This document shows positions 1 to 64,000 of a stretch of 64,000 nucleotides of DNA, in pieces (positions within the stretch are counted from its first letter, which is position 1; each line of letters opens with the position of its first letter). Origin of the DNA: Rebecca billardiae RCC1528. Its lineage: Eukaryota > Protista > Haptophyta. The notes under the pieces were generated by a model. That model was not told the DNA's origin and did no database searches. It saw only the letters and a program-made list of their open reading frames with translations. Location of the stretch: NCBI GenBank assembly GCA_965240325.2, contig OZ251229.1:1674001-1738000 (forward strand), read 5' to 3'. The translations under genes were made by a program, and so were the position numbers.

Positions 1-973
1 CTGCTGCGGCGCGTGCTGGGGCTGCGCCCAGGCAGGTTGAGGAGGCGGGGGAAGCATGTAGACGCCTTGCGCAGTGCGCGCCCCGTCGTAGCCCTTGTAC
101 ATGGAGGGGTGGTCGTTTCCATACGTCCAGTGCCCGTGCGAGGTTAGGGACGGGTGCGACGATGCCGGATAAGCATGAGGTGGCGGTGGAGCCATGCCCA
201 TCATGCCGGGGGCGTGTTGCAGCGGCGGCGGTGGCGCTGCCGCAACCGGCCACGGGCCACACGGCGGCGGTCCGAGTTGCGGCGGCCCGTGCGCGGGTGT
301 CGGCGCGGCCCCGGCTGGCGGCAGATATGAGGGCCCGCAGGGCGCGGCCATCTGCCCCGCCGGCATTGGGGGCGCTCCCGCACCCTGCATGTACATCACC
401 CACGTCGGCGGCTGCATCGCGCTGTCGCCCTCCGGCCGCTCGACCCGCCGGCGGATTGCTCGTGGCTTGTGACCGGCGCTGACGTCACGCGGCCCTCGCG
501 CACGAGATGATTGCGAGCCTGAGAGGGCAAGCTCTCTGCGGTGGCCGCTCTGGTCCTGCGGAAGCGCGCAGGGAGCGACGGGCACGGGCCACGGGGCCAG
601 GGTGAGGCCGCCGCAAAGGGGACGCGTCCACACGGCGCCTTGGTGGGGCCACGTGACTCGTGCGAAGTGGAGGGGGTGGGCGCGGGGCGCGAACCGGGAA
701 CGTGCAGGGCAGCTTCAGTCGCTGACACCGTCGACACGGGTCGCCGTCGACGCAGGCCACCTTGGATCTGTGGCAATTGTCGCACGCCTGTTTCTTGCTG
801 AACTCCGGCGCGAGCGACGTGAGGGGCGGCAGTCGGTAAAGCGGCGGCGCGCCGAGGGCGGCGGGGGCTGCGGCGGAGGGCGCATCGACAGCGTCCTCCC
901 GCGCCAGCGTCTCGCCGCTCTCGCCCGCCGATGGCGCGCCAGCCGCTGCGCTCGCCGCCGCCTCGGCCGACAT
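1..973 (-). CDS. Zn(2)-Cys(6) binuclear cluster (GAL4-type) transcription factor with a Pro/Gln/Met-rich tail; 3' end runs off the window
   Basis: Motif CDNCHRSKVACVDGDPCRRCQRLKLPC fits C-x2-C-x6-C-x5-C-x2-C-x6-C. A predicted phase-0 intron at 694-556 (GTTCGC...CGCAG) joins CTFP to DQSGHRRE...MQPPTWVMYMQG..., a frame that stays open to position 1. Start is ATG 973 (alternative 1003). Confidence 0.85.
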
Positions 974-3689
974 GAACGAGGGGCGAAAGGTGCGCCAACG
1001 CATGAAGTTCGGCCCGCTCGGGCCAGCTCGGGCCGCAAGCACCCCCTTTGCAGCTGAAAGCTGTCTCGCCTGGGAACTCGAGACTGAACACAAGCTCGAA
1101 AGCCGATACCTTCCACGGGGTTTCGTTTCAAATCCAACCTTTCACCAGAGTTTGAAGCTTATGGCCGCGATGTTTCGGCCAATCAGCTTGCAAGCTTCAC
1201 TTTTCGTCCGTGGATCGGAAGCACTTGATTCGCTTTGGTTGCTGTCACCGGACGACACGCTCTCACAAAGTAAGTAATTCTGCTCTTTGGAAACCCGCGA
1301 AGGCGGAGCGGGGAGTTCTTCACCGGTGCTTGTCCAAGTCTTGCGCCGAGATCTTTACCGAGCTATGATATTAGTATGATAATTGCTGTTGTATTCCATT
1401 CGATTTGTTCGTGGTGCTTACAAGCAAGCGGTTGTTGATTACCCGCTAGTTCAAGTTTGGGAAACTCGATCGCGCGGAGATCAATGATCTGAGCAACCAT
1501 TGGATGCGATCAGTGCGATCCCATCAATGGGCTATCCCATTAATTCGAGCGGGGAAGTGGATCCGGGCTCGTAGTCCGGACATGGAGACTGGTCCGGGCC
1601 CAGTCACCCGGCACTCCGGCTGGCCGACACCCGGTGGCTTTCTCCTAAACCCCTGGACGGGTAAAAACGCCCCCCCCCCCCCCCCCCCTGTGTATTCCGG
1701 GAGGCCGCGACCACTGTCGACGCTGAGTCCGGGCGGCGTCGCCAAGCGGCGGCTGGAGGAGCGACGGGCGCGTGAGCGTGGCGGCTCGCGGCTATCACCG
1801 GCCTTGTGGCACGTAGTCGCGCGTGTGCGCGCCGTCACATTGCGTGTACAACACCAGACGCTGACTCCCATGGCATTGCCACGCCCTGAAGACTGCCTCT
1901 GCACCTTGTGTCTGCGTTCAAATGCTCACGAAGCTGGCTCGCGGCGCTTGTGGCAGTGCCTAGCGTGCAAGAAGCTGCTACAAGTGGTGCCATAGCACTC
2001 AAGACCCGGCCGTCACGCATGGGGCTAGTCGGGTAGGCTAATCTGTGCTATGGGCGACCAGAAAAGCAGCTCGATCAGTGATCCGTGACTCTGGAAATGT
2101 CGTGCGGCACACGCCGTTTGAAACGCGAGAGCGCGGCGCGTGCCTAACGTGACCTCTTTCAGGCGGCTTGCGGGGTCGAAAGGCCAGCGCGCGTGTACGT
2201 ATACATTGTGCATACATACCCCCACCTCCCCGAGCCATCTCATCGCGCCCAGGCTCCCCACATGTCGAGTCGGCTGGCAGGACGTGACCGCTCGGCACAA
2301 GCTCAAGCCCGCAAGTGGTTGCGCGCGCCAACCGCAAGGGCGACGAGCGAGGAGAGACATCAGCGGGCTGCTTTGTCGACGTTCCCCTACGTCTTGGGGC
2401 CCGCCCCGCCCAGCGTGCCGCCACGGAACGCCCCGCAATCGACCGCTAGGACGCTCGGCGAGCACGCACCCACCGCCGCCACGGCAGCCGTCCCCCGAGC
2501 CAGGGGTGTAGGGGACAAGCCGGTGGCCTTGGTGGGCAGTGAGCCACGGTCCTGCCAAATGCCGCTTTGGTGCCCGACTGCCCGTCTGCTCCCGGCCGAG
2601 TCCGCCATCGTATTACGGCCCTTGCTCGGCGGGCATTACTCGCGTGATGCGAATGCGATGGCGGAGAGTGCCAGCCAGCCAAGGGCCAAGGCCCCAAGTC
2701 CCCGACTTCAGTTGACGCCTTACGGGGCAGCTCCCGGACTCGGCCCGAACCTGGACTCGGCCTGAAATGCGAAAGACGCCGCCTGCGAGCGGGGATGAAT
2801 GGTAGAGAAGCGCAGCACCGCTGGCGAGAGGCCGAAGGCTCGCCGGCCGAACGGTTGAGCTGCGAGTCCGTCATGGTCGTGTCCTTCATCGGCCTTGACG
2901 GCACGGTGCAGCTCGTGCAGCTCATCTTCAACCAGAAGTACGTCAGCACCGCGAGCAAGTGACCTACTACCTGTTTGCACCGAAGAGAGAGTCGACGCCC
3001 TACCAGGAGCGGATCGATCAGCAGGGACGCACACACACACACACACACCTCCCCCCTCGTAGTCGCCCATAACTCCATCGCCGAGCGGAAGCCCGCCGCA
3101 CCGTCAGTCCGTCTGGCGACGACGCGTGCATGCCACCGCGGCGATCGCGGCGCCACGCATCGTCTTCGTCAGCCGTCGTCTCGAAGTAGTCGTCATGTGC
3201 AGCGCGCCGCTGGCGCGTGCCCCCGGGTGCACGTGAGCCATGCGCGTGCGGGCGATGAGCATCTTCATCTTGGCGTGGCCACGCAGGCAGCAAATGCCCA
3301 GCTCGCGCCGCGGATGCCGACAAGAGTGCTGACTGCCGAGCAGCACTCAGCGTGATAGACAGCTATTAGCAGTCCACTGTACTTGTACTTAATCGTGTTT
3401 CAAAGTGAATCTGCGCCGGGCAGGCTCTGGCACCGGTTGACCCCTGCCAGTCCGCGGTCATAGAAACCGGCGGGCGCCTACAGTTTACTACGTTTTAACG
3501 TGCACACTTGGTTAAGGCCGTGATTGACGCCATTTGCGGGGTGTGGAATAAGCGAGTTATACTATACCCAGACTGTGTGTTTGCTATAGAAGCCTTTCTA
3601 TGGGAAAATTGAGGGGGTGGCGAATACAGCCTAGCTATAGGGTAGAGTGCACCTAACCATGCCCCAACCATGATGATACTAGTACATGC

Positions 3690-4790
3690 TGTGAGGATCA
3701 GCATGGCTGCCGGCTCTCGGTCTCGGCCAGCGACGAGGGGGGACGGGGGTGCCTATCCAACCTAACCAGCCAACCATGTTTCGGCAGCCGGCATGAGGAT
3801 CAGCATGGCTGCCGTCTCTCGGGCTCGGCCAGCGACGAGGGGGGTGCCTATCCAACCTAACCAGCCAACCATGTTTCGGCAGCCAGCATCGGAGGATCAG
3901 CATGGCTGCCGGCTCTCGGGCTCGGCCAGCGACGAGGGGGGTGCCTATCCAACCTAACCAGCCAACCATGTTTCGGCAGCCAGCAAAGTGAGTAGGATCA
4001 GCATGGCTGCCGTCTCTCGGGCTCGGCCAGCAACGAGGGGGGTGCCTATCCAACCTAACCAGCCAACCATGTTTCGGCAGCCAGCATGAGGATCAGCATG
4101 GCTGCCGTCTCTCGGGCTCGGCCAGCGACAAGGGGGGTGCCTATCCAACCTAACCAGCCAACCATGTTTCGGCAGCCAGCATGAGGATCCGCATGGCTGC
4201 CGCCTCTCTCGGGCTCGGCCAGCGACGTGAGGGGGGTGCCTATCCAACCTAACCAGCCAACCATGTTTCGGCAGCCAGCATGAGGATCAGCATGGCTGCC
4301 GTCTCTCGGGCTCGGCCAGCGACGAGGGGGGTGCCTATCCAACCTAACCAGCCAACCATGTTTCGGCAGCCAGCATGAGGATCAGCATGGCTGCCGGCTC
4401 TCGGGCTCGGCCAGTGTGAGTGACGAGAGGGGTGCCCATCCAACCTAACCAGCCAACCAAGTTTCGTCGCCAGCAAGTGCGAGCATGAGCAAGGCTGCCG
4501 GCCGTCCATGCGTCCCGTGCGTCCGCGCGGCCGCCGCGGCCGGCCGGCCTGGACTCACGGGACGCGAGAGGGGTGCCCATCCAACCTAACCACCCAACCA
4601 AGTTTCGTCGCCAGCATGAGCGCCAGCATGGCTGCCGGCTCTCAGCCAGTCGGCTGGTCGTGAGATGGTTGCCCATCCAACCTAACCACCCAACCATCGT
4701 GGTCAGCATGCGCGAGCATCAGCATGGCTGCCGGCCCCCACCGAGCTTTGAGAAGTGGGGTGTGCCAACCTAACCTAACCACCCAACCAT
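3690..4790. repeat. Tandem array of ~95-100 bp units containing CCAACCTAACCAGCCAACC, degenerating to the right; an inverted copy of the core lies at ~5406-5448
   Basis: The unit GAGGATCAGCATGGCTGCC...GGGGGTGCCTATCCAACCTAACCAGCCAACCATGTTTCGGCAGCC recurs about 8 times intact, plus 3-4 degenerate copies. Confidence 0.95.
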
Positions 4791-5869
4791 TTTCTCGTGT
4801 GCGCGTTAGTTAGCGCACGTCGCACGAGCGCAGCTGGTCCGTGCGGTGCGGGAGCTCGTGCGAGCAGCCACACTGCGAGTCCAGATTATGGCGGCGGGGA
4901 CGCTACCGTCGTTTTCGCGCCGCTGCCGCTGCAACTGCTGGAGCGGCACCACGGCGGCTCGCCACGCGGCGCCGGCGCTGCTCGCTCGCGGTCTGGCACG
5001 CTGGAAGAAGTCGTGTGCGGATTGTTGTTGACAGACGCAAAATGGGGCGCGGGGGCGGGTGGGGCAGCTCGAGCCAGCTGACGCGCGGCATGCATCATGC
5101 ACAGCGGGGAGGTCTGGGATGCACACCTCTCGTGCTGTGATCGAGGCGCGCGCAGCCCCGCGGAGGCCGCGGACGGCGTTCTCAGTAAGCCGCTGGCAGC
5201 AGCAGTGCGTGTCCGGCAGCGGGGAACAAAATGGGGGCGCGGGGGCCGCGGCACGTGCGCCCTCGCGAGCGCCCGCATCGAGAGCATCGCGTCTTTGCCG
5301 CTCCTGGCGCAGCCACTACCGCGCCCGTCCCGGCGCTGCGCTGGCTCGGGCGGCGCGGGCGTCGCTAACGCCGATTCGCTTGATGAAAGGCCGCGAGTCC
5401 GCTCCGCGACGAAACTTGGTTGGGTGGTTAGGTTGGATGGGCACCCCACGTTCGTCGTCAGGCGGCAAAGCGGCAGCCATCTTTATTCAGATCACATCAT
5501 CAGCGCATTGTTTTAATGTTTTTGAAATGCTTTTTTAAGATTCTTAGCTAGCACGGGTGACGGGTCCGGTAATCGCTGTCCGGCTGGGAAGGTTAGCTGG
5601 TTAGGCACCAGCCGGCTGTCCGGTGAACTTGGTAGTAGGTCCGGTAGCGCAGTCCGGCTGTGATGGTTCGGGGCACTGGCTCTCTGTCCGGCGACCTTGG
5701 TTAGGTCCGGTGATCGTAGTCCGGCTGGCCACTCTTGGAATGGTTGGGTGGTTAGGCTGTGGAAGGACGTTTTTGGGCCCCAACCAAATGTGGTGAGTAA
5801 CCTGCTTACGGAAAAAGATTACTCCGGTGTGACTCGCTTCCGCATGGTCCATTTGCGATGTGGGGGGAA

Positions 5870-6392
5870 CGCCCCCCCCCCCCCCCCCCGCTCCGTTACG
5901 TCTTGGGCTTATTGGCCCCGAGCCTAAGTCAACCAAGCGGACCATGCGGGCATGCAGCAGTGCCAGTGAGCAGAGTCCCTTCCGACCCCCGATTGATGAC
6001 TTCAACGAGCAGAAATGTCGCATGGTCCGACCACCTCCCGATAGGTTCAGACTCTATTTTTACTATGTAATTACTCGCCCCATACTCATATTTCGATATA
6101 TAGCCCGGGAGCGCTCCGGACACTTGTATACACATGCGAAAGGGTATCCGGGCTGGGTATTTAGTTATAGAAAATAGAATCTGGACATATTGGAGCTGTG
6201 GCTGATGATCCATCTGGCCCCCAAAAGATCGTAAATAAGGGCGTGATGTCGTCCAAGGGCAAGGGACCGCCTGGGGTGGTCTAGGAGCTACTTGTAGATC
6301 TATCATCAGAGGCGGCGATCCCGCCGATTGCAGTGTCAAGATCGGTAACGCAGAACGCTCCAGTGACCGGACTGGGGGGGGGGGGGGGGGCA
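5870..6392. mobile_element. Non-autonomous TIR element copy bounded by poly-C and poly-G; same family as 7695-8693
   Basis: 5890-6215 matches 7725-8025, and 6248-6375 matches 8552-8668. Confidence 0.7.
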
Positions 6393-6553
6393 CTTCAGGC
6401 TCTATTTTTCATAGCTATTATTTTACCCAGCCCGTTGACATATTTCCAATAGCTACGGGTGCATCCGGATTGACGCTCCCGGACCGTGCTCTGGCCAGAG
6501 TCTGAATTGGGTTACAAATGACAATACAGCATAGTAAAATAGAGTCTGAAGTG
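6391..6553. mobile_element. ~150 bp MITE; related copies at ~6042-6190 and ~7848-7996
   Basis: TIRs CACTTCAG(G)CTCTATTTT / AAAATAGAGTCTGAAGTG. The copy at 7848 has ATAGGTTCAGATTCTATTTT / AAAATAGAGTCTGAACCTAT. Confidence 0.75.
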
Positions 6554-7099
6554 TAGAGGAAGTGCTTGTTGGCTCAATATCGCTCTGAAGGGCCCTCTGC
6601 CTCTGAAGTCATCATCTAACTAGGCATCCCAGTAACATCGGACATCCATTGAGGTCCTCCTGTGCAGTTTTCACGAGTGTCTTCATGAAGGAGCTCACTG
6701 TGACACTGACAGTGCCAGTCTGAGTCTCTGGCAGGGGTCTAAACCGTGAGCCAGAGCCGGCAGGTGCGTGCGCATGATACGAAAATGCCCACATCCATTC
6801 GGAGTTCCCCTAGACGAAAAGTCAGCGGATCGACGAGTTTTACTGAGTAATTTACTCCGAAAGTCAGCGGTTACAATAACGTTTATAGAATTTCAGACCG
6901 TGTAATAAATCCCCCTTAATTAATAACGGGCTCCGGGTGACCAGACTGGCGGCCGGCGGCGGGCCGAATTCCAGTCCAGCCCTATGTAGCCTGCCCAACC
7001 AACTGTCAGGCCACCCCCACCCAACCTCAAACCACTCGCGGACCAGAGACACCGCGTGTCGAGTCAGACGAGAACTTTCTAATATGGGGCTATAGCAGA

Positions 7100-7107
7100 T
7101 CTCTCTT

Positions 7108-7203
<96 letters not shown>
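7100..7203. repeat. (CT)n microsatellite
   Basis: Seen directly. Confidence 0.98.
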
Positions 7204-7205
<2 letters not shown>

Positions 7206-7694
7206 AGTCTCAGGCTGCATTTATTATACATTTTTATCAGTACTGAAAAGTCTGTTCTGACAGTCAGACACTGATTGAGTTCGGTCAGTGGCGCAGAACG
7301 GTCCAGAGTTCGCGGAACGTCCGAGTTGCGAATCCGTCATTTTTGGGCGCACGTCCTACTAGGTCTTTCCGCTGAATCGGACGACTGGGCAGCATTCTTT
7401 CTCCGTATCGCAGCGGCTCGGCCTGTGCGGCAGCCGGCCGGGCGCTTGCTTAGCATCGGAGTAGTGGCCCGCACGCCCACAGAGCGCCGCTCGGAGTGGG
7501 ACCTGGCGGTCGGCGCCTTCCTGGTGGTCACCCAGTGCCCAGGGGCCTTCATTTCAAATGTGTTGCCCCTATGGGATGGCGACCCGTCGGCGTCATCTCT
7601 GGAAACGGTCCCTCGCCCCACGACGGGCACGTCCGGCGCACTACGATGGCGGCTGCCTCAGTGAAAGTTATAGCAGATGGAGGTGCGTCCGTAG

Positions 7695-8693
7695 CGTGGC
7701 TCCGGCTCCGGTCCACCACCCCCAGCTCCGTTACGTCTTGGCCCCGAGCCGAAGTCAACCAAGCGGGCCATGCAGCAGAGTCCCTTCCCGTTCCGACCCC
7801 CGATTGATGACTTCAACGAGAAATGTCGCATCCGACCACCTCAGGCAATAGGTTCAGATTCTATTTTTACTATGTAATTACCCGCCCCTTGCTCATAATT
7901 CAGCACAGTCCGGGAGCGTTCCGGACACCTGTATACATATGCGAAAGTGTCACCCGGACTGGGTATTTAGTTATAGAAAATAGAGTCTGAACCTATTGGA
8001 GGTCGGGCTGATGATCCATCTGGCCGTACAGGCAATCGCGGGCAATAAGGAGCTGTCACGTTAAGAAACTGGGGCTTGCTATCTGCGGATCTGGCCTAGA
8101 AACTGAGACTAGCGATTGGCTGGTTCGCTATACGCATAGTCACACTAAGAATAACCGGGACTACGTCGTCCCGGCTGACGAGTGGTCCGCCGAGGGCGAG
8201 GCGCAGTCGACCCGTCGGGGACGCGGCGCGCGGCCCGACTACGTCTACGAGTACAGACTAAGTCCCGACTTCTCCTGATGACGGACTCCTGGCCAGTGCA
8301 CCGCAGCATCCATGCAACATCATGATGCCAGATTTGCTCCAAAAGGCCCAAAATTGTATTCGGCCTCGCCGGCCGGGCCTAAAGACTCAGCGGGGGGCTC
8401 TGCCCCCCATGCGCCCCCCGCGGCCTGCGCGGCGGGCGGACCTAGAGTCTAAGAAACTGAGACTCCGTAGGCGCTCGGGCTACCGAACGGCTAAGAAACC
8501 GAGGCTAGCCGTGAGATCTCTGACTTCTTATTGCCCGCGATTGCCTGTAATATCGTCCAAGGGACCGCCTGGGGTGGTTTAGGAAGTAGGAGCTAGTGTA
8601 GATCATCAGAGGCAGCGATCCCGCCGATTGCAGTGTCAAGATGTAACGCTCCAGTGACCGGACTGGGGGGGTGGACCGAAGCCGGAGCCGCGT
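7695..8693. mobile_element. Non-autonomous TIR element hosting two nested MITEs
   Basis: Imperfect ~28 bp TIRs GGCTCCGGCTCCGGTCCACCACCCCCAG / CTGGGGGGGTGGACCGAAGCCGGAGCC; the interior is homologous to 5890-6375. Confidence 0.75.
8029..8547. mobile_element. Tc1/mariner-type MITE (519 bp) with TA target-site duplication
   Basis: Perfect 21-bp TIR CAGGCAATCGCGGGCAATAAG / CTTATTGCCCGCGATTGCCTG, flanked by TA at 8027-8028 and 8548-8549. It is absent from the sister host copy at ~6215-6250. Confidence 0.9.
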
Positions 8694-8995
8694 ACCCATA
8701 GCTATAATGCAGGTAGGGGCGGCGGCTTTCGTGACGGTTACAGAGTGATGCATATGAGATTCGGCGGGCGCGCAAATTGATCGGGTCCTGCCATGCGTGT
8801 CCTGCCACGGCCCTTGGTCCTGCAGGGATTCTCGTCGTCGTCCAATAAAGTAATAGCTGGCGGCTCGCCTGCTGCAGGCTGCTACTGGGAGATTCTGCTG
8901 GCGCACTCTTCGCGGGGCGGTGGCTGCGCCGCCACCTCGGTCGACGTGCCGGCACGCGCCTGCCTACTGACCGGCAACTGGTGGTGCCGCGTGAC

Positions 8996-11900
8996 ATGGA
9001 CGAGCAGCAGAAGCCAGTGGACGACGACGTCGGGCGCCTCGCCAACAACGTGCTCCTCTCGGCACCAGTCGCGCCCGCGGTGGGCATGCGAGGGAGTGAT
9101 GGCCGCCGTTCGCGCGGGCGGCCGACAGCGGACGATACGACGCTCATCCAACCGATCGCGCGCTCTCCGAGCCAGGAGTCGGACGCTGGAACCCGTGGCG
9201 GAGTGTTCCTTCAGCCCGTCTCGTCCACGATCGGCATGAGAGGGAGCGATGGCCGCCGCTCACGCCGGCGCTTGACGGAGGACGACGTGACCATCCTGGG
9301 GCTGATTGCACGGGATCCCCATCAGGAGCCTGCCGCCGAACGCCCTGGCGACGACCACCTCGTCCCGCAGCCCGTGACGCCAAAGATAGGCATGCGATCG
9401 AGCGACGGCCGCCGCTCGCGCCGCCGCTTGACAAACGACGACATGACCTACGCGCTACGCGAGCACATCAAGTCGCAGGCCGCGATCTCAGAATCAGCAC
9501 CGCTCGACGCTGATGAGCACTTCGATCGGGGGCGCGATGCGTTTCTCGTGGACGAGGCCGCGACGGAGGATGCGGAGCGCGTCGAGGGCGGCGAGGGCTT
9601 CGACAGCTTGCCCGTGAAGGCGGGTGGGCGCGATGCGGACGACATCTCGGACGCCGGCTCGGCGCCGGACGCTGCTGCTGCTGGCGGCGCACACGCGAGC
9701 GCCGGCGATGATCAGGACGACGCGTTGATCGAGCTCGAGCTGTCCCTCACATCCGCCCTTGACGAGATGCTCGCGACGCCGGAGCCGGGAAAGAACGAGG
9801 CCCTGATCAAGATGATTCTATCGTTGCCGCCGGCAAAGCGCAGCAGCGTGCAGCGCGACCGGCTGCGCGAGTGCATCGGCGGAGTCAGCTTCCTGGCCAT
9901 CCTGGATGACGAGGAGCTGCTCACGCACATCTTCAACGGCATGGAGTACCGCGCGTACGCGCCCGACGAGCAGATCGTCTCGCCGACGGGCACCCCGGAG
10001 GCCGTGTACATCGTGCTGCGCGGGAGCGTCTGCCTTCAGGAGGCGCCGCTCGGCGCGACTGCGGTCGACCCAGACCTACTCGCGCGCGGCCAGGTCAGCC
10101 ACCGGACGACGAGGCTTGCACCCGAGACTTCCTGGGGCCAGCTTTCGCTTGTGGAGAGCCACATGCGCAATGGGTACTCCGCCACGGCCGCCCACGTAGG
10201 GGGCTGCGCGCTGCTTTTCATCCCGCGCAACGTGTACCAGCGCGTGCTGCCGACTTTTGAGAGGCGGATGCGGCACACCGTCGCGCTGCTGCAGAGCACG
10301 AAGACGTTCGGGAACTGGGACACGGACTCGCTGCAGCGGCTGTTTGTCGTCTTCGAGCGCCTCTCGCTCGCCGAAGGGGATGTCCTGTGCAACCAGGGAG
10401 AGGACGCCAACTTCTGCTTTTTGATCTCGCGCGGCGCATGCGGTGTGTACATCAACGTCTCCGAGCGCGTCGACGAGCAGCCCACACAGCCGTCGGCGGA
10501 GTCGGCCGACTCACACGACGACGACAACAATGATGAGGCGCGAGCTGAGCAGTACGTGACGCGGCTCCGCCAGGTGGCCGTCCTGCAGGCGGGCACGCTC
10601 GTGGGCGAGACGGCGCTGCTGTTCCCGGGGCAGAAGCGCAACGCCACCATCATCTCGCACGGCGCCGAGGTGCTGCTGCTCACGAAGCGCGACTTCCTCT
10701 CCCTCGACGAGGCGACGCTGCAAAACATTCGCCTCAACTCGAGCTTCACGGCAGCGTGCTCGATGAAGCCGGAGCACCGCGAGACGACTCACATCGACGC
10801 GCTCGTGGAGAAGACGCAATCTCTCGACTTCTTCAAGCGCATGGACGACGGCGCGCACCGCGACCTGTGCAAGCGCCTGCTCTATCTCAAGGTCGAGCCG
10901 GGCGCGCGCATCATCGCGCCGCCGCCGCCCGGTGTGTCTGAGGTGCCTGACGACACGAAGCTCGGGAAGCTGCGCAGCGAGGAGGGCTCGGCATCGGCGG
11001 GCTCGGACGTCGTCGTCCTCCTCTCGGGGGAGGTCTCGACGGCTGTCCACCTCTCCGTCGACGTCGCCGGCCGATATCGCTCGGGCGTGCTCCGCCCGCC
11101 GCCGCAGCCGCAGCCCGCGATCGACGACCAGCAGCTGCCGGCGAGCGCGCCAGCGAGCACAGCGGCGGCGGCGCGGCTGGGCAACAGCAACCACAAGTGG
11201 CACACGCAGGTGTCGCACCACTTCCAGATCGAGCGCACGGTGCGCACCGGCGGCGCCTTCGGCGAGATGGCTGCCGCGCTCGGGGAGGAGGGCAACATCA
11301 CCGCCACCGCTGTCAAGGAGACCGAGCTGCTCGTGATCAGCCGCGACGACTACGAGCGCTGCGGTGCGCTCGAGCGCTATCTCGGCGCGCACGAGGAGGT
11401 GGCCAACTTCCTGCTCACAGTCGACGTGTTCCGCGCGCGCGCGCCGCACCACGGTGGGCGCGGCGCAGGCGATCGCTCCGAGCTCGACGAGCAGCTACCC
11501 GCGCCGGAGGCCTCCGCACGCGACTACGTGTGCATCGCACCCTTCTTCGGGCGCGCGCACGTGCCGCGTGGCGAGGTGGTCGCCGCGTCTCGCAAGTTGC
11601 GCAGGGACCGGTGCATGCTCGTGATGAGCGGCGCGTCCAAGTTCCGCGTGGACGGCGCCGAGCTGTATCGGGAGCGGATATGCACCATGCTCGCTTCGAT
11701 GCCGCCGGAGCGCACGGCCGCGTCCTTCACGGCTGCCATGAGCGCCTCGAGCACCGCGCACGAGCTGCGCGCGATCGTGGAGGGCAACGGGGAGGGCACC
11801 GACACGCTCGAGGCGCGCCGCGCGCGGGCGCGGGCACATCCGACCATCGCCGAGGCCATCGCGGCCGTCACCTCCGCGCGCGCTGGCGGCAAGCTGCTGC

Positions 11901-12901
11901 ACGTCGCCGTGCTCGGCGCTGGCACGCTGCTCACGGAGGAGACACTGCTCGACCTCTGCCCAGAGGCGCCGTGGTCGATCGCCGCCGAGACCGCGCTCGA
12001 GACCCTTCTCATCGACTCGGCCGAGCTCCACCGGATGCTCACGCCGAGATCGCGCGAGGTGCTCGCGGGCAAGGCCGCCGCGACGCGCGCATGGGTGTCT
12101 GCGCGGCTCGAGTCGTGCATGCAGTCGCGCGTGCAGCACTCGCCGATCACGGCTCACCTGTGGGGGCGCGGCGAGAGCTCGAGCGCAAGGGTTGGCGGCG
12201 CGGGCGACAAGGCGGCGGCGGCCAGCACGTCGGTGCTCGAGCTGGTCAAGCTGCGGAACGCGCCTGCCCCCCCCAAGGACGCGGCCGCCACTGCTGGCTC
12301 GTCCGCGGGCGGCGGTGCGGCCGGCTCGGTGCGCCTCAGCCAGCTCGCGCGTGGGCGAGCGCCCCTCGCGGTGCCGGCTGCCGCGCCCCTCATCTCGCGC
12401 ACCGGCTCGGCTGGCACTTCGCCAGCCAGGCGTAGCCCCGCGCGGCTGCTCACCAGGGCCGTCGATGCGCAGGCGAGCCAGCGGCCAGCGACCAGCCCGG
12501 CCCTCGCCCTTCCCGCGCCCAGCTCGACCGAGCCCCCGCTGCCGACGTCGCCCTCCAAGTACGCGTCCAACCGCGGCGCGGGCGCGCAGGCCCACATGCA
12601 CCTGCGGCCCAAGGTGCACCTGAACGACGGCGGGAGCCCTCCGCCGCCAGCCATCGGCGCGCTGCAGGCCGCCGAGCGGCGCGCTGCGCGGCGGCTGCCG
12701 CGCTCCGCCCCACACTCGCCGGTGTCCACCTCGCCAGCGCCCACCGTGGCGACTGTCGAGCTCGAGGTGAGCGGAGTGCGCACGCGCGCTCGCGAGCGCC
12801 CCGCGAGAGCTGGCATGGGCACGCTGCCAGCTCTCGATGACCGCCACACGCAAGCTTCCCGCGCGGATAGCGCCTCGCCCACCGGCGGCCGCGCCAGCTG
12901 A
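8996..12901 (+). CDS. Protein with four cyclic-nucleotide-binding (cNMP/CAP_ED) domains and disordered N- and C-termini
   Basis: Long single ORF. Domain 2 reads EGDVLCNQGEDANFCFLISRGAC...VGETALLFPGQKRNATI (canonical phosphate-binding cassette). The other three (VYIVLRGSV..SWGQLSL; LLSGEV..AFGEMA; LVMSGAS..LLTEETL) are degenerate. First ATG is at 8996. Confidence 0.9.
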   Translation: MDEQQKPVDDDVGRLANNVLLSAPVAPAVGMRGSDGRRSRGRPTADDTTLIQPIARSPSQESDAGTRGGVFLQPVSSTIGMRGSDGRRSRRRLTEDDVTILGLIARDPHQEPAAERPGDDHLVPQPVTPKIGMRSSDGRRSRRRLTNDDMTYALREHIKSQAAISESAPLDADEHFDRGRDAFLVDEAATEDAERVEGGEGFDSLPVKAGGRDADDISDAGSAPDAAAAGGAHASAGDDQDDALIELELSLTSALDEMLATPEPGKNEALIKMILSLPPAKRSSVQRDRLRECIGGVSFLAILDDEELLTHIFNGMEYRAYAPDEQIVSPTGTPEAVYIVLRGSVCLQEAPLGATAVDPDLLARGQVSHRTTRLAPETSWGQLSLVESHMRNGYSATAAHVGGCALLFIPRNVYQRVLPTFERRMRHTVALLQSTKTFGNWDTDSLQRLFVVFERLSLAEGDVLCNQGEDANFCFLISRGACGVYINVSERVDEQPTQPSAESADSHDDDNNDEARAEQYVTRLRQVAVLQAGTLVGETALLFPGQKRNATIISHGAEVLLLTKRDFLSLDEATLQNIRLNSSFTAACSMKPEHRETTHIDALVEKTQSLDFFKRMDDGAHRDLCKRLLYLKVEPGARIIAPPPPGVSEVPDDTKLGKLRSEEGSASAGSDVVVLLSGEVSTAVHLSVDVAGRYRSGVLRPPPQPQPAIDDQQLPASAPASTAAAARLGNSNHKWHTQVSHHFQIERTVRTGGAFGEMAAALGEEGNITATAVKETELLVISRDDYERCGALERYLGAHEEVANFLLTVDVFRARAPHHGGRGAGDRSELDEQLPAPEASARDYVCIAPFFGRAHVPRGEVVAASRKLRRDRCMLVMSGASKFRVDGAELYRERICTMLASMPPERTAASFTAAMSASSTAHELRAIVEGNGEGTDTLEARRARARAHPTIAEAIAAVTSARAGGKLLHVAVLGAGTLLTEETLLDLCPEAPWSIAAETALETLLIDSAELHRMLTPRSREVLAGKAAATRAWVSARLESCMQSRVQHSPITAHLWGRGESSSARVGGAGDKAAAASTSVLELVKLRNAPAPPKDAAATAGSSAGGGAAGSVRLSQLARGRAPLAVPAAAPLISRTGSAGTSPARRSPARLLTRAVDAQASQRPATSPALALPAPSSTEPPLPTSPSKYASNRGAGAQAHMHLRPKVHLNDGGSPPPPAIGALQAAERRAARRLPRSAPHSPVSTSPAPTVATVELEVSGVRTRARERPARAGMGTLPALDDRHTQASRADSASPTGGRAS

Positions 12902-14223
12902 AACCAACGCGCGCGCACGTCCCAGCCGGGGCGATGGCGTCGTGTCGGCGCCGGCCGCAGAGAGGTGAGTGTGACTTGTGCGCCGCGCGGGCCAGGCGCT
13001 GTGCGACTGCGGATCGGTAGCGGTGATGTGAAGTTTTATTATGACAGCCACGCCAGTATTATTTTTATCGGGCGTCCGGTCCGGTGCCGCCGACTACCGT
13101 AGTACTCGCGGCTAATCATGACAACGCGTATCTAGCATTGGCAGCAGCATGCAATATCGTGCCAGCAATGATGATGGTAGTAGTAGTAGTAATAGTATAA
13201 GCCATGTTATTATTATTCTTGTCACTATTGGCGTGCGCAAGCTGTGATGCGAAGCAGGAAGCTGTTGCCAGGCTTCGAGTGGCACCATCCGAGGCCGGCA
13301 GGTTACACGCGTATGTTACATACAGTTGTACTACGTGTCCGCGCCTTCCTACGACGACAAGGTCAGGCAGTGCTACTAACGTATACCTCGAGTGGCGAGT
13401 GGTCGGCTGTATCGCTGCCGCACACCGTGGCCGACCAGTGACTTTCTCGGGGACTGACGCGGCCGCGGGCTGCGGCGGCCAGTCACTCAGCCCGACTGTC
13501 AGGCTGTCCGGTGAGTCGGCAGGGGTAACAATGAACCAGGGTTGCTTAGGCACATCCGAGCATCGAGGAGTCCTCGTAACTCAACGCGACGCGCGTGGAG
13601 TCCGTACCGAGGGTGGGGATAGGCCGAGTATGCGAGACTTGCTTATTCTCAGCAGCAAGTATATGCGTGCACATGATACACTTGGCTGATGTGCGATATT
13701 ACCACGGAAGGTCTCGCTCTGCTGCCCGAACGTGGCGTGATGTTCCATGTCGACCTTGCGTGATGTTAGACTGCTGGCGTCGCCGCTCGCGCATCGCCAG
13801 TCGCGCCGTGGCCGTCGTTCTAGAATCGATAGCATGACGTCTACGTCGACATCTCCCACCTCCGTGTCGTGGAGGCCATGTGCGACGGGCGGCCAAGGTG
13901 CATGTCTGTGGGGGCATCGCAGGACCCATCACCCGAGCAGGGTCGTTTTGTGGCGGGTACAAAGGTGGTTTACATGCAGGATGCTCTTTAGTAGTGAACC
14001 TGAAGCCGATGACCGACACGAGTCGCTCACACTAGTACATGTCAATCTCGCCTGCCTGAGCTGTGTGCGTCTCGTATTCTTAGTAAATTGTATCAATATT
14101 CATCGCGTCATACGACTCTACAACTCTGACATTCAAGAAGGGCTGCCGCCACCTCGCCAGACCGACCACTGCGCCCGTGAACCAAGGGGGTATCCGTGCC
14201 AACCCAACCCCGGCCCCGCCGCC

Positions 14224-17200
14224 ATGCGCGCCGTCGGGGGGCTGCTCATCGGGCTTCTTCTGAGCATTGTTCGCGCGGAGAATGGCACACTGGCCTCCGC
14301 CGTGCAGTGCGAGGCCGGCATGTTCGCGCATGTGGGCGCCGGCGGCTGCGAGCCGTGCCCGGCGGGCCACGTCAGCGCGGCCGGCGCGAGCGCGTGCACC
14401 CCGTGCGCCGCGGGCTCGTACGCGGCGGGCGGCCTGATGTGCCTCGCGTGCGAGTCCAGGACGTATCAGACTCGCGCCGGCCAGAGCTCGTGCAGCGAGT
14501 GCCCGCAGCACTCGGAGCATCGCGCGCAGCGCGCTGATGGCTCGCATTTCCGCGAGGGCGCAACGGGCGCCACGTCGATCGACGATTGCGTGTGCGAGGA
14601 GGGCTTCGTCAAGATGGGCGCGGGCGGCTCGTGGTCGTGCAGGCCGTGCGTCGAGGGCATGCAGTGCGCCGAGGCCGGCGCGGAGCTCGCCACCGTGCCG
14701 CTGCTCCCCGGCTACTGGCGCGGGTCGGCGCGCAGCGTCGACGTGCGCGCGTGCCCGCGCGCCGACGACTGCGTCGGCGGCTCTGACCCCGCGTCGTACT
14801 GCGTGCGCGGCTCGACGGGGCCGCTCTGCGACGCGTGCGTGGAGGGCTGGTTCCGCACGACTTCCGGCGTCTGCGCGCCGTGCAGCCCCGTCGATCGCTA
14901 CCCCATCGCCCTGCTCGCCGTGGCCGTGCTCGCTCTTCTCTCGTTGCTGGCGGCGCTGACGGCGCGCGCGCTGCTCGCGTCGTCGCGGCTCGCGGCGGTG
15001 TCGGGGCGCATCGAGCGCGCGGCTTCGCAGCTGCTGCGCAGCGGCGCGCTGTACCGCGCGAGCGTCCACTTCCGCTCGGTCTACGCCTTCGCCCAGGTCC
15101 TCGCCGCGCTCGACCTCCACAAGGACGTACTCACGGCTTACCCGGCGCTTGCCGGCGCTGTGCGCTCGCTCCGAGTGATCAACCTCGACGTGACCGAGGC
15201 GCTGGGCTCGCGGTGCACGGCGGTGGGGCTCTTCGCGCGGCTGTACGTGCTATGCCTGCTGCCCATCGCCGCGCTCGTGCCCGTCGGCGCGTACCTCGGC
15301 GTCGAGGCGCTCCTCACCTTGCGCCGCGCGCGCGCGCTGAGGCGCGCCGCGGGCGCAGACCGGCCGACGCGGCGCCGCATGCGCGCCGCCGCGCAGCAGC
15401 GCTCACTCGCGTCGGCGGGGATGCTGCTGGCGCGCACGGCGCTGTACTGCTCGTACGCGGTGGTGCCGTCGATCATGTCCGGCGCCTTCCGCTTCTTCGA
15501 CTGCGTCGTCGTCGACACCTCCGCCCCGGAGCCGGACTCGGCGCGCTACCTGCGGCACGAGCTTGCGGTCCCGTGCGGCACTGCGCAGACCGGCGGGGCG
15601 CTCGCCTTCCTCGTGGGCGCGATCTGCGTGTACGGCGTGCTCGTGCCGGCGGCGCTGGCGCACGCGCTCGCGCCGCGCTCCGGCCTCGGCCTCACCCTGC
15701 TCTCCACCGGGTACAAGCCCACCTTCGTCTGGTTCGAGGTGGCGGAGACGGTGCGCAAGGGACTCATCGTCGGGCTTTCCGTGCTCGCGCGCACGCGCGC
15801 GGTCGGCCGCGGGCGCGCGGCGCTCTCGGCGGGGCGCGAGACGCAGCTGCTGTTCGCGTTCACGGTGCAGGCGGTGCACACGTTCCTCTTCTCCCAGGTC
15901 TCGCCGCTGCACTCGCCCGAGGCGATGGCGGTGGGCGTGGGCGTGCACACAGCTCTCTCCCTAAGCCTGGTGCTGCTCGCGCTGCTCGCGGCCGCCGGGC
16001 GCGGGGACGAGGGCGCGGCCGGCGGCGCGGCGGCGGGCGCGGTGGTGACGGCGGCGCGCGCGCGCACGCTCACCGCGTTCGCGGCCGCGCTCGTTGCCGG
16101 CGCGCTCGTCGCGGCGTACGCCCTCGTCATGCACCGCGCCGCCATCGAGGCCGAGCGCGCCAAGCGCCAGCCCATCGTGCTCGTCACGGCGCCGGGCGAG
16201 GATCTGGATGGCGAGATGGCGCTGCTGCTCGCCAAGTGGATGCAGGAGGAGGGGCTGGTCGACCTGAAGGCGGTGGTCGCGAACCTGCACCCCGCGCGCA
16301 CGCGCGCGCGCCTCGTGCGCGGCGTGCTCGACGCGCTCCGCCTGCAGCACGTCCCGGTCGGCGTCGGCACCGACGGCGGCACGACCGCGACCGCCGACAC
16401 TTTCTCGGAAAGTGCCTCCCACTATATCTGCCCGCCCAACTCGGCGCGCGCGGCGGCGCTCGAGCCTGCGCGCGCGCTGCTGCACCGCACGCTGAGCGCG
16501 GCGCGCGACCGCTCGATCACGCTCGTCTGCCTCTCCTCGCTCAAGGACGCCGCGCTCTTCCTGCGCGACAACGGCGAGCTGTGCGCGGCCAAGCTCAAGC
16601 GAGTGGTCGTGATGGGCGGCGTCGCCCCCGACTGGCACGCCGGCTCGGAGGACGGCGAGACGTGGCTCAAGCCGGACAACGCGCGGAACAACCGGCTGGA
16701 CGTGGGCGCCGCGAACTACTTCTACTCCGCCTGCCAGCACGCCGGCATCCCCATGTCCATCGTCACGCGCCACGCGGCGTGTGCAGGTGCGCGCGCGCGC
16801 GAGGGGCGCGCGAGCGCGGCCCACGCACGCACGCTGTTGGCCGGCAGCGCGCTGAGGCGCGCGCGCGCGCTCGCTTGCCCCGGCGCGCAGCACCCGTACC
16901 ACGCGAGACGTACGACTTCCTCGCGCAGTCCGGCAGCCCGATCGGCTGGCGGCTGCGCAAGGCGCAGCGCGACAACATCGAGCTGCTGTGGCGGCGCGCG
17001 TGCGCCGCGCCCGGCTCCGAGCTGCGCGGCGACTTGCCTGAGCGCTGCTCGCGCGAGTGGTTCATCAGCACCTTCTGCGTGGGCGACGTGGGCGAGCGCG
17101 ACGGGGAGGACGCGATCTGGGACACGATCGCCTCGTTCCAGCTGTACGACGCCACCGCGCTCGTCGCCGCCGTCCCCGCGCTCGCCTCCTACCTCTTCAA

Positions 17201-20200
17201 CCCGACGGCGGTGCGGATCTCTGGCGTGGAGCACGCGATCGTGGGCGAGAGCGAAGAGGAGCATGGCGTGCGCTCGGCGCGCGACCTGTCGTCCTTCATG
17301 CTGACGGCGATCGCCGACGCGATCGGCGTGCAGGCGGGCGCGCACGCGGGCTCGTCGCACGTGATCGTCGTGCTCCTCGACTCGCCCACCGCCTCGGCCG
17401 TCCCCGCGCTGCTGCTGCTGCGCGCGCTGCTCGACCTCAACATGCTGCAATGCGATTCGATGCTTATCGTGCGCGAGCGAGGTGGCGCGCCGCCGCGCGC
17501 CGGCCGCGGCGGCGGCGGCGGCGGCGGCGGGAGCGCGGACGCGGCGGGCTCGGGCGATGCGGTGCGGTGCGCCGAGTCGCTCGGGCTCGCGACGCTCACC
17601 CAGCTGCTCGTGGTCGACGACGACGCGACCTTCGCCAGCCAGCACACGCGCACGTCGTCTGTGTTTGTCTCGTCCAGCCGAGTGCGGCGGCACACGGCTG
17701 TCGGCTCAGAGCTGTCGGCCGCGGCGGCGAGCGCCGACGCGGTGGAGGCGCTCGCGGCGGTGTACGAGTCGGTGGGCGTGCGCACGCGCCTCGTCGTCGG
17801 CGGCGCGATCCCGCTCGCCCTCGCGCGCTTCGCCCGCGAGGAGGCGCTCGTCTTCCGCGAGAAGACGGAGAGTGTCGTGGCGCTTGGCGAGTTTGAAAAC
17901 GCGGCACCGCCCGCGGACGGCTCGGCGTGGGGGGACTTATTGGCGGCGGCCGGCGGTGGCGGCGGCGTGGAGGGCGAGGAGGGCGGGGGCGGCGGCGCGG
18001 GGCTCCGCCGGCCGCGCTCGCGCGCACCGGCGGTGCTGGAGGTGAGCGCCGGCGCGGAGAGCCTCCGTGCGTTCGACAGCGGTCGGATGAGCGGCGGCGC
18101 TGGCGGCGCGAGCGGCGAGGGCGGCAGGGCGCGCGTCCCCGGCGTGGACGCCTCCGCTGCCGACGAGGACGACGAGCTGCCAAAGCCGCGCGCGCGCAAC
18201 GGCGGCGGCGGGAGCCGCTCCGTCGCCTTTGCCGCCGCGCTGAGTGCCGAGCCGGCGGAGCCGTGCACGCCCACGCTGCCGCCCATCGACATGCCGCGCA
18301 TGCCGCAGCCGCCGCCGCCTCTGCCGGGCCTGCCGCCGCGTGACGCGCTCGGCAGAGTCTCGCGCTCGCACACGAGCTCAGGCTCGTACTCCTTCCGGGG
18401 CCTGCGCGGCGTGGTCGGCGGCGGCGCGGCGCGCACGTCCGCCAACTTTGGCGGCGTGGGCTCGTCGCCCACGCCCACGCCGCGCTGGCCCGGCCTCTGG
18501 TCGCGCGTGAGCGGAAGCCGAACCAGCGGCAGCCGAACGAGCGCCAGCCGATCGAGCGGCAACGCTGTGGAGCTGCTGTGGAACGCCGTGCGCGGCTCGT
18601 CGCCGAGGGGGCGCGCGCGCTTCGCGGCGGATCGGCAGACGACCGACGGCCCGGACAGTCGGCGCGCGTGCCTGCTGCAGCCGCACCGCGGCGAGGCGAG
18701 CTCCAAGGCGGCGAGCGCTGCAGCGCAGTCACTCACCGAGCAGTGCGCCGCGTTTGGCATCCCGATGCGCCTGGTGTCCGCGCAGCTCGCCGACGAGTGC
18801 GCGCTGCCCTCGTGCCTGTACGACGAGCTGAGCCAGCTCGCCGGCGAGATCGGCGGCGTCGCGCACGGCGCGGTGAAGGCGGCGACGCTCGCGACGTGGG
18901 CCGAGGCGCACGCGCATCCGGACGAGCGGCCGCCCGGCGGGCTGCCCGCTCAGATTGACGCGGACTGGTTTGAGGAACGCTACTGCTCGGGCGCGCGCGC
19001 GGAGACGGCGGCGGAGGCGTGGGCGCTCGCGCGCACCGTGCCGTTCCCCGCGGGCGCGGTGCTGCTCGCCGCGTCCGACCGGCTGAGCGCGCACTACCTG
19101 CGCGAGCTCGACGCCCTTCTGCTCAAGGCGGTCCGGCACGTCTGGCTGGGCGGCGCCGAGCTGTCTGAGCCGCCGTCTCGGCCGGTGTTCCTCGCGCAGA
19201 TGCTGGCCAAGGCGGCGATGCACGACCTCTCGCACTTCAGCACCGGCGCGGGCGGCGGCGAGCCGGCGCGCGCCAGCGCCGCCGAAGCGGCCGACGGCGG
19301 CTGCCGCAGCGCGCCCACGGCCACGGCGGTGCCAGACTCGTTGGCGCAGCAGAGCTGGGAGGCGGGCCGGCGCGGCAGCGCGCTCGCCGGAGGCAAGAGG
19401 CGGCTGCCGGCCGCGCTCACGCTCAGCGTCGACGGCCTGGGCACCTTCGAGGTGAGCGACGCGCTCCCTGCCTTCCTGCAAGGCGGCGCGCTCTCCGCGG
19501 CCGCGCGCACGGGCTGGCTCGCCCCCTTGCGCCTAGCCTTCAACATGCGAGCGCCGCTGGCGGAGGCGGGCGGCGCAGGCGCGGCGGCTCTGCTCTCGCC
19601 TGTGCGGGGGGGCCCGCGCTCGCCCGATCGGGAGAGCCGCCGCTCGCGCGGGCCCCGGCGCGGCGCGACCGTCACCACCATGTTCCAGCAGGCGCGCCTC
19701 GAGATGAAGGATGCGGACCAGATGGGCGAGACGTCGCGCGAGCGCTTCGAGCGCGTGCGCAACGCGGCGCGCACCGGCGCCGCGCCGCCGCGCGCAGTAC
19801 GCGCGGGCGAGCCGTCGGCCGAAAAAGAAAAAGGCGTGATGCCCATTGAGGGCTACGTGCGCAAGGCCTTTGTGCCCGAGAAGCTGCTCCGGCGGCTCGG
19901 GCCCGCGCCGACGGCGCACGGCGCGCGCGGCACCACGGGCAGCTCTGAAGGGGACGCCGGCTCCGGCCGGCGGGGCAGCACCACACCGACCGGCCGCTCG
20001 CGCTTCTGCAGCTGCCGGCCCGGCCGGCTGTCGGTGCAGCCGGGCAAGAAGCGCACGTCGCCGCTCAACGCCTCGCTGCGTCATCCGCCGGGCGCGAGCG
20101 CGACGGACGCGGCGCTCGACGAGTCGATGCCTCGCGTCGGGCACCAGCGCTCCTCCGACTCCGACAGCATGCAGCAGCCGTGCGAGGACAGCGCGCGCCC

Positions 20201-20693
20201 GCCGCGCCCGTCACGGCTGCCGCGCCCGTCGATGGTGCCCGCGATCACTCCGACCTTGATCTCGCGCCTCAGCAAGAGAGCGTCGCCGGTGCCGAGCCTG
20301 CGGCGCGGCTCTGGCCTGCCGGACGAGTGCGTCGTCATCGGCGGCGGCGGCGGCGGCGGCGCGGATCACGACTGGGAGACCTCGCCCATGCTGCTGCAGC
20401 ATCGCTCGGAATTGCTCGTCGCGCGGAGCGCTTCGCAGCCCGGCACCGAGCTGACGGACTCGCAGGGCGCGTCATGCAGCTCGCGGCACCGGGACGGCAG
20501 CAGCAGCGCGGTCAGGCTGCCGCACGTGCCCTCCGGGCGGGGCGCTCGGTTGCGCTCGGTTGAGAGCAGCTCGTCTCGCTCGCCCGGCAACTCGCCCGCG
20601 TTCCGCCTGCCGCAAGGACCGCCGCTTCCTGGGAGCGCAGCTGCTGGCGGAGGCAGTGCGGACGTCAGCGCGGACTTTGACGAGATCGTGTGA
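14224..20693 (+). CDS. Membrane receptor-like protein: signal peptide, GCC2/GCC3(ephrin-receptor-like) Cys-rich repeats, ~8-9 TM protist TRP-like module, two cytoplasmic IU-nucleoside-hydrolase (XopQ/HopQ1-like) domains, low-complexity tail
   Basis: Signal MRAVGGLLIGLLLSIVRA; CxxCPAG repeats; GYKPTFVWFEVAETVRK TM motif; NH-like IVLVTAPGEDLDGEMALLL...RARLVRGVLDAL...VVVMGG...LYDATAL. Intron 16787-16890 (GTGCGC...GCGCAG) joins ORF 13747 to ORF 14835 in frame (HAACA-APVPRETYDFL). Confidence 0.85.
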
Positions 20694-20781
20694 CGCGACG
20701 ACGACCTATTAAGTACTGCTGCATATAGATATGCTCATCATCGCGCGTCGTCGATGTCCGGGTATCATCCGAGCGTGCACT

Positions 20782-23195
20782 TATGGCCCGCGGTGTAGGG
20801 CGGAGCGCGTAGCGTGGAGCCCCGCCGGGGGCCCTCACTACGTTGTCAAAAAGATCTTTTGATCAAAGAAAAGGGGACGGGGGACGATTTTGAGGGGTGT
20901 TGGAGGGTGAGTTTTCGCTTTTTCGAGGGGTACGTTGGCCCATAGTGCTCTGCATTAGCAACTACGCGCTTGACGAAATAAGCGCGCCCACGCCATTCCG
21001 CATAAGTCGATGGACGGACGTGGGATCAGATACCCCGGGGGTGAAACAAGTGAGTATTTTTGTCATTCTTGTATGCTGGAGTACGAGTTTGCCGAGCGAC
21101 GTTTGATTGTTTTGGGTCGAAAACAGCTATGAGGCCAGATGCTTCTGAATAGCGCTTTGTTTAAACACCTACCCGCCTGTCTCGATGGATGAACCGCCCT
21201 ATAATATTAAAAGAGATTCTTTTGAATAGCGCTTGTTCAACCACATTACCCGCCTGCCTCGATGGATGAACCGCCTGTGCACTAATATTAAACGAGATTC
21301 TTTGAATGGCGCCTATGGCGGCTTGTTAAAACGTAACAAGTTACCCGCCTACAAACCGGGCCTAAGCGCAACCTTTTGAAAGTGCATGTTGATGTGCATG
21401 GTCAGGGTCCTCCTCAACTACTGCATGTCGGCGTACTGCGTGCGCGCGCGGCGCGCTGTTATTTACCGATGCATCACTTGGTGCTGGAAACATAGGCCAT
21501 ACACGGGCACTTGGAAGTGATCAAGTTTTGCTACCTATTCGCAATAAGTTGGATACTGGGAGCCGCCAGGCGCGCGCGGGGCGCCCTACGCTCACTTATT
21601 CGACCGAGCACGGACGGCCCTCGACTCTCGAGCTGCTCGCTCGCTCGTTCGCGTTCGCTTCGTCGCTGCGGCGCCCTGACCGGGGACGTGCGTGTCGGCG
21701 CCGCGTACGCCGCGGTGCGCGCGCGGTGGCGGGAGCCGGCCGGCCGCTGGTCTCCCCCTCGCGCTCTGCTCTCGCCCTCGCGCTCCGCTCCGGCTCTCCC
21801 CGAGGCGTCGCGCGCGTCTCGCTCGGTCCGGTCCGTCGCCAGGCCGTGCCGACGGCGCGCCCACAGCGCCCCGCTGCAAAGCATGCGCGACGAGATCGCG
21901 GCGGCGGGGGCGGCGAGATCGCGGCGGAGGCGGCGGGCAACAGCCTGCCCGCGGGCGTGTTCGTCGCTCGAGGAGGAGCGCGCAAGGGCGAGCCGAGTCC
22001 GGAGCACGCTCACGAGCTTGTCGCTCGGACGCTTCGAGGATGAGTGAGCGCGCCGAGCACGCAGCGGAGATGAGCCGGATGCGCCCGGAGTTCGCGCAGC
22101 TGAAGGGCGAGCTCGAGCACGCGAGCTCGCTCCTCGACGCCGAGCGCGAGCTCCTCCTCAACTCGGTCGACGGCGGCGCTGAGGTGCAGCAGCGTGAGGA
22201 CGAGCAGCCAGCCAGTCCCGAACGCTCGCAAGACACTGCTGCACGCAAGCGGCGGCCACGTAGCGCGAGGAGCTGCGCTGGGAATGCGCCGCGCGCGTCG
22301 ACGCGGCGATCACCGGGCTGCAGGCCTCGGCCGTCGACGCGTTGCGCACCCTCGCCGCCAGCCGCGACGAGTCCGCCGTCGAGCTGCAGCCGAGCTGCAG
22401 CCGAGCTGCGCGCGCAGATGGGCGGCGTCACAGGCACACAGACACTGACAGACAGGCCGTGCATGCCAGCACGTGCGCGCGGAGGCGCTGTGCGCCGAGC
22501 TGGCGAAGCGCGACGCCGAGCGCGACGCGCTGCGCGACGCGGCGACGGACGCGCTGGGCGCGCGCGGCGCCCTCGTCGCGACGCCCCGTGCAGCAGCTCG
22601 AGCAGCCAGCTGTGCGGAGTAGACGGCCGTCGAGGCGATCGGCGCCGGTTCAGGAGCGCGCACAGGCTCCGAGCCTGCCGTTGGCTGGCCGCCGCCGTCT
22701 TCGAGGCCGCCGACGCGGCGGAGGAGGCGGCGGGCGAGCACGGCGGCGCGGTGGAGCAGGCGCGCACGCGCGGCGGCAGGCGCGACGCGCCGCTCGCCTC
22801 GTTCCACCCCGAGCTCCGCTCGCTCGGTCTCGGTGCGCGGCTGCGCAGCGGCAGGCCGGGGCAGCCGAGTGGCGCGCGCTCTCGCTCTGCCGGCACGAGG
22901 CGCGCCGGCTGAGCGACCAGCGGCCCGTCGTCGAGCGCATGGCGCAGCGCGAGCACCTCAAGCAGGTGCGCCCGCACGCGCGCACGCGCCGGCCCGCGCC
23001 GCGCGGCGCCTCTCGCCCTGCGCGCGCGCGCCGCCCCAGCGGCCGCTTCCCCGCGCGCGGCCCGCGCGGCGACAGTCCTCAGGCGAACTGTTACTCACAT
23101 GTCAGACTGACAGTGACAGCCGACGGCCGACGGAGGGTGCACCGCGGGCCTCTAACTGCGTTGGTTCTACGGAAGGACCGCGGAACGCGGTCATA
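20782..23195 (+). mobile_element. Non-autonomous Helentron/Helitron2-like element A carrying a decayed gene fragment
   Basis: 5' subTIR GGCCCGCGGTG (20785-20795); 3' subTIR CACCGCGGGCC (23140-23150), followed by terminal hairpin GACCGCG-GAA-CGCGGTC (23176-23192). Internal ~78-bp tandem repeat at ~21145-21310. Both ends are shared with 43667-47619. Confidence 0.75.
21883..22970 (+). pseudogene. Frameshifted Ala/Glu/Arg-rich coiled-coil gene fragment inside element A
   Basis: Coding-like segments in shifting frames (EHAAEMSRMRPEFAQLKGELEHASSLLDAERELL; AAVFEAADAAEEAAGEHGGAVEQAR; VERMAQREHLKQ followed by a GTGCGC donor-like site), with stops and frameshifts between them. Confidence 0.55.
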
Positions 23196-23211
23196 TCGTC
23201 TATATCTACTC

Positions 23212-23221
23212 TGCTCTCTCT

Positions 23222-23272
<51 letters not shown>

Positions 23273-23295
23273 CTCTCTCATCTCTCTCTCTCTCT
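23212..23295. repeat. (CT)n microsatellite
   Basis: Seen directly; abuts the 3' end of element A. Confidence 0.95.
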
Positions 23296-34485: not shown

Positions 34486-35438
34486 CTGCCGAGTGCCGCT
34501 ACTGAGTACTGCGTCATCACACAGTGTGGCAGTGTCCGCATTCCGCAATCGGTTCAGCCGAGTAACCGCCTATAGTACCCTCCCCTCACTCACACTGTCG
34601 CTGCTGAGTCACTACTGTCACTGACACTGCGGTATGCGTCAGCGTGGCCGGGCGTGCTTGCCAGCCTTGCCAGCTTCAGTGAGCTTGGACGGCGCGCTTG
34701 CGATCGCGGCCGCGGGCGGGACCCGGCGGCCGGACCCCGAGGCGGCCCCGCGAAGCCTGAAGGCAGTCGACTTAGGCGTAGTAGCATTTGCCGAATCAAG
34801 CACTGCTGCTAACGAGTAACAGGCGGGACGGGTCCCGGCGGTCCCGCGGCCTGCGCGACGCCCGCAGGTTATGATTGGCAACCCGATCCGTATAACCTCT
34901 CCTCTGGACCTCGTCCTCTGTCACAGTCGGGCAGTCGGCACTGAGGCGCAGAACGCCGCATTGTCAGGTCGCTGATGCTCCTGTAATTGACTCTTCCGAG
35001 AGTGATGAGCACCATTGCCTATCTGCTCGTCGGCTATCTCCCACAGCCGGCGCTGTAACTGTCTCGCCTCTCGGCCACTGTTACATTCGGACATTGTATC
35101 ACTTGTGTATGATGATCGACCGCAGTGCGCGCTTCATATCTACTGTACCACATCGTGATCGTCCACCGAATCCACCGATCCGGCGATCCGACACCGTACT
35201 CGTAGAGACTAGAGTCGTAGTAGTCTGCTACTAGCAGTCTACAGTTTACGAATAAATACGCCAGACGCGTCACACAGGTGACACAGCTCAGGCAGGCGAG
35301 ATACTAGTCTCGTAGTACTTAACTACCCGTACTTAATGAGTAGTGCGTCCGTCCGGATGAGCCAACGGGATGAATCATCAGACTCATCAGTCATCCGGAC
35401 GCTGGTGCTCGTGAGCACACGCCGTCACGCGCGGCGCC

Positions 35439-37182
35439 ATGCTCGGCCGCGCTCTCGGCGACGTCCGCGCGCCGTTGCGCGCGGGCGCGCGCACGCTCTC
35501 GGTGAGCGCGAAGAAGCGCGTGGAGCGCAAGCTCCTCGGCCGGCGCCACCGGCCGAAGCAGCCCAGGCCGCAGCCCATCGTCACACGCGCGACCACGTCC
35601 GACGAGATCATCGAGATCGTGCTCGACAAGAAGCATCCGGAGCGCGCGCGCGCGCTGCTCGAGGCGTACCAGAGCGCGGCGGCACGCGGGAAGGAGGAGG
35701 TGCGCGATCTGATCCTCGGCACCGCGTTCGCCTCGCCCGTCGGCTTCGCGCTCGGCGGCAAGTTCTCGCAGCAGCTGCTCACGGCTGGCCTGCTGCAGAC
35801 GGCTGATGCCGACGCGCGCGACCGCGCGCTCGACATGCTGGCGCCGCACACGGCCATGCTCGCGACCAGCCCTCACGGGAGCTTCGTGCTCAACACCATG
35901 CTCGAGCACCTCGCCGAGCCCGACGGCGCCGCACCCGGCCACCCTTTCACGCGGCACGTCGCCGTGCGCGTCGCCTCGCTCCCGCGCTTTGGCGGCGGCG
36001 GCGGCGGCGGCGCGCCGGCAGGCAAGGTGCTCGAGCAGCACGTGTACGGGCGGCACGTGGTGGCGCGCTGCGTGCGCTTCGCGCCGTTCGACGCGTCCGA
36101 GCCCATCCTCGCGCCGCTTCTGCCGCACGCCGCCGCGCTCGCCGCCGAGCCGCGCGCGTGCCTCACGCTCCGCGCCGCCCTCGAGCGGCGGGCGGACGGC
36201 GGTCGTCACCCGCTCGCGCCCGCGCTGGAGGCGGCACTGCTCGGAGGCATGGGCGACGTGCGCTCGGCCGCGGCGCCGTGGCTGTACGTGCTCGGCTCAC
36301 TCGCTGCGGGCGCCGAGCCCGCCGGCCCCGCCGCGCGCCAGCTCAGCGCCGCGCTCGCGCCGCACGCCGCGCCCCTCAGCCAATCAGAGGCCGGCTCCGT
36401 GGCAGTTGCCAGCGCACTGCACGCCGCGCCGCCGGCGGAGCGCGCGGCGCTGGCGCAGGCGCTCGAGGCGGGCTTCGACGAGCTGTGCGCGCACGAGTAC
36501 GGCTGCCACGCGCTCGCCGCGCTCTTCGACGCGCCGCGCACCGACGGCATGCACGCCGTATGCGAGCGCGTCGGCCGGCGCGCGATCGACCGCGCCCTGG
36601 TCGAGCCCGCGGCCGACGGCGGCGGCGGCGGCGGCGCCGGCGGCGGCGCACACTGGCTCTCGGCAGAGGCGCGGGCGTGGGACGTGCACGTGCTGTGCAA
36701 GGTGCGCCGCGCGCTCACCGCGCGGGCGCGCACGCCCCTCCGCGCGCGCGCGCGCGCTCCTCCGCCGCTCACGCGCGCTCCGACTGGCCCACGCCCTTCA
36801 TCGGCGGCAGGCGATCGCGCGCGCGGGCGCGCACGACTTAGTCCAGCTGCACGCGCACGCGCTGCCTCGGGTTGAGGCGATGGCGCGGGGGAAGGCGGGG
36901 CGGGAGGTGCTCGGCGCGCTACTCGGCGCGGCGGATCTGCCCGCGGAGAACGCGCGGCAGCTCGTCCACGCGCTCGCACCCGCCGCGCCGCACCTCGCGC
37001 TCAGCGGGCACCGCGGCTCTGCAGTCGTCGAGTCGGCGGTCGCGCGCGCGCGCGAGCACGACGCTGGCGCCGTGCAGGCGCTCACGAGCGCGCTGCGGCC
37101 GCACGAGGCGCGTCTGGAGAAGAGCCACTTCGCGCGCCGCGTGCTCGAGACGCTGGGCGGCGCGCAGGCTGCGGCGGCGTAG
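35439..37182 (+). CDS. Pumilio/Nop9-like alpha-solenoid RNA-binding repeat protein, probably organelle-targeted
   Basis: Puf-like repeats LATSPHGSFVLNTML, LEQHVYGRHVVARCV, LSQSEAGSVAV, LCAHEYGCHAL, MARGKAGREVL, LEKSHFARRVLE; Arg-rich N-terminus. Intron 36702-36810 (GTGCGC...GGCAG) joins the two ORFs in frame. Confidence 0.75.
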
Positions 37183-38962
37183 CTGACCTCCCTCGCTCCC
37201 CGCCGCTCACGATCGGGCCAGCAGCGCAGCTCCGAGCTTGGTCCCTGATCTGCGCTGCTGTCATCGGGCAGCATGAGCCGCGCCGCGGCTTTGCCGCGTG
37301 CTGTGCCGGTGACAGTGCTGGCGCACCGGCACCATACGTGCACTCGTGGCGAGCTCGGTACTGTAACTGTTACGCAACTTCATATGCATCACTGCCCGGG
37401 CGCAGCTACTCGTCCGGCATCAGCAGACTCAGTCGGATACTCGGATACTCCGTAGTCCGTTACTCGGACCATACCAATTACCATCCCGGCCCCGCTCCCG
37501 TAGGGGGGCAGGGCTGCGGGTGGCGCACTGTCTGACCTGGACGGAAGGCGCGGACGCATTCTATGTGTCTGTTGCACTCTGAGCCTGACGCTTGTCCGAT
37601 GCTGCCACGTCGTTAAATATATATGATGTGATATGGCGACTCGGATATCCGGTGCGCGTGCTGCCATATTAAGTGAATTGCCAGAGTCCCGGTGCGTAGA
37701 GGTTGAGGACTTGTGCCAAATACAGCATTCACAATTGGCCCGATAGCAAGCATTCTACTATGTAAACTTATTAGACGGGTAATCCTGCCCCTCGCGCCAC
37801 GCTGCTGCAACTCGAGCCAGGTCACTACTGTGCTGGGAAATATCCGATATCGCAACAATAACTTATTGCAGCAAATAAATACACTATTTATTATATTTAA
37901 ATACAAATACCGCAAAAAACATTCCAGATGAAATCGGAAGTATCCTCACGGACGACGTGTACATTTCGGATTTCCGTATTGATTTCCTTAATCGCGCAAG
38001 TATGCATTGTTGATTTGTCAGCTCCGCGGCCCCAAGGCTTGCTTGCGCGCGCTTTGGCCGCCGCCGCCGGCCGCCATTCACGCCTTATTAACCAAGTGTG
38101 CACGTTTAAACATAGTAAACTGTACGTACTCATTCTATGATTTAACGACACAGGTAGGACGACGCGGGTCTCCTGATTCGTCGGCGGCAGTGTCCGATCG
38201 TCGACACGAAGTCGGTGTCTTCCAAGTTACACGGTGGAGTGGTTTTCAGGTTTCCAAAGGCACCTGCACCAGACCACCAGTCGTTCCGGACTGGGCAAAC
38301 AAACAACGACCTGAATCCGTCGACCACGATGTCGACGACCATCTCCGCGCCCGCACCAGGGCAGCGCCACCAGCCGAAGACCCTCAAGAATTCGATCCTA
38401 GCCGCGACCATGCGCGTCACAAAGCCAACCTGCTCCCCGCTGCTTGCGTTCGGGGGCGCGGCCGCCGAGACTGAGTACTCGCGGGTGCTCGTCGAGCTCA
38501 CAAACTCCTGTGCACCGCGAGGATGATGGCGTCGCGCCTTGCCCCCGCCCCGCTGTTGACCGCCCCGCCGAGGGCCGCAACTGCATGGGCAATTTAATCG
38601 CTGACGGCTGATAGCTTGGCTTATAAGTAGCTGCAGACACCCATGTACGTCGCGGTGGTTGTCTGGGCCGCGCTGGCTACGACCTCGTCGTCGGCAAGCG
38701 CTCCTCGAGCATCTTGGAAGTACTTCATGGCCACGTTTTACTCGATGGCTCCCGCGCGGTCGTCGTGCGGAGCGAATCGCTTCGTCTCGCGCTTGCGTCG
38801 GCACTTGCGATCCAGAGCGAATCGCGCCAACGTGCTTGGCGCGCGGCGATCGACGCCGAGGTGCTACGACACATCACGATCGCGCGCGCACATGCAGCGC
38901 GGAGCTGTTCCAGACCTCAAAGCCAAGATGTTACGGCGAACAGGTCACCCCTGCGCTCCTTG

Positions 38963-39062
38963 GTGCTACCGCTCCTGGGTGCTACCGCTCCTTGGTGCTA
39001 CCGCCCCAGGACAGAATTAAAAATGGGCGGGGGGGTGTGGGGGGGCGCCGAGCCCCCCCACA
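38963..39062. repeat. Three 17-bp repeats (CGCTCCTTGGTGCTACC-like) followed by a perfect 11-bp GC hairpin
   Basis: TGTGGGGGGGC-GCCGA-GCCCCCCCACA at 39036-39062. Confidence 0.85.
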
Positions 39063-39242
39063 ATGAGTCGATCGGAGGGCGTTTGCAGATAGGAGCGCGG
39101 AGTAGCTGGCTTCCGCTCGGAGCAAGATGGCTGAAAGCCTTTAACTGGCTGCTTGAGCCGATACGACGAGCCGATCAGCAGCACTGGCGCGGGCTGGGAC
39201 AAGTGCCCAGCTGTATATCCCAGCTAGATGTATCCTCATCAA

Positions 39243-42075
39243 TGAAACCGCGTAACCTGTGCCTGGGTGCCAAAGCTGAGACGATGATGAGCTGAGCAGC
39301 AGCAGTCTTGCGGGCTGGGGCACGTGCCCAGGGGTGGGTACCCAATGCCCTAAAAACCACGTAACCTGTGCCTGGGTGCCAAAGCTGAGACGATGATGAG
39401 CCGAGCAGCAGCAGTCGCGCGGGCGACGGTCGCGCGTGCCCAGGGGTTGATACCCGATGCCCTCAAAACCATGTAACCTGTGCCTGGGTGCCAAAGCTGA
39501 GACGATGATGAGCCGAGCAGCAGCAGTCGCGCGGGCGGCGGTCGCGCGTGCCCAGGGGTGGATACCCGATGCCCTCAAAACCATGTAACCTGTGCCTGGG
39601 TGCCAAAGCTGAGACGATGATGAGCCGAGCAGCAGCAGTCGCGCGGGCGGCGGTCGCGCGGGCCCAGGGGTGGATACCCGATGCCCTCAAAACCACGTAA
39701 CCTGTGCCTGGGTGCCAAAGCTGAGACGATGATGAGCTGAGCAGCAGCAGTCGCGCGGGCTGGGGCACGTGCCCAGGGGTGGATACCCGATGCCCTCAAA
39801 ACCATGTAACCTGTGCCTGGGTGCCAAAGCTGAGACGATGATGAGCTGAGCAGCAGCAGTCGCGCGGGCTGGGGCACGTGCCCAGGGGTGGATACCCGAT
39901 GCCCTCAAAACCACGTAACCTGTGCCTGGGTGCCAAAGCTGAGACGATGATGAGCTGAGCAGCAGCAGTCTTGCGGGCTGGGGCACGTGCCCAGGGGTGG
40001 GTACCCGATGCCCTAAAAACCACGTAACCTGTGCCTGGGTGCCAAAGCTGAGACGATGATGAGCTGAGCAGCAGCAGTCGCGCGGGCTGGGGCACGTGCC
40101 CAGGGGTGGATACCCGATGCCCTAAAAACCACGTAACCTGTGCCTGGGTGCCAAAGCTGAGACGATGATGAGCTGAGCAGCAGCAGTCGCGCGGGCTGGG
40201 GCACGTGCCCAGGGGTGGATACCCGATGCCCTCAAAACCACGTAACCTGTGCCTGGGTGCCAAAGCTGAGACGATGATGAGCCGAGCAGCAGCAGTCGCG
40301 CGGGCGGCGGTCGCGCGTGCCCAGGGGTGGATACCCGATGCCCTCAAAACCACGTAACCTGTGCCTGGGTGCCAAAGCTGAGACGATGATGAGCCGAGCA
40401 GCGGCAGTCGCGCGGGCGGCGGTCGCGCGTGCCCAGGGGTGGATACCCGATGCCCTCAAAACCACGTAACCTGTGCCTGGAGGCCAAAGCTGAGACGATG
40501 ATGAGCCGAGCAGCAGCAGTCGCGCGGGCTGGGTCACGTGCCCAGGGGTGGATACCCGATGCCCTCAAAACCACGTAACCTGTGCCTGGGTGCCAAAGCT
40601 GAGACGATGATGAGCCGAGCAGCGGCAGTCGCGCGGGCGGCGGTCGCGCGTGCCCAGGGGTGGATACCCGATGCCCTCAAAACCACGTAACCTGTGCCTG
40701 GAGGCCAAAGCTGAGACGATGATGAGCCGAGCAGCAGCAGTCGCGCGGGCTGGGTCACGTGCCCAGGGGTGGATACCCGATGCCCTCAAAACCACGTAAC
40801 CTGTGCCTGGGTGCCAAAGCTGAGACGATGATGAGCGGAGCAGCAGCAGTCGCGCGGGCGGCGGTCGCGCGTGCCCAGGGGTGGATACCCGATGCCCTCA
40901 AAACCATGTAACCTGTGCCTGGGTGCCAAAGCTGAGACGATGATGAGCCGAGCAGCAGCAGTCGCGCGGGCGGCGGTCGCGCGTGCCCAGGGGTGGATAC
41001 CCGATGCCCTCAAAACCACGTAACCTGTGCCTGGGTGCCAAAGCTGAGACGATGATGAGCCGAGCAGCAGGCAGCAGTCGCGCGGGCTGGGTCACGTGCC
41101 CAGGGGTGGATACCCGATGCCCTCAAAACCATGTAACCTGTGCCTGGGTGCCAAAGCTGAGACGATGATGAGCGGAGCAGCAGCAGTCGCGCGGGCGGCG
41201 GTCGCGCGTGCCCAGGGGTGGATACCCGATGCCCTCAAAACCATGTAACCTGTGCCTGGGTGCCAAAGCTGAGACGATGATGAGCCGAGCAGCAGCAGTC
41301 GCGCGGGCTGGGTCACGTGCCCAGGGGTGGATACCCGATGCCCTCAAAACCATGTAACCTGTGCCTGGGTGCCAAAGCTGAGACGATGATGAGCCGAGCA
41401 GCAGCAGTCGCGCGGGCTGGGTCACGTGCCCAGGGGTGGATACCCGATGCCCTCAAAACCATGTAACCTGTGCCTGGGTGCCAAAGCTGAGACGATGATG
41501 AACCGAGCAGCAGCAGTCGCGCGGGCTGGGGCACGTGCCCAGGGGTGGATACCCGATGCCCTCAAAACCACGTAACCTGTGCCTGGGTGCCAAAGCTGAG
41601 ACGATGATGAGCCGAGCAGCAGCAGTCGCGCGGGCTGGGTCACGTGCCCAGGGGTGGATACCCGATGCCCTCAAAACCATGTAACCTGTGCCTGGGTGCC
41701 AAAGCTGAGACGATGATGAGCCGAGCAGCAGCAGTCGCGCGGGCTGGGTCACGTGCCCAGGGGTGGATACCCGATGCCCTCAAAACCATGTAACCTGTGC
41801 CTGGGTGCCAAAGCTGAGACGATGATGAACCGAGCAGCAGCAGTCGCGCGGGCTGGGGCACGTGCCCAGGGGTGGATACCCGATGCCCTCAAAACCATGT
41901 AACCTGTGCCTGGGTGCCAAAGCTGAGACGATGATGAGCTGAGCAGCAGCAGTCTTGCGGGCTGGGGCACGTGCCCAGGGGTGGATACCCGATGCCCTCA
42001 AAACCACGTAACCTGTGCCTGGGTGCCAAAGCTGAGACGATGATGAGCCGAGCAGCAGGCAGCAGTCGCGCGGAC
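39243..42075. repeat. Satellite-like tandem array, 109-112 bp unit, ~26 copies
   Basis: Unit AAAACCA(C/T)GTAACCTGTGCCTGGGTGCCAAAGCTGAGACGATGATGAG...GTGCCCAGGGGTGGATACCCGATGCCCTC is nearly identical throughout. Confidence 0.98.
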
Positions 42076-42261
42076 TGGCGCGCTTGCAGATTAGGCGGTG
42101 CAAATTCTTACAGCCTGCGCCGCTAAGTCGTATGGAAATTTTCAAGTGAGCATCAATGGAGTTGTTGTCATCGCGCATAGATTCATCACGCCGGGAAAAA
42201 CTGATGTGCACCGCTGTCTGTTCAAAACAAAGTCGCACGGAAAAGGAGCGCGAGCAAACGC

Positions 42262-43300
42262 GCTGAAAACATTCGCTCCTGCTTTCTATCCGTGCTGAAA
42301 ACTGAGCGGATGCGCATCCTTAGCTCAAGTTTCGGCCGAAAATATCGGCACACTGCTGTCAGTCCAAAAGTCGCTCGGAAAGGAGCGGGAGCATACATGG
42401 CTGGAAAGCTCCGCTGAAAACATTCGCTCCCTTTCTGCCTGCTTCAAATCAGTGCTGAAAAACTGAGCGGATGCATCCTTAGCTCAAGTTTCGGCCGAAA
42501 ATATCGGCACACTGCTGACAGTCCAAAAGTCGCTCGGAAAGGAGCGGGAGCATACATGGCTGGAAAGCTCCGCTGAAAACATTCGCTCCCTTTCTGCCTG
42601 CTTCAAATCAGTGCTGAAAAACTGAGCGGATGCATCCTTAGCTGAAGTTTCGGCCGAAAATATCGGCACACTGCTGTCAGTCCAAAAGTCGCTCGAAAAA
42701 GGAGCGGGAGCATACATGGCTGGAAAGCTCCGCTGAAAACATTCGCTCCCTTTCTGCCTGCTTCAGATCTGTGCTGAAAAACTGAGCGGATGCATCCTTA
42801 GCCCAAATTCCGGCCGAAAATATCGGCACACTGCGGTCAGTCCAAAAGTCGCTCGGAAAGGAGCGGGAGCATACATGGCTGGAAAGCTCCGTCGAAAACA
42901 TTCGCTTCCTTTCTGCCTGCTTCAAATCCGTGCTGAAAAACTGAGCGGATGCATCCTTAGCTCAAGTTTCGGCCGAAAATATCGGCACACTGCTGTCAGT
43001 CCAAAAGTCGCTCGAAAAAGGAGCGGGAGCATTCATGGCTGGAAAGCTCCGCTAAAAACATTCGCTCCCTTTCTGCCTGCTTCAGATCTGTGCTGAAAAC
43101 TGAGCGGATGCACCCTTAGCTCAAATTCCGGCCGAAAATATCGGCACACTGCGGTCAGTCCAAAAGTCGCTCGAAAAAAGAGCGGGAGCATTCGTGGCTG
43201 GACAGCTCCGTCGAAAACATTCGCTTCCTTTCTGCCTGCTTCAAATCCGTGCTAAAACTGAGCGGGTGCATCCCCGGCTCATATCCCGCCGAAAATATCT
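42262..43300. repeat. Tandem array, ~160 bp unit, ~6.5 copies
   Basis: AAAACATTCGCT recurs at about 42417, 42576, 42736, 42895, 43055 and 43214. Confidence 0.95.
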
Positions 43301-43602
43301 GGCTGCTACCTACTACCTAGGTCATGATTCTCGCGCGCACGCGAGAGTTGCCTTTCTGTAACTATTTGACTGAGCAACCAGAAGCAATCACAACGCCATT
43401 CCTCCATCGCAATCAACGATGATGCGCACGCACGACCGCACGTGATAGTGACCGTACAATATTCTTATTTTATTTTAAATAGCGGAAATACCAGTGTAGT
43501 ATTATTGTCTGATCATATTCGAGAGGAAATTAGTTATTTTATTCATTATTTTAATTAATGTACATCGATCGCTGATTTTCGTTTGGGTATTACTTATGAA
43601 GG

Positions 43603-43607
<5 letters not shown>

Positions 43608-43668
<61 letters not shown>
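43608..43668. repeat. (TA)n microsatellite abutting element B
   Basis: Seen directly. Confidence 0.98.
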
Positions 43669-43670
<2 letters not shown>

Positions 43671-46600
43671 CCGCGTTCCGCGGTCCTTTTCCGTAGAACG
43701 AACGTAGTTCAGGGCCCGCGGTGGCGGTGCACCCTCCATCGCAGTCGTCTATTGACAGACCCGGAGTTGCATGCCCGTACAACTAGACTCCAGCGGCGCG
43801 CCGCCGCCCGCCGCGCCGGGCGCGGGCCCATCGCACTTCGCAGCCGCCGGCGCGGCGCCGATTGTGTACAGGCGGATGCGACGAGGCGTGATCGACGCAT
43901 GAGCGCGACTCCACGTGCACGCCAGGCCACGCGAAGCTGACAGCCAGGGAGCACGGTGCGGGGCCGCGGATTCGTTCGGGCCGCTGCTGCTGACTGACCG
44001 CTGTGGCGCTGTCCGCCGCGGGTCACCGCGCACCGGCAGCGCCAGGATAGTAGTAGATGATTTGCACTGGTCCGAGTAGGGTTCGACCAGCGCCTGCGCG
44101 ACGGCCGACAGGCGGGCGCGAGGCGTGATCGACGCATGAGCGCAACTCTACGTGCACGCCAGGCCACGCGGAGCTGACAGCCCGAGGGAGCACGGTGCCG
44201 AGGTCGGAGGTGCGAGCGGGCACCAGTGTCCAGTCACGGATCGTTCGCGCACGCCGCGCGTGCACGGGCTGACACACCTCGATCAGGCTCGGCACGCGTT
44301 GCAGAGGCACAGCCAGCTCTGGGGACGTCACGCACCACCGTCGCCCGCGCAGCTCGTCCTCCTCGTAGAGTACCGTTCAGTTCCGAGGCGTAGCCCTCGC
44401 TCAGGGTCGACCGTCGACGATGGATGGACTCGGATCGTCGGCGCTCCCCGGAAAGGCATGGCAAGGGCGGCGCGTGGTGAAGTCGAAGACTCAGAGATCG
44501 ATCAGTCCGGCATCAGGCGCCGCTGCCCCCGAGCTTGCGAGAGCCCGAATACAGGGCGGCTGCCGCGGCGCGGCCGCCGGGCGCCCCGGCGACCGGGCGC
44601 GCGGCCGCGCGCAGGCATCGACACGGGGCGGCGGGGGCGCGCGGAGTGAGCGGGGGCACGAACGCGATGTCGACGGCAGTCGGGACCCGCCGCAGCCGCG
44701 CGCTCCAGGCGCCACTCGCCGCGCGCACCTGCCCATCGCCGTCCTCACCCGTCGGTCGCTCGTGGCTGGCGCCTCCTGAGCTCCTGTCGCCGCAGCCGCG
44801 GCGTGCAAACGCGGGCCGCACACGCCGCGCGGGCGCCGCGCCCCCTCCGGCTCCGACCAAGGGCGGTAAGGGCTGTCAACTCCCAGTGGCGCCGAGTGGC
44901 GGAGGTTGGGGCAAGGGTAGTAAGGGTGAGCAACTCCGCTGGCGACAGCCGCGGAGGTCGGGAGGGCTCTGTTTGCCTCGGCGCCCGGTGCGAGCGGAGC
45001 GGAGCGAGTACTATCAGCGGCGGAGGGCGCTGAGGCCGCGCACGGCGTGAGGCGCGGCGTCGGCCGAGTCGGTCCGCGGAGGATGCGCGGCGCTCGGCCC
45101 GCTGCGCAGCGGCAGTGCACCTCACTTTGCCCCGAGCGCCGTCCTCCTCGTCGCCTCCTTCCCGCCTTGGAGCAGCACGCATGTGCGCGCCGCCGCATCG
45201 AATGCGGCACAGGCTTGCTCAGACGACCGCGCGCGCGTGGCGCGCGACTTGGTCGGCTGCGCGCGCGTGCTGCCGCGGTGCAATGTAGCGCCACCGCATA
45301 CGCGCCGTGCCCGCGCGAGAGCGTGTGCATGGACGTGAGTGCGAGCTCACACACATGTCAAGAGTGCTGTCTGCGCAGCACAGTGCTGGCAACTGAAGTA
45401 AGCTAGAGAAGACAGCAGCGTGAGTGTTAGTACCATCGATGCGGAGCCTTAGCGTCCGCTTGCGTTCGTGCTGAGAAGGGATACACAAGACTAGGCCTTC
45501 GTCCTGGGTATCCAATGTCACTCAACACCTCGCTGATCGACCCGACGAGCGTCGGCGTGAGGCACAGCGAAACATTCGTGAGAGCAACAGACAAGCGAGC
45601 ACTACGCTCATGAGTCGCTGATCGACCCGACGAGCGTCGGCGTGAGGCACAGCGAAACATTCGTGAGAGCAACAGACAAGCGAGCACTACGCTCATGAGA
45701 TGGCCGTGAGCAAAGGCTCGCGCGGGCACGGCGCGCGTATACGGTGGCGCTACCTTGCCCCGCGGCAGCGCGCGCGTGCGGTCGACCAAGTCGCGCGCCA
45801 CGCGCGCGCGGTCGTCTGAGCAAGCCCGTGCCGCATTCGATGCGGCGGCGCGCACATGCGTGCTGCTCCAAGGCGGGAAGAAGGCGACGCGGAGGACGGC
45901 GCTTGGAGCAAAGTGAGGTGCACTGCCGCTGCGCAGCGGGCCAAGAGCCGCGCATCCTCCGCGGACCGACTCGGCCGACGCCGCGCCTCACGCCGTGCGC
46001 GGCCTCAGCGCCCTCCGCCGCTGATAGTACTCGCTCCGCTCCGCTCGCACCGGGCGCCGAGGCAAACAGAGCCCTCCCGACCTCCGCGGCTGTCGCCAGC
46101 GGAGTTGCTCACCCTTACTACCCTTGGTTGGGGGCCCCTCAACTCGTGCGGCCGCGCGGCGCAGCGGCTAAGTCTCCTGGGGCGCCGCCCTGGAGGGCGC
46201 GTGGGGTGCGCACGCCGCGGGCTCCTGCGCCCGCGGCAGCGGCCGCGGACACGGCGCGCGTGGTTGGTCGCCTGCTAGACAGCACGTAGTACCCTCCCAC
46301 GCCGCGCGCCGCGCTCGCCGGTGCCCTCGCCGCGCCTCAGGCCAGCCGCGCACGCGCGCCGCGCCAATGGCCAGCCGTGGCCACGAGCCAGCCGCCGGCG
46401 CGCGCGCGGTGCGCGGTGCGGTCGGCGCGGGTCGGGCGCGCGCCCGGGGCGAGGCTCGCGTATGATGGGCGCGCGGCATGCCGCCTCGCGCCGCCGCGCT
46501 GACGCCCGCATGGGTCGGCGCGCACGCGTTTACATGCTGTCGAGTGTGCATTGCCATGTTTGAAAATGCTCACGTTGAGACGATCATGGGACGGCAGCGA

Positions 46601-47619
46601 CGCGTGATAGACAAGCGCAGACCACTAATATGTGCACGGCCAGCCTCATGTCATGGCAAGCAAGTCCCCGAGTGCCCGCGTTCGTCGCACTGATGCGCTC
46701 ACAACCACTTATCCAAGCTCATTTCTGATGGCCGAGGAATGCTCGACGAGCACTCTTCAGCAGCCGCGTGCAACGTGATCAAGCTCGTGGGTGGCGGCGC
46801 GAGGCGGCATGACGCGCGCCCATCATACGCGAGCCTCGCCCCGGGCGCGCGCCCGACCCGCGCCGACCGCACCGCGCACCGCGCGCGCGCCGGCGGCTGG
46901 CTCGTGGCCACGGCTGGCCATTGGCGCGGCGCGCGTGCGCGGCTGGCCTGAGGCACGGCGAGGGCACCGGCAAGCGCGGCGCGCGGCGTGGGAGGGTACT
47001 ACGTGCTGTCTAGCAGGCGACCAACCACGCGCGCCGTGTCCGCGGCCGCTGCCGCGGGCGCAGGAGCCCGCGGCGTGCGCACCCCACGCGCCCTCCAGGG
47101 CGGCGCCCCAGGAGACTTCGCCGCTGCGCCGCGAGGCCGCACGAGTTGAGGGGCACGGAACCTCCGCCACTCGGCGCCACTGGTCAGGAGTTGACAGCCC
47201 TTACCGCCCTTGCTCCGACTATACGGATAGCTGCGGCGGGTATTTTCAATCTCTCGCACTATTGGAGTTGGTTGGACGATTATGTCAACGGTCGTTCTTG
47301 GCATCTTGCAGCGGCGAGGCCATATTATTTTACTATGGTCACACTACATTAAGGAGAGTCTACCCACAATTACCCTGCCTCGCACACTTGGGCGCGGGTT
47401 TCGTTGATTCCTCTGTTCACTATTCAAGACGGCGGACGCGCCCTTTTTCGACGAGGATGCACCTGTAAGGGAGTCTCGAAATTCGAAACTCGGTCTCCTC
47501 CAGCCCTGAAAATCGTCCCCCGTCCCTTTTTTCTTTGATCAAAGATCTTTTTGAAACGTGGTTCGGGCCCGCTGGTGCGGGCTCCACGCTGCGCGCTCCG
47601 CCCTGCACCGCGGGCCATA
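43667..47619 (-). mobile_element. Non-autonomous Helentron/Helitron2-like element B, inverted relative to element A
   Basis: Terminal hairpin GACCGCG-TTC-CGCGGTC (43669-43685); subTIRs at 43713-43723 and 47606-47616; a 5' IR at 47565-47578. 47470-47620 is the reverse complement of ~20781-20930, and 43667-43745 is the reverse complement of ~23125-23196. Confidence 0.75.
44858..47213. repeat. Nested long inverted repeats a-[b..b']-[c..c']-a'
   Basis: a 44858-44907 / a' 47159-47213; b 44912-~45320 / b' ~45717-46126; c ~46134-46496 / c' ~46793-47154. Confidence 0.9.
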
Positions 47620-48443
47620 ATAAAATTTATTTTTAATTTGGTTAGCAACTGCTGCCATTATGTTTGCGAATAATTATATTTTATTGGCAACTACTGCCAT
47701 GATTTAAAATAGCATAACATTTAAAAAGAATGGTAGAGTTCATATTATAAATGTGGTCTGGATAAGTTATTTTATTCCTAAAACATTTCCATCAGCGAAG
47801 TCAGAAGATAGCCAGCAGTTACTGTAGCTGGTTAATTTTAGTGTAATTAATATATATATATATGGTATGATTTTAAATAGGCCGTTCCACGCTCTAAATA
47901 GGGGAAAGGGGTACGTCTGGCCGAATCTGTAGCTAAAATGCCTACCCATTTAGACTTAGAGCCTTTGGCACAACCCCTCAACCTCCTCCCCGGTGCTAGA
48001 CGACTCACTCATAATTTCCACTCAGCAGCATATATATTGAAGCGTGTCGTAGTCTGACTCATCATCAATCAATGAATCATCATCACTATCATCACTATCA
48101 GCGGCCCAGCGCCAGCGGGCTTAGCTCATAGGTCATAAATTATTATTGTTGACAGGTTGCACAGGAAACTGTCCTTGGTGTTACATTTCTGAGAGACGGC
48201 GCCTCTGAAGGATGGCGCCCGCCCACTCGCCGCTCGTGGGTGGCGCGCGCCTCGCGTGTCGATGCAGCCCCGCATCATGACTAGCTGAATGCGCGTGTCG
48301 TCAGGACTTGTCCGCGTGCGCTACATCCCTTGAGCTAGCACAGCCGGGACCCCCTCGCCGTCGGCAGTGACTGTCATCATCCCATCACACGTCGCGTGAG
48401 ACGGCAAACAGCCACGGCAGCATCACCCTCTCGTCCAGGATCA

Positions 48444-49740
48444 TCAGGCAGCTGGAGACAGTCCTCCCTTCGACGCGTCTCGGAGCGAGCGCACACGCCC
48501 AGCTCTATCTGCGTCACACCGCCCGCGCCATCCGTCTCGAGCCCAACGCCCGTCACCACGCGCAGTATGGCAAACCGTCATGATCGGACCGAGCTCGTCG
48601 CCCGAGTGCAGCCTTCGCCCGCAATGCCGCGCGCGAGCATTCGAGTTCGACAATAAGTCGTCAGCGACTTGTGGGCCGGCGGGGAGATCCACGCGTGGCA
48701 TAGATACCATGTAGGTCGTCAGCTCCTGCTCGGTGTACGCACGCGCTCTGCATCTGAACACTTGATAGAAGCTCTCGATCATCACCATCGAGCTGTCTAC
48801 GTGAGCCTGTGCGACCGTCTGCGCAACACCTCGCGCCTCACCCTTGATGCTGAGCTCACGCGAGACAAAGAAGGCTATGTAGGGCTCAATGACATTCATA
48901 CAGTGAGAGCGTCCTTGCCGCAGCGAGCGACAGCTTCCTTCGCCCGCTTCTTAGCACTCGCCCTGCTGTTCTTGGGCGTGAGTGAGGCGTGGTGCCTCGT
49001 CAGCCTGCTGAGCGGTTCTTGTCGATGCGTGTCACAGCGCGGAAGCAGGTGTGCGTTCGCGAGGCGTCGTGCGTGGATGCCGTTCTTCATGCTGACGACA
49101 TAGATAGACTGCGTAGCGGCCGTCTCCTCATCCAAGAGCCTCGAGCATGCCACGACTCTGACACTTCAGCGCTCCGGCCGGCGCGCATGCACCATCAAGT
49201 GCAACCGAGCGGTTGAGAGGTAGCCGCCGCCAGCTTTTCGAACCTCACCAACACGCGCTGGATGAACATTGCAAAGTTGTCGCATACTATGAGTGTCGCG
49301 TGTCTCTTCCCGCGACTGTTGCTGCGCGACGTGATGTGCAAGACCAGTCGCGCGCGCGCTCCATCCAATACACGCACGGCTGATGAATGGACGTGGCCGA
49401 GCGCAAGCACGCACGCGCGAGTCGTAGGCTGCGAACGTCGTGTGCAGCCAGACTGCGACGTGCACGGCACGTATCCACCTTGCATTGCTACGTCTCTTCA
49501 CACCGGGCCTGGGACTCTTCCAGGCTGAGACGGCCTGCTCTGCTGCCCTCTGTGACTCAGATGCCGCGCGAACGTGCCGCGCGGCTGCGCGATGTCGCGA
49601 TTGGAGCTCAAGGGTGGTTGACTTTCGGTACATGCTACTCAAGCAGGAAGAGGCCGATCGAGGCGCGGAGTGGCGCGCTGCACCCGCAACAGCGGGCATC
49701 GTGCAGCGCGCGAGAGCGCGCGCCGCTTCCGGGCGCACGG
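48444..49740 (-). pseudogene. Degraded coding relic of unknown identity
   Basis: Protein-like fragments in changing frames (VIEPYIAFFVSRELSIKGEARG...ESFYQVFRCRARAYTEQEL; SMRQLCNVHPARVGEVRK), broken by stops. Confidence 0.3.
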
Positions 49741-50090
49741 CGACGGCGCCATGTACCGAAAGACGGGTGGACAGGTCGCGTCCACTGGGAATGTAACATC
49801 TGTCAGTCGCGGGCGGTCATTTTTCCGTGCAACCTGTCTGTTATTACATCAATTAAAATTAATTATAATATTATAATAATAAATACTACTAATAATAATT
49901 AATATTGATATACTTTGTCACGCGACTCATCGTCAGTCAATTTATGACGCGATGCCCTTATTACGGGCGCGTTAGCCCGTTAGGCTCCGTTACTCGCGAG
50001 TCGTTCACTCGTCGTTAGCCGTACTCCGCAGCGTAAGAGAAGGTTAAAAATAGAAACGAACGGTGTAACACGTATACGCCAGCACGCTCA

Positions 50091-52445
50091 TCACGCAAAG
50101 AGCTCGTCCATCAGCATCTCGTCCTCGTCTTGCTCAGCCGTGCCTGCATGCCTGCTTCGGCGGAGCTCCGCGTCGCCCGGGCGGAGCGGCTGGTCGTCGC
50201 GCTGGTGCGGCGGCACCATCTCCACCGTCGCGCGGCCGGACGGACGATGCGCTCGGCTCGGCGTGATGCGCTGGCCGATCGCCGAGGCGAGCGCCGACGC
50301 GGACGGCCGGTGCGAGCGCGTGCTCTGCTGTGCGCGCAGCGTCTCTGCCGCCTCGCACGCGGCCGTGCTGGCTGACCTGCTACTCGCCTGCGAGAGCGAG
50401 TGCGCCGGCTCGTTGAACAGCTGGACGGAGGAGGCCCGCGAGGCCCAGCGAGACGGCCCGCTCTTGTGCCGAAGTTGTCGGCGGGCGAGCACCGCCGCGA
50501 GAACGCACGCCGTGCACACCGCCACCGCGAGCCCCGAGCTCAGCCCGATCACGAGACCTGCGGGCGCGCTCGTCGCGGCCGCGAGCGTTTCCTGCCCGCC
50601 AGGCGACGCGTCGTCGTCGCCGTCGCCGCCGCCGCCGCCCGTCGAGGGCGTGGCGGCACCGCCTCCAGATGAGGCGCTCGAGCTGCTCGAGCTCAAGCCG
50701 CACATCCGCGCCGCGCCGCCCTCGCCGAGCCACAGCGCGTAGTCCGCCTCCGCCTGGGCGGCGTAATCGCGCGCAAAGTTCGCCACCTCGGCGTGGAAAT
50801 TCGAGGCCGACTGCGCGTGTTCGGTCAGGCTCGCGACGGCGGCCTCGAGCGAGGTACTCACGAGTGAGTTGGCCGGCGCCGGCGCGTCGTCGTCGTCGTC
50901 GGCGCGCGCGTGCGCGGCCGCGACCACGGTGCCCCACTGCGACGCGGCCTGGCTCAGCCGCTGCGCCGTGGTCAGCTCGTCCGTGTCGAAGGCCTACGCG
51001 CGAGGGGCGAGCGCGGCGCGCCGTGCGCAGGGCAGCGCACATGATCAACTCTTTGGAATGGGCACAGCCAGTCAGCACCCAAGCCCCAGCCGGGCCGCGC
51101 GCGCGGCGGGGCGGGTGGGGCACACCAACGCGCGCGCGAGCGTGTGGCGGGGTCGGCCGAGGGCGCGCGTGCTGCGGCCACGCACCCGCTCGTACGGCGA
51201 GAGCTCGTGCACGACGAACGCGCACCCAGCCGCGGCCGCAGCCGCCGGCAGCCGCGCTTCGCAGACGGAGGCTGGCAGTTGTGCATGGCCTGTGAACAGG
51301 TCGGGGTGAGCGAGCATGGCGCGGCGCGCGAGGGCGGCGCGCTCGCCCTCGGTGGCGATCGCGGCGTCGACCGCGGAGGTCTCCGCCGCCGACGCCAGCA
51401 CCGCCGCAGGCGGCCGCGCCTGCAGCCGCAGCTGGAGCAGCACGTCGTCGGCGTCCGCGTCGGTCGGGCCGCGGAGCAGCGCGACGAACGCCGCAGGCCC
51501 CTCGGCAGTCGACTCGGCGACGTCGAGGACGGCGAAGGCGGAGGCGCCGCCGGGCGCGGAGGCGCAGGCGGCGCAGCTGCTCGTGCTCGCGTGGTACGCC
51601 GCCACCGCGTCCACCACGGCCGCGCGCGTCGCCTCGTCCACGTCGGCGAGCTGAGGGTTGGCTGGGTCGCATCGGGCGCTCTGCGCCGCGGCGGTCGCGA
51701 CGGTGCGCAGGCCGCGGCCGCCACCGCCCGCCGTCCACGAGCACGCGAGCTGCGAGAGCATGGCCGCGCGCGCCGTGGCGAGCGCCTCGCTCTCCACGTC
51801 CTCCAGCAGGCTCCGCAGCCGGCCGCTCGCGCCCGTCGCCTCGCTCAGCGCGAACTCGCGCGCGCGCGGCGCATTGATGTTGTGAAATGCGAGCCGGCTT
51901 GCATACTGCGATGCAAACGTGGTGACGGCTGCGTACGCGGCGGCGGCGGTGAGCTCGGCGGCGTAGAGGGCGTGCCGGTTGTGCCGCGCGAGCAGCTCGA
52001 GCGCCGTCGCAAAGCGGTACACGTCGATCAGGTACGAGCCCGGCCACGCCTCGTCCAGGGCGGCCACATCGAGCACGGCCGAGTCCGCCACTCCGCCCGG
52101 GAGTGTGCGGATGGCGCGCGGGTGCAGGTTGCCGGCGATCCAGGTCTTCGGCGCGGCGAACGGGCTTGCGCTCAAGATGTCCTGCGTATGCAGGTCGTGG
52201 AAGAAGAGCGGCGCGCTCGACTCGAAGAACGCGAGCGCGCCCTCTCGCGCAAGCCGCTCGGCGCGCGCCTCGCATGCTGCGCTCCCGAGCCGCGCGCCTG
52301 CGTCCGCGAGCCGGGCGAGCACGACGTCGGCACGGGAGACGCCCTCGTCGAGCACCCACGCCGCCCGAGCCGGCGAGCCGAGCTCAAGCCACACGGCCGC
52401 AGACACAACCACCGCCGCAAGCGTGCGCGCGCGCCCCCTCGGCAT
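50091..52445 (-). CDS. Secreted or type I membrane DUF2252-family (protein-kinase-like fold) protein with degenerate catalytic motifs
   Basis: Hydrophobic N-terminus; FFHDL, TWIAGNLHPRAI, LDVAALDEAWPGSYLIDVYRFATAL, VVHELSPYE, WGTVVAAAHARAD, FARDYAAQAEADY; C-terminal TM LVIGLSSGLAVAVCTACVLAAVL. Phase-0 intron at 51185-50994 (GTGCGT...CGTAG). Confidence 0.8.
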
Positions 52446-52955
52446 CTCGACCGTGCCCCGCAGCAGCCGTGCTCGTAGCCGTGCGCTTTCAGCTGAGATG
52501 CCGAGATCGCCATCTCGCGCGACGCCCAATGTAGTAAGTCACTATTACTAAAAGCGGGCATGATCATGATTAATAGTCGCAATATTCATCCGGTGTCGCA
52601 TGGCGGTGGTCAAGGACGGCTGAACCCACGCCATGGTGCACAAACTTGCGCCGGTCGTGCACGTTCGGACGCAGTGCTCGTCGTGCCACTCCGCGCATGC
52701 GATAGCCGACCGAGCAGCAGACAAGAAGCGGCTAGCTGATCCAGCGATACCACGCGGCTCACGCGAGAGTGAGTCTCACGGGCGCGTGCCATGTCGGCGG
52801 TCCCCCGTGCTAGTGCACATCTCTGGCAGTGATGACTCGTTGCGATGCAGCGCAAACGGATGCTGCGTGCGGTGTGCTGACTGCTTGGTGTTGACTGGGG
52901 TCGTGTGTACATCACTAAGTGTTGCAAGCTGCCGACCGATTGGCGTGCACAGGGT

Positions 52956-55900
52956 TTACCCAGTGCGGCGTGGGGCCAGCAGCAGCCGGCGGCGGGCCTG
53001 CTCGGGGCATGTCTCGTGGCACTCGTAGCTCCAGTCTGTGCTCGGGTCACCATCAAAGTCGCCGAGGCACTCCGTCAGCCCGGCACAGCACTCGATCTTG
53101 GGCCAGCTGTACTTCCACGGGTTGCCAGCAGACTGCGTGCAGGATGGCGGCGAGGGCGGCGAGGGCGGCGGCGACGGCGGCGGCGAGGCCGACGGGCAGG
53201 TCTCGTGGCACTTGTACGTGAACGGCGTGGCGTCGTCGCGGTCAAAGTCGCCGAGGCACTCCGTCAGCCCGGCGCAGCACTCGATCTTGGGCCAGCCGTA
53301 CTTCCACGGGTTGCCGGCAGACTCGGTGCACGATGGCGGCGACGGCGGCGGCGGCGGTGGCGTCGGCGGTGCCGACGGAGCCGGCGGCGCGTGTGGCGAG
53401 GGCGGCGGCGGCGAGGCCGACGGGCAGGTCTCGTGACACTCGTAGCTGAACGGCGTGTTGTCGTCGCGGTCAAAGTCGCCGAGGCACTCGGTCAGCCCGG
53501 CGCAGCACTCGATCTTGGGCCAACCCTTGGCCCAAGGGTTGCCCGCCGGCCCCGTGCACGTGGGCGGCGACGGCGACGACGGCGGTGGCGTCGGCGGCAA
53601 GGACGGCGCTGGCGGGGCGGACGGAGCTGGCGGCGCGTGCGGCGAGGGCGGCGGCGGCGAGGCCGACGGGCAGGTCTCGTGGCACTCGTACGTGAACGGC
53701 GTGGCGTCGTCGCGGTCAAAGTCGCCGAGGCACTCCGTCAGCCCGGCGCAGCACTCGATCTTGGGCCAGCCGTACTTCCACGGGTTGCCCGCAGACTCGG
53801 TGCACGATGGCGACGACGGCGGCGGCGGCGGTGGCGTCGGCGGTGCCGACGGAGCCGGCGGCGCGTGTGGCGAGGGCGGCGGCGGCGAGGCCGACGGGCA
53901 GGTCTCGTGACACTCGTAGCTGAACGGCGTGTTGTCGTCGCGGTCAAAGTCGCCGAGGCACTCGGTCAGCCCGGCGCAGCACTCGAGCTTGGGCCAACCG
54001 CCTGCCCACGGGTTGCCGCCCGCGGCCGTGCACGACGGAGAAGGGCACGGCGCCATGTCGAGGTACGACGCGTCGCACCCGTCCACGCCGGCCGCGCAGC
54101 AGTCGAACATGCACCGCTCGTGCGCCACCGCGTCGCACGCGACGTGCGCGCACTTTGCCTCGGCGCGTGCGACGTCCATCAGGCAGCAGTCCGGACCGGG
54201 ATGAGGGCAGTCGAGCTCGGGGATCTCGTCGAGCTCGCCGCAGCTCTCGCGCATCGCGGCGAACTGCGGCGAGCCGGTGGAGAAGAGGATCTGCTCGTCG
54301 GCGAGCTTGGCGAGCCGCGTCGCCGTGTCGTTGCTCACGCACAGCCCCGCCGCGCCCGCCTCCGCCGTGGCGTGCTGCTGCGGCACGTACGTGTACGCGT
54401 CGAACCAGTGGCCGAGCGACGCGACCGTGCCCTCGCGACGCGTGATGCGGAGCTGCACGCCGCCGCGCGTGACCGTGAGGAGGCCAAAGCCGTCGCTCGC
54501 GGCCACGTGCGTGCCGTCGTCGGTCGTGAAGTCGTGCTCGCCCGCGCCGAGCGGCACCCCGTCGACGAGCATCGCGCCGCCGTACAGCTCGTACGAGTGC
54601 GCGCCGAGCGACCACGCGAGCGCGCCGTTCGAGCCGGCAGCGAGGCCCCAGCGGCACTGGTACGAGTGGAGGCGGAGGCCGGCGCCGGGCACGCTGGCAA
54701 GCTCGTACGCGCCGAAGCCCATGAAGTCGAAGCGCTCGCCCTCGAACGTGGTGAAGTGCGGGTCACCGATTGACTCGCACATGGCCGAGTCAGCAATCGC
54801 GGCGGGCGGCGCCGACGGCGCGGGCGGCGCCGACGGCGCGGCCGGAGCCGCCGGGCAGCTCTCGAGGCACTCGTAGCTCCATGGCGTGGCCTCGTCGCCG
54901 TCAAAGTCGCCGAGGCACTCGGTCAGCCCGGCGCAGCACTCGCGCTTGGGCCAGCCGTACGCCCATGGGTTGCTGCCCGAGGCGGTGCACTCCGGCGAGG
55001 GCGGCGAGGGCGGCGGCGCCGACGGCGCGGGCGGCGCCGACGGTGCGGGCGGTGCTGAGGGCGGCGACGGGCAGCCAGCGCGGCACTCGAACGACCAGTG
55101 CGTGCTCGGGTCGTGGTCGAGGTCGCCGAAGCACTCGGACAGCGGCGAGCAGCACGGGATCTTGGGCCAGCCCGACGCCCACGGGTTGCCCCCCTCGCCC
55201 GTGCACGTCGGCCGCTCGGGCTCTGCGTGGCAGCTGGCCGTCTCCGGGTACGCCTTCTTGCACTCGTCGACGCCCGAGGCGCAGCAGTCGTACAGGCAGC
55301 GCTCGTGCATCACGGGGTCGCACTTGACGTGCGCGCACAGCTCGGTCGCGTGCGACCGCTCCATCACGCAGCACTCCGCGCCCGGATTGCCGCACGGCGG
55401 CTCGGGCGCGTCCGCGGCCGCCTGCTCGCACTGCGAGCGCATCTGCGTGAAGGGCGCCGACTCCGAGCTGAAGAGAGAGTCGTCGTTGGAGAGCAGGTGG
55501 CGCTCGGGCGCGAGCGCGGCGGCGCACAGACCCTCGACGCCCGCGTCGTCCGCCACCGCGTCGTCGCGCGTGCGCACGTACACGTCGTACCAGTGCGACG
55601 TGGCGAAGTCGCCCGTGCGCCGGTACGCGCGCACGCTCGTCATGCCGAGGTCGACGCGCACTGTGTCAAGCCCGCCGCGCAGCTCGAGCATGGCGCCGTC
55701 GTCGAGGCGGTGCTCGCTCGTGGAGGAGAGGAAGGTGTGCGCCTCGCTGCCCTCGGACGCGCCCTTGAAGAACGCTGGGCGCTGACCGTCGACCAGCAGC
55801 TCCTCGCCGTACAGCTCGTAGGTGTGCTTGCCGAGCGTGAACGCGACCGCCGTGTTGGACGAGGCGGCGAGGCCCCAGCGGCACTGGTACGTGTGCACGC

Positions 55901-56603
55901 GCAGGCCGACGGCGGGCACGTGCGCGAGCTCGTAGGTGCCGACGGCCTGGAAGTCGTACCGCGCGCCGTCGAATGTCGAGATGTGCGGGTCGCCAACCGA
56001 CTCGCACACCGAGATGCCCGTCGGGATGGCGGGCGGCGATGAGGGCGCGGGCGGCGCATGCGGCGCGGGCGGGGCCGAGGGCGCGGGCGGCGCCGACGGC
56101 GCCCACAGCTCGGCGCAGTCAGAGCGGCAGCGGTACGAGGGTGTCGCATCTGGGCCGTCGAAGAAGTACAGGCACTCGTCCGTGCCCGCGCAGCACGGCC
56201 GCTGCGCACCCGACGCGTACGGGTCCTCGCCCTTGGGCGTGCACATGCCTGAGGTAGAAGGCAGCGCGTTGCACGACTCGAGGCAGAGGAAGGAGGCGAT
56301 GCCGTGCGCGTGGAAGTCGCCGAGGCAGGACTCAAGGCCGGTGCAGCAGAGTCGCTGTGCGCCCGACGCCCACGGATCTTGGTTCACGCCCGTGCACATG
56401 TCCGCGCGCGGCGGCGCCGCGCAGTCCTCGAGGCAGAGGAAGGAGGCGACGCCGTCCGAGTCAAAGTCCGACTTGCACTCCGTGAGGCCATCGCAGCAGT
56501 GCGAGTGGGTGCCGCCGAGCCAGGGGTCCTCGCCAGGTGCCGCGCACGTTGCCGCGGCGGCGGAGCGCGCGCCCGCGGCGAAGAGTACGAGTGCGAGATG
56601 CAT
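52956..56603 (-). CDS. Secreted protein with two von Willebrand factor type D (VWD) domains and ten 6-Cys repeats joined by Pro-rich linkers
   Basis: Signal MHLALVLFAAGARSAAA; CESVGDPHISTFDG and CESIGDPHFTTFEG, each followed by a C8-like tail (ERCxxDCC); repeat CTxxxGNPWxxGWPKIECCAGLTECLGDFDxDxxTxxxYECxExC. Confidence 0.9.
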   Translation of the reverse strand: MHLALVLFAAGARSAAAATCAAPGEDPWLGGTHSHCCDGLTECKSDFDSDGVASFLCLEDCAAPPRADMCTGVNQDPWASGAQRLCCTGLESCLGDFHAHGIASFLCLESCNALPSTSGMCTPKGEDPYASGAQRPCCAGTDECLYFFDGPDATPSYRCRSDCAELWAPSAPPAPSAPPAPHAPPAPSSPPAIPTGISVCESVGDPHISTFDGARYDFQAVGTYELAHVPAVGLRVHTYQCRWGLAASSNTAVAFTLGKHTYELYGEELLVDGQRPAFFKGASEGSEAHTFLSSTSEHRLDDGAMLELRGGLDTVRVDLGMTSVRAYRRTGDFATSHWYDVYVRTRDDAVADDAGVEGLCAAALAPERHLLSNDDSLFSSESAPFTQMRSQCEQAAADAPEPPCGNPGAECCVMERSHATELCAHVKCDPVMHERCLYDCCASGVDECKKAYPETASCHAEPERPTCTGEGGNPWASGWPKIPCCSPLSECFGDLDHDPSTHWSFECRAGCPSPPSAPPAPSAPPAPSAPPPSPPSPECTASGSNPWAYGWPKRECCAGLTECLGDFDGDEATPWSYECLESCPAAPAAPSAPPAPSAPPAAIADSAMCESIGDPHFTTFEGERFDFMGFGAYELASVPGAGLRLHSYQCRWGLAAGSNGALAWSLGAHSYELYGGAMLVDGVPLGAGEHDFTTDDGTHVAASDGFGLLTVTRGGVQLRITRREGTVASLGHWFDAYTYVPQQHATAEAGAAGLCVSNDTATRLAKLADEQILFSTGSPQFAAMRESCGELDEIPELDCPHPGPDCCLMDVARAEAKCAHVACDAVAHERCMFDCCAAGVDGCDASYLDMAPCPSPSCTAAGGNPWAGGWPKLECCAGLTECLGDFDRDDNTPFSYECHETCPSASPPPPSPHAPPAPSAPPTPPPPPPSSPSCTESAGNPWKYGWPKIECCAGLTECLGDFDRDDATPFTYECHETCPSASPPPPSPHAPPAPSAPPAPSLPPTPPPSSPSPPTCTGPAGNPWAKGWPKIECCAGLTECLGDFDRDDNTPFSYECHETCPSASPPPPSPHAPPAPSAPPTPPPPPPSPPSCTESAGNPWKYGWPKIECCAGLTECLGDFDRDDATPFTYKCHETCPSASPPPSPPPSPPSPPSCTQSAGNPWKYSWPKIECCAGLTECLGDFDGDPSTDWSYECHETCPEQARRRLLLAPRRTG

Positions 56604-56926
56604 GGTCGCGTCGCGCCCTTCGTGCGTCGTCCGCCGATGGTTTAGACGGGAGTTCGCGCCCACGAGCAGCAGGGAGGTTTTACACCGCGACTTGAACCGG
56701 CGGTATCACCGCTTTTAACAGTTCTCACACAGATCTGGTAATCTGGCGGCCAGGCCGAGCGCGAGATACATTGGAGATGTTCATCGCGATTCAACCTACT
56801 CAGGTCTAAAGTCTAAACCGACTGATGCGCTGTTGGCTGATCCACAGGGCGGATCGACCACACACACAATCCGGACGGTAAAAACACCGCGCGGAAAAAA
56901 ATGTGTGCGCGTCTGTCTACGGTGCT

Positions 56927-57140
56927 TCATGGGCGGTGACAGTTGGCGGGCGTCAATCTCGCCTGCCTGAGCTGTGTGCGTCTCTTATTCTTAGTAAACT
57001 GTGCCCCTCACCTGCCTGCGCCGAACCAAGTGTGCACGTTAAAACACAGTAAACTGACTGATGTACAGTTTACTAAGAATAAGAGACGCACACAGCTCAG
57101 GCAGGCGAGATTGACGCCCGCCAACTGTCACCGCCCATGA
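56927..57140. mobile_element. ~214 bp foldback MITE-like element with ~76-bp perfect inverted repeats; solo arm fragments at ~14041-14092, ~23488-23537 and ~35240-35302
   Basis: TCATGGGCGGTGACAGTTGGCGGGCGTCAATCTCGCCTGCCTGAGCTGTGTGCGTCTCTTATTCTTAGTAAACTGT and its exact reverse complement. Confidence 0.85.
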
Positions 57141-57161
57141 CACAGTAGTGATACTTTAGTT

Positions 57162-60100
57162 CTAGTAAATGGCGCACAGGCCGAAGAGCCGTCCGATGGG
57201 CGAGATGACGTACTCGGTGATCATGTCCTGCGCCTCCTCCGGCAGGCACGCGAGCGCAAACTTGGCGAGGGGCGACGCGAACGCCACCGCCGGCTCCATG
57301 ACGAGCAGCTTGAGCAGCTGCGCGTTCACGAGCGTCAGGGCGAGCGGGCCCGTCCACATGTCCAGGTCCTGCAGGATCGGGTTGGTGAGCGAGTACAGGA
57401 TGATCACGAAGTACATGCCGAGGCCGAGGAGGGCGTGCACGCTCCACGCGAGCAGCACCTTCCACCGCCGCGGCAGCGACCACCACAGCTGCGCGATCTT
57501 GAGCGACTTCTCGTCGATGCGCGCGTACGCCTCCACGTCGGAGAGCTGCTCGGACGCCGCCTGGCGCCGGCGCGCGGGCGAGCGCGGCGCCGGCGCCGGC
57601 GCCGGCGTCGGCACCGGCGCGGGCGCGGGCGCGGGCGCGGGCGGCTCGTGGCCGGGCACGAGCGGCGACGGCCCCCAGATGTTCTCCGAGCCGCCCGCCG
57701 CCGAGCCGCCGCCCTCCTCCCGCTTCGCCGGCGTCGTCGGCGCGGACGCGGCGCGCGCCGGCGCCAAGGCCTCGGGCACGAGCCCGGGCGCGCGCTCGAA
57801 CGCGGCGAGCAGCTGCGCGCGCGCCACGTCCGGCTCGCAGAAGAGGTCGGCGGTGGTGATGCGCCGGCCGTCGACGAACGGCGAGCCGAACGGCACGGCG
57901 TGCACCATCGCGCTGCGCTTCTTCGCGAGCCGCGCGGCCGCCTTGGGCTTGAGGTGGTAGTAGCGCGAGGCCACCTGGTCGGCGGGCGCGTCGGCCGCCT
58001 GGTAGACGAGCCGTGCCTGCACGAAGCGCAGGTCTGGCACGTGCTCCGGCCTGAACTCGGCGCGCTCGACGCTGAGGCCCGCGTGCGCGTCCGCGTGCGC
58101 GTCCTCCTCCTCCTGCTTGGTCCCCGGCACGATGGCGTCCATCATGCGGTGGAATGGGCTCGCCTTGCGCTTCTGCAGCGCGGCGCGGCGCTCGACAAAG
58201 CGGCGGCGCGCGAGCTCGGTCGCGTCCGCCACGCCCACGTGCACGAAGAAGCCGACCATCTCGCCGCGGCGCGTGTGCACCGCCATCAGCGCCTTGGCGG
58301 GCATCCGGATCGAGTCGCGCGCGCCCGTGCCCTCGTCCTGCTCGCCGGCGCGCGGCGCGATTCCCACCTTGGACGGGCAGACGTACAGCAGCTTGTGCGC
58401 GCTCGAGAGCAGCGCGAGCGGCACGCTGCTGCCGTCGTCCCTCAGCGCCGCCATGTGCTTCGTGCCGGCGGGCGCGGCGTAGGACGGGCCGGACGAGTCG
58501 GAGAAGAGGTCGGAGCGCGACGAGTCGGCGCGCGAGTCGGAGCGCGTGCTCAGCCGAGTGGGCGTGCGCGCCGGCGGCTCGTGCAGCCGCGCGGCGGACG
58601 ACGACACCTCGTCCGAGCCCTCGTCGGCGATCAGGTCGTGCCAGCCCTGGGGCAGGCCGAGCTGCGACGCGCGCCGCTCGCGCGCGGCGCGCACGGCCTC
58701 GGGCGACGAGAGCTCGTCGTCGTCGTCAGAGTCGTCGCGCGCGGGCCTCGCGGGCGCGCGGCCGGAGGCGAGGGCGGCCTGCGCGCGCGCGTGCGCCACG
58801 AATGAGCCGAGCTTGCTCGCCCCGAGCCGCGGCGCCGAGCGAGGCGGGCTCGGCGGCGGCGATTCGGGCAACGGGCTGATCGGCGCCGACACGTTCACGT
58901 GCGGCAGCGAGTTGCTGCGCAGCCCCGACAGCGGCGGCGGCCGCGAGGCGCTGCGCGTGTCGGTCCGCGGCGCGGCGTCGTCGTCCGCGTCGGGCGCCGG
59001 CGGCACGGGCACGCTCAGCTTGAGCTCGCGCTCCGCGAGGCCGAGGCGGCAGGGCAGCACGCACGCACAGCAGCCGCAGAAGCGGCGCCACAGCGTCTGC
59101 TGCCTGAGCTCTCGGCCGTACTTCTTGATGAGCTTCGCCTTGAGCCGGTGCAGCGGGCGCCGCCGGTTCGCCCAGCGGAAGAGGAAGTGGATGGCGAACT
59201 CGAAGGGCACGCCCGCCGCGATCGAGACCGCGGCGAGCGTGAGCACCTGGTGCGCGAGCGAGTTGTCCTGCCCGATGAAGGCGAGGATCAGCAGCAGCTC
59301 GGCGAGCAGCGTGTTGTACAGCACCGTCACGCGCTGCCGCGACGTGTCCAGCTCGCCCGGCAGCCGCGTGAGCCACCACGAGACCGTCGAGCGCGCGAGC
59401 AGCGCGGCGAGCAGCGCGTAGCACAGCCCGGCGTCCTCCTTGCGCTTCCACAGCGGCACGGACGGCTCGCGCTCGACGTGGCGGTCGTGCCGGTGCGCGC
59501 AGTAGTAGAGGCAGCCGTACACGAGCAGCAGCACCAGCAGCACCACCAGCGCGGTGTAGCTGAAGCCGACGCTGTTGAGCGAGATCTGGTTCACGTTGAG
59601 CGGCGGGTCGGACGAGCCCGCCTCGGGCTCCTCGGCGAGCGCGGCGGCCGCCTCGTACACGGCGATGAAGTCGGTGAGGTGCGTGCACTCGCACTCGACC
59701 ACCGAGTCGAGCGGGTCGCCCACGTCGACGCAGCCCGCGCCGTCCCACGCCGCGCCGCCCCAGAAGCGGCAGCTGAAGCCGTCCTGGTCGCCGCCCGGCA
59801 GCCGCGCGGCGTCGACCGGCAGCGCGATGCCCACCACCGGCGCGCCCTCGCCCGGCCGCGTGTGCTGCGTGAAGTCCAGCTTGAGCGGCGCGCCGTTGAG
59901 CCACACGGTCACGCTCGTGAGCGTGTCCGCGAGCTCAAAGCCGTCGAGCGGCGCGAACGCGCGGTAGTTCTTCTCCCACAGCACGACGGCGATGTGCAGC
60001 GAGCGGATCTCGGACGCGTTGGTCACGTTGAGCAGCCCGCGGCCCAGCATGAACTCGAGCGTGGGCACGGGGATGGTGAACGTGGCGATGGCGGTGTCGT

Positions 60101-60785
60101 CCGCGACCGGGACCGCGGGCGAGTCCACCACCAGGTCGCTCAGCCCGAACGTCGACGGGTCGACCCCGTGCAGCGCAAAGGCCGCGGTGCCGTACACCGT
60201 GTCCAGCGTCGTGGAGAACGTCTCGCCCGGCGCGAGCGAGCCCAGCCGGCTCGCGATGAAGTCCTCCACCGCCTCGTTGATCCGGTCGGCGCGGTAGCTC
60301 GCCTCACCGTACGTCTCGTCCGCACCGGCGGGGCCGCCGCCCACGCCGCCGAGCAGCCCGCTAGCGGAGCCGGAGCCCGGCTCGTCCGGCAGCACGCCGA
60401 GGTTGAGGAGCTCCTGCACAGCCTGGGCGATCCAGTCGGCCGGAGGCGGCGGCGAGGGCGGCGGCGAGGGGCCGCCGCCGCCGCCGCTGCCGCCGTCACC
60501 GTCAGGCAGCGGCGGCGGCGAAGGCGGCGGCGCGGGCCCGCCGGAGCCGCCGCCGCCTGACGGTGATGGCGGCGGTGACGGCGGCGGTGACGGCGGCGGT
60601 GACGGCGGCGGCGGTGGCGGCGGCGGGCTCGGCGGCGGGCTCGGCGGCGGAGACGGCGGCGGCGGCGGTGGCGGGCTCGGCGGTGGCGGGCTCGGCGGCG
60701 GAGCCGGCGGCGGAGAGGGCGGCGGCGGTGGCGGCGGGCTCGGCGGCGGCGGGCTCGGCGGCGGAGACGGCGGCGGCGAGGGCGG

Positions 60786-60818
<33 letters not shown>

Positions 60819-61113
60819 CGGCGGCGGAGACGGCGGCGGCGAGGGCGGCGGCGAGGGCGGCGGCGCAGGCGCGCCGGGGCCTCCGCCGCTACCTCCTGAC
60901 GGCGACGGCGGCAGGGACGACGGCGGCGGTGGCGGTGGGCTCTTCGGAGGCGGGCTCGGCGGCGGAGACGGCGGCGGCGAGGGTGGCGGCGGTGGTGGCG
61001 GGCTCGGCGGCGGCGGGCTCGGCGGCGGAGCCGGCGGCGGAGAGGGCGGGGGCGGTGGCGGCGGGCTCGGCGGTGGCGGGCTCGGCGGCGGAGCCGGCGG
61101 CGGAGAGGGCGGT

Positions 61114-61145
<32 letters not shown>

Positions 61146-61176
61146 CGGCGGCGGGCTCGGCGGCGGAGAGGGCGGT

Positions 61177-61208
<32 letters not shown>

Positions 61209-64000
61209 CGGCGGCGGGCTCGGCGGCGGAGAGGGCGGTGGCGGTGGAGGCGGGCTCGGCGGCGGCGGGCTCGGCGGCGGAGCCGGCGGCGGCGAGGGCG
61301 GCGGCGGCGGCGGTGGGCTCGGCGGCGGCGGGCTTGGCGGCGGAGCCGGCGGCGGCGAGGGCGGCGGCGGCGGCGGTGGGCGCGGTGGCGGAGGCGGTGG
61401 TGATGGGCTCGGCGGAGGAGGCGGAGGCGACGGCGGCGGAGACGGCGAAGCGTTGGGTGGCGGCGACGGGCTGGGTGGCGGTGGCGGTGGCGACGGTGGC
61501 GGCGACGGGCCGGGCGGCGGTGGGCTGCTGGGCGGAGGCGGCTGCGCCGGCAGTGGCGACGGCGACGGCGGAGGCGGCGGCGACGGGCTAGGTGGCGGTG
61601 GTGGAGGCGACGGTGGCGGCGACGGGCCGGGCGGCGGCGGGCTACTGGGCGGCGGCGATGGCGGTGGCGGCGGCGGCGAGCTCGGTGGTGGGCTGGGTGG
61701 CGGAGGCGGCGGAGAGCTCGGTGGTGGGCTGGGTGGCGGAGGCGGCGGCGAGCTCGGTGGTGGGCTGGGTGGCGGAGGCGGTGGCGAGCTCGGTGGTGGG
61801 CTGGGTGGCGGAGGCGGCGGAGAGCTCGGTGGTGGGCTCGGCGGAGGGGGCGGTGGTGAGCGTGGTGGGGGCGAAGGCGGCGGAGGCGGCGGAGAGCTCG
61901 GTGGTGGGCTGGGTGGCGGAGGCGGCGGAGAGCTCTGTGGTGGGCTGGGTGGCGGAGGTGGCGGCGAGCTCGGTGGTGGGCTGGGTGGCGGAGGCGGCGG
62001 AGAGCTCTGTGGTGGGCTGGGTGGCGGAGGCGGCGGAGAGCTCGGTGGTGGGCTGGGTGGCGGAGGCGGCGGCGAGCTCGGTGGTGGGCTGGGTGGCGGA
62101 GGCGGCGGCGAGCTCGGTGGTGGGCTGGGTGGCGGAGGTGGCGGCGAGCTCGGTGGTGGGCTGGGTGGCGGAGGCGGCGGCGAGCTCGGTGGTGGGCAGG
62201 GTGGCGGAGGCGGCGGCGAGCTCGGTGGTGGGCTGGGTGGCGGAGGCGGCGGAGAGCTCGGTGGTGGGCTGGGTGGCGGAGGCGGCGGCGAGCTCGGTGG
62301 TGGGCTGGGTGGCGGAGGCGGCGGAGAGCTCGGTGGTGGGCTGGGTGGCGGAGGCGGCGGCGAGATCGGTGGTGGGCTGGGTGGCGGAGGCGGCGGCGAG
62401 CTCGGTGGTGGGCTGGGTGGCGGAGGCGGCGGCGAGCTCGGTGGTGGGCTGGGTGGCGGAGGCGGCGGCGAGCTCGGTGGTGGGCTGGGTGGCAGAGGCG
62501 GCGGCGAGCTCGGTGGTGGGCTGGGTGGCGGAGGCGGAGGCGAGCTCGGTGGTGGGCTGGGTGGCGGAGGCGGTGGCGAGCTCGGTGGTGGGCTGGGTGG
62601 CGGAGGCGGCGGAGAGCTCGGTGGTGGGCTCGGCGGAGGGGGCGGTGGTGAGTGTGGTGGGGGCGAAGGCGGCGGAGGCGGCGGAGAGCTCGGTGGTGGG
62701 CTGGGTGGCGGAGGCGGAGGCGAGCTCGGTGGTGGGCTGGGTGGCGGAGGTGGCGGCGAGCTCGGTGGTGGGCTGGGTGGCGGAGGCGGCGGCGAGCTCG
62801 GTGGTGGGCTGGGTGGCGGAGGCGGCGGCGAGCTCGGTGGTGGGCTGGGTGGCGGAGGCGGCGGAGAGCTCGGTGGTGGGCTGGGTGGCGGAGGCGGCGG
62901 AGAGCTCGGTGGTGGGCTCGGCGGAGGGGGCGGTGGTGAGCGCGGTGGGGGCGAAGGCGGCGGAGGCGGCGGCGAACTCGGCGGTCGGCTGGGCAAAGGC
63001 GGAGGCGACGGCGAAGCGTTGGGCGGCGGCGATGGTGAAGGTGGCGGCGGTGGTGGCGACGGTGGGGGTGCCGGCTCGGGTGGCGATGGCGACGGTGGAG
63101 GCGGCGGCGACGGGCTGGGCGGCGGTGGCGGAGGCGATGGCGGAGGCGACGGCGAAGCGTTGGGCGGCGGCGATGGTGAAGGTGGCGGCGGTGGTGGCGA
63201 CGGTGGCGGCGCAGGCTCGGGTGGCGACGGCGATGGCGGTGGAGGCGGCGACGGGCTCGGCGGCGGCGGCGGAGGCGATGGCGGAGGCGACGGCGAAGCG
63301 TTGGGCGGCGGCGATGGTGAAGGTGGCGGCGGTGGTGGCGACGGTGGCGGCGCCGGCTCGGGTGGCGACGGCGATGGCGGTGGAGGCGGCGATGGGCTCG
63401 GCGGCGGTGGCGGAGGCGACGGTGGCGGCGCAGGCTCGGGTGGCGACGGCGATGGCGGTGGAGGCGGCGACGGGCTGGGCGGCGGCGGCGGAGGCGATGG
63501 CGGAGGCGACGGCGAAGCGTTGGGCGGCGGCGATGGTGAAGGCGGCGGCGGTGGTGGCGACGGTGGCGGCGAAGGCTCGGGTGGCGACGGCGATGGCGGT
63601 GGAGGCGGCGACGGGCTCGGCGGCGGCGGCGGAGGCGATGGCGGAGGCGACGGCGAAGCGTTGGGCGGCGGCGATGGTGAAGGCGGCGGCGGTGGTGGCG
63701 ACGGTGGGGGCGCCGGCTCGGATGGCGATGGCGACGGTGGAGGCGGCGGCGATGGGCTGGGCGGCGGTGGCGGTGGCGAAGGCGGAGGCGACGGCGAAGC
63801 GTTGGGCGGCGGCGATGGTGAAGGCGGCGGCGGTGGTGGCGACGGTGGCGGCGCCGGCTCGGGTGGCGACGGCGATGGCGGTGGAGGCGGCGATGGGCTC
63901 GGCGGCGGTGGCGGAGGCGACGGTGGCGGCGCAGGCTCGGGTGGTGACGGCGATGGCGGTGGAGGCGGCGACGGGCTCGGCGGCGGCGGCGGAGGCGATG
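57162..64000 (-). CDS. Very large cell-surface protein: extensin-like Ser-Pro(n) stalk, GAIN/GPS autoproteolysis domain, polycystin-1 (PKD1)-like TM region; 5' end beyond the window
   Basis: GPS CRFWGGAAWDGAGC...VECECTHLTDF, followed by a TM span and the PKD1-like SRQRVTVLYNTLL segment, then more TMs. The frame appears open from 62996 to 64000 as Pro/Ser repeats; the ORF-track start is only a TTG. Confidence 0.88.
60440..64000 (-). repeat. Coding proline-rich tandem repeats: 39-bp SPPPSSPPPPPP-type units at ~61670-62980, and longer PNASP/PEPAP units beyond 63000
   Basis: GAGCTCGGTGGTGGGCTGGGTGGCGGAGGCGGCGGC recurs every 39 bp; GACGGCGAAGCGTTGGGCGGC recurs every ~120-220 bp. Confidence 0.97.

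Follow-up and report, generated by a model that had tools for sequence, protein, structure and literature searches.

A predicted membrane protein of the haptophyte Rebecca billardiae carries a tandem of XopQ-type hydrolase domains with incomplete calcium motifs

What does a eukaryotic gene do in which a multi-pass membrane body is followed by two domains of the XopQ type, and can these domains still be enzymes? The question is raised by positions 14224–20693 of the window, i.e., the whole 64,000-nucleotide stretch of Rebecca billardiae RCC1528 DNA analyzed here. An earlier note, made from the letters of the DNA, had joined two ORFs across a 104-nt intron into a single protein of ~2100 amino acids. 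The two ORFs are separated by a +2 shift of the reading frame. GC3 was 0.90–0.98 in the frame of the ATG at 14224 until ~16780 and 0.85–0.99 in the frame of 16893 until ~20500, the change of frame falling exactly at the intron, and the GC3 scan revealed no codon periodicity upstream of 14200 or after ~20650. The phmmer alignment to XopQ in the PDB was colinear over the junction, exon 1 ending at chain position 323 and exon 2 starting at 328. The DNA of a relative, P0001/L001, is uninterrupted at the splice junction of the window gene and matches it without gaps (...AAYATPVPRE... against ...AACA-[A]-PVPRE... in the window). The intron is borne out by the frame switch, the colinear homology and the uninterrupted relative, and the locus reads as a single two-exon gene on the forward strand, with a predicted membrane protein of 2,121 amino acids (854 + 1 + 1266) as its product. 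The DNA of this region is 75% GC, a composition at which long ORFs arise by chance. Searches were run on the exon pieces separately, and in the tree the two halves of the first HopQ1-like protein (HLP) domain (D1) were joined by X. The features are listed in Table 1.

Table 1. Features of the predicted gene, in window positions
Feature	Position	Strand	Evidence
Start codon and signal-peptide-like N-terminus, aa 1–18	14224..14277	+	GC3 onset at first ATG; hydrophobic h-region
Cys-rich ectodomain, aa 19–225, ephrin-receptor-like/TNFR-like repeats and DUF7630-like unit	14278..14898	+	Pfam
Multi-pass membrane body, aa 226–636, ~9 hydrophobic segments	14899..16131	+	Hydropathy; homology to P0199/P0100
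HLP domain D1, N-terminal part, end of exon 1	16171..16786	+	phmmer PDB, NCBIfam XopQ
Eroded D1 Ca/ribose motif A-P-G-E-D-L-D-G (family, D-x-x-x-D-x-D-D)	16189..16212	+	Sequence and census
Intron, 104 nt, GT-AG	16787..16890	+	Sequence; GC3 frame switch; colinear XopQ homology; unbroken in relative P0001/L001
HLP domain D1, C-terminal part, start of exon 2	16891..17348	+	phmmer PDB, NCBIfam XopQ
Decayed second HLP domain D2, exon-2 aa 153–785	17349..19247	+	BLASTP, alignment, AF2, Foldseek, VIA-align, tree
Ser/Arg/Gly/Pro-rich C-terminal tail and stop codon (20691–20693)	19248..20693	+	GC3, composition
Conserved motif after D2, V-D-G-L-G-x-F-E-x-S-D-A-L-P-x-F-L	19428..19478	+	Also in P0168, P0021

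The N-terminus is hydrophobic and signal-peptide-like as read from the sequence (h-region then ...VRA/EN), in line with the signal peptide claimed earlier. The ectodomain, likewise described beforehand as Cys-rich, matched Ephrin_rec_like (PF07699) in three stretches with 35.3 bits when scanned alone (gathering cut-off 23.1) and with 26.3 bits when scanned inside exon 1; the Pfam match to DUF7630 reached 26.1 bits, the cut-off being 27. Hydropathy analysis of residues 226–636 showed six strong and three weaker hydrophobic segments, with peaks near residues 238, 291, 345, 412, 469, 514, 549, 584, and 626, which is compatible with the 8–9 TMs that had been proposed. Ectodomain residues 113–225 align with P0199, and the membrane body was found to be homologous to the bodies of P0199 and P0100 (E 8e-15 and 1e-6) by pairwise BLASTP, carried out after shared motifs had been spotted by eye. 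The body gave no Pfam match at E ≤ 10 and no PDB sequence match in phmmer, and P0199 gave no Pfam TRP match at E ≤ 10. For residues 1–645, a word-indexed homologue search came back empty, a metagenome locus scan yielded 98 pattern matches of which none was confirmed, and phmmer against the fetched proteins and the six frames of the window returned the gene itself only. Language-model features placed the body beside Ephrin_rec_like/TRP (PF06011) clusters (0.91–0.95), whether the ectodomain was included or not. A TRP nature of the body (PF06011; fungal Flc/Pkd2-type) is a lead only, drawn from these features, all alignment-based tests having failed. Comparable multi-pass bodies exist without HLP domains in the language-model feature clusters, which fits an autonomous membrane function of the body.

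The D1–D2 tail is probably cytoplasmic, as judged from the hydropathy TM count and by analogy with relatives: the type-I relatives P0145, P0006, and L001 are arranged as signal peptide, ectodomain, one TM, basic linker, and then HLP, and in many relatives no TM segment is predicted on the N-terminal side of the HLP domain.

For this region, the earlier note had claimed an IU-NH-fold domain from ~16170. A fold of the XopQ type was found, with the start of D1 near 16171. Searches with phmmer matched the N-terminal half of D1 to XopQ chain 7jlu_B (residues 125–323, E 2e-18) and the C-terminal half to XopQ 4p5f (residues 234–374, E 8e-9), XopQ chains being the only matches of the two halves in the PDB sequence search. 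The identity between D1 and XopQ, estimated from the alignment, is ~30%. The NCBIfam XopQ model gave 1.2e-27 and 4.6e-20 for the N- and C-terminal halves, respectively, with RihA at 2.3e-4. Two identities were tried and rejected. As a canonical IU-NH (PF01156), exon 1 scored 30.8 bits, below the gathering score of 34.2, exon 2 had no match, and the DxDxxxDD motif is absent. As a XopQ type III effector (NCBIfam equivalog NF041355), the scores were 96.8 and 71.7 bits, under the curated cut-off of 500, and the gene has a spliceosomal-type intron, a signal peptide and TMs.

HLPs are defined by a non-canonical Ca motif, DxxxDxDD (PMC11685791). In D1 it reads AxxxDxDG, the first Asp being replaced by Ala and the last by Gly, and the eroded stretch TAPGEDLDGE pointed out earlier is indeed present at 16186–16215. 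A census of the relatives' domains showed all four Asp in 127 of 155, the first Asp in 144 and the last in 138; the combination seen in D1 of the window gene occurred in 0 of the 155. The two missing Asp are the sites of published mutations: XopQ D116A was reported to be biochemically impaired (bioRxiv 10.1101/2021.07.05.451090), and the HopQ1 double substitution D107A/D108A abolished Ca binding and destabilized the fold, D108 being the counterpart of an IU-NH Ca ligand (PMC11685791). XopQ itself is a Ca-dependent 2′cADPR O-glycosyl hydrolase that is inactivated in the D120N/D399N mutant, and according to the same 2026 preprint it destroys 2′cADPR, a TIR-made messenger of plant immunity (bioRxiv 10.64898/2026.06.15.732069); the protein has also been crystallized with ADP-ribose in the site (PMC8910321). 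Hydrolysis of 2′cADPR is known from bacterial XopQ/HopQ1 only. Of the XopQ site, D120, D122, and D399 still have their equivalents in D1, which also keeps the PDxxxNN block. The D399 equivalent is the Asp at 17148–17150 in the sequence LYD (exon-2 residues 84–86), and YD is kept in 107 of the 129 aligned C-terminal halves of relatives. Some residual Ca binding or activity of D1 would be compatible with these retained residues.

A second, more decayed copy had been recognized by eye, and several results agree with it. The C-terminal half of D2 matched that of D1 in BLASTP (E 6e-7); the N-terminal half gave no significant BLASTP match to its D1 counterpart, and a sequence search of D2 against the PDB returned spurious low-complexity matches only. 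In the family alignment, the whole of D2 aligns to the second domains of relatives; D2 of P0006 also runs colinear with it. Neither the Asp motif nor the PDxxAQNN block is left, the YD motif is gone as well, with PFPAG at its aligned place, and low-complexity inserts are present, the largest of about 270 aa at ~17895–18707. The AlphaFold2 model of D2 reached pLDDT above 90 over 212 core residues and stayed below 50 in the inserts. When this model was compared with known structures, as the earlier note had suggested, XopQ was the top match in Foldseek (E 2e-9), and VIA-align superposed 295 residues on XopQ with a Z of 28.2 and an rmsd of 2.9 Å; Z was 25–28 for XopQ as against ~20 or below for canonical NHs. 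In the tree, D2 joined the decayed D2 domains of other proteins at 99, on a branch of 2.43 (the third longest). D2 is more decayed in the window gene than in most relatives, and its long low-complexity inserts could reflect relaxed selection. The motif after D2 also occurs in Diacronema lutheri P0168 (residue 1280) and P0021 (residue 726). The C-terminal tail comprises 480 aa of low complexity with GC3 of 0.85–0.96 in frame until ~20500 and has no Pfam family at E ≤ 10; it is predicted to be disordered.

The gene belongs to a large algal family in which the D1–D2 module is placed on interchangeable sensing or signaling parts. Among 1.84 billion representative proteins, 840 relatives of the N-terminal part of D1 were found, from haptophytes, pelagophytes, and diatoms; a homologue search with the whole of exon 2 gave P0001 only, low-complexity words having swamped the candidates. 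The tandem HLP architecture is almost universal in long family members, usually as one intact and one decayed domain, and the clade of decayed D2 domains is retained across lineages (99 in the tree). The HLP tandem of a close relative was modeled as one rigid unit (pLDDT 89, pTM 0.87). HLP tandems are fused to other ectodomains with a TM, to cyclase-STAND-TPR proteins or to cNMP-binding domains, with STAND fusions in P0104, P0114, and P0129. P0145 (ANF_receptor), L001 (OpuAC), and P0006 (Laminin_G_3 and cadherin-like) combine a classical ligand-binding ectodomain, one TM, and an HLP with an intact motif. The whole architecture, from the ectodomain over the TM body to the HLP tandem, recurs in a metagenomic gene of a second organism, P0199/L002, in which D1 is decayed too but D2 is intact.

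An algal HLP clade has already been published from heterokonts and haptophytes, including Aureococcus, Thalassiosira, and Emiliania (Piechocki et al., 2018; PMC6019455), and the present relatives come from these groups. In that paper an HLP is taken to be one NH domain, and neither tandem duplication nor an attachment to membranes or to other domains is brought up; no published description of fusions to membrane or sensor parts was found. To the earlier note this architecture was unfamiliar from described proteins; it is not a one-off, as HLP tandems and receptor fusions turn up often in public algal data. With the algal members of the HLP clan, which belongs to the nucleoside hydrolase superfamily, the gene shares the XopQ-type NH fold in D1 and D2, far nearer to XopQ than to canonical IU-NHs; it differs in that the domain is duplicated and lies behind an ectodomain and a ~9-TM body, and in that DxxxDxDD has been eroded in D1 and is missing from D2. 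With XopQ/HopQ1/RipB, type III effectors of plant-pathogenic bacteria, the gene likewise shares the fold and a good part of the active-site framework. XopQ, however, is a secreted, monomeric, single-domain bacterial protein, whereas the gene described here is eukaryotic, with an intron, a signal peptide, TMs, and two Asp of the motif missing.

On sequence grounds, a pseudoenzyme tandem is the best reading, because neither domain has a complete Ca/ribose motif. We tentatively favor, partly by analogy, a non-catalytic tandem that binds a ribosyl nucleotide and is coupled to the membrane body within one two-exon gene, although this reading is held at somewhat less than even confidence. Neither HLP domain would hydrolyze in the window gene, as D1 is without the first and last Asp of DxxxDxDD and the D2 motif is wholly lost. 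Since ADP-ribose is bound and 2′cADPR hydrolyzed by XopQ, the tandem would most likely serve in the cytoplasm to bind an ADP-ribose-type nucleotide or to regulate in response to it; this most likely ligand class is extrapolated from bacterial XopQ at ~30% identity. TRPM2 is a channel gated by ADP-ribose via its inactive enzyme-homology domain NUDT9-H, and a nucleotide signal could, by analogy, be passed from the tandem to the multi-pass body. The two would be alike only in how they work, in that a multi-pass body is combined with a cytoplasmic degenerate homologue of an ADP-ribose-processing enzyme; the body described here is, however, at best a Flc/Pkd2-type TRP (PF06011) by language-model features and not a TRPM. 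A more specific scheme can be drawn, namely, a channel gated by an ADP-ribose/2′cADPR-type nucleotide, with a Flc/Pkd2-like body and the dead XopQ-type tandem as its sensor. In algae it would correspond to TRPM2/NUDT9-H, and it would take its place in a TIR-like nucleotide signaling network of haptophytes, where the same messenger would be broken down by live HLP paralogues. Taken as a whole, this scheme is unlikely.

Inside-out gating is at least as plausible as an outside-in receptor, since the multi-pass body also occurs without HLP and its language-model features lie near TRP (PF06011) proteins. What the earlier note had proposed, a receptor with an NH pseudoenzyme as its output, stands as regards one gene, the XopQ-type fold of both domains and the incompleteness of both motifs; its outside-in direction is only one option. 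The Cys-rich ectodomain would then sense an extracellular cue, with the HLP tandem as its intracellular output, in the form of a non-catalytic scaffold or of a regulator that pairs with active paralogues, in the manner of pseudokinase receptors. Natriuretic-peptide receptor guanylyl cyclases consist of an ANF_receptor ectodomain, one TM, a pseudo-enzyme domain, and then a cytoplasmic catalytic domain. Their layout is copied by P0145, and a dead and a live domain in tandem are common in the HLP family, but the window gene is multi-pass and without an intact catalytic domain, and its fold is that of a ribosyl hydrolase, not a cyclase. P0145, L001, and P0006, with a single TM and intact motifs, resemble receptor-enzymes whose output would be the HLP module, which speaks for the outside-in direction, and D1 of the window gene groups with P0006 at 99 in the tree, which makes the cytoplasmic module common to such receptors. 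However, the membrane part here is a ~9-TM body instead of one helix, bodies like it are also found without HLP, and both HLP motifs are incomplete; outside-in signaling is possible, yet somewhat doubtful. A membrane-anchored hydrolase that is still active would have D1 binding Ca and cleaving a 2′cADPR-like ribosyl bond, so as to end or modulate a nucleotide signal, and D2 would be its structural partner. In its favor, D1 keeps the equivalents of the D120 and D399 pair mutated in dead XopQ, as well as D122 and PDxxxNN; the L002 homologue of the same architecture has one fully intact domain; and one intact beside one decayed domain is the rule in tandem relatives. Such an activity is nevertheless improbable in view of Ala and Gly at positions where the published substitutions impaired XopQ or removed Ca binding from HopQ1, in a combination shared by none of the relatives' domains.

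Loss of the motif from both domains, the long D2 branch, and the low-complexity insert and tail would also be expected of a decaying paralogue with little or no function left. Against this, the frame of 2,121 codons is unbroken with strong codon-position GC bias throughout, the fold core of D2 is still predicted with high pLDDT, and the motif after D2 is conserved in distant relatives; mere decay is quite improbable. Separate membrane and soluble HLP genes wrongly joined, or the integrated decoy of an immune receptor, are accorded hardly any probability. The gene model does rest on DNA sequence of a composition that yields chance long ORFs, but with a break at the intron the hydrolase fold would be split midway (XopQ 323/328), GC3 switches frame exactly there, and the same fusion recurs in L002. 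The decoy, raised in the earlier note, had to be given up, as there is no NB-ARC/STAND or LRR chassis in either exon.

An NLR with an integrated decoy was likewise rejected as an identity, Pfam revealing no NTPase, LRR or TPR family in either exon. PADLOC defense models matched neither exon, nor the downstream neighbor (24418–26937, minus strand), nor P0007, and Pfam and PDB-sequence searches gave no support for a TIR/HET-like identity of the neighbor either.

In the window gene, nature has mutated two Asp whose importance is known from experiments, so that the gene is a good test of whether an enzyme fold has been converted into a sensor. In haptophytes, pelagophytes, and diatoms the XopQ fold recurs widely as a cytoplasmic module, doubled into a live-plus-dead tandem, and the family bears on the origin of the bacterial effector family. 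It suggests that such algae may run an uncharacterized second-messenger system derived from ADP-ribose, and the HLP fusion proteins are concrete places in which to seek such a messenger.

The gene at 14224–20693 (plus strand) lies in a region of ~75% GC crossed by two long plus-strand ORFs. The flanking spacers (13000–14200 and 20700–21500) fall to 49–62% GC, so that gene boundaries of this genome are visible by composition alone. Read in frame with the ATG at 14224, GC3 is 0.90–0.98 between ~14200 and ~16780, and it is 0.85–0.99 in the frame of 16893 from the junction to ~20500; no codon periodicity was found upstream of 14200 or past ~20650. The change of frame coincides with a 104-nt GT...AG interval (16787–16890), the intron which the earlier note had proposed to join the two ORFs. 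In the alignment with the bacterial type III effector XopQ, exon 1 ends at chain position 323 and exon 2 starts at 328. The closest relative, P0001 (on the 5-kb JGI contig L001), is uninterrupted at the junction and gapless against the spliced window protein. The predicted splice is thus supported by three independent sequence arguments: the GC3 switch, the colinear XopQ match and the read-through of P0001. The predicted product is 854 + 1 + 1266 = 2,121 aa, in agreement with the ~2100 aa estimated earlier. A split into two genes was rejected, as a single hydrolase fold would be halved at the junction. The features are listed in the table.

Features of the window and of related public sequences
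Sequence	Feature	Coordinates	Strand	Remarks
Window	Upstream neighbour ORF	8981–12898	+	1,306 codons; cyclic-nucleotide-binding domain (Pfam cNMP_binding, E 4e-21)
Window	D1, first HLP domain	16171–16786 + 16891–17348	+	XopQ-type homology
Window	D2, second HLP domain	17349–19247	+	Much more diverged than D1
Window	Downstream ORF	24418–26937	-	840 codons; signal-peptide-like start, ectodomain, multi-TM block, C-terminal globular region
Window	Ordinary metabolic gene	28215–30218	+	Glu_synthase PF01645, E 1e-74; adjoins receptor-like genes
L002	Cys-rich + TM body + tandem HLP gene	1077–5788		Same strand as preceding ORF 313–1266
L001	Fusion partner of HLP	1–1600		OpuAC-type substrate-binding protein domain (Pfam, E 4e-8), one TM, HLP with intact DAGEDMDDE
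P0006	Fusion partners of HLP			Laminin_G_3 + cadherin-like + TM (Pfam)
P0145	Fusion partner of HLP			ANF_receptor + TM (Pfam)
P0135	Fusion partner of HLP			VanZ (Pfam)
P0104, P0114, P0129, P0220	Fusion partners of HLP (P0220, inferred)			Guanylate_cyc + AAA_16/STAND + TPR (Pfam)
P0113	Fusion partner of HLP			Three cNMP-binding domains (Pfam)

Residues 1–18 of the window protein look like a signal peptide. They are followed by a Cys-rich ectodomain (aa 19–225) with an Ephrin_rec_like match of 35.3 bits against a Pfam cut-off of 23.1 and a DUF7630 match just under its cut-off. The membrane body (aa 226–636) has nine hydrophobic segments, six of them strong and three weaker, and the N-terminal layout expected earlier (signal peptide, Cys-rich ectodomain, ~8–9 TMs) was thereby recovered. 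The body had no match in Pfam or among PDB sequences, and neither word-indexed search nor metagenome scan found relatives of it. By protein-language-model features (0.91–0.95), the body, with or without the ectodomain, adjoins algal clusters carrying Ephrin_rec_like and/or TRP PF06011, a placement that counts as a lead only. The body does have a true homologue: the metagenomic protein P0199 (828 aa, ENA) matched window residues 113–594 at E 8e-15, and its shorter cluster-mate P0100 matched the window protein at E 1e-6.

The presumably cytoplasmic part begins with D1 close to the predicted start (~16170) of a nucleoside hydrolase (IU-NH) fold. With the exon pieces searched separately or linked by X, the PDB matches of D1 were XopQ chains alone (E 2e-18 and 8e-9). 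Among NCBIfam models, XopQ gave 1e-27 and 5e-20, as compared with only 2e-4 for RihA. D1 falls far short of the XopQ equivalog cut-off of 500 bits, and its Pfam IU_nuc_hydro score (30.8 bits) is below the cut-off of 34.2. The decayed second copy seen previously is borne out by D2, the C-half of which matched D1 at E 6e-7 (BLASTP), the N-half giving no significant BLASTP match to D1, and which aligns over its full length with relatives' second domains. In the AlphaFold2 model of D2, 212 core residues have pLDDT above 90 and the inserts are disordered. Structure comparison ranks the three XopQ entries first (Foldseek E 2e-9; VIA-align Z 28.2, 27.5, and 24.7), ahead of canonical nucleoside hydrolases at about Z 20. 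A caveat is that the alignment behind this model included D1-type sequences, although placement of the window D2 in it is backed by pairwise matches to P0006, a relative (E 1e-8, 3e-6, and 3e-5).

HopQ1-like proteins are defined by the calcium motif DxxxDxDD, in place of DxDxxxDD in canonical enzymes (PMC11685791). All four Asp are retained in 127 of the 155 aligned domains of relatives (first Asp, 144; last, 138). The eroded motif reported for D1 proved to be A-PGE-D-L-D-G, a combination seen in none of the 155. Of the two missing Asp, the first is the counterpart of XopQ D116, and the D116A mutant is reported to be biochemically impaired (bioRxiv 10.1101/2021.07.05.451090). The last is the counterpart of HopQ1 D108, a residue equivalent to a calcium ligand of IU-NH; the double substitution D107A/D108A abolished calcium binding and destabilised HopQ1 (PMC11685791). 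D1 retains the equivalents of D120 and D399, the pair mutated for dead XopQ (bioRxiv 10.64898/2026.06.15.732069), as well as D122 and the PDxxxNN block. D2 is without the motif, the PDxxAQNN block and YD. D2 is judged to be certainly non-catalytic; D1 is probably so, though this is less than certain.

With the N-half of D1 as query, an exhaustive HMMER search retrieved 840 representative proteins at E<=1e-3, 81 of these at E<=1e-30. Named sources include Diacronema lutheri, Pavlovales sp. CCMP2436, Prymnesium parvum, Pelagophyceae sp. CCMP2097, Aureococcus, Thalassiosira, MMETSP transcriptomes and marine metagenomes. Algal HLPs were reported as a separate clade in 2018, in a paper that says nothing of tandem copies, membrane forms or fusions (PMC6019455). 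Nearly all long members have the tandem layout, usually with the motif in one domain and the other decayed, the decayed one differing by subgroup; P0006 and P0145 are among the relatives with an intact motif. A quick ML tree built from 54 domains groups the window D1 with P0006 (99*). It sets twelve decayed D2 domains apart from all others (99*), the window D2 pairing among them with P0001 (99*), which points to one old duplication after which the pseudo-domain was kept. The tandem of another relative, P0007, was modeled as one confident unit (761 residues, pLDDT 89, pTM 0.87), which fits an intramolecular pseudo-dimer. Past D2, the window protein carries a short motif (19428–19478) of the form VDGLGx-F/I-D/E-x-SD-E/A-LP-x-F/W, which is conserved in a Diacronema lutheri paralogue (P0168, aa 1280) and a metagenomic relative (P0021, aa 726) and may serve in docking.

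The fusion partners are diverse. P0104 and P0114 combine a class III cyclase, an AAA_16 NTPase, long TPR arrays and a C-terminal HLP; P0129 has the same parts with a single TPR_12 match. Pfam identified a cyclase, a cNMP-binding domain and an NTPase in P0220 (Prymnesium parvum), whose HLP domain is suggested by its clustering with P0065. Such STAND-type relatives resemble the NLR layout, with two nucleotide-signal domains. The cNMP-binding domain of the upstream neighbour ORF is of the type fused directly to HLP in P0113 and, on the clustering, P0220. The downstream minus-strand ORF had no match in Pfam, PDB sequences or PADLOC to back a TIR/HET-like identity, and a nucleotide-signalling character of the neighbourhood is supported in part only. 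Where there is a single TM, the helix is succeeded by a basic linker, with the HLP beginning 13–21 residues on, which places the module in the cytoplasm. The L001 reading frame shifts near 1480–1560, within the conserved RGTLD..LG..VPVG block, which suggests an intron at a position other than that of the window gene.

The P0199 gene on contig L002 changes frame several times and extends into a pair of HLP domains; hence, the full architecture is present in a second eukaryote (55% GC). Its D1 is decayed (D-VGR-T-A-D-T) and its D2 intact, an order opposite to that of the subgroup holding the window tandem. The ORF ahead of this gene has a weak dCache_1 match (37.3 bits against a cut-off of 45) and is possibly a further ectodomain exon.

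Architecture, fold, motif loss and family context are shown for the window gene, and its mechanism is inferred. The earlier note had read the protein as a receptor with a pseudoenzyme output. A pseudoenzyme remains the best reading of a tandem with broken or lost motifs; the outside-in direction, in which the dead tandem would serve as the output or would partner live paralogues, is retained as a rival account that we consider rather unlikely. Residual hydrolase activity, to which the retained D120 and D399 equivalents in D1 are relevant along with the loss of D116 and D108 equivalents, appears improbable. A decaying paralogue is more improbable still, and an artefact or the integrated decoy once suggested can, taken jointly, be largely discounted.

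XopQ binds ADP-ribose (PMC8910321), and a 2026 preprint describes it as a Ca-dependent O-glycosyl hydrolase with high specificity for 2'cADPR (bioRxiv 10.64898/2026.06.15.732069). The reading of the window protein as a sensor or regulator is the favoured one of those considered, and is put forward tentatively, as a real possibility. The tandem would bind an ADP-ribose-type nucleotide without hydrolysing it and would be mechanically coupled to the membrane body.
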